A stretch of DNA of 64,000 nucleotides from an uncultured Acidobacteriota bacterium (GCA_963702425.1 CAVPCQ010000039.1:32001-96000), one strand, 5' to 3'. Shown: positions 1 through 64,000, numbered from the stretch's first letter. Translations and numbers: made by a program. Notes: generated by a model not told the origin, from the letters alone.

Positions 1-837
1 GAGCGCCTCGAGCTTCCCACCCGCGGCCAGGCGCTCGATCGTGACCCGTCCCTCGACCGACACGCCGTGCATCAGGACATCCCCGGTCACCCACGCGCCG
101 GCGAGCGCGACCGACGCGACCGAGTCGAGCGACAGGTCCAGATCGCCGCCGACCGCGAGGTTGGTCAGCTCGAGCCCCTTCGCGAGGTCCGAGCCCTGCA
201 GCGTGAGCGGCCCCGCGATCCGCACGTCCCGCAGCGTGACCGGCTCCTTGAACTTCGCGTAGTCGAAGCGGACCTCGTCGGCGACGAGCACGCGCTCGAG
301 CCGCACCTCGGCGGCGGCGGCGGCAAGGTTGAGCGACAGCGGCCCCATGATCGCGCTGTCCTCCAGCACCAGGCCGGCCAGGAGCGACGAGCCGCCGAGA
401 TCGAGCCCGCCCAGCACGACGACGTTGCGCAGCTCGACCGGCAGCCCAAGCCGCACGCAGGCCAGGACGATCGGTCCCGGCGCGAGGCAGGGGACGTCCT
501 CGGCGAGGCCGGGGCAGAGCAGCGCCCGGTCGACGACGCCGGCGAGCGCGCCGTTGCGCGGCGCACCGAGCGCGCGGCGCTCGGCCAGGCGTTGCGCCAG
601 GTCCGCGATGTCGACCGTGGCGCCCAGCCCGGGCCGGCACGCGTCCTGGCCCTCCGTGGGCGGGGGCGCGGCGGCAGGGGGCGCCGCGCCCGGGCGCGGC
701 GCGACCGCTCCACTGGCCGGCGCGGCGATCGAGAGCAGCAGCACGGGCAGCCCGGCGGCGAGCGCACGACGAAGCCGGCGCGGGCCGGCGCCTTCCCGCT
801 CGCGGCCCGCGTCGGGGGCAGCCTGGGCTCCGCTCAC
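1..837 (-). CDS. Exported pentapeptide-like/beta-solenoid repeat protein (continues beyond window start)
   Basis: Hand translation from GTG 837 (GAGGAG RBS upstream) is open to base 1: hydrophobic signal-like LAAGLPVLLLSIAAPASG, then ~11-aa periodic repeats (VELRNVVVLGG LDLGGSSLLAG LVLEDSAIMGP ... VTLRDVRIAGP LTLQGSDLAKG LELTNLAVGGD). Not in the ORF track because it lacks a stop in the window. Confidence 0.65.
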   Translation of the reverse strand, partial: MSGAQAAPDAGREREGAGPRRLRRALAAGLPVLLLSIAAPASGAVAPRPGAAPPAAAPPPTEGQDACRPGLGATVDIADLAQRLAERRALGAPRNGALAGVVDRALLCPGLAEDVPCLAPGPIVLACVRLGLPVELRNVVVLGGLDLGGSSLLAGLVLEDSAIMGPLSLNLAAAAAEVRLERVLVADEVRFDYAKFKEPVTLRDVRIAGPLTLQGSDLAKGLELTNLAVGGDLDLSLDSVASVALAGAWVTGDVLMHGVSVEGRVTIERLAAGGKLEAL

Positions 838-1001
838 GGGCGACTCCTCGCCCGGCCGTCCCGGACCCGGCCGGATCGTGTTGGACGGTTCCGCGCTCCG
901 CCGCGAGAATGGCGTGACGCGCATCCCGTTGTCCCCGGCCCGCGGGGACGACCTGCCGCGGAGATTACCAGTTGCCTCGATCGCCGTCCGGCGCCGCGCC
1001 C

Positions 1002-3341
1002 ATGCGCGGCGCGGCCCCGCGCCACAAGCCGACGCAGCGCTCACCCTTGGCCACCTGGACCGTACGCCTCGCGGCCTTCGCCGCGCTGCTCGCCGCGTTC
1101 GCGCTCTGGGGCTGGCTGGCGGTCGCGGGCGCGGGAACCGAGGCGGTGCGCGCGCTTCAGCAGAACCCCGCCGACGCGCCGGTCGAGGTCCTCGCTGCGC
1201 CGACGGTGCTGCGGACCGGCTCGGCTGTCGACCTCGGCGGACTCGGGCGCCAGTTGGCCGCGCTCGGCTACCGCCCGGTCACCGGGCGCCCCCGCGCGCC
1301 GGGGGAGTACCGGCGCCAGGGCGCCGCGTTCGAGATCTGGCGTCGCGCGCACCAGGGTCCGGACGGACCGATGGGGCAGGGATTCGTGCGCGTCGAAGGG
1401 GCCTGGGGCACGGTCTCGGCGCTGACCGACGAGCGCGGCAAACCGACGCGCGTCTTCGCGCTCGAGCCGGTCCGGCTGGGGGCCTTCCGCGGGCCGGTCC
1501 TGATGGAGCGGCGGCCGCTCGGCCTCAAGGAGTTCCCGCTCCGGCTGGTGCAGGCGGTGCTCGCCGCCGAGGACGCGCGCTTCCTCGACCACGGCGGGGT
1601 CGATCCGGTCGGCGTCGCCCGAGCCGCCTGGCACAACGTCGTCAGCGACGGACCGCTGCAGGGCGGCAGCACGATCACCCAGCAGGTGATCAAGAACCGC
1701 GTCGTCGGCGCCGATCGGACGGTCGAGCGCAAGCTGCGCGAGGCGCTGCTCGCGGCGTACGTCGAGCAGAGGGTCTCCAAGGAGCGGATCCTGGAGATCT
1801 ACCTCAACGAGGTCTACCTCGGGCAGCGCGGGCCGGTCTCGGTGGTCGGGATGCCGGCCGGCGCGCTGTTTTACTTCGGAAAGAACGTGCGCGAGCTGTC
1901 GCTGCCGGAGATGGCGGCGCTGGCGGCGCTGATCGCTTCGCCGGGACGGTTCGATCCGCGTGCAGAGCCCGAAGCGGCGCTCGGGCGGCGCAACTGGGTG
2001 CTGCGCCGGATGGCCGACGTGGGGTTCATCGACCGCGAGGCCGCGCGTGATGCGATCGAGACCCCGCTCGTCGTCGCGCCCGTCGCCGATCCGCTCGATC
2101 CGGCGGGCGATGTGCTCGACGCCGTCCAGCGCGAGCTGCGCGAACGCGGGGTCGAGCCACAGCCGGGGCCCGAGCAGGTGATGGTCCACACGACGATCGA
2201 CCCGACGCTGCAGGAGGCGGCGCGAGACGCGCTCGAGAGCGCGCTGACCGAGCTCGAGCGGGAGCAGCCCTCGCGGCGGCCGCTGGAGGGTGCGGTCGTC
2301 GTGCTTGACCCGGAAACCGGCGCGGTGCGGGCGCTGGTCGGGGGCCGCGCCGGAACGCGCGGGAGCTTCAATCGCGCGCTCGACGCGCGGCGTCAGCCCG
2401 GCTCGGCGTTCAAGCCGTTCGTGGCGCTCGCTGCGTTCGAGGAGCGAGGCAGCCTGCCGTCGACCGTCCTGGAGGACGAACCCCTGACGCTCGAGACCGC
2501 GCAGGGCCCGTGGAGCCCGCAGAACTTCGATCGCGAGTTCCGCGGCCCGGTGACGATCCGGCAGGCGCTCGAGCAGAGCCTGAACGTCCCGATGGTGCGG
2601 CTCGGGCTCGCGGTCGGCGCGTCGGACGTCGCGGCCTGGGCGCGTCGCGCGGGCTACAAGGGGCGCCTGCCGGACGGGCCGGCGATCGCGCTCGGTACCG
2701 GCGAAGCGACGCCGCTCGACCTGGCCGGGGCCTATGCGACGCTTGCCGCGCTGGGCCGCCCGCGCGCGGGCTGGATCGTGATCGGGGTGCGCGCCGGGCC
2801 GGCCGGGGTGGTGCGACCGCTCCGACCGGTTCCGCGCCCCGCCGCCACCGGCGTCGACGCGATCCCGGCGTGGCTGGTGCTCGACGCGATGTCCGGCTCG
2901 CCCGAGCGCGGGACGGCACGCAAGCTCGCACCGCTCTTGGGCGGGAAGCGGGTCGCGGCGAAGACCGGCACGACGCAGGGGGGGCGCGATGCCTGGTTCG
3001 TGCTGGTGACGGGCAAGGCGGTGGCCGTCGCCTGGGTGGGACGGGACGACAGCGGCCCGGCCGACCTGACCGGGGCCGGGGGAGCCCTGCCGGTCGTCGC
3101 CCGACTGCTGGAGGAGGTCCCGCAGGCGCTCCTCGCACCCCTCCCGGGACCCCCCGAGGGAGTGATCGAGGTGATGATCGACCCCGAGACCGGCGGGCTG
3201 GCGGGAAGCCGCTGCCCGACGCAGGTGCGCGAAGTCGTCCGCGAGGGGCAGGAGCCGGCCCCCTGCGGCACCCACCGGGGGTTCTGGCAGCGGCTCTTCG
3301 GCGGTTTCCGCGTCTGGACGCGAGGGGGCCGGGGGCCGTAG
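1002..3341 (+). CDS. Class A penicillin-binding protein (PBP1B-like transglycosylase/transpeptidase)
   Basis: N-terminal TM; GT51 motifs EDARFLDHGGVD, GGSTITQQVIK, RKLRE, KERILEIYLN; transpeptidase SAFK, SLN, KTGT; UB2H-like insert suggests PBP1B. ATG 1002 preferred to TTG 972. Confidence 0.93.
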   Translation: MRGAAPRHKPTQRSPLATWTVRLAAFAALLAAFALWGWLAVAGAGTEAVRALQQNPADAPVEVLAAPTVLRTGSAVDLGGLGRQLAALGYRPVTGRPRAPGEYRRQGAAFEIWRRAHQGPDGPMGQGFVRVEGAWGTVSALTDERGKPTRVFALEPVRLGAFRGPVLMERRPLGLKEFPLRLVQAVLAAEDARFLDHGGVDPVGVARAAWHNVVSDGPLQGGSTITQQVIKNRVVGADRTVERKLREALLAAYVEQRVSKERILEIYLNEVYLGQRGPVSVVGMPAGALFYFGKNVRELSLPEMAALAALIASPGRFDPRAEPEAALGRRNWVLRRMADVGFIDREAARDAIETPLVVAPVADPLDPAGDVLDAVQRELRERGVEPQPGPEQVMVHTTIDPTLQEAARDALESALTELEREQPSRRPLEGAVVVLDPETGAVRALVGGRAGTRGSFNRALDARRQPGSAFKPFVALAAFEERGSLPSTVLEDEPLTLETAQGPWSPQNFDREFRGPVTIRQALEQSLNVPMVRLGLAVGASDVAAWARRAGYKGRLPDGPAIALGTGEATPLDLAGAYATLAALGRPRAGWIVIGVRAGPAGVVRPLRPVPRPAATGVDAIPAWLVLDAMSGSPERGTARKLAPLLGGKRVAAKTGTTQGGRDAWFVLVTGKAVAVAWVGRDDSGPADLTGAGGALPVVARLLEEVPQALLAPLPGPPEGVIEVMIDPETGGLAGSRCPTQVREVVREGQEPAPCGTHRGFWQRLFGGFRVWTRGGRGP

Positions 3342-3383
3342 GTAGAAGTAGGCGAAAAGAGCCGGCAAGAGGCCAGACACCAG

Positions 3384-3866
3384 ATGTTCCCGATGCGCGC
3401 CGGCCGGCAGGCCGGACTGACCTACATCGAGCTGCTCACGGTGCTCGCACTGATCTCGCTCCTGACGCTGGTGGCGCTTCCGTACGTCCACCATCGTTAC
3501 AAGCGCATGCAGGAGAACGAGCTGCGCCGCGCACTGACCGAGATGCGTGCGGCCATCGACCGCTATCACGAGTACGCCGTGCTCGGCCAGATCGAACCGT
3601 GGGATCTCGACTGGATGAACTACCCCGAGGATCTCGAGATGCTGGTCGACGGGGTCGAGGTCCGCCCGTCAGCCGACCAGGAACCGATCGTGGTCAAGTT
3701 CCTGCGGAAGATCCCGGTCGACCCGATCACCGGCGAGGCGGAGTGGTCGTGCCGCGCCTACGACGACGAGCCGGACGACCGGGAGTCGAGCTGCGACACG
3801 CTGTATGACGTCTTCTCGACCGCGGACGGGCAGGCGCTCGACGGGACGTATTACCGCGACTGGTGA
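3384..3866 (+). CDS. Type II secretion pseudopilin / type IV pilin-like protein
   Basis: Class III signal peptide QAG/LTYIELLTVLALISLL; GspG-like LTEMRAAIDRY, YPEDLEMLVDG, FLRKIPVDPITG. Confidence 0.88.
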   Translation: MFPMRAGRQAGLTYIELLTVLALISLLTLVALPYVHHRYKRMQENELRRALTEMRAAIDRYHEYAVLGQIEPWDLDWMNYPEDLEMLVDGVEVRPSADQEPIVVKFLRKIPVDPITGEAEWSCRAYDDEPDDRESSCDTLYDVFSTADGQALDGTYYRDW

Positions 3867-3982
3867 GCCGGATACGAATTCCATGACGCCGGCCGAGTGT
3901 CTTTGAAACGGTGATAGAGTACCAGCCAAGGGGGGAATTCGACGCACACTCGGATGCGCGTCCCCGGAAAGGTCCTCGTCGC

Positions 3983-4363
3983 ATGGCCGACACCAGTCCC
4001 AGCAAGGTCTCGCTCGATCGGATGCTGCGCGTCACGATCGCCGAGATCCTCCAGAAGAACGCCGAGAAGTTCGCCCTCTCCCGTTCGCTCGAATCCGACG
4101 TCCGCGAGCTGCGCGCCGCCGTCTCCCGCCTGGAGCGACGGATCGCGGCACTGGGGGGTGGCACGGTCCGGAAGGGGCGCAAGCCGGGCCAGGGCCGCCC
4201 GGGGCGTCCGGCGCTCTACACCCACTGCACGGTGGCCGACTGCGGCGCCGAGCACTACGCGCTCGGACTGTGCAGCAAGCACTACCAGCAGCGTCGCCGC
4301 GGCGGCACCCTGAAGGGCGCGGCAAGGAAATCGGCGAAGAAGTCGAAGCTGCGGCGCCGCTAA
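3983..4363 (+). CDS. Small basic protein: coiled coil, GRPGRP motif, Cys/His Zn-finger-like motif, Lys-rich tail
   Basis: MADTSPSK start; heptad LESDVRELRAAVSRLERRIAAL; CTVADCGAEHYALGLCSKHY; tail ARKSAKKSKLRRR. Confidence 0.7.
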   Translation: MADTSPSKVSLDRMLRVTIAEILQKNAEKFALSRSLESDVRELRAAVSRLERRIAALGGGTVRKGRKPGQGRPGRPALYTHCTVADCGAEHYALGLCSKHYQQRRRGGTLKGAARKSAKKSKLRRR

Positions 4364-6537
4364 TCTGCTGACCCCTGCGTGGCCAGCGGAACGTACGCGC
4401 GCTCGGCGTAGTCGCTGACCATCCGGGTGCAGGAGAACCGCGGCAGCAGCTCGCGGATCGAAGCCTTCATCCGCCGCACCCACTCGCGCGGCACGCCATC
4501 GGCGTCGCGCTGGAAGTAGAGCGGCGCGACCTCATGCTCGAGCATGTCGTAGAGCGCGACGGCGTCCTCGGCGTCCTGGCGCTCGTCGTCGCCGAGCGAC
4601 TCCAGTCGCCCGATCGCCCAGCCGACCTCCGGCGCGAACCCCTCGATCCACCAGCCGTCGAGGATCGACAGGTTGAGCGCCCCGTTGACCGCCGCCTTCT
4701 GCCCGGAAGTGCCGGATGCTTCGAGCGGTCGCCGCGGATTGTTGAGCCAGACGTCGACCCCCTGCACCAGGATCCGCCCGACGTACATGTCGTAGTCCTC
4801 GAGAAACACCACCTTGCCGCGGAACTCCGGACTCTGGGCGAGGCGGAAGATCCGCTCGATCAGCTGCTGGCCTTCGAGGTCCGCCGGGTGGGCCTTGCCG
4901 GCGAAGATGATCTGCACCGGGCGTGTCTCGTCGGACAGGATGCGGCGCAGCCGGCCGAGATCCTTGAACAGCAGGAAGGCCCGCTTGTAGGTTGCGAAGC
5001 GGCGCGCGAAGCCGATCGTCAGGGCGCGCGGGTTGAGCAGCGTGTCGACGCCGGCGAGGTCACGCGGCGCGTGCCCCTGCCGCGCGTACATCCGTCGCAG
5101 GTTGTCGCGGCCGGCCCGGATCAGGCGGCGTTTCTGCGCCTCGTGCGCGGCCCAGAGCTCGTCGTCGGGAACGCGGGCACCGAACTCGGCCCAGCGCGAC
5201 GGGTTGCCGTGGTGGTCCTCCCAGTCCTGGCCGAGGCGCAGGTCGAACAGTTCACGCGTCTCGAGTCCCATCCAGGTCTCGACGTGGACGCCGTTGGTGA
5301 TCGAGGTGATCGGCGTCTCCGTTTCCGGGAAGAGATCGCGCCACATCTCGCGGCTCACCTCGCCGTGCTTCTCGGAGACGCCGTTGCGGAACGAGGAGAG
5401 GCGCAGCGCCAGCGCGGTCAGGTTGAAGGGCTCGGCTCCGTTCCCGGGCCGGACCTGTCCGAGCCCCATCACCTCCGAGACCGGTACTCCGAACTGCGAG
5501 GCCCAGTTGGAGAGGTAGAGGCGCGCGAGGTCGTTGTCGAACGACTCGTTGCCCGCGGGAACCGGCGTGTGCGTCGTGAAGACGGTGTTCTTCCGCACCG
5601 ACTCGAGCGCGCGCGGGAAGCGTTCGCCGCGCCGCATCTCTTCGCGGATCCGCTCGAGCAGCATCAGCGCGACGTGCCCCTCGTTGAGGTGCCAGACCGC
5701 GGGGTCGATCGAGAGTGCGCGCAGCGCCTTGACCGCGCCGACACCCAGCACGAGTTCCTGGTTCAGGCGCATCTCGCGGCCGCGGACGTAGAGGATGTGC
5801 GTGATCGGCCGGTCGGAAGGCTCGTTCTTCGGGCGATCGGAGTCGAGCAGCAGCACCGGCACCCGGCCGACCTGGGCCTTGTACACGCCGAGCGTGACCT
5901 GGCGGTCGAGGATCGGGACCGTGACCTCGAGCGGCCGTCCCCACGGAGCGAGGACCGCCTGCACCGGGAGCCGCAGGGGATCGAAGTCGGGGTAGAAGTG
6001 CTGCTGCCGCCCCTCGGCGTCGATCGACTGCCGGAAGTAGCCGCGGCGGTAGAGCAGGCCGACGGCGACGAAAGGCAAGCCGTGGTCGGAGGCCCCCTTC
6101 GCATGGTCGCCGGAGAGGATGCCGAGACCTCCCGAGTAGATGCCGAGGCTCTCGTGAACCCCGAACTCGGTCGACAGGTAGGCCACCGGCCCGCCCGCGT
6201 AGTCGGGGAAGCGGCGCCGGAAGAGCCAGCGTTCCGGATGGGTCATGTAGCGATCGAACGCGCCGACCACGCTCGCGTACGCGGCCTGGAAGGCGGTCGA
6301 CATCAGCAGCGATTCCCAGTGGTGCGGCTCGACGTTGAGCAGGACCTCGACCGGGTTGCGGTAGCGCGCCCAGAGCTCGGGCTGGATCGATGAGAAGAGC
6401 CGCCGCGCCTCGGGGGTCCAGCTCCACCAGAAGTTGTAGGCCAGCTCGCGCAGCCGTCCGAACTCCTCGGGCACGGCGATATCGACCGGGGCGAGCGTGC
6501 GGATCTCCGGGTAGGTCTTGCCGTCGGGCGACGCCAT
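4360..6537 (-). CDS. glgP: Alpha-glucan (glycogen) phosphorylase
   Basis: LAYNFWWSW, YSGGLGILSGDH, HLNEGH, FARRFATYKR, AGKAHP, PLP motif EASGTSGQKA. Confidence 0.97.
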   Translation of the reverse strand: MASPDGKTYPEIRTLAPVDIAVPEEFGRLRELAYNFWWSWTPEARRLFSSIQPELWARYRNPVEVLLNVEPHHWESLLMSTAFQAAYASVVGAFDRYMTHPERWLFRRRFPDYAGGPVAYLSTEFGVHESLGIYSGGLGILSGDHAKGASDHGLPFVAVGLLYRRGYFRQSIDAEGRQQHFYPDFDPLRLPVQAVLAPWGRPLEVTVPILDRQVTLGVYKAQVGRVPVLLLDSDRPKNEPSDRPITHILYVRGREMRLNQELVLGVGAVKALRALSIDPAVWHLNEGHVALMLLERIREEMRRGERFPRALESVRKNTVFTTHTPVPAGNESFDNDLARLYLSNWASQFGVPVSEVMGLGQVRPGNGAEPFNLTALALRLSSFRNGVSEKHGEVSREMWRDLFPETETPITSITNGVHVETWMGLETRELFDLRLGQDWEDHHGNPSRWAEFGARVPDDELWAAHEAQKRRLIRAGRDNLRRMYARQGHAPRDLAGVDTLLNPRALTIGFARRFATYKRAFLLFKDLGRLRRILSDETRPVQIIFAGKAHPADLEGQQLIERIFRLAQSPEFRGKVVFLEDYDMYVGRILVQGVDVWLNNPRRPLEASGTSGQKAAVNGALNLSILDGWWIEGFAPEVGWAIGRLESLGDDERQDAEDAVALYDMLEHEVAPLYFQRDADGVPREWVRRMKASIRELLPRFSCTRMVSDYAERAYVPLATQGSAD

Positions 6538-6660
6538 GGGGGCTCTCCGTCGTTGTCACCGCGCGCGGGGCGCGGCGGGGGAGGAGGCGCGGAAAGTGAA
6601 ACGCGCCGCCCGCCTGGTCAGCGGCACGGCGCGCTTCGAAGTCATCGAGGGAGGGGTTTC

Positions 6661-6747
6661 TGGTGCCGAAGGCGAGACTCGAACTCGCACGGGCTTGCAC
6701 CCACATGGCCCTCAACCATGCGCGTCTGCCAATTCCGCCACTTCGGC
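6661..6747 (-). tRNA. tRNA-Leu(GAG)
   Basis: Reverse complement GCCGAAGTGGCGGAATTGGCAGACGCG CATGG TT GAG GG CCATG, long variable arm, GTTCGAGTC, ends ACCA; typical position after secG. Confidence 0.97.
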
Positions 6748-6773
6748 ACGGTCGGGAAACGCCGCAGTCTAGC

Positions 6774-7136
6774 CTAGTTGCCCGTCGGAGGCACGGGCTG
6801 TGCCGGCACCGGGCTCGCCGGCGCGGGAGCAGCCGGCGCGGCCGGCGCGGGAGCCTGGGCGGCCGCGTCGCCGGCGAGGACGGAACGTCCCGAGCCGGCT
6901 TGCGAGAGCAGCACCAGCAGGATCGAGGTGCACATGAACACGATCGCCGACCAGGTCGTCGCCTTGCTGAGCACGGTCGAGCTGGCCCGCGGCCCGAACA
7001 CGGTCTGGGTCCCGCCGCCGCCGCCGAACGCGCTGGCGATGTCGGCGCTCTTCCCGGTCTGGAGCAGCACGACGAGGATCAGAAACAGGCAGACCACGAA
7101 GTGCACGGCCAGGACGATCACGTAAAGCGCGGACAT
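6774..7136 (-). CDS. secG: Preprotein translocase subunit SecG
   Basis: Two TM helices, VLLQTGKSADIASAFGGGG..TVFG, LSKATT; tpiA-secG-tRNA-Leu synteny. Confidence 0.96.
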   Translation of the reverse strand: MSALYVIVLAVHFVVCLFLILVVLLQTGKSADIASAFGGGGGTQTVFGPRASSTVLSKATTWSAIVFMCTSILLVLLSQAGSGRSVLAGDAAAQAPAPAAPAAPAPASPVPAQPVPPTGN

Positions 7137-7301
7137 CGGGTGGTTCTCCCGGCCGGGAAGCCCGGCCGCAAGGCGCGGAGAATAGCCGCTTTCCCCGGGC
7201 CCGGCAATCTTCGGCCTATCGCGGCGGCAAGCGCCGGGCTCGCCCCGGCGGCGGGCTCGAGCGCCTGCCGCCCGGTGTCGAGGCCCGCCGACGGGCCGCT
7301 T

Positions 7302-8075
7302 CTACCCGCCCGCCGCCGCCTCCACGATCCTCCGGAAGCCGGCGGGATCGAGGCTCGCCCCGCCGACCAGGAACCCGTCGACCTCCGAGAGCCGGGCCAG
7401 GCCGGCGGCGTTGCCGGGGTTGACCGACCCGCCGTAGAGAACGCGGGCGTCGGCCGCGATCCCGGGCGCGGTCGCCGCCGACAGGATCGCGCGCAGGAAG
7501 CCGTGAGCCTCCTCGACCTGCTGCGGCTGGGCCACTTTTCCCGTACCGATCGCCCAGACCGGCTCGTAGGCCAGCACGACCTCGGCTCCGCTCTTCGGGA
7601 CGACGCTCGCCAGTCCGCGGCGCAGCTGGGCCTCGATGACCTCCTCCGTGCGGCCGGCTTCGCGCTCGTCCTCGGTCTCGCCGACGCAGAGGACCGGGAT
7701 CAGCCCCCCCTCGCGCGCCGCCGCGACCTTGCGCCCGATCCGTTCGTCCGACTCGCCGAAGATGTGACGTCGCTCGGAATGGCCGACGATGACGTGGGTC
7801 GCACCCGCCTCGCGCAACATCTCCGCCGAGACCTCGCCGGTGAACGCCCCGGACGGCTCCCAGTGCAGGTTCTGCGCGCCGAGCAGGACCGGAAGCCCGG
7901 CGCACCCCTCGCGCACCGCGTCCAGGGAGGTGAAGGTCGGTGCGACGCCGATCCACACCCCGTGCGGCAGCGGCCGGGCCTCGGCCAGCGCGCGGAACGA
8001 CGCGCACCAGTGGCGCGCCGCGGAGCGCGTGAGGTGGAGCTTCCAGTTGCCGAAGACGAGCGGGGTGCGGTTCAC
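7302..8075 (-). CDS. tpiA: Triosephosphate isomerase
   Basis: GNWKL, GAFTGEVS, GHSERR, AYEPVWAIGTG, YGGSV, LVGGASL. Confidence 0.98.
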   Translation of the reverse strand: MNRTPLVFGNWKLHLTRSAARHWCASFRALAEARPLPHGVWIGVAPTFTSLDAVREGCAGLPVLLGAQNLHWEPSGAFTGEVSAEMLREAGATHVIVGHSERRHIFGESDERIGRKVAAAREGGLIPVLCVGETEDEREAGRTEEVIEAQLRRGLASVVPKSGAEVVLAYEPVWAIGTGKVAQPQQVEEAHGFLRAILSAATAPGIAADARVLYGGSVNPGNAAGLARLSEVDGFLVGGASLDPAGFRRIVEAAAGG

Positions 8076-8082
8076 GGCCTCC

Positions 8083-9270
8083 TCACTTCTCGAGCACGGT
8101 GACGCCCGGCAGCTCGATGCCGGAGAGGTACTCGAGCGCGGCTCCGCCGCCGGTCGAGACGTGATCGTACTTCGACTCGAGGCCGAACTTCGCCGCAGCC
8201 GCGGCGGTGTCGCCGCCCCCGAGGACGCGGAATGCCGGCAGCTCCGCGAGGTGCGTCGCCAGGGTGCGCGTGCCGGCGTCGGCGCCGGCCGCCTCGAACA
8301 GGCCGACCGGGCCGTTCCAGAGCACGGTCTTCACCGCGGGGGAGAGGATCGACTTCCAGCGGGAGACCGTCTCCGGGCCGATGTCGACGCCGATCTTCCC
8401 CTGCGGGATGTCCCCCTTCACCACCGACAGGCCGGTGACCTTCCGGCCATCGAGCGTCTCGGCCACCACGTGGTCGACCGGCAGCTCGATCTTCACGCCG
8501 CGGGCCGCCGCGCGGGCCATCAGGTCCTTCGCCAGGTCCAGCTTGTCGGCCTCGACCAGCGAGGCACCGACCGCGCCTCCGCGCGCCGCGAGGAAGGTGT
8601 AGGCCATCGCGCCGCCGACCAGGATCGCGTCGACGCGCTCGAGCAGCCGCTCGATCAGGTCGATCTTGTCGCTCACCTTCGCGCCGCCGAGGATCGCGAC
8701 GTAGGGGCGCTCCGGACGCTCGAGCAGCCGGGCCAGCGCGTCGACTTCCTTCTCCATCAGGAACCCGACCGCTCCGCCGCCGAGCACCGCCGGGACGCCG
8801 GTGACCGACGCGTGCGCGCGGTGGGCGGTCCCGAAGGCGTCGTTGACGTAGAGGTCGATCCCGCGCGCGAGGTCGGCCGCGAAGGCGGGGTCGCCATCGG
8901 TCTCGCCTTTGTGGTAGCGCAGGTTCTCCAGCAGCGCGACGCGGCCGTTGCCGAGGCCGGCGACGAGCGCGCGCGCGCCTTCGCCGACACAGTCATCGGC
9001 GAAGGGGACCTCCTGGCCGAGCAGCTCGGACAGCCGCCGCGCGATCGGTGCGAGGCTCAGCTCGGGTACGCGCTTCCCCTTCGGTCGGCCGAGGTGGCTG
9101 GCGCAGACGACGCGCGCCCCGCGGTCGATCAGCCAGCGCAGGGTCGGCAGCGCCGCGCGGATGCGCCGGTCGTCGGAGATCGTTGCGCCGTCGAGCGGCA
9201 CGTTGAAATCGACCCGGCAGAACACGGACTTGCCGGCCACGTCGAGGTCGGTCACGCGCTGGTGAGACAT
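8083..9270 (-). CDS. pgk: Phosphoglycerate kinase
   Basis: RVDFNVP, SHLGRPKG, LLENLR, NDAFGTAHRAHAS, GGAKVSDK, WNGPVG, HVSTGGGA. Confidence 0.98.
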   Translation of the reverse strand: MSHQRVTDLDVAGKSVFCRVDFNVPLDGATISDDRRIRAALPTLRWLIDRGARVVCASHLGRPKGKRVPELSLAPIARRLSELLGQEVPFADDCVGEGARALVAGLGNGRVALLENLRYHKGETDGDPAFAADLARGIDLYVNDAFGTAHRAHASVTGVPAVLGGGAVGFLMEKEVDALARLLERPERPYVAILGGAKVSDKIDLIERLLERVDAILVGGAMAYTFLAARGGAVGASLVEADKLDLAKDLMARAAARGVKIELPVDHVVAETLDGRKVTGLSVVKGDIPQGKIGVDIGPETVSRWKSILSPAVKTVLWNGPVGLFEAAGADAGTRTLATHLAELPAFRVLGGGDTAAAAAKFGLESKYDHVSTGGGAALEYLSGIELPGVTVLEK

Positions 9271-9304
9271 GTCTTCCTCCAGGGCGGGGGAGGCGGGGCC
9301 CCCG

Positions 9305-10315
9305 TCAGTCGGGCGATTCTCCCCAAACCCGCAGCACCTCCGCCACCCGGTGCGAGTACCCCCACTCGTTGTCGTACCAGGCGATCACCCGGGCAAGCTG
9401 GGGTCCTGGGACCTCGAGCAGAGGAAGGTCGACGACCGATGAGCGCGAATCGCCCTTGAAGTCGACTGAAACCAGCGGTTCGTCGGTGACCCCGAGGCGG
9501 CCCGCGAGCGGGGGGTCGGCGGCGGCGGCCCGGAACCGGTCGGCGAGCCCGTCGCGCGGGCCGGCCGGCCGTTCGGTCTGGGCCACCACCTCGACCAGGC
9601 TGACCGACGCCGTCGGGACGCGGATCGCGAGGCACGAGACCCGGCCCGCCAGCCGCGGAAGCGCCGCCGCCAACCCCGCACCCGCCGAGGTCGTGGTCGG
9701 GATCATCGACAGCAGCGCCGAACGAGCCCGGCGCGGGTCGGCGTGCGGTTGGTCCATCGTCACCTGCGACCCGGTCGTGCAGTGGACCGTCGTCACCTCG
9801 GCCGCGATCACGCCGAACCAGCGATCGAGCAGGGCCAGCGGGAGCGCCGCGGCCTGCGTGGTGCAGGAGGCGACCGAGACCACCCGACGGTCCCCGGCCG
9901 CGGCGAGGTCGGCGAGGCCCGGAACGAGCGTCGCGTCGGCGCCGGGACAGACGGCGGTCACGAGCACCCGCGGGATCCCCCCGGCGAGGTGCCGGCGCGC
10001 CTCGTCGGCACGCGAGAAGCGCCCGGTCGCCTCGACCACCGCGGCCACCTCATGGGCACGCCACGGGATCGCTTCAGGACACGCGAAGGCCGTGAACGGA
10101 ATCGACCGGCCGGCGACGCGGAGCGCGTCCGCGGTGGCCTCGACCGCGAACGACGGAGCGCCGTAGATGCTGTCGTGGCGCAGCAGGTGCGCCACCGCCG
10201 GCGCCCCGGCGACATCGTTGATCGCGGCGATCTCGACCGTCGGATCGTCGACGAGCAGGCGCAGCAGCGTGCGCCCGATGCGGCCCGCGCCGTTGAGTCC
10301 GACCCGGAGCGGCAT
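9305..10315 (-). CDS. Divergent GAPDH / erythrose-4-phosphate dehydrogenase family protein
   Basis: GLNGAGRIGR, catalytic ASCTT, TTVH, RVPT, WYDNEWGYS; several conserved GAPDH positions altered (see findings). Confidence 0.9.
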   Translation of the reverse strand: MPLRVGLNGAGRIGRTLLRLLVDDPTVEIAAINDVAGAPAVAHLLRHDSIYGAPSFAVEATADALRVAGRSIPFTAFACPEAIPWRAHEVAAVVEATGRFSRADEARRHLAGGIPRVLVTAVCPGADATLVPGLADLAAAGDRRVVSVASCTTQAAALPLALLDRWFGVIAAEVTTVHCTTGSQVTMDQPHADPRRARSALLSMIPTTTSAGAGLAAALPRLAGRVSCLAIRVPTASVSLVEVVAQTERPAGPRDGLADRFRAAAADPPLAGRLGVTDEPLVSVDFKGDSRSSVVDLPLLEVPGPQLARVIAWYDNEWGYSHRVAEVLRVWGESPD

Positions 10316-10341
10316 CGCGTCCTCGCGGAAGGTGGAGAGAA

Positions 10342-11709
10342 TCAGGTTAGGAGCGCGGTCGACGACCTGTCAACGCGCGGGGAAACGAGCACGGCGCGCG
10401 ACCGGGCCGGGCGCGGCAGCCCGAGGATCTCGAGCACGGCGCGCCGATCGGCGGCCTCCAGGGCCAGCAAGCTGCGATCGGTGCGGCGGATCTTCTCGCG
10501 CCGCAGCACGCCCAGCACGGCGTCGCGCAGCGCGAGCCGCATCATGCCGCGGGCCCGGCGGTAGGCGCGCAGGACCGGCGCCAGCTCGCGTCGCGTGCCG
10601 ACGCTGGCCACCGCCTGGACCAGCTCGGCGCGGACGGGGAAGCGCCGGTCCTCGAGCAGTCCGCGCAGATCGTCGACCGCGATTCGCGATCCGGCCTGTG
10701 CCAGTGCGAGGTGCGCCCGGGCGCGCGCGCCGTGGAGCGGCCCGGGACCGTCCGCCTCGACTTCGGCCAGGGCGCGCACCAGCGCCGCGAGGCGCACCAC
10801 GATCGCCCGGCCGCCAGCGTGGGAGACGACCTCGACCAGCGTCTCGAGCGGAACCGGTTCGCGCACCAGGTCGAGGTACGGCCCGACGCGCGCCAGCTGG
10901 CGCGGCGAGAGCTCCTTGAGCAGGAGCACGACGCGGCGGGCGTACTCGCGGTCTTCGGGCCGGGCCAGCAGCGCGAGCACCGCGGGCTCGACGACCGCGC
11001 CGCCAGCGAGCCCGAGTTGGGCGATCGCGCGCCGCCAGGACCCGAGGCGCGGGCTGCCGAGCTCGTCGAACAGCCGTTGGATCGCCCAACCCTCGAGCCG
11101 CGGCCGCGCGTTGGCGGCCAGGATGCGCCGCGCCCGCTGAGCCACCGCGGCCGAGGGGTCGGCCGCCAACCGCTCCAGCAGCGCCCGGACCGGGACCGCC
11201 CCGCTCCGTCCGGCGATCCAGGGGACCGCCTCGAGTGCCGCGACGCGCACGCGGGGATCTTCCGCTTCGTCAGAAAGGCGCTCGAGCAGCGGCCGGGAGG
11301 CGTTGTCGTGCCCGGTCTGCGCGAGGCGCGCGAGCGAGCGGATCGCGACGTGCCGCACTCGGGCCTCGGGCTCGCGCGCGAGGAGACGCGCCAGGGCGGC
11401 GACGGTGTCGGGGGCGGGGACGCGGGCCAGCGCTCCTGCCGCGCGCTGGCGCACCAGCGCAGACGGGTCGTACAGGAGCGAGGCCAGGGGGCGTGCGGCG
11501 CGCGCGTCGCCCAGCAGGCCGAGCAGTGAGATCGAGCGGAGCCGCAGGCGATCGTCATCGGCGTCGAGGCAGGCGACCAGCAGCGGCACCGCGCGCGGCG
11601 GATCGGCGACCAGCGCCTCCTTGGCGGCGCCGGCGGTGTCGGGATCGGCGGAGGCGAGCCCCTTGAGGAGGGGATCACGTTCGTTTCTCGCCGCCGAGAG
11701 GACCGCCAT
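10342..11709 (-). CDS. HEAT-repeat (PBS lyase-like) protein
   Basis: Repeated L.D.D..VR..AA.AL units (LYDPSALVRQRAAGAL, EPEARVRHVAIRSL, EDPRVRVAALEAV); ATG 11709 with GGGGAG upstream. Confidence 0.8.
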   Translation of the reverse strand: MAVLSAARNERDPLLKGLASADPDTAGAAKEALVADPPRAVPLLVACLDADDDRLRLRSISLLGLLGDARAARPLASLLYDPSALVRQRAAGALARVPAPDTVAALARLLAREPEARVRHVAIRSLARLAQTGHDNASRPLLERLSDEAEDPRVRVAALEAVPWIAGRSGAVPVRALLERLAADPSAAVAQRARRILAANARPRLEGWAIQRLFDELGSPRLGSWRRAIAQLGLAGGAVVEPAVLALLARPEDREYARRVVLLLKELSPRQLARVGPYLDLVREPVPLETLVEVVSHAGGRAIVVRLAALVRALAEVEADGPGPLHGARARAHLALAQAGSRIAVDDLRGLLEDRRFPVRAELVQAVASVGTRRELAPVLRAYRRARGMMRLALRDAVLGVLRREKIRRTDRSLLALEAADRRAVLEILGLPRPARSRAVLVSPRVDRSSTALLT

Positions 11710-11989
11710 CGACACACACTCCCCGTCCCGGGCTGAACGCTCTCCCGCCCGGATCTCCGTCCCTGATTTGATGCGTGCAACGACGATTCGTGGCGAACGT
11801 CTTCCCGTACGCTCCCGCGAGCCGGCGCGCATCTTGAGGTTTGCGATGGCGGCGGTCAAGGGCGCCCGAAATGTTTCTCGTAAGCGAAACAGCGAGAGCG
11901 AGTTGACGCGCGCTGTTGCGTCGGACGAAGCGCCGCGCGGCTGGCACGGTTTCACTGCCGCGCGCACGCGGCCGGGGTAGAATCACCGC

Positions 11990-12526
11990 ATGCGAATGCG
12001 AGGCGTACGGCGGGTCCCGGGAGCCGCCGCCCTCTTCGCCGCCGTGGCGCTCGCCGCGTGCGGCGCGCCGGGCGGCGGGACCGAGGGGCCACGCGGAGGC
12101 AGCCGACCCGTGTCCGCGTCACGGCTCGAGGACGCGCGCTCGGTCCTCGCCACGACGCCGACCGGGACGACGCTGGTGCTCGAGGTGGCGCGAACGACCG
12201 CCGAGCGCGCGCGCGGGCTGATGCGCCGCACCGAGGTGCCGCCGGGGACCGGGATGATCTTCTTCTTCGAGGTCCCGGGGCGGCACTCCTTCTGGATGTA
12301 CAACTGCCTGGTCGCGCTCGACCTGGTGTGGGTTGACGCGCGCGGCACGGTGATCGACGTGGAGGTCGCCGCGCCGCCTTGCCCCGTCGAGCCGTGCGAC
12401 TCGTACGGTCCGTCAGGCGACGCCTCGATGGTGATCGAAGTCGCCGCGCACGAGGCTGCCCGGCTCGGGCTGGTTCCGGGCGCGCGCGTCCTGCTCGCCG
12501 CGGCCCCCGGGGCGGGGGTGCCGTGA
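11990..12526 (+). CDS. DUF192 family lipoprotein
   Basis: Lipobox ALAAC; LEVART..ERARGLM, GMIFFF, FWMYNCLVALDL, VIEVAAHEAARLGLVPG. Confidence 0.9.
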   Translation: MRMRGVRRVPGAAALFAAVALAACGAPGGGTEGPRGGSRPVSASRLEDARSVLATTPTGTTLVLEVARTTAERARGLMRRTEVPPGTGMIFFFEVPGRHSFWMYNCLVALDLVWVDARGTVIDVEVAAPPCPVEPCDSYGPSGDASMVIEVAAHEAARLGLVPGARVLLAAAPGAGVP

Positions 12527-13668
12527 GCGGCGCGCTCCTCGCACTGGCGCTGGCCGGCGCGCCGGTTGCCGGCGCAGCACAGGCGGTCCCGCCGCCGGAC
12601 GCGGCGTCTGCCGTCTCCAGCGAGGCCCTTGCCGTCGCGCCGGCGTTCGCGCCGAAGGACCTCGTTGCCGCAGTGCCGGCACGACTCGGGATCAACTGGA
12701 AGGGGGCGCCGCTCGCGGCCCGTGAGACCGGGCCGGCCGCACGGCGCGCCGCCGCCGCGATCGGGATGGCGGATGCGCTCGCGCCGCTCGCCGACCCGGC
12801 GTGCAGCGCGCTGCTCGGCGCGATCGGGCTGCCGCCCGCTGCACCGGCCGCGCTGGCGGAGGCCTGGCCGGAGGGCTTTCCGGCCGCGCTGCCGGGAAGC
12901 GCGGTGCTGCTCGTCCCCGAGAGCGTGCCGCCGATCCCCGAGCAGGAGGTGGACTTTCTGCGCGCCACCGGCGTCCTGCCGCTCGAGGTCGCGCTGACCG
13001 GCGAGTGGTTGCGCGCCGTGGGCAGCCAGCACGCGGGGCCGGCAGCGGCAGACCCGCTCCTGCGTGCTGCCCGCGCGGCTCGCCTGGAGGGTGCGGCCAG
13101 GCTGGCCGGGATCCTGGTGTCGATTGCCGGGACCGGCGTCGACCCGCGGGACGTCGGGTCGGGCCTGCTGGCCCTCGACCGGGACCGCGCCAGCTGGCCG
13201 CGGGTGGCAACGGTCGAGGCCGCCGGGGACCCGGTGCGCGCGGCGCTGGTGCGGGAGCTGCTGGAGGACGGGCTGCGCTGGGCGGTCTTCCAGTACTCCC
13301 GGGGCGGCCTGGTGGGACTGCTGGCCGCGCTGGAGCGCCCGGCCGGCCCCACCGAACTCATCCGGCCCGGGTCGATCCGTCCGCTGCCCGAAGGACTGCC
13401 TCCGGGCTGCCGGCTGGGACCGCGGGCCGCAGCCGCGCTCTACGGCGGGGACCACGACGCCGCCTGGGTCGCCGACCTGCTGGCTGACTCGGCCCAGGTC
13501 GGCGAGGGGGGGAGAATCGCCGTCACCCTGGTCTTCGAGGCCCCTCACGCCGCGGAGGAGGCCGCAGCGGCGCTCCGATCGAGGGGAGCGGTAGTCGAGG
13601 TAGCGGGGAGCACCGTCCGCGGGATCCTCCGGCCCCGGCGCGAACAGCCCCTTACTCGTCAGCCTTGA
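12523..13668 (+). CDS. Exported hypothetical protein, possibly a degenerate metallopeptidase-like fold
   Basis: GTG overlaps the upstream stop; signal peptide ALLALALAGAPVAGAAQA; GEWLRAVGSQH, ARLEGAA, GGLVGLLAALERPAGPTELIRP. Confidence 0.6.
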   Translation: MSGALLALALAGAPVAGAAQAVPPPDAASAVSSEALAVAPAFAPKDLVAAVPARLGINWKGAPLAARETGPAARRAAAAIGMADALAPLADPACSALLGAIGLPPAAPAALAEAWPEGFPAALPGSAVLLVPESVPPIPEQEVDFLRATGVLPLEVALTGEWLRAVGSQHAGPAAADPLLRAARAARLEGAARLAGILVSIAGTGVDPRDVGSGLLALDRDRASWPRVATVEAAGDPVRAALVRELLEDGLRWAVFQYSRGGLVGLLAALERPAGPTELIRPGSIRPLPEGLPPGCRLGPRAAAALYGGDHDAAWVADLLADSAQVGEGGRIAVTLVFEAPHAAEEAAAALRSRGAVVEVAGSTVRGILRPRREQPLTRQP

Positions 13669-13694
13669 CCGTCACGTCGGCGCTTTGCTAGTCT
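13665..13694 (+). promoter_or_regulatory. Putative sigma70 promoter of the nuo cluster
   Basis: TTGACC-18 bp-TAGTCT with extended -10 TG (TGcTAGTCT), ~175 bp upstream of nuoA. Confidence 0.55.
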
Positions 13695-13868
13695 AACTGT
13701 CCTTTAGTGCCGGCTTCCGGAGGAAACGCTCCGGGTAACCCCCCCCGCCCGCCGGTGGTAGCGGACCCCTCGTTCTGACGGACGAAGTCGACGAAGATCG
13801 GCGTAAGCCGGAGGGGACGGGAACTGCCGACGAGGTCCGGGCGCGCCGCGCGCCGGGAGGAGTCAAGC

Positions 13869-14222
13869 ATGGAACAGTACCTCCCCATTCTCGGCATGGT
13901 CCTGATCGGAATCGGGCTGCCGGTGGTCGCGATCGTGTTCGCGCGGCTGCTCGCCCCGCACCGGCCGGGAGGGATGAAAGGTGAGCCGTACGAGTGCGGC
14001 ATCGAGGCCACGACCGGGATCCGCGAGCGGATGTCGGTGCGCTACTACCTGATCGCGGTGATCTTCGTGGTCTTCGACGTCGAGACGATCTTCATGTTCC
14101 CGTGGGCGGTGCAGTACCGGGTGCTCGGCCTTTTCGGCCTGGTGGAGATGGTGATCTTCATCGCCATCCTGCTGCTCGCCTACTTCTACGTGATCAAGAA
14201 GGGGGCTCTGAAGTGGGCCTGA
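13869..14222 (+). CDS. nuoA: NADH-quinone oxidoreductase subunit A
   Basis: [29 protein letters not shown]. Confidence 0.96.
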
Positions 14223-14707
14223 GCGATTGGGAACTCCCGCCGGGCGTGGTCACGACGACCGTCGACTCGGTCTTCAACTGGGCGCGCAGGTCGTCGCTCT
14301 GGCCGATGACCTTCGGCCTCGCCTGCTGCGCGATCGAGATGATGGCGGCCGGTGCTTCGCGTTTCGATCTCGACCGCTTCGGCATGGGGATCTTCCGCGC
14401 GACCCCGCGACAGTCGGACCTGATGATCGTCGCCGGCTCCGTGACCGAGAAGATGGCGCCGCTGATCCTCCGGCTGTGGGAGCAGATGCCGGAACCGAAG
14501 TGGTGCATGGCGATGGGCATCTGTGCCACCTCCGGCGGCCCGTTCCCGACCTACAGCCACGTCCAGGGGGTCGACCGAATCGTGCCGGTGGACGTTTACG
14601 TGCCGGGCTGTCCGCCCCGGCCCGAGGCCCTGATCTACGGGCTGATGAAGCTGCAGGACAAGATCCAGAGGGAAACGCTCGCGCGAAAGCGCGTGTCGCG
14701 AGGATGA
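14213..14707 (+). CDS. nuoB: NADH-quinone oxidoreductase subunit B
   Basis: [37 protein letters not shown]; GTG start overlaps the nuoA end. Confidence 0.97.
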
Positions 14708-14713
14708 CGCCCG

Positions 14714-15313
14714 ATGTCCGACCAGGAACAGCCCAAGCCCCCCCAGCCGCCCGCCCCGCCTCCGGCCGCGGCGCCGGCGGCCGCGGCCCCCGCGCCGGCC
14801 AAGGAGAAGGCGCCCGACCCGCTCGCGGCGGTGGTCCCTTCGCCGGCGCTCGACCGCCTGCGCGCCGTGCACGGCGGGGCGGTCCGGGAGGTGCGCTTCT
14901 GGGCCGGGATGCCGCTGGTCGAGGTCGGCCGCGACCAGCTCCAGGCCGTCATGACGTTCCTGCGCGATGACCCGTCCTGCCGCTTCGATCACCTCTCGAC
15001 CTGCTTCGCCACCGACGTGCCCGAGCGCGCCGCCGAACCGCTCGAAATGACCTACTGCCTGTTCTCGTGGCCGACGCGCCAGCTGCTCGCGATCAAGGTG
15101 CGGACCACGGCCGAGCTGCCGATCCCGACCGTGTCCGGGGTCTGGCCGAGCGCCGACTGGAACGAGCGCGAGGCCTGGGACATGGTCGGCATCCGGTTCG
15201 AGGGTCACCCCAACCCGACCCGGATCCTGCTTCCCGACGACTGGCAGGGGCACCCGCTGCGCCGCGATTACCCGCTCGAAGGCAAGCCCGGCGACCACAA
15301 GGTCTATCGCTGA
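14714..15313 (+). CDS. nuoC: NADH-quinone oxidoreductase subunit C
   Basis: ADWNEREAWDMVGIRFEGHP, GHPLRRDYP. Confidence 0.96.
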   Translation: MSDQEQPKPPQPPAPPPAAAPAAAAPAPAKEKAPDPLAAVVPSPALDRLRAVHGGAVREVRFWAGMPLVEVGRDQLQAVMTFLRDDPSCRFDHLSTCFATDVPERAAEPLEMTYCLFSWPTRQLLAIKVRTTAELPIPTVSGVWPSADWNEREAWDMVGIRFEGHPNPTRILLPDDWQGHPLRRDYPLEGKPGDHKVYR

Positions 15314-15325
15314 GGAGAAGGTGGC

Positions 15326-16426
15326 GTGTACCAGACCTCCGAGCTCGAGATCAACATGGGACCGCAGCACCCCGCCACGCACGGGGTGCTCCGGCTCGTC
15401 CTGAAGCTCGACGGCGAGACGATCGTCGAGGTGCGGCCCGTCATCGGCTACCTCCACCGCGGGGTCGAGAAGCTGTCCGAGAACCGCGGCTACCGCAGCG
15501 TCACGCCGCTGACCGACCGCCTCGACTACTGCGCGGCCTTCTCCGAGAACCACTCCTACGTCGGCGCGGTCGAGAAGCTGATCGGCGTCGAGGTCCCGCC
15601 GCGCGCCCGGACGATGCGCGTCGTGCTGGCCGAGCTCCAGCGGATCACGTCACACCTGATCTGGCTCGCCACCCACGGCCTGGACATCGGCGCGATGACG
15701 ATCTTCCTCTACGCCTTCCGCGAGCGCGAGAAGTGCCTCGACCTGTTCGAGGGCTACTGCGGCGCGCGCCTGACCTACAACGCGCTGCGGATCGGCGGGC
15801 TGGCCCAGGAGTTCCCCGACGGCTGGGTCGAGGAGCTGAAGCGCTTCCTGGCCGAGCTGCCGACGCGCATCGAGCAGTACGAGACGCTCCTCACCGGGAA
15901 CCGGATCTGGCGGCAGCGGACCGAGGGGGTCGGGGTGATCGACGCGCAGACCGCGCTCGGGCTGGGCCTGACCGGCCCGACCCTCCGCGGCTCGGGCGTC
16001 GACTACGACGTTCGCAAGTACGCGCCGTACGAGAACTACGGCGAGTTCGACTTCGACATCCCGATCGGCTCGAAGGGGGACACCTACGACCGCTACCTGA
16101 TCCGGATGGAGGAGATGCGGCAGTCGCGGCAGATCATCCTGCAGGCGCTCGAGAGGATGCCCGATGGACCGATCCTCGCCAAGGTCGCGGGCCGCATCCG
16201 GCCGCCGAAGGGCGCGGAGGCGTACTTCATGACCGAGTCGCCGCGCGGCGAGATGTCGGTCTACCTGGTGTCCGACGGCAGCGACAAGCCCTACCGCGTG
16301 CGTTTCCGCTCGCCGTGCTTCAACAACCTGCAAGGCCTGCCGACGCTCGCGAAGGGGCACATGGTCGCCGACGTGGTGGCCCTGATCGGCAGCATCGACA
16401 TCGTGCTCGGCTGCGTGGACCGCTGA
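15326..16426 (+). CDS. nuoD: NADH-quinone oxidoreductase subunit D
   Basis: NMGPQHPATHGVLR, GYLHRGVEK, DRLDY, ESPRGE, IDIVLGCVDR. Confidence 0.97.
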   Translation: MYQTSELEINMGPQHPATHGVLRLVLKLDGETIVEVRPVIGYLHRGVEKLSENRGYRSVTPLTDRLDYCAAFSENHSYVGAVEKLIGVEVPPRARTMRVVLAELQRITSHLIWLATHGLDIGAMTIFLYAFREREKCLDLFEGYCGARLTYNALRIGGLAQEFPDGWVEELKRFLAELPTRIEQYETLLTGNRIWRQRTEGVGVIDAQTALGLGLTGPTLRGSGVDYDVRKYAPYENYGEFDFDIPIGSKGDTYDRYLIRMEEMRQSRQIILQALERMPDGPILAKVAGRIRPPKGAEAYFMTESPRGEMSVYLVSDGSDKPYRVRFRSPCFNNLQGLPTLAKGHMVADVVALIGSIDIVLGCVDR

Positions 16427-16447
16427 GCGGCAGGGAGGCGAAGGACC

Positions 16448-17539
16448 GTGTACCCCGTGCTCCAGTACTTCGTGGTGCCTTTCCTCCACGGCGTGGTGCT
16501 GACGCTGGTGCTCCTGCTGTGCGTCGCCTACCTGACCTTCATGGAACGCAAGGTGATCGCCTTCATGCAGGTCCGGATCGGGCCGAACCGAGTCGGGCCG
16601 CGGGGCCTGCTGCAGCCGATCGCCGACGTCGTCAAGCTGCTGATCAAGGAGGACCTGACCCCCGACGCCGCCGACCGCCGCGTCTTCTACATCGCGCCCG
16701 TGGTCGCGACCCTGGCCACGATCGCGGCCTTCGCCGTGATCCCGTACGGGGGGCCGGAGGCCACCCTCCAGATCTTCGGCTTCACGATCCGGCCGTACAT
16801 CGCCGACGTCAACGTCGGAATTCTCTACGTGATCTCGATCTCCTCGATCGGCGTGTTCGGGATCGTGCTCGGTGGCTGGGCCAGCAACTCGAAGTATCCG
16901 ATGCTCGGCGGGCTGCGGTCCGCGGCGCAGATGATCAGCTACGAGGTACCGTTCGGCCTCGCCATCATCGGCGTACTGATGATCACGGGGACGGCCTCCC
17001 TGGTCGAGATCGTGCAGTGGCAGCAGCAGCACACCTGGCTGTTCTGGCTCCAACCCTTCGCGCTCGTGCTGTTCTTCATCGCCGGCGTGGCCGAGAACAA
17101 CCGCGCCCCGTTCGACCTGCCGGAGGCCGAGAGCGAGCTCGTCGCCGGCTTCCACACGGAGTACAGCGGCTTCAAGTTCGCCTTCTTCTTCCTCGCCGAG
17201 TACATCGCGATGATCGTCGTCTCGGCGCTGGTCGTGACCCTCTTCTTCGGCGGCTGGCTGCCGGTCACCTTCGGACTGGGGCACCTGTTCCCGAGGATCC
17301 CGGCGCTGCTCTCCGGGGCCTGGGGCGGCCCCTGGGTGATGCTCCTCGCCGGGATGGGCTGGGTCTTCATCAAGATCTTCCTGATGCTCTACCTCTACCT
17401 CTGGATCCGCGCCACCTTCCCGCGCTACCGCTACGACCAGCTGATGAACATCGGCTGGAAGTTCATGATCCCGGCCAGCCTGGCCTGGATCGTGCTGACC
17501 GGCGCGGGCATTCTCGCCTTCCAGGCGATCCGTTCGTGA
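16448..17539 (+). CDS. nuoH: NADH-quinone oxidoreductase subunit H
   Basis: ERKV..RIGPNRVGP.GLLQPIAD, GGLRSAAQMISYE, AENNRAPFDLPEAESELVAG. Confidence 0.97.
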   Translation: MYPVLQYFVVPFLHGVVLTLVLLLCVAYLTFMERKVIAFMQVRIGPNRVGPRGLLQPIADVVKLLIKEDLTPDAADRRVFYIAPVVATLATIAAFAVIPYGGPEATLQIFGFTIRPYIADVNVGILYVISISSIGVFGIVLGGWASNSKYPMLGGLRSAAQMISYEVPFGLAIIGVLMITGTASLVEIVQWQQQHTWLFWLQPFALVLFFIAGVAENNRAPFDLPEAESELVAGFHTEYSGFKFAFFFLAEYIAMIVVSALVVTLFFGGWLPVTFGLGHLFPRIPALLSGAWGGPWVMLLAGMGWVFIKIFLMLYLYLWIRATFPRYRYDQLMNIGWKFMIPASLAWIVLTGAGILAFQAIRS

Positions 17540-17546
17540 GGCGCCC

Positions 17547-18077
17547 GTGAGCGAAGCAAGAGCCGTCGTCATTCCCCGGCCGCCGCCGCTTCCGCGGTGG
17601 AAACGGTTCCTCCTGGTCGAAATGCTGCAGGGGATGTCGGTCACGCTGACCCACTACATCCGTGGCTGGCGCGAGCCGTTCACCGTCCAGTACCCGGAGG
17701 AGCGGTTGCCGCTCGATCCGCGTTTCCGCGGCTACCCGCGGCTGCGGATGAACCCCGCGACCGGCGACGAGCTGTGCAACGTCTGCCGGCAGTGCGAGAA
17801 GATCTGCCCGACGCTCTGCATCACGATCGAGGAGGAGCAGCACCCCTCGGGCAAGGGGCGCCGGCCGAAGCAGTTCACGGTCGACTACGAGCGCTGCTGC
17901 CAGTGCGGACTGTGCGCCGAGGCCTGCGGCTCCGACCCGATCTCGGCGATCTACATGAGCCACGACTACGAGCTGGCCGACTTCACGCGGGATCGCTTCC
18001 GCGCCGAGAAGGACCGGTTGTACTTCGGGTTCCCCGCGGCCGCGCCATCGGAGCAGGGCAAGCCCCCGGGGAAGTGA
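17547..18077 (+). CDS. nuoI: NADH-quinone oxidoreductase subunit I
   Basis: T.QYPEE, two 4Fe-4S motifs CNVCRQCEKICP and CCQCGLCAEAC. Confidence 0.95.
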   Translation: MSEARAVVIPRPPPLPRWKRFLLVEMLQGMSVTLTHYIRGWREPFTVQYPEERLPLDPRFRGYPRLRMNPATGDELCNVCRQCEKICPTLCITIEEEQHPSGKGRRPKQFTVDYERCCQCGLCAEACGSDPISAIYMSHDYELADFTRDRFRAEKDRLYFGFPAAAPSEQGKPPGK

Positions 18078-18140
18078 GGCGTCGCGCGGCGCGTCCCACG
18101 GGACGCGCCCGGCCGGCCGCGGGCCGGAGGTGAGGGGAAG

Positions 18141-18728
18141 GTGGAATTCGTCGTTTTCGCGATCTTCGGCGCGCTGGCCCTGGCCGGGGCGATCGGCGTG
18201 GTCGTGGCGCGGAACCCGGTGCACAGCGCGATCGGGCTGCTGGTCAGCCTGCTCGCCGTGGCCGGGCTGTTCCTCGTGCTGTGGGCGGAGTTCATCGCGG
18301 TCGTCCAGATCATGGTCTACGCGGGCGGCGTGATGGTGCTCTTCCTGTTCGTGATCATGCTCGTCGACCTCGAGCAGCGCGGATTCGATCTCGGCGCGGG
18401 GCGTATCGGTCCCCGGCCGGCGGCGTGGGAGCGAGCGATCTGGACCGTCGCGACGCTCGCCTTCGGCGGGCTCGTCGCCAGCCTCGCGGTGCGGTCGGCG
18501 AACCTCCCGCTCCCGTCGGCGGCGCGCGCAGCGACGATGCTGCAGGGCCCCTACAGCGTGGAGGGGCGCGGCCTCGGCAACACGCAGTGGATCGGGACGC
18601 TGCTCTACACCGATTGGCTCATCCCCTTCGAACTGGCGTCGGTCCTGCTGCTGGTGGCGATCATCGGCGCGGTGGTGCTGGCGCGGCCGGACGGCGCCGA
18701 GGGTCAGGGCGGGAGGGGGGCCGCATGA
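18141..18728 (+). CDS. nuoJ: NADH-quinone oxidoreductase subunit J
   Basis: RNPVHSA, AEFIAVVQIMVYAGGVMVLFLFVIML, PFELASVLLLVA. Confidence 0.96.
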   Translation: MEFVVFAIFGALALAGAIGVVVARNPVHSAIGLLVSLLAVAGLFLVLWAEFIAVVQIMVYAGGVMVLFLFVIMLVDLEQRGFDLGAGRIGPRPAAWERAIWTVATLAFGGLVASLAVRSANLPLPSAARAATMLQGPYSVEGRGLGNTQWIGTLLYTDWLIPFELASVLLLVAIIGAVVLARPDGAEGQGGRGAA

Positions 18729-19030
18729 TCCTCTCGATGGCGCACGTGCTCATCGCCAGCGCGGCGATGCTGACGATCGGCATGATCGGTCTCATGATCC
18801 GCCGCAACGCGATCGTCATGTTCATGTCGGTCGAACTGATCCTGAATGCCGCGAACCTCAACCTGATCGGCTTCTCGCGCTTCCTGCCCGACCCCGTCGG
18901 ACAGATCTTCGTCACCTTCGTGATCGTCATTGCGGCCGCCGAGGTGGCGGTCGGGCTTGCCATCGTCCTCGCCCTGTATCGCAACCGCGACACGGTGATG
19001 GTGGACGAGGCGAGCACGATGAAGTGGTGA
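18725..19030 (+). CDS. nuoK: NADH-quinone oxidoreductase subunit K
   Basis: RRNAIVMFMSVELILNAANL, AAAEVAVGLA. Confidence 0.96.
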   Translation: MILSMAHVLIASAAMLTIGMIGLMIRRNAIVMFMSVELILNAANLNLIGFSRFLPDPVGQIFVTFVIVIAAAEVAVGLAIVLALYRNRDTVMVDEASTMKW

Positions 19031-19037
19031 GGCGGAC

Positions 19038-21347
19038 ATGCTCAAGTACATCTGGCTGATCCCCCTGGCGCCCCTGGCGGGCTTCCTGTTCATCGGGTTG
19101 CTGACGATGTACGGGAAGCTGCCGGCGAAGGTGGCGGGGCGGGTCGGCGTGGCCGCGTCGGGGCTGGCGTTTCTGCTGGCGCTGGGGGCGGTGGTGGACT
19201 TCTCCGGGGGCGTGGGGAAGTACGCGGCGCTGGCGGCGGCGCACCCGGGGGTCTACGAGGTTGCGGTGGGGTCGGCGCACGAGGCGCCTCGTTTCGAGGT
19301 GACGCCGCTCTCCTGGATGCCGGCAACGGACACGGTGCTGAAGGGCTGGGACGAGGGCGGTGCGCGGTTCGCGCGGATGGCGGTCGACTGGACCTTCGCG
19401 CTGGACGCGCTGACGGCGATCATGCTGATGGTCGTGACCTTCGTGGGGACGCTGATCCACGTCTACTCGCTGGGCTACATGGCCGGGGATCCGGGGTTCA
19501 ATCGGTTCTTCGCCTACCTCAACCTGTTCATGGCGATGATGCTCACGCTGGTGCTGGGCGGGAACATGGTCGTGATGTTCGTGGGCTGGGAAGGGGTGGG
19601 GCTCTGCTCGTACCTCTTGATCGGGTACTTCTACGACCAGGTCTTCGACAAGGAGAGCGGTCTGACCTGCGCCGACGCGGGGCGCAAGGCGTTCCTCACG
19701 AACCGGATCGGGGACTTCGGGTTCCTGCTGGGGCTGCTGCTGCTGGTGGTGACCTTCGGGACGGTGGACTTCTCGGAGCTGGCGGCGGCGATCAACGGCT
19801 CGTCGAGCTACTGGTACGGGACGGGGCTGCTGGCCGGGATCGGGGTGCTGCTGTTCGTGGGGGCGACCGGGAAGAGCGCGCAATTGCCGCTGTACGTCTG
19901 GCTGCCGGACGCGATGGCGGGCCCGACGCCGGTCTCGGCGCTGATCCACGCGGCGACGATGGTGACGGCGGGGGTCTACATGCTGTCGCGGATGGCGTCG
20001 TTGTACTGGCACGCGCCGGTGGCGATGCTGGTGGTGGCGATCGTGGGCTGCGCGACGGCGGTTTTCGCGGGGACGATGGGGACGGCGCAGACCGACATCA
20101 AGAAGGTGCTGGCGTATTCGACGGTGTCGCAGCTGGGGTACATGTTCCTGGGGGCGGGGGTCGGGGCCTTCGTGGCTTCGATCTTCCACCTGGTGACGCA
20201 CGCCTTCTTCAAGGCCTGCCTGTTCCTGGGGGCGGGCTCGGTGATCGCGCGCAGCGGTCACAGCAACGACATGCGCTGGTACGGCGGGTTGAAGAAGTGG
20301 ATGCCGCTGACGGCGGGGACGTTCCTGGTGGCGACCTTGGCGATCACAGGGCTGCCGTTCCTGTCGGGCTTCATGTCGAAGGACGAGATCCTGGCGCAGG
20401 CGCTGTTTTCGAATCGCGGCAGCGTCTGGCTCTGGGTCTTCGGTCTGATCGGGGCGGTCTTCACGTCGTTCTACATGTTCCGCTGCTACTGGATGACGTT
20501 CCTGGGCGAGAACCGGGCCCCGCGCGCGGTGCGTGAGCAGCTGACCGAGTCGCCGCGGGTGATGACGTATGTGCTGGTGACGCTGGCGGCCGGGGCGGTG
20601 GTGGTGGGCTTCCTGGGGATTCCCGCGGGCGTGACCAACCTCGTGCACGCCCCGAACCTCAACTGGTTCGAGCAGGTGCTGCACCCGGTGGTGGCGGCGC
20701 GGGGGGTGGCGGCGCAGGCGGGGCACGGCGCGGTCGCCGAGCACGGCGCGGTCGCCGAGCACGGCGCGGTCGGCGAGCACGGCGCGACAGCGGAAGCTGA
20801 CGCGCCGGTGGAGCACGGCGCGACAGCGGAAGCTGACGCGCCGGCCCCGCTGACCGAGGGCTGGCGCCGGCATCCGGGGCTGACCGAGGAGTGGGGGCTG
20901 TTCGTCCTCGCGGCCGCGGTCTTCCTGGCGGGCCTGGTGACCGCGCGCTGGGCCTACGGCGACGGGATGGCCCGGGCCACGGCCCTGGCCGCCAGGCTGC
21001 CGTTCCTGCGCCGGCTGCTCCACCGCAAGTGGTTCGTCGACGAGTTGTACCAGGCGGTGGTGCTGCAGCCGTTCTACCGCCTGTCCGACTTCTTCGCGGG
21101 CTTCGACCGCTGGGTGGTGGACGGGGCGGTCAACGGGACGGCGCGGGCCACGCTCGCGCTGTCCTACGTCAAGGCGACGATCGACCGCTGGGGCGTCGAC
21201 CTGGCGGTCAACGGGGTGGGATGGGGCGTGCGGATGGGCAGTTTCGCCCTCCGCCGTACCCAGACCGGGTTCGTGCAATCCTATGCAGCCATGGTGGTCG
21301 TGGGGGCCTTCGCACTCCTCGCCGCCTATCTCCTGTTCGTGCGCTGA
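19038..21347 (+). CDS. nuoL: NADH-quinone oxidoreductase subunit L
   Basis: IHVYSLGYM, GWEGVGLCSYLLIG, GKSAQLPLYVWLPDAMAGPTPVSALIHAATMV, FHLVTHAFFKA. Confidence 0.97.
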   Translation: MLKYIWLIPLAPLAGFLFIGLLTMYGKLPAKVAGRVGVAASGLAFLLALGAVVDFSGGVGKYAALAAAHPGVYEVAVGSAHEAPRFEVTPLSWMPATDTVLKGWDEGGARFARMAVDWTFALDALTAIMLMVVTFVGTLIHVYSLGYMAGDPGFNRFFAYLNLFMAMMLTLVLGGNMVVMFVGWEGVGLCSYLLIGYFYDQVFDKESGLTCADAGRKAFLTNRIGDFGFLLGLLLLVVTFGTVDFSELAAAINGSSSYWYGTGLLAGIGVLLFVGATGKSAQLPLYVWLPDAMAGPTPVSALIHAATMVTAGVYMLSRMASLYWHAPVAMLVVAIVGCATAVFAGTMGTAQTDIKKVLAYSTVSQLGYMFLGAGVGAFVASIFHLVTHAFFKACLFLGAGSVIARSGHSNDMRWYGGLKKWMPLTAGTFLVATLAITGLPFLSGFMSKDEILAQALFSNRGSVWLWVFGLIGAVFTSFYMFRCYWMTFLGENRAPRAVREQLTESPRVMTYVLVTLAAGAVVVGFLGIPAGVTNLVHAPNLNWFEQVLHPVVAARGVAAQAGHGAVAEHGAVAEHGAVGEHGATAEADAPVEHGATAEADAPAPLTEGWRRHPGLTEEWGLFVLAAAVFLAGLVTARWAYGDGMARATALAARLPFLRRLLHRKWFVDELYQAVVLQPFYRLSDFFAGFDRWVVDGAVNGTARATLALSYVKATIDRWGVDLAVNGVGWGVRMGSFALRRTQTGFVQSYAAMVVVGAFALLAAYLLFVR
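20723..20844 (+). repeat. In-frame tandem repeats in nuoL (3 x 18 bp plus 2 x ~36 bp)
   Basis: GCACGGCGCGGTCGCCGA x3 (HGAVAE) then GAGCACGGCGCGACAGCGGAAGCTGACGCGCCGG x2 (EHGATAEADAP). Confidence 0.9.
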
Positions 21348-21385
21348 CCTCCCGAGGGCGGAGTCGGGCGTAGAAGGAAGAGCCG

Positions 21386-23023
21386 ATGAATCTCCCGATC
21401 CTTTCGGTGATCACGTTCCTGCCGCTGGTGGCGGCGCTTGTCATCGTCTTCTTCGTGCCGAAGAAGAACGAGAAGGCGATCATCCACATCGCGACCTGGA
21501 CGGCGCTTGCCGACTTCTTCCTGTCGCTGATCCCGCTGGCGCAGTACGACCGGTCCAACGGCGGCTTCCAGTTCGTGGAGACGGCCAGCTGGATCCCGTC
21601 GCTCGGAGTCCAGTACAAGTTGGGCGTCGACGGCGTCTCGCTCCTGCTCGTGATCCTGACGACTCTGCTCTCGTTCATCTCGATCCTCGCCTCGTGGGAG
21701 TCGATCAAGGAGCGCGTGAAGGAGTACTACGTCTTCTTCCTGCTGCTCGAGGTCGGGATGCTCGGCGTCTTCTCGGCGCTCGACCTGTTCCTGTTCTACA
21801 TCTTCTGGGAGGTCATGCTCGTCCCGATGTACTTCATCATCGGGGTCTGGGGCGGTCCGCGAAAGCTCTACGCGGCGATCAAGTTCTTCCTCTACACCCT
21901 GTTCGGCTCGGTCCTGATGCTGCTGGGGATCATCGCCCTCTACTACTTCTCCGGCGACGCCCTCGGCGCGCGGACCTTCGACATCGAGAAGCTGCTCACG
22001 CTGGGGCCGGCGACCGCGACCTGGCCGCTGGCGCAATGGGTCTTCCTCGCCTTCTTCCTGGGCTTCGCGATCAAGGTCCCGATGTTCCCGTTCCACACCT
22101 GGCTGCCTGACGCGCACGTCGAGGCGCCCACGGCCGGATCGGTCATCCTGGCCGGCGTGCTGCTGAAGATGGGGACCTACGGCTTCTACCGCTTCTCGGT
22201 CCCGATGTTCCCCAAGCAGACGGTCGACAACATGTGGTGGCTGCTGCTGCTGTGCATCATCGGGATCATCTACGGGGCGATGGTGGCGCTGGTCCAGAAG
22301 GACTGGAAGAAGCTGGTGGCGTATTCCTCGGTCAGCCACCTCGGGCTGACGATGGTCGGGCTGTTCGCGCTGACGATCGCCGGCGTCCAGGGAAGCGTCC
22401 TGCAGATGCTGAACCACGGCATCTCCACCGGCGCGCTGTTCCTGATCGTCGGGATCGTCTACGAGCGGCGCCACACCCGCGAAATCTCCGAGTACGGCGG
22501 CCTCTCCAAGGTGATGCCGGTCTTCGCCGTCTACTTCCTGCTCATGACCCTCTCCTCGATCGGGCTGCCGACGCTCAACGGCTTCATCGGCGAGGTCAAG
22601 ATCCTGCTCGGCATCTCGCAGGTCGGTGGCGAGGCCTTCTCGTTCTTCGGTGCGGACCCGTACTGGTGGACCGTGCTCTCGGCGAGCGGCATCGTGCTCG
22701 GGGCGGCCTACATGCTCTGGCTCTACCAGCGAACGATGTTCGGGCCGGTCACCAACCCCAAGAACGAGCGCCTGCCTGACCTGACGCTGCGCGAGAAGTG
22801 GACTCTGATCCCGCTCGTCGTGCTGGCCTTCTGGATCGGGCTCTACCCCAAGCCGTTCTTCGAGATCATGGACGCGCCGATCCATCGCCTGGTCTACGAG
22901 CAGGTCGTCCCGGTGCTCCGGCAGACCGGCGCGAAGGTCGACCTCCCGGCCCCGACCGAGACGCCGGCGCGGAAGGTGCCCGCGCACGCCGGGGCGGAGG
23001 GCGGCCACGGGGCCGCGGAGTAG
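21386..23023 (+). CDS. nuoM: NADH-quinone oxidoreductase subunit M
   Basis: GVDGVS, FYIFWEVMLVPMYF, KVPMFPFHTWLPDAHVEAPT, AYSSVSHLG. Confidence 0.97.
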   Translation: MNLPILSVITFLPLVAALVIVFFVPKKNEKAIIHIATWTALADFFLSLIPLAQYDRSNGGFQFVETASWIPSLGVQYKLGVDGVSLLLVILTTLLSFISILASWESIKERVKEYYVFFLLLEVGMLGVFSALDLFLFYIFWEVMLVPMYFIIGVWGGPRKLYAAIKFFLYTLFGSVLMLLGIIALYYFSGDALGARTFDIEKLLTLGPATATWPLAQWVFLAFFLGFAIKVPMFPFHTWLPDAHVEAPTAGSVILAGVLLKMGTYGFYRFSVPMFPKQTVDNMWWLLLLCIIGIIYGAMVALVQKDWKKLVAYSSVSHLGLTMVGLFALTIAGVQGSVLQMLNHGISTGALFLIVGIVYERRHTREISEYGGLSKVMPVFAVYFLLMTLSSIGLPTLNGFIGEVKILLGISQVGGEAFSFFGADPYWWTVLSASGIVLGAAYMLWLYQRTMFGPVTNPKNERLPDLTLREKWTLIPLVVLAFWIGLYPKPFFEIMDAPIHRLVYEQVVPVLRQTGAKVDLPAPTETPARKVPAHAGAEGGHGAAE

Positions 23024-23029
23024 ACGGCC

Positions 23030-24607
23030 GTGACTTTCGACACCTCGTCGTACGTCCGCGACCTGTTCTGGCTGGTGCCGGAACTCTGGCTGACGCTGGT
23101 CGGGTTCGCGCTGCTGGCCGCCTCGCCGTACGTCCGCGACGGCGCCGGGCGCCGCGCTGCCGCGTGGGTCTCCGCCGCCGGCCAGGCGGTGGCGCTGGCG
23201 CTGATGTTCGCGCTCTACGCCGGGGTGCCGGGGGTCTTCGGTCCCGCGGCGCCCGACGCCCCGGGTGCGATCTACGCGATGCAGTTCGCCCACGGCCGGC
23301 CCCTTCTGCTGATCGACGGCTTTGCGATCGTGCTGAAGGCGGTGGTGCTGGTCGCCGGGATCCTCGCGACGCTGATGGGGATCCGGCTGCTCGAGACCGA
23401 CCGGATCGGCCGCGGGGAGTTCCACGCGGTGCTGGTCTTCGCGGTGGTCGGAGCGATGTTCCTGATCAGCTCGACCGACTTCGTCACGATCTTCGTCGGA
23501 CTCGAGACGATGTCGCTCTCGGTCTACCTGCTGGTCGGGTGGGCCAAGGACTCCCGGAAATCGAACGAGGCGGCGCTGAAGTACTTCCTGCTCGGCACGC
23601 TCGCGGCGGGACTCCTGCTCTACGGGATGTCGCTCGCCTACGGCGCGACCGGGACGACGAACCTCTTCGGGATCAGGGAGGCGCTGGCGGCGGGCACGCC
23701 CGAGCCGGTCCGCTGGCTGGTCACGCTGGCGATCCTGTTCCTCGTGGTCGGCTGCGGATTCAAGATCGCGGCCGTGCCGTTCCACGTCTGGACCCCCGAC
23801 GCCTACGAGGGCGCGCCGACGCTCGTGACGTCCTTCATGGCGACGGCGGTCAAGACCGCCGCCTTCGCGATGGCGCTCCGGATTTTCCTGGTGGGCTTCG
23901 ATGCCCCGGCCCCGGCGGCGCAGTGGACCTGGCTCTTCGGGATCCTCGCCGCGCTGTCGATGACGGTCGGCAACGTGATCGCGGTCCTGCAGGACAACGT
24001 CAAGCGGATGCTCGCCTACAGCAGCATCGCCCACGTCGGTTACGCGCTCATGGGGCTGGTGGCGGCCGGCGCGGCGCTGGCGGGCTGGGTCCCGGAGCCG
24101 TATCGCACCCAGGCCATCGCGCTCGGCCAGTTCTCGGTCGTGCTCTACATGGTGGCGTACGCCTTCACCGCCGCGGGGGCCTTCGCGGTCGTGATCCTGC
24201 TGCGCCGGGAGGGGATCCAGGGCGACCGGATCGACGACTTCTCCGGAATGGCGCGCCGTGCGCCCGGGACGGCGGCGGTGATGCTGGTCTTCCTGCTCTC
24301 GTTGGCCGGCATCCCGGCGACCGCGGGGTTCATCGGCAAGTGGTGGCTCTTCGCGTCGGTGCTGCAGGGGAGCGGGTACCGCTGGCTGGCCGTGCTGGCG
24401 GCGCTCAACACCGCGATCTCCCTGTACTACTACCTGCGGGTCGTGGTCCGGATGTACATGGAGATCCCGGCCGAGGAGTTGCCGTACGCCGTAGCCCCCT
24501 CGCTGACCGCGGCGGTCGCGATCGCCGCGGTCGGGACGCTGGCGATCGGGCTCTGGCCCGAGCCGGTGCTGCGCCTCGTTGCGGGTACGGCACAGCTGCT
24601 GCCGTGA
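23030..24607 (+). CDS. nuoN: NADH-quinone oxidoreductase subunit N
   Basis: EAALKYFLLG, FKIAAVPFHVWTPDAYEGAPT, KRMLAYSSIAH, SLAGIP.TAGF.GK. Confidence 0.97.
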   Translation: MTFDTSSYVRDLFWLVPELWLTLVGFALLAASPYVRDGAGRRAAAWVSAAGQAVALALMFALYAGVPGVFGPAAPDAPGAIYAMQFAHGRPLLLIDGFAIVLKAVVLVAGILATLMGIRLLETDRIGRGEFHAVLVFAVVGAMFLISSTDFVTIFVGLETMSLSVYLLVGWAKDSRKSNEAALKYFLLGTLAAGLLLYGMSLAYGATGTTNLFGIREALAAGTPEPVRWLVTLAILFLVVGCGFKIAAVPFHVWTPDAYEGAPTLVTSFMATAVKTAAFAMALRIFLVGFDAPAPAAQWTWLFGILAALSMTVGNVIAVLQDNVKRMLAYSSIAHVGYALMGLVAAGAALAGWVPEPYRTQAIALGQFSVVLYMVAYAFTAAGAFAVVILLRREGIQGDRIDDFSGMARRAPGTAAVMLVFLLSLAGIPATAGFIGKWWLFASVLQGSGYRWLAVLAALNTAISLYYYLRVVVRMYMEIPAEELPYAVAPSLTAAVAIAAVGTLAIGLWPEPVLRLVAGTAQLLP

Positions 24608-24666
24608 CGATGGGGGAAGGCCGCTCGCCGGGCCGCCGCGGGCCTTCCCGCGGGCCCGCGGGCGGC

Positions 24667-24695
24667 TTGGACCGCCCCCCGGAATCTGGTAGTCT
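24667..24695 (+). promoter_or_regulatory. Putative sigma70 promoter of the atp F0 cluster
   Basis: TTGGAC-17 bp-TAGTCT with extended TG (TGgTAGTCT); same -10 hexamer as the nuo promoter. Confidence 0.5.
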
Positions 24696-24738
24696 CTCGG
24701 CCCCGGAAGCAGGGCCTCCGGGCGGTCCGCTCCGCTTC

Positions 24739-24960
24739 ATGGCTCAGATCCTGCGACAGGCCGCGCCGTTCATGGCTGCGGCGTGGGTGCTGACGGGAGC
24801 GGTGCTGCTGCTCGGGCTGGGCGGCTGGTGGCTGGATGGGCGCTTCGGCACCAGCCCCTGGCTGACGACGATCGGGCTGCTCGCGGGCGTGGTGGTCGGG
24901 ATGTACGAGCTGGCGCGCGTGGCGCTGCGCGCCGGGCCGCCACCCGGGAGCGGACGATGA
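24739..24960 (+). CDS. AtpZ/AtpI family protein (ATPase gene 1)
   Basis: GWWLDGRFGTSPWLTTIGLLAGVVVG, 2 TM, first gene of the atp cluster. Confidence 0.85.
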   Translation: MAQILRQAAPFMAAAWVLTGAVLLLGLGGWWLDGRFGTSPWLTTIGLLAGVVVGMYELARVALRAGPPPGSGR

Positions 24961-25259
24961 AGGGCGGGTGGTTCGCGGCCGCGCTGGCCGCGGCGGCCTG
25001 CTGGTTGCTCTGCGGTGCGCTGGCGTGGGCGGTTCCGCTGCGCCGGCAGGGCGCCGCGGCGTTGTACCTGAAGCTGAAGGCGGTGCGCACCGTCGGCCGC
25101 CTCGTGATCGTGGTCGCGGTCGTGGCCGTGGGAGTCGGGTGGGCCGGGGGAAACCCGGTCGCCGTCACCGCGGGCGCGGTGGCGGGGTGGCTCGCGGCGG
25201 CGCTGCCGGAGCTGATCGCCGCGCGGGGCCGCGGCGGGGACGAGGGAGCGAAGGGATGA
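24957..25259 (+). CDS. AtpI-like small membrane protein
   Basis: Hydrophobic 100-aa ORF translationally coupled (ATGA overlaps) between the atpZ-like gene and atpB. Confidence 0.55.
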   Translation: MKGGWFAAALAAAACWLLCGALAWAVPLRRQGAAALYLKLKAVRTVGRLVIVVAVVAVGVGWAGGNPVAVTAGAVAGWLAAALPELIAARGRGGDEGAKG

Positions 25260-26161
25260 TCTGGGCGACGCTGACCGGGATCCCGCTGGGACTGCTCGCC
25301 GCCGCGGGCGGCGAGGGGGGCCCGTTCGACGCGGGCGAGATGATCCTGCATCACGTCAGCAACGGTGTGGCCTGGATCGAGGGCGCCTGGTGGAGCCCCA
25401 GCAAGGCCGTGCTGGTGATGGCCGTCGCCGCGCTCCTCGTGCTCTTCGGTGTCCGCCGCGCGCTCGCCGGTTACGACGAGGACGGCGTTCCGAAGAGCCG
25501 CTGGGCGCAGATGATGGATCCCTTCGTCGAGCATTTTTACCGCGACGTCGCGGTGGCCTACGCCGGACCGAAGTGGGCGAAGCGGGTCGCGCCGCTGCTG
25601 CTGACCTTCTTCTTCTTCATCTTGACCAACAATCTGCTCGGGATGGTCCCGTGGGCCGACTTCGGCAACGTCCTGCGGGGTGTCGTCGTGCCCGCCGAGG
25701 CCGAGCCGGGCGCGCTCAAGACCTTCGTGCTCGACGGGGCCGGGACGCCCACCGGCAACTTCAACGTCACGGCCGCGCTGGCGAGCGTCACCTTCTTCGC
25801 GATCATCATCTTCGGCGTCAAGAAACACGGGCTCGTCGGGCACTTCGCGCAGCTCGCCCCCAAGGGCGTCCCCTGGCCGGTGCGCTGGTTCCTGCTCCTG
25901 CCGATCGAGACGATGTCGATGTTCGTCAAGCCGTTCGCACTGACGATGCGACTCGCGGCCAACATGACGGCGGGACACATGGCCATCCTGGCGATCGTGG
26001 CGATCATCTTCCTGCTCGACAGCGTGCTCGTCGGGATCCCGGCGGTCGGGCTGGCGGTCGGCATCAACCTGCTCGAGATCATCGTCTGCTTCGTGCAGGC
26101 GTACGTGTTCGCGCTCTTGTCCGGTGTCTTCATCGGCATGGCGATCGAATCCCACCACTAG
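25256..26161 (+). CDS. atpB: ATP synthase F0 subunit a
   Basis: FFFILTNNLLGMVP, TGNFNVTAALA, KPFALTMRLAANMTAGH, QAYVFALL. Confidence 0.96.
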   Translation: MIWATLTGIPLGLLAAAGGEGGPFDAGEMILHHVSNGVAWIEGAWWSPSKAVLVMAVAALLVLFGVRRALAGYDEDGVPKSRWAQMMDPFVEHFYRDVAVAYAGPKWAKRVAPLLLTFFFFILTNNLLGMVPWADFGNVLRGVVVPAEAEPGALKTFVLDGAGTPTGNFNVTAALASVTFFAIIIFGVKKHGLVGHFAQLAPKGVPWPVRWFLLLPIETMSMFVKPFALTMRLAANMTAGHMAILAIVAIIFLLDSVLVGIPAVGLAVGINLLEIIVCFVQAYVFALLSGVFIGMAIESHH

Positions 26162-26221
26162 GCATCGAAACGAACGGGCCCTGCTTCGCGAGGGTCAGGG
26201 CCGAACGGAGGAGTTCCAAGC

Positions 26222-26557
26222 ATGAGCAAGTCCCTGAGAGTCGCTGGTCTGGTCCTGGTCCTGATGCTCGTCCTTGCGCCCGGCACCGCCGCCTTGGCCG
26301 CCGAAGGGGATGCCGCCGCCGGCGCCGGGAGCATAAAGCTCGGCGGCCTCGGCGCTGCCATCGGTGCCGGCCTCGTGGCGATCGGCGCCGGCATGGGGAT
26401 CGGCCGCTTCGCCGCCGCCGCCGCCGAGGGGATCGCGCGCCAGCCGTCCGCGGCCTCGAGCATCGTCGGCGCGGTCAACCTGCCGCTCTTCCTGCTCGAA
26501 GGCGTCGCGATCATCGGCCTGGTGGTCTGCCTGCTCGTCGTCTTCTTGAAGGCCTGA
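26222..26557 (+). CDS. atpE: ATP synthase F0 subunit c (with N-terminal extension)
   Basis: GAGLVAIGAGMGIG, ARQP loop, carboxylate in LLEGVA. Confidence 0.93.
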   Translation: MSKSLRVAGLVLVLMLVLAPGTAALAAEGDAAAGAGSIKLGGLGAAIGAGLVAIGAGMGIGRFAAAAAEGIARQPSAASSIVGAVNLPLFLLEGVAIIGLVVCLLVVFLKA

Positions 26558-26567
26558 GGCGGGCGCG

Positions 26568-27125
26568 ATGCCCGTCACCACCATGGGGCTCCTTGCCTCG
26601 GCCGAGGCCGGCGGCGTCGACTCGTTGCTGAAGGTCGACCCGGGGCTCGCCATCTGGACCCTGATCATCTTTCTCCTGCTGCTGTTCGTGCTCTGGCGCT
26701 ACGGCTGGGGGATGATGATCGACAAGCTCGATGCCCGGGATCGCGCGATCCGCGGCTCGATCGAGGAAGCCCGGGCCGAGCGGCTCGAGGCGGAGAAGCT
26801 CCTCGTCGAGCAGAAGGCGCTGCTCGACCAGACGCGGCGCGAGACGGCGGCGATGCTGCAGGGAGCCCAGCAGGAAGCGGGCGCCGAGCGGCATCGTCTC
26901 GTCGAGCAGGCGCGCGAGGAGTACGAGCGGATCGTCGAGCGGGGCCGCGAGCAGATCGACCAGGAGAAGCGCGCGGCGGTCGCGGAGGTGCGACAGGTCG
27001 TGGCCGAGCTGGCGATCGGCGTGGCCGGGCGCCTGCTCGACAAGAACCTCGACACCGCGGGACAGCGCGAGCTGGCCGAGAAGTTCGTCGGCGAGCTCGA
27101 GCGCAAGGGCGGCGCCGAGGCCTGA
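26568..27125 (+). CDS. atpF: ATP synthase F0 subunit b
   Basis: PGLAIWTLIIFLLLLFVL, LDARDRAI, long charged helix, AELAIGVAGRLL. Confidence 0.94.
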   Translation: MPVTTMGLLASAEAGGVDSLLKVDPGLAIWTLIIFLLLLFVLWRYGWGMMIDKLDARDRAIRGSIEEARAERLEAEKLLVEQKALLDQTRRETAAMLQGAQQEAGAERHRLVEQAREEYERIVERGREQIDQEKRAAVAEVRQVVAELAIGVAGRLLDKNLDTAGQRELAEKFVGELERKGGAEA

Positions 27126-27151
27126 GGGACCGCCGCAGGATGACGAGCTGA

Positions 27152-27190
27152 AGCGCGGGCGACCGGCTGCGGTCGCCCGCGCTCCGTTTC
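27152..27190. terminator. Hairpin terminator between convergent atpF and the B3/B4 gene
   Basis: Perfect 14-bp stem AGCGCGGGCGACCG / CGGTCGCCCGCGCT, 4-nt loop, followed by CCGTTTCTT. Confidence 0.7.
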
Positions 27191-27191
27191 T

Positions 27192-27869
27192 TCAGGGAAG
27201 CACGCCGGAGGCGGTCCGCGCGGCAAACAGGGCCTCGCTGCGCTCGCGGAGCCAGGCGGCCCACCCGTCGAGCGCGACGATGTCGTGGCCCGTCGGCGCG
27301 AACATCACGTACAGCAGGTGCGACGCGCCGGGTCCGACGCTGGTCCGCAGCGAATCGGCGCTGGGGTTGCCGAACGGGCCCTCGGCATCGGCCAGCGCCA
27401 GCCGGCCGGCGAGATGCACCTCGGGCTTGTTGATCCCCTCATACCACTCCCCCTCGCGGCCGAGACGGGCCTCGATCGGGCCCGGGGCGAGCTTGTCGAC
27501 GTCGTAGAGCCCGACCGGCAGCCCGGAGAGCACCGCCCACAGGTTCGCGAGGTCGACGGCCGGGTGGATCCGCGGGAACGGCTCGCCTTTCAGCAGCCGG
27601 CGCAGCAGCGCCTCCGGGCTCGGGCGGTAGCGGGTCGGGTCCATCCCGACGCTTCGGTAGAGCACGCGCGCGGGCTGCAGCAGGTCGATCGCGCCCGCCG
27701 TCCGCCCCGCGTAGCGCGCGACGAGGCGCTCCACCCCGGCGGCGATCTCCTCACCGAGCGCTTCCTCGCCCTCGGGCGAGGGCGAGGCGTCGAAGGCCTC
27801 GACCATCGCGAGCGAGACGAGGTCCTTGATCTCCGGTGCCCGGGTCACTCGGTCGATCCGCATCGTCAT
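27192..27869 (-). CDS. Stand-alone B3/B4 (PheT editing-like) domain protein
   Basis: YRSVGMDPTRYRPSPEALLRR, PRIHPAVDLAN, PVGLYD, ADAEGPFGNPSADSLRT. Confidence 0.9.
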   Translation of the reverse strand: MTMRIDRVTRAPEIKDLVSLAMVEAFDASPSPEGEEALGEEIAAGVERLVARYAGRTAGAIDLLQPARVLYRSVGMDPTRYRPSPEALLRRLLKGEPFPRIHPAVDLANLWAVLSGLPVGLYDVDKLAPGPIEARLGREGEWYEGINKPEVHLAGRLALADAEGPFGNPSADSLRTSVGPGASHLLYVMFAPTGHDIVALDGWAAWLRERSEALFAARTASGVLP

Positions 27870-27977
27870 CGCCGTTCCTCGTGCCGGGAGCGCGCCGTCC
27901 CGCGGCGGCGATCCGCGCCGGATCAGGCATAATCCGTCGGTCCGGCCCCACCGCCGCGAGGAGCGCGTCGCCGCCGC

Positions 27978-30041
27978 ATGGTTTCAAAGCACGATCCCGT
28001 CGGCTCCGGGGCCGGCTCCGGCAGCGTCGCCCGCATCGGTTCCTGCGAGGTGCTGGAACTCGCGTACCGCGCTGCGACCGGCGGAGTCTACCTCGCGCGC
28101 CGGCCCGGCAGCGATGCCCCGGTCCTTGTCGCGCGCCCGCGTCAGCCGTCCGGTCTGCCGTCGGACGAACACGAGGAAACCGCGGCCCGCGCGGCGCGCG
28201 GGCTCCAGGGCGCGCTCGCGTTCCAGCATCCGGGTGCGGCCCGCGTCGTCGAGGCCGGGGAGGACGACGGCGGTGCGTTCGTCGCCTGGCTGCGCCCGCC
28301 GGGGACGCGTCTCGACGCCTTCACGGCGCGCGGCCTCGCGCTTCCCGCCGGCCACGTCGTGGAGATCGGCCGGCGGCTCGCACAGGTGCTGGGAGCGGCG
28401 CACCGCGCCGGTCTCGTCCACGGCGACCTCCGGCCTTCGCACGTCGTGCTGGCCGACGACGGGAGCCTGCAGCTCGTCGGCTTCGGCCTCGCCCCCGGCG
28501 GTGCGGCGCCGTCGCTGCGCGAGGACGCCTCCTTCGCACCGGCCGACTTCCTCGCTCCCGAGCAGGTCGCCGGCCGTGCGCCCGACCCGCGCTCGGACCT
28601 CTTCTCGCTCGCCGCGCTGCTCTATGCGCTCGCCTCCGGGCGCACGCCGTTCGGCGGGGAATCGCCCTCGTCGGTGCTCTACCGGATCGTGAACGAGCCG
28701 CCGCGCCCGCTGCGCGAATGGACTCCGGAGCTTCCACCGGCGCTCGACGTCTTCTTCGCGCGGGCGCTCGAGAAGGACCCCGAGGCGCGCTATGCGGACG
28801 CGGCGGCGTTCGAGCGGGCGCTCGCGGAGCTGGCGGATCTCCCGCTCCCGCGCGATCCGATCGTTCCGCCGGCCGGGGAGCCCATGCGCCCGGCGCCCGA
28901 CATCGGGGCCGACGACGAACGACCGCCCGCCTCGCGTGACACGCCGCGGGCCGCGCGCGTGCGCCGCCGCTCGCGGCCGCTGGCGATCCTTGCCGGCCTC
29001 GCTGCTGCTCTGTTCGTCACGATTCTGCTCTGGGTCGTGCCCTACCGGTTGGGAGTGGACCCGTTCGCGGCGCGGCGCCGCGGCGTCGAAGACCAGTTCG
29101 AGCGCGCGCTCGGCCCGCTCGGACGTGCATTGAGGACGACGGAGCCGGAGCGACGCCTCGCGGTCGAGACCGAGCCCGCGGGGCTGGCCTGGGTCGTCGA
29201 GGGCGGGGCACGGCGCGACGAGCAGGGGTTGCTCGCCTGGTTCCCGAACGCCACCGCGCCGATCGAACTGCGCGTCGACGACCCGTGCCGCGACGGTGCG
29301 GCGCGCTTCGCCCCGTCGTCGGCGCCCGAGCGGCTCGTGATCGCCACCGCCCCGCGCCGCGAGGAATTCCCGCTCGCAACCGATCCGGCCGGCGCGGAGG
29401 TGCTGATCGACGGCACCGCGCAGCCGGAGCGGACCCCGACGCGGCTCGTGCTCGAGCGCTGCCGCGGGCACCTCCTCGAGCTTCGGTCGCCGGGGCGCAG
29501 TGCCAGGACGGTGACCCTCGACGCGGGCGAAGCGGTCGAGACCTGGCGCGCCGCGCTGGCTTCGGTCGTGCTGTCGCCGCTTCCCAAGGGCTGGGTCGTC
29601 GTGCCCCCCGCCCCCCCCGGGCTCGCAGTCGAACTCCTGGCCCGCAGCGAGGGGGGCCTCACGCGCCTCGGTGTCGGCGGAGAGACGATCGAACTCGATC
29701 CGGGCCGCTGGCGGCTGGTGCTGCGCGCCCCCGGCGCGCTTTTCGAGCAGGAGCTGGACGTCGAACTGGCCGAGGGGGCGCGCACGACGCTTCCGGTGCG
29801 CTACCCTTCGCTCGGCTGGCTCTCGGTGCGCGCCGCGCCGCCCGGCGGGCCGGTGCTGGTCCGGCGGGGAGGCGGCCCGGAGGTCGGCCTCGGGGATGCG
29901 GCGATCGCAAAGCACCCGCTCGTGGCGGGCGAGTACACCGTGATTCTGGTCCACCCGGGCACCGGTGCGCGGACCACGCGAACGGTGCGCGTGCGCGCCG
30001 GCGAGACGACGGAGATCCGAGTGGGGAGCAACGAATGGTGA
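27978..30041 (+). CDS. Membrane Ser/Thr kinase-like protein (probable pseudokinase) with extracytoplasmic PEGA domains
   Basis: HP..ARV, VHGDLRPSHV, LVGFGLA, FLAPEQ, D.RSDLFSLA, GRTPF, RALEKDPEARY; TM; PEGA-like TDPAGAEVLIDG..TP and GWLSVRAAP. Confidence 0.85.
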   Translation: MVSKHDPVGSGAGSGSVARIGSCEVLELAYRAATGGVYLARRPGSDAPVLVARPRQPSGLPSDEHEETAARAARGLQGALAFQHPGAARVVEAGEDDGGAFVAWLRPPGTRLDAFTARGLALPAGHVVEIGRRLAQVLGAAHRAGLVHGDLRPSHVVLADDGSLQLVGFGLAPGGAAPSLREDASFAPADFLAPEQVAGRAPDPRSDLFSLAALLYALASGRTPFGGESPSSVLYRIVNEPPRPLREWTPELPPALDVFFARALEKDPEARYADAAAFERALAELADLPLPRDPIVPPAGEPMRPAPDIGADDERPPASRDTPRAARVRRRSRPLAILAGLAAALFVTILLWVVPYRLGVDPFAARRRGVEDQFERALGPLGRALRTTEPERRLAVETEPAGLAWVVEGGARRDEQGLLAWFPNATAPIELRVDDPCRDGAARFAPSSAPERLVIATAPRREEFPLATDPAGAEVLIDGTAQPERTPTRLVLERCRGHLLELRSPGRSARTVTLDAGEAVETWRAALASVVLSPLPKGWVVVPPAPPGLAVELLARSEGGLTRLGVGGETIELDPGRWRLVLRAPGALFEQELDVELAEGARTTLPVRYPSLGWLSVRAAPPGGPVLVRRGGGPEVGLGDAAIAKHPLVAGEYTVILVHPGTGARTTRTVRVRAGETTEIRVGSNEW

Positions 30042-31561
30042 GCCGTGGATTCCGCGTCCGAGGCGCGATCGCGCTCGTCGTCGCCGGCGCGCTGGCGCTC
30101 GCGGTGCCGGCGATCGCGAACGACGGGGACGCGGCCGCCCTCGAGCGGCGCTACCTCGCGGCGCGCGACCTCGAGGCGACCCGCCAGCTCGGCCAGGCCC
30201 GCGAGATGTACCTCGAGATCGCGGCGATCGAGACCGGCAACCCGCGGCGCGACGACGCGCTGCTGGGGCTGACCCGGATCGCGCTCGGGGCGAGCGGTCC
30301 CGACGAGCCGATCCCGCGCACCACGTCCCCGGCGGCGCTGGTGGAGGCGCGCGCCCGGCTGTCGGCGATCGTTGACGGTCCCTCCGGCGCCGATGCCGCC
30401 CCGGAGGCGGCCTACTGGTTGGCACTTCTGATGCTCGAGCCGCGCGCTCCGTTCTTCGACCCGGCGGCTGCGCAAGCCGAGCTCACCGCCTATCCGCGGC
30501 TCTACCCCGGCTCGGCCTTCAGCCGGGGCGCGATGCTGCGGGCGTCCGAGCTGCTGGTCGCGAGCGGCCGCGCCGACGCGGCCCGCCAGCTCGCCTTTCG
30601 CGCCCTGGCCGGCGGCGCCGCGGGGAACGAGGCGGCGCAGGCGTGGCGGGTGCTGGGCGAGGCCGAGGCCCGCGCCGGACGAGCGCAGCCGGCGCTGGTC
30701 GCGCTCGGCCGGAGCGCGGAGCTCGCGTCGGGCGGGCCGCTCGCGCGCGAGGCGACGGACCTGGCGACGATCGTCGACCGGAGCGCCTTCGGCCGCAGCC
30801 GCGGCACGGCCGGCGGCTACGACGCTTCGGGCCAGCCGGTCGGGCTACCGGGGCGCGTGGTCGACCTGGCCGCGCAGGCGGACGGAACGCTGATCGCGCT
30901 GATCGCGCGCGACGGGCAGCTCGTGACGATCGCGCCGGATGGGAAGGCGGGAAACCGGGCGACGGCCCTGGGCGCGACCGCCGTTGCGATCGACCGTTCC
31001 GGCCGGACCTGGCTCGCCGCCCCCGGCAAGCTGCTGAACGGTGACGACGGGGCCACGATTCCGCTCCCCTCCGGGGCCGAGGTCGTCTCGATCGCACCGA
31101 CGGGTCCGCAGGCGGCCTGGGTCGCCGACGCCGACCAGCGCCGGGTGGTGCGCCTGAACGGCGACGGGTCGGTCGCCGTCACGGCTCCGCTGCCACCGCG
31201 TGCCGACCCGGTGCGGGTCGCCGCCGCCGCGGACGGCGGCGTTTGGGTGCTCGAGACGCGGGGCCCGACCCTGCTCGGTTACGGTCCCGGGGGCGAGCAG
31301 CGCGCGGCGGTCGCACTCGCCGAACGGGTCGAGAAGCCGATCGACCTGAGGACCGACGCGCTGGGGAATGTCTACCTGCTCGCGGCGAAGCCGATCGCGG
31401 TCTACGTCTTCGATGCGTCCGGGAAGCTGGCGCTGACCTGGGAACCCGTGTCCGCCGATCCGAACGATGAGTTTCCGCGCCCGTCCCTGCTCGCGATCGA
31501 CGGGGCGGGGGGGATCGCGATCTACGACGCGCGCCGGGAGAACGTGAGATGGTGGCGTTGA
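30035..31561 (+). CDS. Exported TPR plus NHL/beta-propeller protein
   Basis: Signal peptide; TPR/BamD-like helices (APEAAYWLA, YPGSAFS); repeated P..VA.D..G..WV blades (AVAIDRSGRTW, PIDLRTDALGNVYL, LAIDGAGGIAIYD). Confidence 0.75.
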   Translation: MVSRGFRVRGAIALVVAGALALAVPAIANDGDAAALERRYLAARDLEATRQLGQAREMYLEIAAIETGNPRRDDALLGLTRIALGASGPDEPIPRTTSPAALVEARARLSAIVDGPSGADAAPEAAYWLALLMLEPRAPFFDPAAAQAELTAYPRLYPGSAFSRGAMLRASELLVASGRADAARQLAFRALAGGAAGNEAAQAWRVLGEAEARAGRAQPALVALGRSAELASGGPLAREATDLATIVDRSAFGRSRGTAGGYDASGQPVGLPGRVVDLAAQADGTLIALIARDGQLVTIAPDGKAGNRATALGATAVAIDRSGRTWLAAPGKLLNGDDGATIPLPSGAEVVSIAPTGPQAAWVADADQRRVVRLNGDGSVAVTAPLPPRADPVRVAAAADGGVWVLETRGPTLLGYGPGGEQRAAVALAERVEKPIDLRTDALGNVYLLAAKPIAVYVFDASGKLALTWEPVSADPNDEFPRPSLLAIDGAGGIAIYDARRENVRWWR

Positions 31562-31571
31562 GGGTGCCACG

Positions 31572-33710
31572 GTGAGGCGCCGGATCATCGAGTATGGCCT
31601 CGCGGCGGCGCTCGCGGCCGTCGCGCCGGTGTGGGCTGCCGAGCCGGCCGCGGCGCCTGCGCCGGCCCAGCCGACGCCACCGGCAACGCTCGCAACGCTC
31701 GACGACAACCTCGTCACGGCCGCTGCGGCCTTCAACGCGACCGAATGGGAGCGTGCGCTCGAACTCGCCCGCGAGACCGCGAGCGCCGCGGAGATCGCCG
31801 CCAGCGCCGCTGCGGACGATCCGGCCGCTGCCGCCGCGCTGCGCGAGCGGCTGGCGCGGGCCTACGACCTGGGGGCGCAGTCGCGACTCGCCCTCGGAGA
31901 CCGGCGCGGGGCGGGAGAGTCGATCGAGCGCCTGCTGCGGACCCGCCCGGGGTATCGCGTCGACACCGCGGCGAGCGGTCCCGGCTACGCCAAGCTGGTC
32001 GAGGCGCGGCGCCAGCTGCTGATCGGCTACATCGTCCCCGACTGCCAGCCGGTGGCCTGCGAGCGCGTCCTCGTGGACGGTCAGCCGGCCGAGATGGTTC
32101 CCGAGCACGGCTTCGCCGCGCTGGCCGGACAGCGGGAGGTCGTGCTGGGACGCCACAGCTTCCGCGACGCGCCCCCGATGCCGGTCCGGATTCCGCCTGG
32201 GGGCAAGGTCCCGCTCGCCGCAACGCTCGAGCAGACCTCGCGCGATCTGGTGGTCACGACGATCCCGCCGGGCGTGACCGTGCGGCTCAACGGGCGGCAG
32301 GTGGGCGTCACGGCGTCCGGGCCCGGCGGGCAGCCGGCGTCGCTGCCGCTGACGATCGATTCGCTCGTCCCCGACCACTACGTGCTGGAGTTCGAGGCCC
32401 CCTGCCTGCGGAAGGTGGAGCAGCCGGTCGAGCTGATCCTCGACGCGCAGGACCCGGGGGCGCTGGTGCTCGATCCGGTGCGGCTGGAGCCGACGCGCGG
32501 CACGCTCGATCTCAAGCCGCCCACGGGCGAAGGGATCGTCACGCTCGACGGACGCGAGGTTCAACCGGCGACGATCGACGCCTGCCCGGGCCGGCACGAG
32601 GTTTCATGGACCAGCGGCGGGCGCCGCGTCTTCGTCCAGGCGCTCGATCTCGCGGCCGACGAGACGGTGGTCGTGCGTCCCGTCCCGCGTCCGACCGCGG
32701 CCGTCGTCGAGGGGACGGGCCCGAACCTCCCGGCGGGGCTGGCCGCCGGCTGGAACATCGTCACGATCCCGGCCGAGCCGGGCGCCGCGCTCGTCAGCCG
32801 CGCGGCCGCGGCGATCGCCGGCCCCGCGGATTCGCCGCCTCTGGTCCCCGCCGCGCGCCGGCTCCCGGCCGGGGAACTGGCGGAACTGGTGCGGCGCGCC
32901 GCCCCCGAGGCAGACCTGCTGATCCTGCCGCTACCCGGGGGCGACGCCGCGCGCCGCCTGCAGCGACTCGCGATCGTCGACCCGTCGCGCGGGCTGATCG
33001 AATGGACGGCCTGGTCGGAGCGCGATGCCGTCGCGGCGCGGACGGTCTCGGACCGGCTCGCGGGCAAGGACCTGTCATTGATCGTCCCGTTCTTCGGGGT
33101 GGACCTGGCGCGGACGCGCGGCGGCCTGGTGATCGCCGGCGTGCTGCCCGACGGACCCGGAGCGGCGGCCGGCCTCGTTCCGGGAATGCAGGTGCTGACG
33201 ATCGGCGGGCGCGGCGCGGAATCGTTCGAGGGCCCGCTCGAGACGCTGGCCGGCGCGCTGCCCGGCAAGGCGGTCGGGATTCGGGTGCGCGGCACCGGCG
33301 GTGAGTCGGACTTCAGGGTCACTCCCGTGCCGGCGATCGACGCCCCGATCCCGGCGCAGCGCGCCCAGGGTCTGCTGTTGCCCGACGTCGCGCGGCTCGA
33401 CGTGCTGCGCGTCGCCGGCAGCGAGCACGAGCGGGCGGCCGCGTCGGTGCGGGCGGCGCTGCTGCTGGCGGCAGCGGGTTCCGATGAGCTCGCGGCCCAG
33501 GCGCTGGACCGCGTGACGGTCGACGAGCGCCTCGATCCGGCCGGCGACGCCTGGGGGACGGTGCTCTACGTGCAGGAGACGGTGGCGCGCCGGCTCGGCC
33601 GGAAGGACCTGGCCCAAGCCGCGCACGCGCAATGGTCGGGGCTGAAGGAGGCGCGGCTCGGCGGCCGCCTCGGACCGCCGCTCGCCGCGGCGGCCGGCAC
33701 GGCGGATTGA
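31572..33710 (+). CDS. Exported TPR-PEGA-PDZ domain protein
   Basis: Signal peptide; N-terminal helical repeats; PEGA LVVTTIPPGVTVRLNGRQVGVT; PDZ FGVDL..GLVIAGVLPDGPGAAAGLVPGMQVLTIGG. Confidence 0.75.
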   Translation: MRRRIIEYGLAAALAAVAPVWAAEPAAAPAPAQPTPPATLATLDDNLVTAAAAFNATEWERALELARETASAAEIAASAAADDPAAAAALRERLARAYDLGAQSRLALGDRRGAGESIERLLRTRPGYRVDTAASGPGYAKLVEARRQLLIGYIVPDCQPVACERVLVDGQPAEMVPEHGFAALAGQREVVLGRHSFRDAPPMPVRIPPGGKVPLAATLEQTSRDLVVTTIPPGVTVRLNGRQVGVTASGPGGQPASLPLTIDSLVPDHYVLEFEAPCLRKVEQPVELILDAQDPGALVLDPVRLEPTRGTLDLKPPTGEGIVTLDGREVQPATIDACPGRHEVSWTSGGRRVFVQALDLAADETVVVRPVPRPTAAVVEGTGPNLPAGLAAGWNIVTIPAEPGAALVSRAAAAIAGPADSPPLVPAARRLPAGELAELVRRAAPEADLLILPLPGGDAARRLQRLAIVDPSRGLIEWTAWSERDAVAARTVSDRLAGKDLSLIVPFFGVDLARTRGGLVIAGVLPDGPGAAAGLVPGMQVLTIGGRGAESFEGPLETLAGALPGKAVGIRVRGTGGESDFRVTPVPAIDAPIPAQRAQGLLLPDVARLDVLRVAGSEHERAAASVRAALLLAAAGSDELAAQALDRVTVDERLDPAGDAWGTVLYVQETVARRLGRKDLAQAAHAQWSGLKEARLGGRLGPPLAAAAGTAD

Positions 33711-33789
33711 CGCGGCACGGGCCGACCCGCGTAGAATCGGGCGCGTGCTCGGCGCCCCCCGGACGGGAACGACCTCGCGCGGGAGCCAG

Positions 33790-34353
33790 ATGCCCCAGCC
33801 CCTGGACCAGGATGCACTCGGCGCGACGCTCGGTGCGCTGTTGGCCTGCGTCGAGCGCCCCGCCGTGGCGATCGCCGCCGACGGCGGGATGATCGCGGCC
33901 AACACCGCGTTCGTCGAGCTCGCGCGCCGCGTCGCGCGCGGCTGGCCCGTCGCCGCTGAGGCGCTGCTCGCCCCGTCCGAGCACGCCCTCTTCCGCGCCC
34001 TCGTGCCGCACGCGATCGCGCCCGAGAGTTGGCGCGCGACGTTCGCCGACGGGGCCGCGCGCACGATCCGGGCCCAGGTGGTGCCGGTGATCGGCGCGTC
34101 GCTGGTGATCGTCGACGACGCGGTGGGGTCGTCGGCCGCGGCGGCGAACAGCGAGGCCGAGCTGCGGCACGATGTCGCGGGGCCGCTGACGGCGGTCCTC
34201 GGCACGGCCGAGCTGATGTTGATGAAGGGGGCCGACCTGCCGCCCGCGGTGCGCGACGGGCTGACGCGGATCGTCCAGCACTGTGGCCGCATCTCCGAGA
34301 TTCTCGCCTCCAACCGGGCCCGCGAGGGCTCGCGCCGCGGCAGGACGGCGTGA
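33790..34353 (+). CDS. PAS-like plus HisKA protein lacking an HATPase domain
   Basis: PAS-like AVAIAADGGMIAANTAF; H-box ELRHDVAGPLTAVLGTAEL; the ORF stops right after the second DHp helix. Confidence 0.7.
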   Translation: MPQPLDQDALGATLGALLACVERPAVAIAADGGMIAANTAFVELARRVARGWPVAAEALLAPSEHALFRALVPHAIAPESWRATFADGAARTIRAQVVPVIGASLVIVDDAVGSSAAAANSEAELRHDVAGPLTAVLGTAELMLMKGADLPPAVRDGLTRIVQHCGRISEILASNRAREGSRRGRTA

Positions 34354-35819
34354 GCGACCCGCGGCCCCCCGCCGCCGTGCCCGGCGGCAAGATCCTGCTC
34401 GTCGACGACGACCGCGCGCTGCGCGAGATGGCTGCCGGATTCCTGCGCTCGCTCGGCCACGAGGTGGATGACGTTGCGACGCTCGAGCAGGCCCGCGCGC
34501 GGATCCGAGCCCGGCCCTACGAGCTGGTGCTGGCCGATCTGATCCTGGAGCGCGGGACCGGCCTCGACCTGCTGGCGGAGGTGCGCGACGCGTCGATCCC
34601 CTGCGAGGTGATCATCATGACCGGGCACGGCGGGATCGAGTCGGCCGTGCAGGCGATCCGCGAAGGGGCGTACGACTACGTGACGAAGCCGCTCTCGCTG
34701 ACGCGACTCGCGCTGGACGTCGCGCGCGCGCTCGAGAAGCGCAGGCTCGAGCAGGACGTGCAGCGGCTGGCGGCGGCGAAGGACAGCGCCTTCGGCGGGA
34801 TCACCGCCGCCTCGGCCGCGATGCGCCCGGTCGTGTCGCTGCTGCGCCGCGCCGCGGACAGCGACAGCAACCTCCTGCTGCTCGGCGAGTCGGGCACCGG
34901 CAAGGAGGTCGCGGCGCGCGCGGTTCACGAGCACTCCCGCCGCGCGGCCCGGCCGTTCGTCGCCGTCCATTGCGGTGCGCTGCCGGCGGAGCTCCTCGAG
35001 AGCGAACTGTTCGGCCACGTGAAGGGGTCGTTCACCGGCGCCGAGCGCGAGCGCAAGGGGCTCTTCCTCGCGGCGCAAGGCGGAACCCTGTTCCTGGACG
35101 AGGTCGGCACCGCGCCGGCACGCGTTCAGGTCGGTCTGCTGCGTGCGCTGCAGGAGCGTCGCGTCCGGCCGGTTGGCGCCGAGCAGGACCTGGCGGTCGA
35201 CGTACGGATCGTCGCCGCGACCAACGCCGACCTCGATACCGAGATGGCGGAGGGGCGTTTCCGCCTCGACCTCTACTACCGCCTGGCGACCTTCGTCGTC
35301 CAGATCCCGCCGCTGCGGGAGCGGCGCGAGGACATTCCGCTGCTCGTCGGGCCGCTGCTCGAGGAGGCGGTGCGCCGTTCGGGGCGCAAAGCGACCGTCT
35401 CCCCGCGGGCGCTGGCCCGGCTCGCCGGCTACGACTGGCCGGGCAACGTCCGCGAGCTGGCACACGTGCTCGAGCGCGCGGTCCTGCTGGCCGAGGGATC
35501 GGTGATCCGCGAGCAGGACCTGCCGCTTCCCGCTCCGGCGGAGCCCGGGGGGGAGGTGGCGACCCTCGAGGAGGTCGAGCGCCGGCACATCGAGCGGGTC
35601 CTGGCGCTCTGCGGGGGGAACAAGGTCCGGGCGGCCCGCCTGCTCGGGATCCCGCGGCCGAACCTCTACCGGAAACTCGAGCGGTACGGGCTCGAGGCCG
35701 GGCCGTTCCCGGGCGAACCGCACCCGCACGACGAGCCGGTGGAGGCCGCGTCGGGCCAGCCGGCCGAGCCCGCCGCGCCGACCGCAGCCGCGCGCCGGCG
35801 CCAATCGAACCTCTTCTGA
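34350..35819 (+). CDS. Sigma54-dependent response regulator (NtrC/AtoC family)
   Basis: Receiver LLVDDD/LADL/MTG/TKP; AAA+ GESGTGKE, ESELFGHVKGSFTGA, LFLDEV, WPGNVREL; HTH GGNKVRAARLLGI..LYRKL. Confidence 0.96.
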   Translation: MSDPRPPAAVPGGKILLVDDDRALREMAAGFLRSLGHEVDDVATLEQARARIRARPYELVLADLILERGTGLDLLAEVRDASIPCEVIIMTGHGGIESAVQAIREGAYDYVTKPLSLTRLALDVARALEKRRLEQDVQRLAAAKDSAFGGITAASAAMRPVVSLLRRAADSDSNLLLLGESGTGKEVAARAVHEHSRRAARPFVAVHCGALPAELLESELFGHVKGSFTGAERERKGLFLAAQGGTLFLDEVGTAPARVQVGLLRALQERRVRPVGAEQDLAVDVRIVAATNADLDTEMAEGRFRLDLYYRLATFVVQIPPLRERREDIPLLVGPLLEEAVRRSGRKATVSPRALARLAGYDWPGNVRELAHVLERAVLLAEGSVIREQDLPLPAPAEPGGEVATLEEVERRHIERVLALCGGNKVRAARLLGIPRPNLYRKLERYGLEAGPFPGEPHPHDEPVEAASGQPAEPAAPTAAARRRQSNLF

Positions 35820-35895
35820 CCCGGTCCTGAGCCGCGCAGCCCGCCGCTGCCCCCGGGGGGTCTCGCCGGGCGTCTGGCGGTCTCGGCGGCCCCGC

Positions 35896-36049
35896 TGTCC
35901 GTGAACGGACAGGTCCGAGAGCCCCGCCAGCCCGAAATCAGGCCGAAGTCCGGCCTTCGCGCCCCGTGGACCCCGCTTTCGGGCAGCCCGGAGGGCCGAA
36001 GTGTCAATAAATTGCACCTTCTCGAGCGAGGCCTGTCTCCCGGCGGACA
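35896..36049 (+). promoter_or_regulatory. Putative enhancer sites TGTC-N8-GACA for a sigma54 activator
   Basis: TGTCCGTGAACGGACA (35896-35911, palindromic arms), TGTCAATAAATTGCAC (36002-36017, imperfect), TGTCTCCCGGCGGACA (36034-36049). Confidence 0.6.
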
Positions 36050-36156
36050 GTTTCCGTCCGGCGGGACGCGGGCCGGCCGCCACTTTTCGCGCGCGTCCTC
36101 GCGAAAGTTCCTGAAACCACGGCCGAAGAGAGGTTCAGACCGCGACGCTGCGGGGG

Positions 36157-36172
36157 TGGCACAACGGTTGCT
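36157..36172 (+). promoter_or_regulatory. Sigma54 (-24/-12) promoter
   Basis: TGGCACAACGGTTGCT matches TGGCAC-N5-TTGCW exactly; ~45 bp upstream of ATG 36217. Confidence 0.85.
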
Positions 36173-36216
36173 CTTCGTTCCCGCAAATGCGCAATGACCG
36201 AGCCGATGGAGTCGAA

Positions 36217-36546
36217 ATGAAGGAGCAGGCACAAGGGGCCGTCCGGCCCGTCACGAAGACCGACGAGGCCGTGCGGCGCCTGCGCCCCGTGGACGGCTTC
36301 GTGGTCGGCGGCGACGCCGAGTGGGTGGGCGGACAGAACCTCTGGCTGCTGCTCTCCCGCCCGGGCGAGCGCCTGATCGACTTCTTCGTCGAGGACGACG
36401 ACCAGGAGCTTTCGCCCGACCCGGTGCCCTGCGCCTGCGCGGGGATCCTCCCGGACGGCACGGTGGTGATCGGAGAGGTCGACTGGGAACTCGACCGCTT
36501 CCTGTCGGAGATGTTGGACGAGCAGGGGAACGCCGCCGCGCGCTAG
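36217..36546 (+). CDS. Acidic hypothetical protein
   Basis: GGAG RBS, GC3-rich codons, first gene after the sigma54 promoter; no family recognised. Confidence 0.7.
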   Translation: MKEQAQGAVRPVTKTDEAVRRLRPVDGFVVGGDAEWVGGQNLWLLLSRPGERLIDFFVEDDDQELSPDPVPCACAGILPDGTVVIGEVDWELDRFLSEMLDEQGNAAAR

Positions 36547-36572
36547 GCGCGGGGCAGGGGGTCAGGAGCGCC

Positions 36573-36836
36573 ATGATGACGAGTCCGTGCGAAGTGCTGC
36601 CGCGTGAAGACAAGGCGAAGCAACCGGCCGAGCCGCTCTACGACCGGCTGATCCCGGCCACCCGCGACGACCTCCTCCGAATCGAAGCCGGCGCCACCGC
36701 GCAGGCGATCCACGCCGCCGTGGACGATGGCGCGCGGCCGGTCGAGATCCACTTCGCCGGGCGGACGATCCACGCCCGCCCGCTCGACACCCGGCGCTTC
36801 GTCCGGGCGATGAGCCGTTTCGTCAGCCTCAACTGA
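36573..36836 (+). CDS. Small hypothetical protein (87 aa)
   Basis: AGGAG RBS, MMTSPCEV..., host-like codon usage; no family recognised. Confidence 0.65.
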   Translation: MMTSPCEVLPREDKAKQPAEPLYDRLIPATRDDLLRIEAGATAQAIHAAVDDGARPVEIHFAGRTIHARPLDTRRFVRAMSRFVSLN

Positions 36837-36851
36837 GGAGCCGGGTCGACG

Positions 36852-37466
36852 ATGACTGCAGGCCTCGTCTCGCGGGAGCCGCGCGTTCTCGGGGGGCGGC
36901 TCATGGCGGCGCTGGCGTCGCAGGCCACGCACGACCTCAACAACCACCTCACCGCGGTGCTCGGCAAGGCCGAGTTCGGCCTGCTCGTCGCCGACCCCGA
37001 ACGCAAGACCGCCGCGCTCTCGGGGGTGCTGGAGGCGGGCGATGCCGCGCGGCGCCTGGTGGCCGACCTGCAGCGGCTCGCGGCCTTCAGCGAGGGGGTG
37101 GGCGATCCCGTTCCCGCGGCCGAGGTCGCCCTGCTCGCGACCCGCCTGCTCGACCGCCGGCTGCGGCGCGCGGGGATCGAAGTGCGCTGCCGCGGCACGG
37201 GGCCCGGTCCGGCCCGGCCGCGCGCGGCGGCGGCGGCGCTGGCGCTCTGGTGCGCATTGCGCCGTCTGCTCGAGGACAGCGTGGGCGCGGCCCCTCACGC
37301 CTGGGACCTGTCCGTCACCTCCGCCGGGCGCGACGACGAGATCGCGGTCCGGATCGAGGGGGCGAAGCTCCAGCGGGGCACGCTCGACGCGCTCGCGATC
37401 CAGCTCGCCGACGTCGAGGCGCGGCTGGAACGGCAGGGAGAGTCGCTCGTGGTCGTTCTTTCCTAG
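36852..37466 (+). CDS. HisKA plus degenerate HATPase-like protein (ChpT/Spo0B-like phosphotransferase candidate)
   Basis: H-box ATHDLNNHLTAVLGKAE; C-terminal region of CA-domain length with no recognisable N, G1, F or G2 boxes. Confidence 0.6.
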   Translation: MTAGLVSREPRVLGGRLMAALASQATHDLNNHLTAVLGKAEFGLLVADPERKTAALSGVLEAGDAARRLVADLQRLAAFSEGVGDPVPAAEVALLATRLLDRRLRRAGIEVRCRGTGPGPARPRAAAAALALWCALRRLLEDSVGAAPHAWDLSVTSAGRDDEIAVRIEGAKLQRGTLDALAIQLADVEARLERQGESLVVVLS

Positions 37467-37478
37467 AAGTCCGAAGGG

Positions 37479-38552
37479 TCAGGCGAACCCGCGCCGCCGG
37501 TGGCCGGCCACGACCCCCGCGAAGAGCACGAAGACGAAGATCGCGCCGCTGACCGAGCCGGGAAGCACCGGGCGCCCCGTCGCGTCGACGAAGGTCGGCA
37601 GCAGATTCGCCAGCGCCAGGTTCAGCGCGATGTGCGCGATCATCACGAGGTAGAGGTTTCGCGACGCCTCGAGCAGCAGGCCGAGCATCACCGACATCGC
37701 GAAGACGAACGAGAGCGCGCCGAGGTTGCGCCGCAGGTCGGCCGACGGATCGACGTGCTCGAGCGTGAAGCTGGCGGAGATCGCGGCGATCGCGGTCAGC
37801 CTTCCCAGCCGGTGCTCGTCGAGGCCCAGCCGCGCCAGCATCCGCACCAGCGCGTTCTGCAGCATCCCGCGGTAGAAGAGCTCCTCGGCCACTCCCCTCA
37901 CGACCTGCGCGGCGATCGCCGTCGCCAGCACCCGCGGAGCGGCCGCCGGAACGCCGAGCTGCGCGCCGGCGAGGAACCCGGTGACGAGGACGACCGCGGT
38001 CGTGATGCCCCAGGCGACGAGCGCCAGGCCCAGGGCGGAGGCCAGCCGGGCGCGCGTCGCGAAAACCGCCAGGCGCGGGTAGACCTGCCGCAGGACCGGC
38101 AGGAGAGCGAACGCGGCGCCGAGCAGCCCGAGACCCGTCCAGAGCCGGTACAGCGCGTCCGCCATCCGAGGGGCGGCGGAGTGCGGTCCGATCCAGTCGA
38201 ACGCCCCGGTCAGGAGATCACTCGTGATCCACTTCTCGCCGAGCAGGACGACGACCAGCGGCAGGAGCTGGGCCATCGTCGGTTCGTCGGGGCTCGGCGG
38301 GTCGCTCCAGAGATCGAGGTCGCGGCGGCGGCCGGCGAGTTCGAGCATCAGAAGCAGGAAGAACGCGGTGAAGAGCAGGCTGGAGACCGCGTCCGGCAGG
38401 CCCGGCCAGCGCGGTGTGCCGGCGTGAAACGACCGCAAGAGGCCCGAGGTCGCGATCGCCGAGACGAGCATCAGCGCGATTGCCGCACGGACCCACGGCG
38501 CGCGTGCCGGGGAGGCCGGTGGGCCGGCAGAGCGGGAAGCGGCGTCGGACAA
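37479..38552 (-). CDS. CPBP (Abi/CAAX-type) intramembrane metalloprotease
   Basis: Multi-TM; AEELFYRG, FTLEH, HIALN. Confidence 0.88.
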   Translation of the reverse strand: MSDAASRSAGPPASPARAPWVRAAIALMLVSAIATSGLLRSFHAGTPRWPGLPDAVSSLLFTAFFLLLMLELAGRRRDLDLWSDPPSPDEPTMAQLLPLVVVLLGEKWITSDLLTGAFDWIGPHSAAPRMADALYRLWTGLGLLGAAFALLPVLRQVYPRLAVFATRARLASALGLALVAWGITTAVVLVTGFLAGAQLGVPAAAPRVLATAIAAQVVRGVAEELFYRGMLQNALVRMLARLGLDEHRLGRLTAIAAISASFTLEHVDPSADLRRNLGALSFVFAMSVMLGLLLEASRNLYLVMIAHIALNLALANLLPTFVDATGRPVLPGSVSGAIFVFVLFAGVVAGHRRRGFA

Positions 38553-38649
38553 GCGGTCCTGAATCCTCGGCGGCGGGGCCCGGAGCGGGCCGCTGAGGAA
38601 TTATGATCCGCGTGGCGGTCGCGTGCGGCCGGCCGGAGCGAGGCGCCCC

Positions 38650-39312
38650 ATGACCCAGACGACGTCGCAGGCGAACTACACGGTTCCGGTGCTGGTCGGC
38701 GGGCTCGTCGGTGCGGTCCTGGCGGTCGTCCCGCCGTGCTGCTGCCTCTTCTGCCTCAACGCCGTCATCGCCGGGGCGATCGCCGGCGCGATGTACACGC
38801 GCTCGGCGGGCTTCCCGCCGATCGAGCGCGGGGCGCTGATCGGGGCCCTTGCGGGGGCCCTGGCCGGGGCGGGGCGGTCGGTGCTCGGGGCGCTCTGGAA
38901 CGCCGCCATGAGCTCGTGGACGGAAGGCTGGGTCGATCAGCTCGCGCGCTACGGTGACGCCGAGGCACGCGAGCTGATCGACCAGCTGGGAGCACTCGAG
39001 TCCTCCAGCGGGCCGGGTTGGTTCCTCGCCGGGCTGGTCACGAGCGTCGGCGTCGGGGCCCTCCTGGGGGCCGCCGGCGGAATGCTCGGAGTGGTGCTCG
39101 CGCGCCGCCAGCCACCCCCGCCCCCGCCGCCGCGCTACGACATCCCGCCGATGCCCCCGCCGCCGCCGACATCGGGAGCCGGTTTGTCGCCGAACCCGCC
39201 GTCGCCCGCCGCGGATCCAGGGAGTGCTGGCCCCCCGGCCGCGCTCCCCTGGCCCCCGCCCCCGCCCGGAACCGCCGACGGCGATCCACCGGCGGGAGGG
39301 AGCGCCGGCTGA
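38650..39312 (+). CDS. Membrane protein with Cys cluster and Pro-rich tail
   Basis: About 4 TM segments, PPCCCLFC, poly-Pro C-terminus. Confidence 0.7.
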   Translation: MTQTTSQANYTVPVLVGGLVGAVLAVVPPCCCLFCLNAVIAGAIAGAMYTRSAGFPPIERGALIGALAGALAGAGRSVLGALWNAAMSSWTEGWVDQLARYGDAEARELIDQLGALESSSGPGWFLAGLVTSVGVGALLGAAGGMLGVVLARRQPPPPPPPRYDIPPMPPPPPTSGAGLSPNPPSPAADPGSAGPPAALPWPPPPPGTADGDPPAGGSAG

Positions 39313-39329
39313 ACCACGGCCCGCCGAGG

Positions 39330-39429
39330 TGGCGGAAGCGTGTGGGAATCGAACCCACCCGTGACCGGTGCGACCGACCACGCGACCGGTTTTGAAGACC
39401 GGGAGGGCCACCAGGCCCCATGCGCTTCC
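39330..39429 (-). tRNA. selC: tRNA-Sec (UCA)
   Basis: Reverse complement GGAAGCGC AT GGGGCC TGGT GGCCCT C CCGGT CT TCA AA ACCGG, long variable arm, GTGGG TTCGATT CCCAC ACGCTTCC GCCA: 6-bp D stem, extended acceptor stem, UCA anticodon. Confidence 0.96.
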
Positions 39430-39621
39430 AGGCGCGAGAGATGGGCCGATTGTACCCGGGGTCGCGCAGCCGGGACGGGCGCCCGCCCGAGGGGGTGGAC
39501 CGGGACCCCCCCGACAGGTTAGATTCTCCCGCCCATCTCGTTGAGGGGGGGAGGAGCCCGGCGCGTGCCGGGACAGCAGCTGCCGCCAAGGCGAGGCCAC
39601 GACCGGGTTCAACGTCTGATC

Positions 39622-40197
39622 ATGGGTAAGCGACTCTTCGTAGGAAACCTCCCCTACACCGCCACCGCTGACGAACTGCGGGCGTTGTTCGCGGAGCTCG
39701 GCGACGTCACCGACGTCCACATCGTCATGGACCGCGAGACCCAGCGTCCGCGCGGCTTCGCTTTCGTCTCGTACGCTTCGGACGAAATCGCGGCCAAGGC
39801 GGCGGTGGAGATGAACGGCCGCTCGTTCGGCGGCCGTCCGCTCGTGGTCAACGAGGCGCGCGAGCGCGGCGAGGGCCCGCCCCCGGGGGCGAGGCCGTCC
39901 GGCCCGCGCCCCGGCGGATTCGGCGACCGCCCGCCGCGTCCCGGCGGTTTCGGCGATCGTCCGCCGCGCCCACCCGGCAGCGGTCCCGGCGGACCGCGCC
40001 CCGGTGGGTTCCGCGGCCCGCGCGGCGCGCCGATGCCGCCGCCTGAACCGCTGCCGACGGAAGAGCGCCGCCCGCGCACCGTGCCCAAGAAGAAGGCCGA
40101 GTTCGACCGCGACCGCGTGCCCACCGGGCGCCCGCGCGAGGATGAGGAAGAGAAGGGCGGCGCCAGTTGGCGGCAGTGGATCGACGAGGAAGAGTAG
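39622..40197 (+). CDS. RRM RNA-binding protein with Gly/Pro/Arg-rich tail
   Basis: RNP2 LFVGNL, RNP1 RGFAFV, LVVNEARER; tail repeats GGFGDRPPRP x2. Confidence 0.93.
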   Translation: MGKRLFVGNLPYTATADELRALFAELGDVTDVHIVMDRETQRPRGFAFVSYASDEIAAKAAVEMNGRSFGGRPLVVNEARERGEGPPPGARPSGPRPGGFGDRPPRPGGFGDRPPRPPGSGPGGPRPGGFRGPRGAPMPPPEPLPTEERRPRTVPKKKAEFDRDRVPTGRPREDEEEKGGASWRQWIDEEE

Positions 40198-40276
40198 CGC
40201 CCGTTCGCGTCCTACGAATCGCGCGCCCGCGCATGTCCCCAGGTCGATCGCACGCCAAGCGGCTGCTCTCGGTTCG

Positions 40277-41276
40277 CTAGCCCTGCCCCGGGTGGCTCGG
40301 CAGGCGCGCCCAGTCCTCGACTCCGCGCTCCGGCTCGAGCTGGATCGTCGTGTGGTGGATGTCGAACCGCGACGGCGAGCAGGCGGTTGACCCGCGCCAG
40401 CGTGGCCTGGGGCTCGTCCCCGCTGCACATCCGGACGTGCGCCGACAGCGCCACGCGCCCGGGGGTGACGCACCAGACGTGCAGGTCGTGAACCGCCGAG
40501 ATTCCGGCCTCGGCGACGAGCGCGCGCTCGATCGCCGCCGCGTCCTTGCCCGCCGGCGCGACGTCGAGCAGCACCTCCGCCGCCTCGCGCAGGATCCGCC
40601 AGGCCGAGACGGCGATCAGCGCCGCGACCGCGAGGCTCGCGGCCGGGTCGGCCCAGCTCCAGCCGAAGGCCAGGATCGCCAGCGCGGCGAGGATCGCCGC
40701 GCCCGAGCCGAGCAGGTCGCCCAGCACGTGGATCACGGCGGCGCGCAGGTTGAGATTCCGCGCGAGGTCGTCGTCGCGGGCCTGACCGGGACCGTCGGCG
40801 TGAGCGTGGCCGTGGCCGCCCCGGTGGCGCAGCACGAGCAGGACCACGAGGTTCACGACGAAGCCGATCGACGCGACGATCAGCATCAGCCGCCCGTCGA
40901 TCTCGACCGGGCGGAGACCGGCCAGCCGCAGCACCGCCTCGTACGCGATCCGCACGAGCAGCAGCCAGAGCAGCACGGCGTTGGCCAGCGCGGCCAGCAC
41001 CTCGGCGCGGTGAAAGCCGAAGGTGAAGCGCGCGGTGTGGGGGCGGGTCGCGATCACCGCGGCGACGAGTGCCAGGACCAGCGCGGCGGAGTCGGCCAGC
41101 ATGTGGACCGCGTCGGCGAGCAGCGCCAGCGAGCCCGAGAGGAACCCGCCGACCGCCTCGACGGCGGCGAAGGCCAGCGTCAGTGCCAGGCCGAACGCAA
41201 GGCGGGCGCGCGCGCTCCGTCCCGCGGAGGCCTCGCGAGCGTGATCCGCATGGTCGTGACCGGCAGCGTCGTGCAT
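40277..41276 (-). CDS. Cation diffusion facilitator (ZitB/CzcD-like), one apparent frameshift near 40372
   Basis: GSLALLADAVHMLAD, FTFGFHRAEVLAA, NLRAAVIHVLGDLLGS, VHDLHVW; the canonical end RFDIHHTTIQLE lies in another frame and stops at 40277. Confidence 0.92.
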
Positions 41277-41341
41277 GATGCGCGGGGAGCGTAGCCCGCG
41301 AATCGTCCCGGGGGCAAGGCGATCGCGCGGCGGGAGGGGCG

Positions 41342-42199
41342 ATGAGGATCGGTGCAGCAGGTCTCGTGCTGGCGGCGGCGGGCGCTGTGCTCTTCGCGGC
41401 GCGAACGCCGGCGGCCGCGCCGGCCAAGCCGTCCTCGCCGCGGGCCGGTACGGCGGTCGCGCTCCCCGCCACCGCGACCGTGAAGGAAGTCAAGGACGGC
41501 GACACGCTCGTCGTCGAGGACCGGGGCCGTGCGTTCACCGTGCGGCTGATCGGGATCGACACGCCCGAGGAGCGGCACCCCGAGGCCGAGCCGCAGTACC
41601 TCGCCGCGGAGGCGCGCGCGGCGCTGGTGCGCCTCGTGGCGGGCGGGACGGTGACGCTGGTGGCCGACCCCGGCGCGGGGGACGACAAGTACGGCCGGTT
41701 CCTCGCGTACGTCGAGACGCCGGACGGAAAGGACGCCGGGGCCGAACTGATCGGCGCCGGCCTGGCGCGCGCGTTCGAGCGCTACGACTTCGCGCGCAAG
41801 CCGCGCTACCGCGAGCTGGAACTCGCCGCGCGCGCGGCGGGACGCGGCCTCTGGCAGGATGGCGGACTGGCCGAGCTGCGCTGGATCGTGGCCTCGCGCC
41901 GCGAGCCGATCGAGGTCTACGCGATGACCGGCGGGCGCTTCGCGGTCGTCGTCGACGGCTGGGCGCGGGCCGGTCTCAAGGGGCGCGCGCGCGCGAAGGA
42001 CGACCGCGGCTCGCTCGGCGACGCGGTCTGGGAGGCGCACCGCGCGCTGGGCGCGCGACCGCACGATCCGCGGCGCGCGCTCGAGATCCTCGAGGCCGCC
42101 GGGTTCGTGCCGCTCAGCGCTCCGGCCCCGGCGCCAGCAGCTCCAGCGCCCGCGGGTCGACCCGCCGCTCCGCCACCGCCGTCCCGTCGAGGGTCGTGA
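41342..42199 (+). CDS. Thermonuclease (SNase) family exported nuclease
   Basis: Signal/TM; VKDGDT, VRLIGIDTPE, DKYGRFLAYV, GLAR, RGLW. Confidence 0.92.
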   Translation: MRIGAAGLVLAAAGAVLFAARTPAAAPAKPSSPRAGTAVALPATATVKEVKDGDTLVVEDRGRAFTVRLIGIDTPEERHPEAEPQYLAAEARAALVRLVAGGTVTLVADPGAGDDKYGRFLAYVETPDGKDAGAELIGAGLARAFERYDFARKPRYRELELAARAAGRGLWQDGGLAELRWIVASRREPIEVYAMTGGRFAVVVDGWARAGLKGRARAKDDRGSLGDAVWEAHRALGARPHDPRRALEILEAAGFVPLSAPAPAPAAPAPAGRPAAPPPPSRRGS

Positions 42200-44096
42200 G
42201 GTCCTGCTGCGACATCTCCAGCCGCGGCGCGAAGGCGGCGTCGAGCAACGCCGCTGCCAGCTTCGCCGCCGGGTCGTCGCTGCAGCCTTCGATCGCCGCG
42301 GCGTCGGCCGGGGTGGCGCAGGCCAGCACCGCGTCGCCACGCGCGAACAGGCAGAGCCGTCCGCCGGCGTCGCCGATCGAGAACGGGGCCGCCGGGTCGA
42401 GCTCGAAACGCCGGGAGCCGAGTGCGCGCCCGGCGGCGCGCCCGACGGTCGGATCGCCGCCCGGCCGGGCTGCGGCCGGGAGCGCCAGCCCGAGCCGCCG
42501 CAACGCCCCGGGGTCGTGGTCGAGCACCTCGGCGAAGGAGTTCGCGCTCTCGTCGACCCGCCCGAGGCGCCACGCCGCGGCCCCGCTCCGCGCGGCGAGC
42601 CGCACGCGCAGCAGCACCTCCTCCGCGGGGAGAGCGGCGCGCGCGGCCGCGCCTTCCGCGAGGCACCCCGCATCGTCGCCGGCGACGCAGACCGCCTCGG
42701 CGCGCAGCGCCGCCAGGTAGGCGGCGCGCAGCTCGGGCGGCTGCCCGGCAGGCGGCTCGAGCGGCTCGCGCAGCCAGGTGTCGACCAGGCGCCGGACGGC
42801 CGCGGGTCCGACGAGCGCGACCGCGTCGAGCTGCAGCCAGGGGGGCGCGGCGAGCTGCGGCGCCTCGGCCGTCGATTCGTTGGTGGCTTCGAGGCCGCCG
42901 GCGAGCAGCACCGGAACGACGCGCCGGCCGGCGTACCAGGCGCGCAGCCGCTGGCCGGCAGCCGCTGCGCGCGCCGGAACCAGCGCCGACCAGCCGCAGA
43001 CGTCGGCCCGCTCCTCGAGCAGCTCGGCCAGCGTGCTGCGGATGGCGCGCTCCAGCAGCGCCGACTCGGCGATCGTCGCCTCTTCGCTGCCCGACCAGTG
43101 CGCCGCGCGATCGGGCTCGTCGAGCGCGTGGCCGACCGCGGCCAGCGCACGGTCCGGGTGGCCGGCCAGCAACAGCACCTGAGACGAGGTGAACAGCGCC
43201 TGCGAGCGCGTGTACTGCTGGATGCGGCGCGGCGTGGCGCGCACCGCGAGGGCCATCGCGCGCGCCGCGGCGACGGCCTCGCTCAGCCGCCCCTCGGCCG
43301 CGTAGAGCGACGCCAGGTCGCGCCACGGGTTGGCTTCCTCGTCGGGAACGCGGGTCGACTCGAGCAGCAGCCGCTCGGCCTCGTCGAAGCGTCCCGCGTC
43401 CTGTGCGGCGACCGCGGCGTTGCGCAGGGCGAGCCCGGCGGGCAGGTCGAAGCGCCGCACCGCCTCGAGCACCGTGACGCAGGCCGGGTAGCCGTCGAGC
43501 GCGCACAGTCCGTTCCGGCCGATCACCTCCTCCAGCGGATCCCCGGTGGCCAGCGCGCGCGCCGCCGCGGCGCGCGCCTCGTCCTCGCGACCGAGCTTCA
43601 TCAGCGGCCAGACGTCGAGGCCGTGAAGGTCGGGATCGTAGAGCTCGCGCACCCGCGCGGAGTAGTCGAGCGTCTGCTCGAAGCGCCCGAGATCCGAAGC
43701 GGCCCACATCAGCTGGTACAGCGCTTCGCGGTGCCAGCGTTCCATCCCGGGCCGGGCGACCCCGCCGCGCGACTCGGTGAGCGCGAGCGCGCGCCGGAAA
43801 TGCACGAGCGCGAGCGGAGTGTTCCCTTCGCCGTCGTGCAGCGCGCGGCCCAGCACCAGTTCGCCGACCGCGGAGCGCGGGTTGCTCGCGAGCGTGCGCT
43901 CGGCCAGCTCGCGGGCCCGGACGAAGCGCCCCTCCTGCGCGGCACGAAGCGCTTCCGCTTCGTCCTCGGGCGGGTGCGCCGAGCCGTGCGGCGGCTCGGC
44001 CGCGAGCGGCGCGGTCCACGCCAGGGCCAGCGCCAGCGCGGCCGCGAGGGCGCGCGCGCGGCGACGGGCTCGGGAGAACGGGCCGGGGGCGGGCAC
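42114..44096 (-). CDS. Exported TPR-repeat protein
   Basis: Signal peptide ALAAALALALAWTAPLAA; repeated GRF..A..L motifs; 3' end overlaps the thermonuclease gene. Confidence 0.75.
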   Translation of the reverse strand: MPAPGPFSRARRRARALAAALALALAWTAPLAAEPPHGSAHPPEDEAEALRAAQEGRFVRARELAERTLASNPRSAVGELVLGRALHDGEGNTPLALVHFRRALALTESRGGVARPGMERWHREALYQLMWAASDLGRFEQTLDYSARVRELYDPDLHGLDVWPLMKLGREDEARAAAARALATGDPLEEVIGRNGLCALDGYPACVTVLEAVRRFDLPAGLALRNAAVAAQDAGRFDEAERLLLESTRVPDEEANPWRDLASLYAAEGRLSEAVAAARAMALAVRATPRRIQQYTRSQALFTSSQVLLLAGHPDRALAAVGHALDEPDRAAHWSGSEEATIAESALLERAIRSTLAELLEERADVCGWSALVPARAAAAGQRLRAWYAGRRVVPVLLAGGLEATNESTAEAPQLAAPPWLQLDAVALVGPAAVRRLVDTWLREPLEPPAGQPPELRAAYLAALRAEAVCVAGDDAGCLAEGAAARAALPAEEVLLRVRLAARSGAAAWRLGRVDESANSFAEVLDHDPGALRRLGLALPAAARPGGDPTVGRAAGRALGSRRFELDPAAPFSIGDAGGRLCLFARGDAVLACATPADAAAIEGCSDDPAAKLAAALLDAAFAPRLEMSQQDLTTLDGTAVAERRVDPRALELLAPGPER

Positions 44097-44224
44097 GGAA
44101 CGAGGATACGCGGCCCGGCGGCCGGCCCCAAAGAGCTCGGCCCGGGCCCCGCGCGACGGGACCCGGGCCGTGGCCGAGAGGAGAGGGAGAGGGAGGGGGA
44201 GAGGGATCAGGTCTGGAATTCGTT

Positions 44225-44668
44225 TCAGCGAGCGGCGCGCGTCTCGTCGCGCGGCGGTCCCGGTTCGTAGGGTTGCACGGTCACGAGGCCGGGAGCCACG
44301 GTCGCGACGCGCAGCGGCTGATGGGCCGAGCGCGAGGAAGCGGGAGAGCCGTGGCGCACGCCGACGAGATGGGTCAGGCCGCGCGCATCCTCGTGCAGCA
44401 CCAGTCGGGAGGCGGCGCCCGGGAGGTGCCCGGCGCTTCCTTCGCGGAAGACGCTGGCCACCGGGCGTCCGTCGATGAGGACCTGGACGAGACTTCCCGT
44501 GCCGATCGGGCGGAGCACCACCGCACCGCCCGGGAAGAGCTGGTCGCCGATCACGACCGGCCCGGCGACTTCCGCACCGAGCGTTGCGGCGGCCTGGGAG
44601 GTTCCCGCAGCGGCGGTCAACCCCAGCGCGAGCACCGCGAACCCGTGAAACAGCGTCCTCGTGGTCAT
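44225..44668 (-). CDS. Small exported hypothetical protein
   Basis: GAGGAGG RBS; signal peptide MTTRTLFHGFAVLALGLTAAAGTSQA; beta-rich AEVAGPVVIGDQLFPGG. Confidence 0.7.
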   Translation of the reverse strand: MTTRTLFHGFAVLALGLTAAAGTSQAAATLGAEVAGPVVIGDQLFPGGAVVLRPIGTGSLVQVLIDGRPVASVFREGSAGHLPGAASRLVLHEDARGLTHLVGVRHGSPASSRSAHQPLRVATVAPGLVTVQPYEPGPPRDETRAAR

Positions 44669-44697
44669 CGTTCCGTGCCTCCTCGTCCCGAGGAGAG

Positions 44698-44712
44698 GCA
44701 AGAGCGATGCCA
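44698..44712 (-). promoter_or_regulatory. Second sigma54 (-24/-12) promoter
   Basis: Minus strand TGGCATCGCTCTTGC with correct GG-N10-GC spacing, ~30 bp upstream of ATG 44668. Confidence 0.65.
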
Positions 44713-45293
44713 CACGTCGCGTCGCGCCCGGGCGAACCATCGCGAACGATGCCGCAGCGCAGCGGATCCCGAGATGGGAACCCCTCTGCCGGAATCCGGC
44801 ATCGGTTCGGACAGGATGGCCGGACGCGGCAACCGGTGTGCGCCCCCCTTCCTGAGAGCCGGCGCCGAGGTTTGAGGTTACCCGCCCTTCGAACCGCGTA
44901 AGGATGTTCGATCTGTCACACGGACCAGCTTGACATGGCGTCTCGGTTCGTGATCTCTCTCGCGCGTCGGCCACAAGCGTCGGCATCGGGAAGGGGGACC
45001 TCTCCCCGCCGACGCGCCTCCGGGGGGAGGCTTGCCGACGGCGCGCACGTACCCGCCGGGGGGAAACGGCAGGGATGAAGCGGAGCGCGCAGGAAACTGC
45101 GGTGCCCCAGGGCCCACAGACAAGCTCGTGATCGACGGCCCCGTCGGCCGTCCTTCGACTTCCTCGATCCGTCCACGGAGCGCAGCCGGACTCCCCTGCC
45201 GGGGATCGTCCGCCCGCGTGTGCGTTGGCCGCGAGGCGACGAGGGGGAGCGTGCGGCCCACCGGCAGTTGGTGCGGCCAGGGGAGGGGGTTCG

Positions 45294-48200
45294 ATGAGTG
45301 CAGGGATGGATCGCGCCACGAATCCGGCCGGAAGGGCACGGCAAGCGCTTCGTCACGCTGATCGAGCGCGCTGGCGGAGGGGCGCCGCAACGCTGGCGGT
45401 GCTGTTCGTTGCCGCGGTAGGCCACGGCTGGAGCCAGGAGAGCGCCGGCCCGGGCTCGCCCGGCGCGCCCGATCCGCTGCAGCAGTTCGCGGCCGGGCTG
45501 CCGATGATCCCGAGCGCGCTGGGCCACGCGACGATTCCGTCAGCGGCCGACACGTTCCCGCTGAAGCCGCTGGACCGCGACCCGACGGACGGTTTGCGGC
45601 ACGGCTTCGTGCAGACCGCGAGCGGGCGGTTCGGGTTCCGCGTGACGGACCTGTCGCTGCCGTCGCGGGTGCCGTTGACGGTGGGCCGGGTCTACGACGC
45701 GGGGCTGTTGGCCTCGCTACCCGGGGTGCCGATCGGGTACGAGCCGCGGATGTCGCGCGATCTCGGCCCGAACTGGATCCTGCAGCCGACCTCCGCGCTG
45801 TTGCCGACGCCGACCGGTTTCCTGCTGCTCACCGACCTGGGTGGCGTGGTGCCCTACGCGCTCGACCCGGCGACGGGCAAGTACTTCCCGGCGCCGGATC
45901 GGCCGTCGGAGTTCGGGGCGATGGTGCCCAACGGGCAGGGCGGGTTCAAGGTCCGGCTGAGCAACGGACGGCTGCGAACGTACAGCCATCTCTCCGGAGA
46001 CAGCAACTACTATCTGACGAAGGAGGAGGACGCCTCGGGCAACGCGATCACGCTGAGCTACCGCGTCGGGGAGGCGCCGGAGACGCTGGTGTACCTCGAG
46101 CGGATCGACTCCACCGACGGGCACTGGATCCGCTTCGATCGACCGATGTGGGGCGCCTCGGCCCCGGCGGGGGTCCCGCGCACGCGGATCGTGGGGATCG
46201 TCGATTCGATCGGGCGAGCGGTGAGCCTGAGCTATGACACGGCCGGCCAGTTGCTCAGTGCGACCGGGGTGTCGGGCGCGACCTGGACCTACGACTGGGA
46301 CGGCGCGCAGCACATCATCGAGATCACCGATCCCCTCGGGCGGCGCGCGTTCCAATTGACGATCGATGGCAGCAGCCGGGCCACGCGGGTCGAGCATTTC
46401 ACCGTGCGGACCGACTACGCCTACGAGACGGCGCGGACCCTGGTGAGCAACGTGCTGGGCGACACCTGGATCTACGAGAAGGACACCCGCGGCACGACGA
46501 CGCGCCTGGTCGACCCCGAGGGGAACGCGACGATCATCCAGCGCGACGCGACGCGCGCCGACGTGACGCAGATCACGGACGGTGCGGGCGGCGTGCACCT
46601 GTTCCAGCACGATACGGGCCATCGGGTGACGCGCTACCAGGCGCCGCCGGTGGCCGCCGGGACGCCGGTCTGGACCTTTGCGTGGGACACGGCGGGGCGG
46701 CTGGTGCGCTCGGTGAACCCTGTCGGCGCCGCGAGCACGCTGACGTACGACAGCGCGGGTCGGCTGATCGCGGAGGGGAGCGATCCGAACGGCGACGGAA
46801 CGGCCGAGGCCGTCGTGCAGTACGAGCGCCACGCCACCACCGGCGATCTGCTCGCCGTCGTCGTCCCCGTGACTGCGCAGACGACGCGGCGGACGGAGTA
46901 CACCTATGGACCGCACGGCGAGCTGGCGACGATCCACCCGCCGGCGCTCGCCGGGGGCACGATCCAGCCCGAGATCCGGCTGGAGTGGGATGCCGCCGGG
47001 AGGCTGGCGAAGCTGCGCTGGCCGACCGGGCCCGACGCCTGGTCGGACTGGCAGTTCGCCTGGGCGGCCAGCGGCGCGCTGGCCGCGACGACGAACCCAC
47101 TGGGCCAGCAGTGGCTCTACCTCAGCAACGCGCTCGGCGCGATCACCGAGGTCCACGCCCCGAACGGCGGCGTGGCGAAGTACTTCTGGCGGGCTGACGG
47201 CCAGCTCGAGCGTCACGAAGACGCTGCCGGCGGGGTGACGCAGCGCGACTTCGATTCCGCGGGGCGGCTGTGGCGGGTGATCGACCCCGCGGGATCGTCG
47301 TGGACGTACGCCTGGGATCGCGCGAACCGCCTGGCCTCGAAGACCGACGCCGAACAGCGGACCTGGCACTTCAGCTACGACGGCGCGAATCGGCTGGTGG
47401 AGCAGGAGCTGCCAGGCGGCCCGATCGTCGCTTCGACCTGGGACGCCGCGGGCCGGCTGACGCGGCGGGATCTGCCCGGCGGGGAGGCCGAGCTCTACAC
47501 CTGGGACACGGCCGGCCGGCTGACCGAGGCCCGGCAGGTCGTCGCCGACGGGGACGGCACCGCCGAGGACCGGTGGACCTACACCTGGGACGGTTGCGGC
47601 CTGCTGCGGACGATGACGCAGGAGCTGTCGGGCGACGCCACGGCGCAGACGGTCGAGTGGACTTGGGACTTGGCCGGGCAACTGGTCCGTCGGACCCTGT
47701 CCGGCGAAGGCCCGACGAGCGTGACGCGGGACGAATGGGGCCGCGCGATCGCAGTGTCGCCGACGGGTGCCGCGCCGAGCGCCGTGACGTTCGATCCGTG
47801 GTCGGGCTGGGTCACGTATCGGAAGCACGGCGCCGGGCTCGGATGTCTTTGAGGAATGGTCCAGCGCGCGACGCTGCGGGCCGGATCGTGGGGTTCCTGG
47901 AGAAGAAGAACGGCAGCGTGGTCCTCCAGGATCAGCACGCTGACGCGGGACGCGATGGGCCAGGTGGTCGAGGTCGTCGATGTGGCCGGGGCACTGCCGC
48001 GGACCACCACCCATGCCTGGGACATCCTGGGCCGGTTGGTCGCCAAGCAGGTGACGGGCGACCCGGCGACCGACTACGAGGAGACGCTCGCCTGGACGCC
48101 GCTGGGCCAGCTCGCCGGCCGCCGGCGCACGACGGCGTCGCGCGCGCCGGAGGAGCGCTTCTACCGCTTCGACCGCGTCGGACGACCGCTCGAGGTCACG

Positions 48201-51200
48201 GGCTCTGCAGGGATTCACGTCTACGCGTGGACGGACGCACCCGTCGGTGGGTCGGCCGCCTCGCTGGTGCGCCGGCTGGACTTCGGCAGCGAGCCCAGGA
48301 CGGTCGAGGTGGAGTTCGACGCCGATCAGCAGGTGCGCGGGGTGTTCGAGCTGCCGGACGGCACGCGGCATGAGCGACGGCGCTTCCGCTGGGCGCCCGG
48401 CGGCCATGGACGCTCGGCGCTGAGCCGCACTTGGAGCGACGCGGGGCAATTGGTGGCGGAGACGCGCTTGATACAGGACCTCGACGATCCGTCGCGCGGG
48501 CTGCCCCTGGCCGGGGCGGCGTGGCGAGGGACCGACCTGGAGCTGGTCGCGGCCGCCGACTCGGGAGCGTGGCGGACGGAACTGAGCGGCCGGCGCTTTG
48601 CAGACCGGGACGAGCTGCGTCCGGCACTGCGGGTCGTGGACGGATTCCCGGCCGCGCCCACGCTGCAGCTCGGCGGTTTGCGCACGCGGTCCGGCCTGCG
48701 CCTTCCCGAGCCGGTCGAGTTGAGCCGCGGACTGGTCGCGGACGACCTGCCGACGGCCGAGATGGCGCGCGTGCGCGCGGCGCTGCCCGAGCCGTCGTTC
48801 CTCGAGGACGAGTGGGGGCTTCCCGCCGCCAGCGCGCCGGTGGCGAAGACCCAGCGAGCTGTGGACCCGGGCTGTCAGGTCGTCGGGGGCGCCGTCTCGA
48901 TCAAGTGCGGCCAGGCCCGCTACATGGAGGGCGGCGCCATGTATGAATCGGGCTGCCGCCCCGCCGAGCCCGCTTGCCGGAGCGGTGGTGGGGGTGAAGC
49001 GGCGGGCTCCGGATCGGGCTACGCGTCGCATCCGCGGGAGCCGATCCGCAACGCTGACACGCACCCGCTCGGCGTGACGCTCTCGAACGGGGAGTTCCTG
49101 CTGACGGTCACCGACCTCGTCCTCCCCGGTCACGGCCTCGATCTCTCGTTGTCCCGGACGTATCGGAGTCAGTCCTATGAGGTGGGCGTCCTCGGGACGG
49201 GGTGGTCGGTTCCTACGTGGATGAGCGCCTGTGGGGGGCGCCCGGCGCGGGGCAACTGCACTTGGCAAACGGCGCGATCGTGGATCTCAGGGTGCCCGAA
49301 CGAGGCGACTTCGTGAAGTTCGACCTGGGCGTCCTGCGCCGGATCGATGCGCAGACGGCGGAATGGCGCGCCCTCGACGGCACGGTGATGCAGCTCTACG
49401 ATCCGGCTGGTAAGGACAACGGGCTCTTCGACGGACGCGTCACGCGCGTCACGCGTCCGGGGGCGACGCCGATCTCCATCGCATGGGCTGCCGCGAAGCC
49501 GGCCTGTGCTCCCGCTGGCTCGGTATTACAAGGCGCGAAAGTACCGACGGTCAGCCTGTGGAGCTGCGACAACGATCCGACCACCAACCCTCTCGGAGCC
49601 GCCACCTGCGCTCCGACCGAGATCGGGCGCCTGACCTTTGAAGAAGCCGAATGCGGCCCGCAACTGACGCACCGCATCCAGTCGGCCCTGGCCACGCAGT
49701 GGGACGGCGCGACCCAGCGCCAGCGCCGGGTGCGGTTCGAACATGGAACGGTGCCCGAAGAAAACGGAGTGGCGTCCGGCCTGCCCGAACGGGTGTGGTT
49801 CGCCGAGGTGGGAGGGTCCGCCGAGGCGCCGTGGCGCACTACACCTACACCTACAACAACGGGCAGCGGGATCTGACGAAGTGCGCGACGGCGCGGACGC
49901 CCTGATCAGCAGCTCCTCGATACGAGCCCCTGGGATGGCTTCGCGCAAGCCGACCGCGTGTCCGAGATCCGCACCCCCGACGCGAATGGGGACGGCACCG
50001 TGGAGTCAACGACCTTCAGCTACGAGTATCAAACGATCGAGGGGGCGTCCGATGCCGTCAAGCGCGTGACCGTGCACTCCGGCGGGCGCGTTTCGATCCA
50101 CGAGTACGACGACTTAGGCCACATGACTCGGTCACGCGGCCCGATGGGTCCGTGATGCGCTTGGAGTACGACCACTCGGCCGAATGAACAGGGCGATCTA
50201 CCCCTCCGGCAAGGAGCAGCGCTGGGTCTACGGCGCGGATCAGTGGGGACTACACCTCGAACACCCGATCAAGTTCGGCGAAATCGCGTCGCCTTCGCTG
50301 GTTGGCGGGACGGAGCAGTGGACCTGCTACGAGATCGATCCCGTGACGAACGAGGTCTGGCGGACGCTGGCTCCGAGCGGGGTGACGGGTGGAGAGACGG
50401 ACGGCTGTCTCATGAAGAGCGGAAGCGTTCTCAAGTCCCAGGCAACGGAGACGCTCTTCGGCTGGATGAAGGCCGCGCCCGGTGCGGACGCGGCGCTGGC
50501 GGCCTATTTCACGCGCTGGGGGATCACGCCCGGCCGGAGGCGTACGCCGGGACCGGGAGCGCGAAGGCCGCGTGGCCGTGGCTGGCGAAGGTCAGGAGAC
50601 AGGGCCGGGGCGCGAAGCAGGTCGTCGATTCGACGGGGGCGCTGGTGACGCAGAGCCCGCTGCAGCGGCCGGTTACGCGCTATACCTACAGAGTGCAGGG
50701 CTGGCTGACCCAGATCGATCATCCCGACACCGAGCCCGGCGATCTCGGGAAGGGTGTGACGCGCGAACGCTTCACCTACTAGGCTCCGAACGAGCTGGGC
50801 GCGCTGGACAGGACGGAAGCGGAAGAGCGTGGGCCGGTTGGCCTCGCACATGTAGACGATCAGGCGGCTGGACAGACTATGTCGAGCGCACGCACGAGGG
50901 AACGACCTACGACCGCTGGGGACAGCCGACGCAGGAGGCGCGGCTGCTGGACGGGAGAGGCAGCAGGGAGCGTTGGGTGGTGAACGAGACGAAGCGAGAT
51001 TTCCGAGGCTGGACGAAGAGCGAGAGTCAGATGCCGCGCAGCGAGAGAGGCCCTAGACGAACGTCGAATACCACCACGATGCGGCGGGCCGCGTGATCAG
51101 AAGCGGATCGACAAGACGAGCGACCGCGACGAGAACACGCATCTACGCCCTCGTGGAATACACCTACGGGGCGTCGGGCCTGCTGACGAGCGAGAGGAGT

Positions 51201-54096
51201 TGGGAGACGGCAAGCGCGGATGCGGCCGTGGACGGGGTCGGGTGTCTCGACCGAGCGCCGCTTCGCGCACGATGCCTTCGGCCACGTGGTCCAAGAAGAG
51301 ACACGTCTCGTGTCGAGGAAGTGGAAGATCGATGGAGTCTTTTTTGACGAGCTCGATCGACCGCAGCGGCAGGAGGCCTACGCTGTGGCCTGGAACGGGG
51401 CAGATCCTCCTCCTCCGCCGGACGACGACGACCCCCCGCTCCCCGGTGACTACGTGGTGCACGAGTTCTGGTACAACGCGACGACCGGCCTGCTGGACTG
51501 GGAGCAAGTACGCGCCGAAGCGAGCAGCGACAAGGTCATTTCGACGATGTACCGAGACGACGATGGCCACGAGCGGATACGGGATGAGCGAGCCTGCCGC
51601 GTGCCTGGCATCGTCGGCGGACTGCCGACATGCGCCAACGGCAACTGGCTGCGCCAGACGCTGCTGACGTACGACGTGGAGGATCGCGTGACGCTGCGCA
51701 AGGTGCTCGGCACGCCGGACAGCGAGTCGACGATCCTGTCCTGGGACGAGACCCTCTACGACACGCGGGGCCGGGCCTACGAGAGCCGGACGCGGTGGAG
51801 CAAGACCGGCCCGACGATCCCGACCAGCTGCACGGACGGCGCGGTCTGCGAGGTGCTGGCAAGCCGGGTGGGCTACGACGTGCGCGATCGCGCGGTGGTT
51901 CCGCCGCACCTGGACTGACGGACACGACCTGGCGGATCACGAAGACGAGTTCGACGGGCTGGGCCGCCGGCGCCAGGTCACCGATCCGCTCGGGAACGTC
52001 ACGACGCTGGTGCGCAACGCGGCCGGCCTGGCGACGGCGAAGACGGAGCAGGAGGTCTCGGACCTGGGCGGGCTGGGGACGAAGACCTGGGTGACGGAGT
52101 TCGGGTTCGACGCCCTGGGCCGGGCGGTGGAGGTGCGGCTGAAGGGCAAGCTGGACGCCGACCCGCAGCGGATCGTCAAGCGCACGCTCGACGCGCGGGG
52201 CCAGACGACGGCGCAGTGGACGCCACTCGGGTCCGCGGCTGCGGGTGACGCCTACAGCACGAAGACGGTCTACGACGGGCTCGGCCGCAAGACGGAGGAG
52301 TGGCGCCACGTCGGAGCGGCTCAGAGCTGGAGCGGGGCCTGGCAGAAGGTCTGTACGGCTTCGACGACGCCGGTCGGATGACGACGCTGACGGTCGCGAA
52401 CACGGCCTCCGGGACGGGGCTCCAGAACCAGGTCACGCAACTGGAGTACGACGCCCAGGGCCGGCGGACCAAGCGCTGCCTGCCGGACTTCCGGCAGGAG
52501 GTGAGCGCGTACCTGTCGAGCGGGCAGCTGAACACGCTGACGGTCACGAGCGCCGGGACGAATTGCAGCGCGCCCGGGACCAAGCAGATCGTGCAGACGT
52601 CGACCTGGGACGACGCGGGGCGCCGCACGCAACTGACGCTGACGACGCCGACGGCGGACGCCGCGCACTACGGCGGGACGAAGAAGCAGACCTGGATCTG
52701 GGACGCGCTGGACCGGCTGGAGAAGAGCACGGACGAGAACGCGGACGGCAGCGAGAACGCGGACGACGACGCGATCGTGCGCAAGAAGTACGACAGCCTG
52801 GGCCGGCCGGTGGAAGAGGGCTTCGGGGAGTCGTCGGGCGCGGCGCGCTGGAAGGTGCTCTCGGCGTACGACCGGCGCGGGGCGCGGATCTCGCTGAAGT
52901 ACCCCGCCGCGAACGGGACCGTCGGCACGACGCTGACGCTGGCCGCGGACACTCTCGGTCGAATGACCGGAATCACGGAGGGCGCGACGATCGTCGCGAC
53001 GCTGACCTACGTCGGGGCCGGCCGGCTGGCGAAGATCGACTCGCAGGACGACTCGGTTTGGCAGGGTCTGGACTGGGACGCGGCGGGCCGGCGGACGCGC
53101 GGCAAGGTGACGGAGGGCGCGACGTCCGCTTCGAGGAGGAGATCGCCTTCGACGCCGACGAACGGGTGCTGTCGGTCAAGTGGCCGCACCTGGTGAGCAG
53201 CGGCCGGCCGCAGGTCCAGCAATACGGCTACGACGAGCAGGCCCGGCTGCTGAAGCTGGAGCAGGGGTACGCCGAACCGAGCGGGAGAAGCTGGACCTTC
53301 CCGGTGGGCTACTCGGCCTTCCACGACTTCCATCTCGACGAGCAGGGCAACTGGGCCGAACATAAGGACGGCGCGGGGACGACGCTGGTGAGCCCGACGA
53401 TCGCCAAGGACAACGCGTACACGGCCTGGCCGGTCTCGGGCGGGTCGACGCTGAGCTTCGTGCTGGACGACACGGGGAGGTTCGTGTACGAGCGGCCGGT
53501 AGCGGGGGGCGGGAAGTACCTCTACCAGCACGACGGCCTCGGCCGCCTGATCTCGGCGCAGCGGATCAGCGTGCCGGGCAAGGCCGACCTGACGACGACC
53601 TACGGTTACACCGCGGACGGCCGGCTGGCCTGGCGCAAGGAGGGCGCGGCGGCGCGGGAGTGGCTGATCTACGACGGGTCGCAGGCGGTGGTGCAGACGA
53701 CCGACACCGCGCTGAGCTGGACCCACGTCTGGGCCGGAAGCCGGCTGGTGCGCTCGACGAAGCACCCGGCCGGACGGTCTACCAGCCGCACCAGGACCGG
53801 CTGGGCTCGATCGTGGTGTTGACGCGCAGCGGCGGCCCGGAACGGGCGCTCTACGACGCCTACGGCCGGCTGGTGGCGACGTTCTAGACGATCACGAACG
53901 ACACATTCGCGATCCCCTACGGCTACGCCGGCGCGCGCTGGGAGGCGACGCGGGACTGTACGAGATGGGGGCGCGCTGGTACGACCCGGAGCTGGGGAGA
54001 TTCATCGAGCAGGACCCGATCGGCGAGGCCGGCGGCCTGAACCTCTACGCCTACGTCGGGTCGAGCCCGACGCTGTGGGTCGATCCGACGGGGCTG
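45294..54096 (+). CDS. Giant RHS/YD-repeat polymorphic toxin, many frameshifts from ~47.8 kb onward (errors or pseudogenisation)
   Basis: Signal-like ATLAVLFVAAVGHGWSQE; DUF6531-like VQTASGRFGFRVTDLSLPSRVPLTVGRVYD; many YD/WD..GRL repeats; second DUF6531-like at ~49040-49210; core ARWYDPELGRFIEQDPIGEAGGLNLYAYVGSSPTLWVDPTGL ending 54096. Confidence 0.85.
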
Positions 54097-54099
54097 GCG
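52040..54099 (+). repeat. RHS 3' core repeat copy A (homologous to 55535-57588, 59242-60242, 61972-63440, 63734-63846)
   Basis: Long near-identical stretches, e.g. AAGACGGAGCAGGAGGTCTCGGACC and GACCCGATCGGCGAGGCCGGCGGCCTGAACCTCTACGCCTACGTCGGG. Confidence 0.92.
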
Positions 54100-54975
54100 C
54101 GAGACCTAACAGAGTGAAGGTTAGCGTTTAAGCAGAGCTGATTATGGCGATACGCTCAGCAGAAGGAGAAGAAGATAAAAAAGGAGACAGAGTTACGTAC
54201 ATGCGAATGTAAAAAAAAAAAGAAGAGGATGGTTAGATGACGGTGCATAGAGAGGTAAAAAGGTAAGCGGATGAGCATAAGAGTAACTCGAGAAGAGGGT
54301 TAAAAGGTGGTTACAAAGATGAGGTAAAGCTAGAGGATAGAAGGTGAAGGAAGGTGTTAGGTAGATGATTTAGAGTTAGAGAAGGATGAGAAAGGGAAGG
54401 AAAGTAGATATAGTAGGTGGTTGAGAGACTGATAGAGCTTTTGTAGAGCTAGAAGGTAAGGGAGACTATGGATTTATAAGGTGAATAGGGCACTAAGATA
54501 ATAGTTAGGATGGGAGATTTGAAGTCATTAATAGTACAAAAAGACTGTAGAGTTCACTGTAGGTGGTTTAGTAGGTAAGATGTAGATAGAGGCGCAGTAA
54601 GAGTAGCTTGCACAACTGGACAGAGACGTAGCGGTAAGGGTTTAGGGTTATAGGTTTGCAGAAAAGTGGAGTAGGTGTAGGGAGTTTTAGATAACGATAG
54701 AAGAGAGTGCATAGGGGGTTAGGACAAAATTGTTGTATTGTTGTGTTAAGATATCGCGCAAGAGATTGGGTATGTTGATAAGGTTCTCGCGATAAAGTGT
54801 AATAAGAGCAAGATGTGGTAGAGGCTGACAAGGTAAAAGGGAAGAAAGAGTATGAGTAAGATGTAGTAGAGCAGTATGAGAGTAGCTAATAGAAGGTGGC
54901 GCTTAGAGAACTCGGAATATAGAAGTAGGGTTATGAGGGAGTTAAGATGTGGATAAAGGTTATTATAATTCTAGT
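54097..54975 (+). other. Cytosine-depleted, A/G-rich non-coding tract in the toxin-tip position
   Basis: Starts directly after DPTGL; 54361-54420 contains no C; no plus-strand ORF of 60 aa or more before 54947; poly-A at ~54211. Confidence 0.85.
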
Positions 54976-55473
54976 TGTTTGTACGCTCTTCACTGGAGCG
55001 TCCGAGGGCGGTCAGCGACAGCTACCGCTGTCGCGCCTGCCGGAGGTGAGCCTCAAGTTTGACCGGATCTCCAAGATGAGCCGGCCAGAAGCAGATGAGA
55101 AGATTCGACAAGAACTTGCTGCGCGACTCGTAGCGGCCGGCGTGACGATCTCGGAGGAATCACATCAACATCTCGATTTCCGTGTCACGGAGACCGCCGT
55201 GCCTGGATGCTCGGAAATCGTACATCTCCGGCTTGAGGTCTGGCTTTGGGAGTCTGTCCTGCTGCCGCGACTGAACAGCGTCAAGTACGTAGTCGATACG
55301 TGAGCGCAACAGAGGACGAGTTCGTCTGCGCATCCGAGGTCGAGACAGAGTCTAGGAGTCGCCTCCTCTTCTTCGCGGATCGACACGTGATGACCGAGCT
55401 GGCGGCAATGCGAGAGATCGAGACGGAGAAGGGGACACCGACGAAGGCGCCTGTCCCCGCGGGTTCGAAGTAG
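54947..55473 (+). CDS. Putative exported immunity protein 1 (one-base frameshift near 55302)
   Basis: Signal-like MWIKVIIILVVCTLFTGASEG; adding one G (TG to TGG) joins VVDT to WSATEDEF...GSK stop; lies right after the tip slot. Confidence 0.55.
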
Positions 55474-55534
55474 CGACACGTGGTGTAGAAGCGTCACGAT
55501 CCAGGAACAACGTGTCACGACGCCACAGCTGCCC

Positions 55535-58487
55535 AAGACGGAGCAGGAGGTCTCGGACCCGGGCGGGCTGGGGACGAAGACCTGGGTGACGGAGTTCGGG
55601 TTCGATGCCTGGGCCGGGCGGTGGAAGTGCGGCTGAAGGGCAAGCAGGACGCCGACCCGCAGCGGATCGTCAAGCGCACGCTCGACGCGCGGGGCCTGAC
55701 GACGGCGCAGTGGACGCCGCTCGGGTCCGCGGCTGCGGGCGACGCCTACAGCACGAAGACGGTCTACGACGGGCTCGGCCGCAAGACGGAGGAGTAGCGC
55801 TACGTCGGAGCGACTCAGAGCTGGAGCGGAAACTGGCAGAAGGTGCTGTACGACTACGACGACGCGGGCCGGATGACGACGCTGACGGTCCCGAACACGG
55901 CTCGGGGGCGGGGCTCGAGAACCAGGTCACGCAGCTGGAGTACGACGCCCAGGGCCGGCGGACGAAGCGCTGCCTGCCGGACTTCCGGCAGGAGGTCAGC
56001 GCGTACCTGTCGAGCGGGCAATTGAGCACGCTGACGGTCACGAGCGCCGGGACGAGCTGCAGCGCGCCCGGGGCCAAGCAGATCGTGCAGACTTCCAGTT
56101 GGGACGACGCGGGGCGGCGGACGCAACTGACGCTGACGACGCCGACGGCGGACGCCGCGCACTACGGCGGGACGAAGAAGCAGACCTGGTCCTGGGACGC
56201 GCTGGACCGCTTGGAGAAGAGCACGGACGAGAACGCGGACGGCAGCGCGAACGCGGACGACGATGCGATCGTGCGGATGATGTACGACAGCCTGGGCCGT
56301 CCGCTGGAGGAGGGCTTCGGGAACTTGTCCGGCGCGGCGCGCTGGAAGGTGCTCTCGGCCTACGATCGGCGCGGAGTCCGTACGTCGCTGAAGTACCTCG
56401 CCGCGAACGGAACGTCGGCACCACGCTGGCGCTGGCCGCGGACATGTTCGGCCGGATGACCGGGATCACGGAGGGCGCGACCAGCGTCGCGACGCTGACC
56501 TACGTCGGGGCCGGCCGGCTGGCGCGGATCGTCTCGCAGGACGGTTCGGTCTGGCAGGGTCTGGACTGGGACGAGGCCGGGCGGCGGACGCGCGGCCAGG
56601 TGACGGAGGGTGCGGCGGTCCGCTTCGAAGAGGAGATCGCCTTCGACGCCGACGACCGGGTGCTGTCGGTCAAGTGGCCGCACCTGGTGAGCAGCAGCCG
56701 GCCGCAGGTCCAGCAATTCGGCTACGACGAGCAGGCCCGGCTGCTGAAGGTGGAGCAGGGCTACGGGACCTGGGATGGGACGACGTGGACCTTCACGGAG
56801 TACTCGGCCTTCCACGACTTCCATCTCGACGAGCAGGGCAACTGGGCCGAACATAAGGATGGCGCGGGGACGACGCTGGTGAGCTCGACGATCGCCAAGG
56901 ACAACGCGTACACGGCCTGGCCGGTTTCGGGGGGTCGACGCTGAGCTTCGTGCTGGACGACACGGGGAGGTTCGTGTACGAGCGCCCGGTAACCGGGGGT
57001 GGGGAGTACCTCTACTAGCACGACGGCCTCGGGTCGCCTGGTTCGGCGCAGCGGATCAGCGTACCGGGCAAGACCGACCTGACGACGACCTACGGCTACA
57101 CCGCGGACAGCCGGCTGGCTTGGCGCAAGGAGGGCGCGGCAGCGCGTGAGTGGCTGATCTACGACGGGTCGCAGGCGGTGGTGCAGACGACCGACACCGC
57201 GCTGACCTGGACCCACGTCTGGGCCGGAAGCCGGCTGGTGCGGTCGACGAAGAATAGGGCTCGGGACGGTCTACATCCGCACCAGGACCGGCTGGGCTCG
57301 ATCGTGGTGGTGACGCGCAGCGGCGGCCCAGACCGCGCACTCTACGACCCCTACGGCCGGCTGGTGGCGGCCTTCTCGACAATCACGAACGACACTTCGC
57401 GGTTCCCTACGGCTACGCCGGCGCGCGCTGGGAGGCGACGGCGGGGCTGTACCAGATGGGGGCGCGCTGGTACGACGCAGCTGGGACGGTTCCTCGAGCA
57501 GGACCCGATCGGCGAGGCCGGCGGCCTGAACCTCTACGCCTACGTCGGGTCGAGCTCGACGCTGTGGGTCGATCCGACGGGGCTGGCGAGGGAGAGTGCT
57601 ACAACGTGGGAACCGCTGGCGGCGGCTCTGGAAACCGCATGACGCAGATGAACTGGTCCTTCAGCGGCGGGTCCACCAGCGATTGTCTGACCGGCGGCTC
57701 GGGCGGATGGATCGACGCTGCCTTTGGGCGCCAAGATGACTACTAGGGTCCATCGAAGGACGAGCCTGGGTACCGCCTGACGACGCCGGCGCAGCGGCGG
57801 GCGGCCAAGAGGGCGGCGGAGAGCGCGACCGCGACCGCAGCCGCTGGCCAGTTCCCCGACAGCTTCGAAGCGATCATCGGATCATTCGAGAGGTTGGGAG
57901 CAGCGTCACCTGCGGGCATTCCTCTCCAATGCCACGACATGTATGCGAACTCGAGTACGGCCGATCGCCTGGCGCGGAAGTTCGCTGGAATCCGGCCACC
58001 AGTTCCTGTGCATATCGGGGACGACGTGAGTCATACGACCTTCGAGGAGACCCCGAGGGCCACGCGGCGCGTCCCAGTTCAGCACCGGTCGGGATGATCT
58101 GGATACGATCTCAGTCTACCGATGAGCAGGAGTGCCTCGACCTGGTGGAGGAGATGTGGCACGCGGTGGATGAGGCGAGTGTTGGCCATGTTGACCTGCC
58201 GGGATGAGCGAAACCGAATACAAGCAAGCGAAGCGCGACAGAGAGGCCGATGCAGCAATCGCGTGATCACCGTAAAGCAAGAGTTGATGCGCGCGAACTT
58301 CCCGAGGGCTCGCGGACTTCGTGTGCCTCTTGAGGCCTCGTACCTTTCGATGATTCGCGCTGGCCTGTCCGCACAATCGCTTCGTCAGCATATTGGGGAC
58401 CTCAAAGGAAAACTAGTCTTGCAGAATGGACTCACATACGAACAGAACTGGGAAACGGCGTGGCGGTCCGCTCAGCACGGGAGGTAG
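55535..58487 (+). pseudogene. Orphan RHS cassette 2 (core plus toxin tip with EExxH motif), frameshifted
   Basis: No start/RBS; ~2 kb copy of the core to DPTGL (~57585); tip reads across frames to LVEEMWHAVD and ends AWRSAQHGR stop. Confidence 0.8.
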
Positions 58488-58489
58488 TC

Positions 58490-59200
58490 ATGCGCGGTTG
58501 GGTCCTGCAAACTGCTTCGGCTACTGTCGTCATGGCTCTGATGTGCAGCCTCATACATTCTGACGCTGACCGAACGGTCGAACTCGACGCGATGCGGCGC
58601 TTGCCTAGCATCACGCTTGCCGCCAGCCAGCCCGACCGCTCAGTGGCTCGGGCGGTGTCGGACATTCCGGACTCCGGCGACACTCCTGTCGCGTTGGGGT
58701 GCCGGCTTTTCTGGCTTTGTCCTGTGTGGAGGGTCGCCGATCGAGGGTGGGCTCTGGGCCGAGACGCCGCCCAACACACTCACTCCAATCTCACGGGGAA
58801 CTGAACTGGTCGAGGTCTTCCGCTCCCACGTGGAGTGCTTAGCGATGCCGTCCAGGCTCTCGAGTATGGAAAGCTCTACGCGCTCGTCGAGAGCACGGCG
58901 CGAAATGTGCAGGTGATCGACCGAGAGCCCTCGCGGGGACCGGGTCCCAGGGGCCACTCGTCGCCGAACTGATTGGAGCACTAAGTCCCCACGGTGCGTC
59001 CAGTATTCGAGAACCGATCGTTGCGGGAATCGGCCCGTGGACGGTGACCCTTTACGTTCGAGGAGATGGATCGAATCGACAGAGACGTGTGCGCATAGCA
59101 GCGACAGGAGCGGTTGATTCGATCGAGAGGACTGAAGCTCGAAGTCGCGGACGATCAAGGGAGTCGCGATGCTGTGAAGCAGAGATCGGAAGTTCGCTGG
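58490..59200 (+). CDS. Putative exported immunity protein 2 (frameshifted, end uncertain)
   Basis: GGGAGG RBS, ATG 2 nt after the tip stop, signal-like MRGWVLQTASATVVMALMCSLIHSDA; lower GC. Confidence 0.45.
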
Positions 59201-59241
59201 TCGGCGAGGGCACGGTGGGGTGTGTTGGCGGAATCACGCAG

Positions 59242-61124
59242 TTCGTCGGGGAGATCGCCTTCGACGCCGACGACGGGTGCTGTCGGTCAAATGGCCGCAC
59301 CTGGTAAGCAGCGGTCGCCCCCAGGTCCAGCAATTCGACTACGACGAGCAGGCCGGCTGCTGAAGGTGGAGCAGGGCTACGGGACCTGGAACGGGACCGA
59401 GACGAAGTGGACCTTCACGCAGTACTCGTCCTTCCACGACTTCCGTCTGGACGAGCAGGGGAACTGGGCCGAACATCAGGACGGCGCGGGAGCGGAAGCA
59501 TCCTTGTGAACCGACGATCGTCCAGAGCAACGCCTACATAGAGTGGCCGGTGTCGGGCGGGTCGCCGCTGAAGTTCGTGCTGGACGACACGGGGAGGTTC
59601 CTGTACGAGCGGCCGGTGACCGGGGCCAGGAAGTACCTCTACCGGCACGACGGTCTCGGGCGCCTGGTCTCGGCCGAGAAGCAGAACGCGCAGGGCCAGA
59701 TCGTGAGCACCACGACCTACGGCTACACCGCGGACGGCCGGCTGGCCTGGCGGAAGGACGGTGCAGCGGATCGGGAGTGGCTGATCTACGACGGGTCGCA
59801 GGCCGTCGTGCAGATCCAGCAACCGTCCCAGGGGGTCGCCGCCCTGACCTGGACCCACGTCTGGGCCGGAAACCGGCTGGTGCGGACGACCCGTCATCAA
59901 GGGCAGAGCGCGAGCTACGTGCGGCACCAGGATCGGCTGGGATCGATCGTGTTGCTGCGGACGCTCGGGGACGGGAGCCTCGAGAAGAAGCTGTACGATC
60001 CCTACGGCCGTGTGGTCGCCGTTCCCACCGACAGCACGACGAGCCCGTTGCCGATCCCCTACGGCTACGCCGGCGCGCGCTGGGAGGCGACCGCGGGTCT
60101 GTACCAGATGGGGGCGCGCTGGTACGACCCGGAACTGGGGCGGTTCATCGAGCAGGACCCGATCGGCGAGGCCGGCGGCCTGAACCTCTACGCCTACGTC
60201 GGGTCGAGCCCGACACTGTGGGTCGATCCGACGGGGTTGGCGCGGCAGGGCGTTGGGGGATCCGTGATCGGTGGCGGCCCGGTGAACCGGACGAGTCAGC
60301 GTCAACTCCTCGTGGACGGGACGTCGACGAGCGACGTGCTGACGGGCTCGTCGGGCGGCTGGCTCGATTGGGGATCAAGGCACCAGACGGACTACTGGGG
60401 GCCCTCATACGACCAGCCCGGGTACGATCCGAAGACGCCCGCGCAGCGACGTGCTGAGAGAGGGGCCAGCGGGCAGGAGGCGAAGGGCGCGGCAGGCCAG
60501 GGCGGGGATACGGACCTTTACTCGATCATCGCGACCTTCCAACGCATCGGAGCGGAACTCGGCCCTTGGGCCAACAAGATCGACCTGCTCGCGATCAGCT
60601 CTCCCACGCTGCGGCAAGCCCTCGCCCTGGCGCAGCAGCACGACGCGCACTTCTCCGTCCGCGACAGAGCCACACCGAACTACTATCACGAGGGAAGTGA
60701 AAGCGACAACATCCCCGCGCGCACGATTCTCCTCCCGGGCACAACAGATGGCTACACGGCGGAAGATATCGCTCGAGCGATAGTCCACGAGACAACGCAT
60801 CTCGAGCAACACATGACCGGGAGGTTCCCTGACATTCGACAATTGAGCGAGGACAAGTACGTTGCGGGCGTCCTGAAGGCCGAGGCCGAGGCGTTCACGC
60901 GCGGCATGAAAGCCACCGAGGAGTTCTCCCGAGCGGGATTCGTGGTGGATAGGTCGTCTCTCGAAATGCACGTGGCAGCGTCAAGCGGGCTGCCGCAGGC
61001 GGGCGCGGCTTGGGAGCGGGCCGCGACGGCGGCAGCACTCGCTTGGGTCAGCAACCCAGACGTATCGCCCTATCCGGCAAGAGCGCATGCAAACTGGAGG
61101 AGCTACCATGCCCAGGCGAAGTAG
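59242..61124 (+). pseudogene. Orphan RHS cassette 3 (short core plus intact HExxH metallopeptidase-like tip)
   Basis: Open 59550-61124; core DPIG...DPTGL; tip AIVHETTHLEQ with downstream EAEAF. Confidence 0.85.
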
Positions 61125-61878
61125 GAACGTGCATACCCCAACGGCGTGCTTGATCGTTGTGACGCTCGTGTTCCTTACGGGCTTGTCTGCGCATCCTCAA
61201 GAGCCTCTGTGCGAGCCTGGATTCACGATGAGCCTGACGGGCAGCAAGGATCTGAAGTGGACCGTGCTCGATGACGAGGCTCGCCGAGAGCTGCTTGACC
61301 TGCTTTACAAGGAAGCTCCCCTTCTCGCCAAAGAGTTCCGATCGTGCGGGGAGCTGGCGCCGATTGTAGAGGTTCCGGCGCCATTCCTCCGCTCAGGCCG
61401 TCTCTACGCGGGGTGCCTTTGTCCTGATATGGAATGGTACTACTTTGGAGCTATCGACGATAGCGCCTACGCGCTCTACGGCAGTTCTACTCGACGCCAG
61501 AACTTCTACGCATTGACTGGATTGAGACTCGACCAAGCCGAAAACCGCCTATTGCTCGCGGTCTTCGATGTGACCGCGTCGCAAGCGCCGCCGAGGAGCT
61601 TCGTTCCAATCCAAGATCCGGGGAATCCGGGCGGAGAGCAGGCTCGGATCATGCGACGATGGAAGGGCTTCTTCAGCGAAGACCGAATGGAGCTGGTGAA
61701 GCGCAATCTGGACCGAGTGACGCCGCCGTGGCTGTGTTCCGAGGATTCGTGGTCGGGAGGCTTCTTCGCGACGGTTCCTTCGGGACTCCGGAGAATCGAC
61801 TTCTCGATCTCCAAAGGCGGCGGCGTCAGTTTCGCGGTGACGGAAGTTGCATCGACGGACGAACTGCACGGTAGATAG
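61108..61878 (+). CDS. Putative exported immunity protein 3
   Basis: Overlaps or abuts the tip stop (alternative GTG 61129); signal peptide ACLIVVTLVFLTGLSA; several Cys; lower GC. Confidence 0.7.
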   Translation: MPRRSRNVHTPTACLIVVTLVFLTGLSAHPQEPLCEPGFTMSLTGSKDLKWTVLDDEARRELLDLLYKEAPLLAKEFRSCGELAPIVEVPAPFLRSGRLYAGCLCPDMEWYYFGAIDDSAYALYGSSTRRQNFYALTGLRLDQAENRLLLAVFDVTASQAPPRSFVPIQDPGNPGGEQARIMRRWKGFFSEDRMELVKRNLDRVTPPWLCSEDSWSGGFFATVPSGLRRIDFSISKGGGVSFAVTEVASTDELHGR

Positions 61879-61971
61879 GAAGCGTGACGGCTGGTCCGTC
61901 TGTTTGATTGGCCGACGATCTGTGCCGACGGGAACGCGGAGACCCGTCGCGGCTAGCGAATGTGGATCGCG

Positions 61972-63440
61972 CACGCGCGCCGGGACGAGCTGCAGCGCGC
62001 CCGGGACCAAGCAGATCGTGCAGACCTCGACCTGGGACGACGCGGGGCGACGGACGCAACTGACCCTGACGACGCCGGCCGCGGACGCCGCGCACTACGG
62101 CGGGACGAAGAAGCAGACCTGGACCTGGGACGCGCTGGACCGCTTGGAGAAGAGCACGGACGAGAACGCGGACGGCAGCGCGAACGCGGACGACGACGCG
62201 ATCGTGCGGATGAAGTACGACAGCCTGGGCCGTCCGCTGGAGGAGGGCTTCGGGGAGTCGTCTGGCGCGGCGCGCTGGAAGGTGCTCTCGGCCTACGACC
62301 GGCGCGGAGTGCGTATCTCGCTGAAGTACCCCGCCGCGAACGGAACCGTCGGCACCACGCTGGCGCTGGCCGCGGACACTCTCGGCCGGATGACCGGGAT
62401 CACGGAGGGCGCGACGAGCGTCGCGACGCTGACCTACGTCGGGGCCGGCCGGCTGGCGAAGATCCAGTCGCAGGACGACTCGGTTTGGCAGGGTCTGGAC
62501 TGGGACGCGGCCGGCCGCCGGACGCGCGGCCAGGTGACGGAAGGCGCGACGGTCCGCTTCGAAGAGGAGATCGCCTTCGACGCCGACGACCGGGTGCTGT
62601 CGGTCAAGTGGCCGCACCTGGTGAGCAGCAGCCGGCCGCAGGTCCAGCAATTCGGCTACGACGAGCAGGCCCGGCTGCTGAAGCTCGAGCAGGGGTACGC
62701 CGATCCGAGCGGGAGCAGCTGGACCTTCCCGGTGGGCTACTCGGCCTTCCACGACTTCCATCTCGACGAGCAGGGCAACTGGGCCGAACATAAGGATGGC
62801 GCGGGGACGACGCTGGTGAGCCCGACGATCGCCAAGGACAACGCGTACACGGCCTGGCCGGTCTCGGGCGGGTCGACGCTGAGCTTCGTGCTGGACGACA
62901 CGGGGAGGTTCGTGTACGAGCGGCCGGTGGCCGGGGGCGGGAAGTACGTCTACAAGCACGACGGCCTCGGCCGCCTGGTGTCGGCGCAGCGGCTCAGCGT
63001 GCCGGGCAACGCCGACCTGACGACGACCTACGGCTACACCGCGGACAGCCGGCTGGCTTGGCGCAAGGAGGGGACGGCGGCGCGCGAGTGGCTGATCTAC
63101 GACGGGTCGCAGGCGGTGGTGCAGACGACCGACACCGCGCTGACCTGGACCCACGTCTGGGCCGGAAGCCGGCTGGTGCGGTCGACGAAGCACCCGGCCG
63201 GAACGGTCTACCATCCGCATCAGGACCGGCTGGGATCGATCGTGGTGGTGACGCGTAGCGGCGGACCGGACCGCGCGATCTATGATCCCTACGGCCGGCT
63301 GGTGGCGGCCTTCTCGACGATCACGAACGACACTTTCCCCGTGCCCTTCGGCTACACCGGGGCGCGCTGGGAGGCGACGGCGGGCCTCTACCAGATGGGG
63401 GCGCGCTGGTACGACCCGGAGCTGGGGCGGTTCATTGAGC
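61972..63440 (+). pseudogene. Orphan RHS core fragment 4, truncated just before DPIG, no toxin tip
   Basis: In-frame copy of the core from AGTSCSAPG to GRFIE; homology then ends abruptly. Confidence 0.85.
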
Positions 63441-63733
63441 CGGTGAGGCGGCCACATACGATGACGGGCTCAAAGCCCAATACTCGAATCGGCCGGCCCC
63501 GAGGTGAACGGCCCCCTCGCACCCAGCAGGTTGGTGACGCGTCTCACCTCGTCCCTGGCCCGGTGCAAGGCCGGAGACCACGAGCGCCCGGCCGAGCCAA
63601 GTCCCTCGCCCGAACCACTCGCCGCCCCCTGATCTCGCCTGGTGCTGCAGCGTCCGCTGGTCCTTGGATCTGCTTCCCTTCGGAACAGCCCGCGCTGCCA
63701 CGCGGACCGCGCTTCGCACAGAGTCGTACCCTG

Positions 63734-63846
63734 TACGACGAGCAGGCCCGGCTGCTGACGCTTGAGCAGGGGTACGCCGACCCGAGCGGGAGCGGCTGGA
63801 CCTTTCCGGCGGGCTACGCCGGCTTCCACGACTTCCATCTCGAAGA
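63734..63846 (+). repeat. Short RHS core fragment 5
   Basis: YDEQARLLTLEQGYADPSGSGWTFPAGYAGFHDFHL, a copy of ~62657-62769. Confidence 0.85.
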
Positions 63847-63973
63847 GCTCCGGATCTCGGAGCCCGGCGTCGGCGTGAAGGACCTCTCGCCGCACGGCTG
63901 GAAGGTCCGCTTTGAGGCCGACGTCAAGGCCCGCCGCTACGAGATCCTCAGCAAGCTCACCGGCGCCGCCTGA
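63847..63973 (+). mobile_element. Possible IS66-family transposase C-terminal remnant
   Basis: LRISEPGVGVKDLSPHGWKVRF resembles the TnpC end (L.RI......V.ELTP..WK); recalled similarity only. Confidence 0.4.
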
Positions 63974-64000
63974 GTCCGCCCGGCTGGCGGCTCCATGAAG

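Follow-up and report, generated by a model that had tools for sequence, protein, structure and literature searches.

Does the reading frame that begins at ATG 45294 in the window, the whole 64,000-nucleotide stretch of DNA analysed here, lead into a single RHS protein with two cocoons in tandem, and is this copy of it a functional one? The initial annotation had described a tandem-cocoon toxin, exported by Sec and built of two DUF6531-plus-YD modules. The locus probably represents a rare family of giant RHS polymorphic-toxin-type proteins, in which two plug-plus-YD cocoons stand in tandem in one exported chain. The tandem arrangement is upheld by the two plug-YD modules, the single core, intact homologues, and two structure models, but the copy in the window cannot be called a working toxin, as it contains many frame changes and has no tip after its core.

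Table 1. Features of the two-module RHS locus and of the region downstream, in window coordinates.
Feature	Position	Strand	Basis
Start codon and signal-peptide-like N-terminus: charged n-region, hydrophobic AATLAVLFVAAVG	45294..45440	+	translation, judged by eye
Plug 1, divergent DUF6531-like	45561..45926 (HMM match 45609-45704)	+	21 bits
Shell 1, YD/RHS beta-hairpin array	45860..48490 (limits approximate, mapped from ortholog model)	+	RHS_repeat, GC3, AlphaFold
Patch of three frame changes inside shell 1	47820..47935	+	three-frame translation, Viterbi
Shell 1 end, ~190 aa without YD repeats, then variable Cys/Gly linker	48490..49046	+	alignment A4, models
P-x-R-N...H-P-L-G-V lead-in and plug 2 (canonical DUF6531, 49074-49217)	49047..49217	+	46-49 bits
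Shell 2, long YD region, read in pieces	49217..53904	+	GC3 frame plot, tblastn, Viterbi
Rhs-associated core DPIGEAGGLNLYAYVGSSPTLWVDPTGL, then ARDLTE and stop (54115-54117)	53905..54117	+	75 bits, translation, alignment
C-depleted stretch, no long + strand frame	54101..54998	.	composition A.36, C.07, G.33, T.23
Orphan cassette 1, C-terminal shell 2 fragment and Rhs core (57343-57585), frameshifted	55591..57639	+	
Orphan cassette 2, shell 2 fragment, Rhs core (59994-60239) and ~295 aa tip (ORF 59550-61124)	59508..61124	+	
Orphan cassette 3, shell 2 fragment and partial Rhs core (63281-63442)	61847..63973	+	

From the ATG onward, the modules follow in the order signal-like N-terminus, plug 1, YD repeats, a non-YD segment with a Cys/Gly linker, plug 2, YD repeats, and core (Table 1). 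The N-terminus indeed has a charged and then a hydrophobic stretch and, judged by eye, resembles a signal peptide; comparable signal-like N-termini occur in the homologues P0003, P0004, P0005, P0089, and P0115. YD/RHS repeats are present on either side of plug 2, as annotated: PF05593 (RHS_repeat) matches over 45132-47849 with an E-value of 4e-45, with more matches in the pieces of shell 2. The YD hairpins of shell 1 amount to approximately 870 aa, which suffices for a whole cocoon, and show a GC3 of 0.85-0.98 in a single frame. The end of shell 1 carries the conserved motifs RRFRW.PGG, G.WR, GRR..RDE, LGG, and P.F.D.E.GL (alignment A4), and ORF 47856-49316 spans the junction in one frame, as previously noted. 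Shell 2 comprises approximately 1740 aa and is colinear with shell 2 of the intact homologues. Each chain has one core; that of the window matches TIGR03696 (Rhs_assc_core) at 53905-54096 (75 bits, E 3e-20), aligns with the cores of relatives and of the orphan cassettes, and reads DPIGEAGG...WVDPTGL, in agreement with the canonical DPIG...DPTGL core recognized earlier.

The two plugs differ in how readily profiles detect them. The second plug-like motif of the initial annotation is a DUF6531 domain above the Pfam cut-off (46-49 bits versus 24.1), and the residues P, R, N, G, V, L, and G of the lead-in and plug are invariant across eight sequences. The first scores 21 bits in the window, below the cut-off, but 27.1 bits in the ortholog P0002, so that of the two plugs and one intact core expected from profile searches, the core and plug 2 were recovered directly. 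Plug 1 is counted as a plug only because of its relatives, namely through the P0002 score, the proteins P0089 and P0115, which like P0002 each have two DUF6531 stretches, and an hhalign comparison of the plug 1 and plug 2 profiles (E 9.7e-5, probability 58%). An alignment of six plug 1 sequences (A2) contains 49 invariant columns, and six of the seven loci confirmed with the plug 1 profile are titled as Acidobacteriota or Acidobacteria MAGs; the excised stretches of L009 and L011 gave no plug 1 match. The degenerate core-like stretch ending RAVDPG, which had been proposed to close the first module, did not survive scrutiny: it is not conserved in eight aligned relatives and has no profile similarity to the Rhs core (probability 0.1%). 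Neither an Rhs core nor the cleavage motif was found at the shell 1 end in the window or in the intact homologues.

A homologue search recovered the same architecture, with the module order kept, in uninterrupted ORFs of 3276-3331 aa from related Acidobacteriota MAGs. Other genomes of this kind hold single open frames 3402, 3399, 2891, and 2578 aa long, inside which the junction ORF of the window finds its match. P0001 (3400 aa as translated; DUF6531 at 1353, core at 3007-3087) and P0002 (3322 aa; DUF6531 at 1256, core at 2917-2997) both combine RHS repeats with a DUF6531 in mid-protein and a single Rhs_assc_core, and TIGR01643 matches the intact homologues with E-values of 1e-60 to 4e-70. Their tails extend 313-325 aa past the core; these toxin tips match no Pfam family, and the toxicity of the family is assumed from context. 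The junction ORF found matches in 13 of 41 genomes (E<=0.001), and in 12 of 119 genomes when searched across the class. Nine of these 12, all in family f1 and including the genome of the window (G000), span most of the junction, and the remaining three match plug 2 only.

Two AlphaFold models, one of shell 1 (P0002 residues 54-1250) and one of the junction, were built from alignments of only eight to nine sequences. The shell 1 model has a pTM of 0.62, with pLDDT of 70-85 over residues 140-1010, and its top Foldseek matches are whole Rhs cores; the match to 8qja_D (E 1e-49, TM 0.66 by target) covers 963 of 1021 columns. In a VIA comparison, model residues 83..1101 lie on residues 365..1416 of 8qjb_A (Z 19.5), and shell 1 aligns with T6SS Rhs chains over 842-870 residues. 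Plug 1 and the shell 1 end have pLDDT below 50 in both models (20-40 at the shell 1 end), and with both ends at such low confidence, that shell 1 closes is judged from how the model superposes overall and is not directly seen. In the junction model (pTM 0.40), pLDDT is about 75 from residue 1 to 345, drops to 20-40 between 345 and 551, and reaches 70-90 from 552 to 940. The stretch 1-431 of this model finds matches in a teneurin-like protein (Z 17.1) and, among TcC/RHS2 shells, in their C-terminal part (Z 14.7); residues 544-968 match RhsA and S. bongori Rhs over the plug at their N-terminus and the initial turns (Z 23.8-24.0). As modelled, the junction is the end of one cocoon, a low-confidence gap, and the start of another, and not one continuous barrel.

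Nonetheless, there are precedents for an extra-long single barrel like the one proposed from modelling of S. suis WapA-CT1. In such a column, one end would bear a lid and the opposite end the core, and the DUF6531 in mid-chain would be a relic. The published Sec-dependent RHS protein of 3158 aa has two Rhs domains and was modelled as one column (PMC12704120), and 11 of 14 giant RHS proteins scanned consist of a single plug followed by 35-46 repeat stretches; the low model confidence at both ends of shell 1 would also suit this arrangement. However, in the family described here the repeat array is broken by approximately 200 non-YD residues and a well-conserved plug above cut-off, shell 1 superposes on complete cocoons by itself, and the parts before and after the gap match cocoon ends and cocoon starts, respectively. 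The junction pTM fits two bodies as well. A single continuous barrel, which the initial annotation had named as grounds for rejecting the tandem reading, is thus contradicted by both models and the fold searches and appears improbable. The fusion could also have been created in assembly, from two neighbouring rhs genes or by a contig misjoin near 49 kb. As a MAG, the genome has 5.85% contamination and contains indel-error patches, rhs loci rich in repeats readily misassemble, and a break in the frame falls directly behind plug 2, at 49210. This reading is already largely refuted, and very little likelihood is left to it: the same junction lies in uninterrupted ORFs from at least four other genomes in four genera, recurs in proteins of independent collections (P0005 from Logan, P0089 from JGI, and P0115 from ENA), and is bridged by independent contigs over 48990-49581, 49155-49361, and 49338-49546.

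While the tandem architecture is preferred for the family, the chain in the window spans several ORFs; its frame breaks and absent tip went unremarked in the initial annotation. An apparent in-frame TGA (47850-47852) falls inside the three-frameshift patch of shell 1, where the phase runs from 2 to 0 to 1 and back to 2 with Viterbi switches at 47875 and 47929, and the repeat text runs on across the frames. In shell 2, a GC3 frame plot, an ungapped tblastn path, and Viterbi switches reveal at least 10 frame changes between 49210 and 53956 (near 49210, 50140, 50172, 50500, 50700-50900, 51916, 52340, 53110, 53764, and 53956); two weaker ones lie at 51.3-51.6 kb. At four of these places, related environmental contigs have an additional base, with 51948 supported by four of four runs, 53773 by three of four, and 53948/9 by two of four; these contigs also show one gap within 48990-49581 and one within 49155-49361. 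The contigs without frameshifts derive from other strains, at 88-99% similarity, and therefore do not prove assembly error here. Clusters of frame switches also occur elsewhere in the genome, and because pckA is shattered likewise, into at least three frame pieces, the frame changes of the window are judged to be probably MAG consensus errors. A badly polished copy is accordingly the likelier state of this gene, ranked above a decaying pseudogene, for which a lesser but real chance is retained.

In its fullest form, the pseudogene reading holds that an insertion or replacement, represented by the C-depleted 0.9 kb, removed the tip of a once-intact two-cocoon gene, which then decayed by frameshifting, such that the architecture would be real and the locus dead. 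The density of frame changes, at least 13 in 8.8 kb compared to a genome median of 2 per 5 kb, points this way, as do a GC3 that falls to 0.68-0.85 over 49.3-51.5 kb and a stop six codons after DPTGL, past which no toxin domain is readable in the window. The C-depleted stretch is also present, diverged, in an independent contig, and orphan cassette 1 is likewise frameshifted. Yet frame switching is equally dense in housekeeping genes such as pckA and an aminotransferase on C11, which are probably still functional, and a GC3 of 0.93-0.98 over 51.6-53.8 kb, five frame changes notwithstanding, suggests that the indels are recent or artificial. This history of tip loss and decay is therefore rather unlikely, although the missing tip, the low GC3, and the same-genus ortholog in G003, which is also fragmented, fit real decay as well as errors.

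The C-depleted stretch occupies the place expected for a toxin tip and immunity gene. It is unique in the 5.1 Mb genome, is covered in part by an independent contig, and gave no Rfam match, no tandem repeat of note, and no plasmid match. The tip of orphan cassette 2 belongs to no Pfam family. The neighbours of the gene encode TPR and Rce1-like proteins, and no TcA-like partner was seen adjoining it. The earlier remark that PAAR and T6SS genes are not adjacent can be extended to the whole genome (91% complete), in which neither TssC (PF05943) nor PAAR (PF05488) found a match.

By analogy with Rhs, Tc, and teneurin shells, a division of labour between the two modules can be proposed. In module 1, a divergent DUF6531 plug is followed by a YD shell of full size and by a non-YD closing segment that either lost the Rhs core with its aspartyl-protease motifs or never possessed them. 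The Cys/Gly linker then leads into module 2, with its canonical DUF6531 plug, long YD shell, and one Rhs-associated core; module 2 would enclose the variable C-terminal toxin and free it by a cut at DPxGL. Module 1, as an empty or linker-filled shell, could serve as a delivery or attachment part, taking the place that the PAAR/VgrG adaptor occupies in T6SS Rhs proteins and the cell-wall-binding head in WapA. The three downstream core cassettes may represent spare toxin ends that are exchanged by recombination. Acidobacteriota is a diderm phylum, and a Sec-exported protein of this family, at 350 kDa, would have an outer membrane to cross.

The claim that the system is undescribed holds only in part: a Sec-dependent protein with two Rhs domains is in print, albeit with a single plug. 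S. suis WapA-CT1 has a signal peptide, is T6SS-independent, carries N-terminal DNRLRE and LysM wall-binding domains and one DUF6531, and ends both Rhs domains in a cleavage motif, with cuts observed at 735, 1819, and 2716 (PMC12704120). The family shares with WapA-CT1 a giant signal-peptide chain independent of T6SS, more YD repeat than one cocoon requires, a DUF6531 plug, one terminal Rhs-associated core, a polymorphic C-terminal toxin, and an extra cassette downstream, which in WapA-CT1 is a truncated second cassette. It differs in having two plugs, approximately 200 residues without YD repeats between its shells, a shell 1 end that lacks both core and cleavage motif, and hosts titled Acidobacteriota. 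LysM and CBM96 wall-binding domains were not found in P0001 or P0002 by Pfam. The WapA pattern, typified by WapA-CT1 and B. subtilis WapA, of one lid behind wall-binding domains and an uninterrupted double-length array is shown by nine Gram-positive-type proteins among the 14 scanned; in the present family, a DUF6531 stands at residue ~1250-1350, after a shell 1 of ~1100 aa.

Each module also matches the cocoon of T6SS Rhs effectors (P. protegens RhsA 7q97, S. bongori and Advenella Rhs 8qj*, Photorhabdus Rhs1 7pq5, Tse5, Tse15, and RhsP), with a plug and three-layer YD shell and, in module 2, the DPxGL core. These effectors possess a single cocoon, begin with a PAAR, prePAAR, or VgrG-binding N-terminus, and need a T6SS, whereas the chain described here has two cocoons and a signal peptide-like start in a genome without TssC or PAAR matches. 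Ahead of plug 2 stands a His-Pro, the pair that in RhsA marks the N-terminal cleavage site (H304/P305; PMC8765631), and this lead-in may likewise be a point of self-cleavage. As in RHS/YD polymorphic toxins generally, the locus has YD arrays, a DUF6531 plug, a DPxGL core, and downstream orphan cassettes; the variable toxin domain after the core is what the window copy lacks.

Teneurin-like proteins (TLP, 9ifo) offer a precedent for a shell without an enclosed toxin: the chain exits the YD shell to form further domains outside, many are Sec-exported, and the defining features of the teneurin type are an FN-plug, an NHL propeller, and a single YD shell (PMC13018210). Fold comparison places shell 1 and its end on TLP and teneurin shells with Z scores of 15-19, which reflects the shared YD shell. 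The plugs here are of DUF6531 type in contrast to those of teneurins; Pfam found no FN-plug and, at E<=0.1, no NHL in P0001 and P0002, and TEN_YD-shell scores 19 bits in these proteins against a cut-off of 50. In Tc toxins, TcB and TcC together build a single cocoon that has a propeller gate and docks on TcA. The present chain resembles this pair in its large YD cocoon and two consecutive parts, but each part carries its own plug, and neither the propeller nor the SpvB family was detected by Pfam in P0001 and P0002. At the level of fold, the shell 1 end resembles the TcC shell end, and plug 2 resembles the N-terminal domain of TcB/SpvB (6p0x, Z 14.7).

The window belongs to contig C39 of G000, a MAG of 5.1 Mb (42 contigs, 91% complete, 5.85% contaminated, about 72% G+C). 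A plot of third-position G+C reveals a single well-marked coding frame between about 45390 and 49250 (GC3 0.85-0.98), disturbed only briefly at 47.8-47.95 kb, and repeated frame changes from 49250 to 54.1 kb and again across 55.5-57.5 kb. Translated from the ATG at 45294, the giant RHS gene starts with a charged and then hydrophobic N-terminus, followed by the plug 1 motif RHGFVQTASGRFGFRVTDLSLP and YD repeats; the first part of the gene is matched by the RHS repeat HMM with an E-value of 4e-45. The repeats of this first shell are followed by a repeat-free region with a Cys/Gly-rich linker at its end, after which the chain reads PIRNADTHPLGVTLSNGEFLLTVTDLVLPGHGLDLSLSRTYRSQ..GTGWS. The core of the gene reads DPIGEAGGLNLYAYVGSSPTLWVDPTGL, and the frame ends six codons past it (ARDLTE, stop 54115-54117) without a readable toxin domain. 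The initial annotation proposed two DUF6531 plugs and one core in a single chain; in HMM searches the single core and plug 2 are found as expected, while plug 1 of the window copy falls under the cut-off, and it is in the intact homologue P0002 that two DUF6531 stretches are recognized.

Domain matches and shell 2 fragments in the window
Feature	Coordinates	Basis
Plug 1, second DUF6531 match	45609-45704	HMM, 21 bits, under the 24.1 cut-off
Plug 2, DUF6531	49074-49217	HMM above cut-off, 46-49 bits
Rhs-associated core	53905-54096	HMM
Rhs-associated core	57343-57585	HMM
Rhs-associated core	59994-60239	HMM
Rhs-associated core	63281-63442	HMM
C-terminal shell 2 fragment with core	55591-57588	P0002 relative in G000
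C-terminal shell 2 fragment with core	59508-60380	P0002 relative in G000
C-terminal shell 2 fragment with core	61916-63439	P0002 relative in G000

The same architecture occurs in complete and uninterrupted genes. The junction ORF (47937-49220), which runs from shell 1 through the linker to plug 2, is matched in 13 of 41 related genomes searched. Matches to nearly the full query lie within open frames of 3402 aa (G007), 3399 aa (G016), 2203 aa (G018), 2113 and 1528 aa (G013) and 1619 aa (G022), as well as within G017 frames of 2891 and 2578 aa that are both ended by contig ends. The complete genes at L009 1692-11891 (3400 aa translated, 3276 aa in the database) and L010 32-9997 (3322 and 3302 aa) both have the plug 1 motif and RHS repeats after a signal-like start, then a DUF6531 in the middle of the protein (1353-1427 and 1256-1330, respectively) and a single Rhs core (3007-3087 and 2917-2997), with 313-325 residues beyond the core. 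The two G017 copies align end to end with P0002 at about 34% identity. Among 119 genomes of the class, the P0002 junction is matched at E<=1e-10 in 12, nine of which cover most of it and all belong to family f1, including G000; the other three (family f14) match plug 2 only, and nothing is found in the other 17 families. The evidence establishes in which order the domains follow each other, that intact ORFs keep this order at about 32-37% identity, how each part folds and that there is one core per chain. The two-cocoon arrangement is real as a family and poorly preserved in the window.

The folds were modelled with AlphaFold on P0002. The shell 1 model (residues 54-1250, alignment of 9 rows) has a mean pLDDT of 61.8 and a pTM of 0.62, with pLDDT of 70-85 in the hairpin array at 140-1010 and below 50 in plug 1 and the last 170 residues. 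Its best Foldseek matches are complete T6SS Rhs cores, with teneurins and TcB-TcC next; the match to 8qja_D has an E-value of 1e-49 and a TM-score of 0.66 by target over 963 columns of the 1021-residue chain. Structural alignment (VIA) pairs model residues 83..1101 with S. bongori Rhs 365..1416 (Z 19.5, 842 residues) and 61..1101 with RhsA 289..1338. Because these matches are to complete Rhs cores, shell 1 alone is predicted to be as large as an entire cocoon and shaped like one. The junction model (residues 700-1899, alignment of 8 rows; pLDDT 57, pTM 0.40) consists of hairpins up to residue 345, a stretch with pLDDT of 20-40 at 345-551 and a confident part at 552-940. Here, the part at 544-968 corresponds to the plug and initial turns in RhsA (273..636, Z 23.8) and S. 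bongori Rhs (360..666, Z 24.0). The part at 1-431 corresponds to the C-terminal region in TcC/RHS2 shells (4igl_D 104..671, Z 14.7) and in a teneurin-like protein (Z 17.1). The double shell proposed by the initial annotation is supported by these models, in which shell 1 superposes on whole cocoons and the junction is predicted to be a place where one cocoon ends and the next begins, and not part of a single continuous barrel.

Plug 1 and plug 2 align with each other over 50 columns (hhalign E 9.7e-5, 58% probability) and, judged from this alignment, appear to be distant duplicates. Several motifs particular to the end of shell 1 are conserved (RRFRW.PGG, G.WR, GRR..RDE, LGG and P.F.D.E.GL). 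An Rhs core at this position is ruled out, with no HMM match and an hhalign probability of 0.1% against the core. The stretch ending in RAVDPG, previously described as core-like, is not conserved, as RAVDPG aligns with unrelated residues in relatives. A His-Pro pair precedes plug 2 in five of eight sequences and recalls H304/P305, the N-terminal cut site of RhsA (PMC8765631).

The two-cocoon family is rare. With shell 1 of P0001, an intact homologue, as query against 5.8 billion proteins of 1870-5950 aa, 2337 of the 8000 scored candidates match; among these 8000, only P0003, P0004 and P0005 have both an identity of at least 39% and a coverage of at least 91%. Fourteen of the listed giant RHS proteins were scanned with Pfam. 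In P0005, P0089 and P0115 (3265-3331 aa) a plug lies at 1233-1347, and P0089 and P0115 have two DUF6531 stretches each. The other 11 have a single plug at 557-982 or at 2823, followed in 10 of them by 35-46 repeat stretches, and nine carry CBM96, LysM or TGFb-propeptide-like heads, a layout typical of WapA. Among 1.84 billion representatives, 914 are matched at E<=0.001 by a profile built from the shell 1 end, the linker and plug 2. Six of the best 150 of these 914 are matched over the full length of the profile (P0003, P0005, P0176 and three fragments), and the remaining matches among the best 150 are to the plug only. Across species-representative genomes, a plug 1 profile (alignment A2) gives seven confirmed loci, six of them titled Acidobacteriota or Acidobacteria MAGs and the seventh a 25-residue match in an Ornithinibacter MAG.

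The nearest published case is WapA-CT1 of S. suis, a Sec-dependent protein of 3158 aa with two Rhs domains that its authors model as one column (PMC12704120). WapA-CT1 differs from the window family in having one DUF6531 and a cleavage motif ending each Rhs domain (PMC12704120). Open-access PMC and bioRxiv full text yielded no account of a two-plug, two-cocoon chain. There, searches for tandem or double cocoons or for two DUF6531 domains surfaced only the S. suis paper and no two-plug case.

In the current understanding of RHS, Tc and teneurin shells, a toxin has one cocoon and its delivery depends on a separate device (T6SS spike, TcA or cell-wall anchor), and we know of no study of RHS delivery in the Acidobacteriota. 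By analogy with established knowledge of these shells, the C-terminal tip would be enclosed by shell 2 and freed at DPxGL, and shell 1, without a protease core, would be empty or filled by the linker and serve in delivery or attachment. An oxidising, extracytoplasmic location would suit the conserved Cys residues. That the first cocoon is a second functional container or the delivery device itself, and not a passive spacer, is a speculative and rather improbable proposal. Shell 1 might have its own cargo in the conserved Cys-bearing segment of ~190 aa; alternatively, it might attach to the target cell and pass on shell 2 once the chain has cut itself at the His-Pro lead-in. If true, this would be a new RHS-toxin delivery logic with two cocoons in series, and a self-contained, Sec-launched delivery of an encapsulated toxin for a diderm bacterium without T6SS. 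Two separately plugged cocoons on one putatively exported chain, kept across genera at only about 32-37% identity, raise a testable question, namely the purpose of the 'empty' cocoon.

The window copy is interrupted at many places. The stop at 47850 lies within a patch of ~110 nt in which the repeat text goes from phase 2 through 0 and 1 back to 2. Shell 2 is colinear with that of P0001 but matched only in pieces (ungapped tblastn), with frame changes near 49210, 50140, 50172, 50500, 50700-50900, 51916, 52340, 53110, 53764 and 53956 and two weaker ones at 51.3-51.6 kb. Assembly errors are the favored explanation of these breaks, with decay of the window copy into a pseudogene a less probable but serious alternative. 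Decay would be consistent with the lower GC3 across 49.3-51.5 kb, the missing toxin tip and the fragmentation of the ortholog in G003, a genome of the same genus. Error is suggested by the rest of the genome, where a seven-state frame model counts 0.51 same-strand frame switches per kb (median 2 per 5 kb window) and about twenty dense clusters elsewhere, reaching a maximum of 18 per 5 kb on contig C11. The C11 cluster breaks an aminotransferase and pckA, the latter being matched by its Pfam model in three or more frame pieces, of which one contains an internal TGA. Since such patches hit housekeeping genes, they suggest local errors in the consensus.

Contigs of four public runs from three studies, compared over 44500-58000, also bear on this choice. 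They are 88-99% alike and therefore represent related strains; the best run contains 0.16 of the sampled words, the gene is not covered end to end by any contig, and the bins at 49.9-50.8 kb are almost uncovered, so that the comparison bears on frame changes outside these bins. The related contigs have an extra base at 51948 in all four runs, at 53773 in three of four and at 53948/53949 in two of four, as well as one gap inside 48990-49581 (contig set X1) and one inside 49155-49361 (X3). These differences correspond to four of the window's frame switches, so that the relatives are in frame at these four places, which is no proof for the window's strain. The intact members L009 1692-11891 and L010 32-9997 are better study subjects than the window copy, and findings on ORF integrity in G000 need checking against its frame-error patches. 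Patches with 10-18 switches per 5 kb occur at C11 282-300 kb, C28 82-97 kb and C25 55-62 kb and on C10, C9 and C13. The G003 ortholog (L013, G003:C3:68000-86000) is split across several frames, with an internal TGA in its match.

Upstream of the main gene are a TPR protein on the opposite strand and an Rce1-like protease gene. A conserved upstream partner was rejected, as the TPR protein (42114-44096, minus strand) is unrelated to the TPR-HTH neighbour in G016, the G017 neighbour is likewise unrelated, and no upstream neighbour of the window gene recurs at the G016 or G017 loci. TssC and PAAR models have no match in G000. Relatives of P0002 in this genome occur on the window's contig only, and the main gene with its three core fragments, whose cores follow the main one almost exactly as far as PTGLAR before diverging, forms a classic orphan-cassette layout. 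Between AGLY.MGARWYDPELGRF and WVDPTGLAR, the cores at 53950-54114, 57199-57639 and 59850-60260 hardly differ, and they part directly behind this motif; such a sharp limit is a recombination boundary of the kind typical of toxin-tip exchange. The tips of P0001, P0002 and orphan cassette 2 match no toxin family at Pfam cut-offs. Other rhs loci of G000 (C33 about 85-92 kb, C40 55-70 kb, C30 66-68 kb and C17 54-58 kb) include open frames of 2300, 2275 and 1560 aa and orphan-core arrays; only the C17 gene has a DUF6531 match, and at E<=1e-15 there is no similarity to P0002 in any of these loci.

Right after the Rhs core begins a stretch of ~0.9 kb (54101-54998) almost without C on the plus strand (A.36, C.07, G.33, T.23), with about 40% G+C against 72% for the genome. 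It has no long plus-strand frame and is unique in the 5.1 Mb genome. Searches of this stretch gave no Rfam RNA, no plasmid match, no tandem repeat except one of 16 nt, and no match in the DNA of 40 relatives save 60 nt in G004. An independent contig of another run covers 54445-54675 and 54785-55479 at about 80-93%; the stretch is therefore not merely assembly noise. Directly after it lies a small ORF of 118 aa (54947-55303) that matches no Pfam family and has a signal- or lipoprotein-like start, MWIKVIIILVVCTLFTGAS. Its first ~60 nt are the region's only match to a same-genus genome (G004), and the ORF could be an immunity gene left without its toxin.
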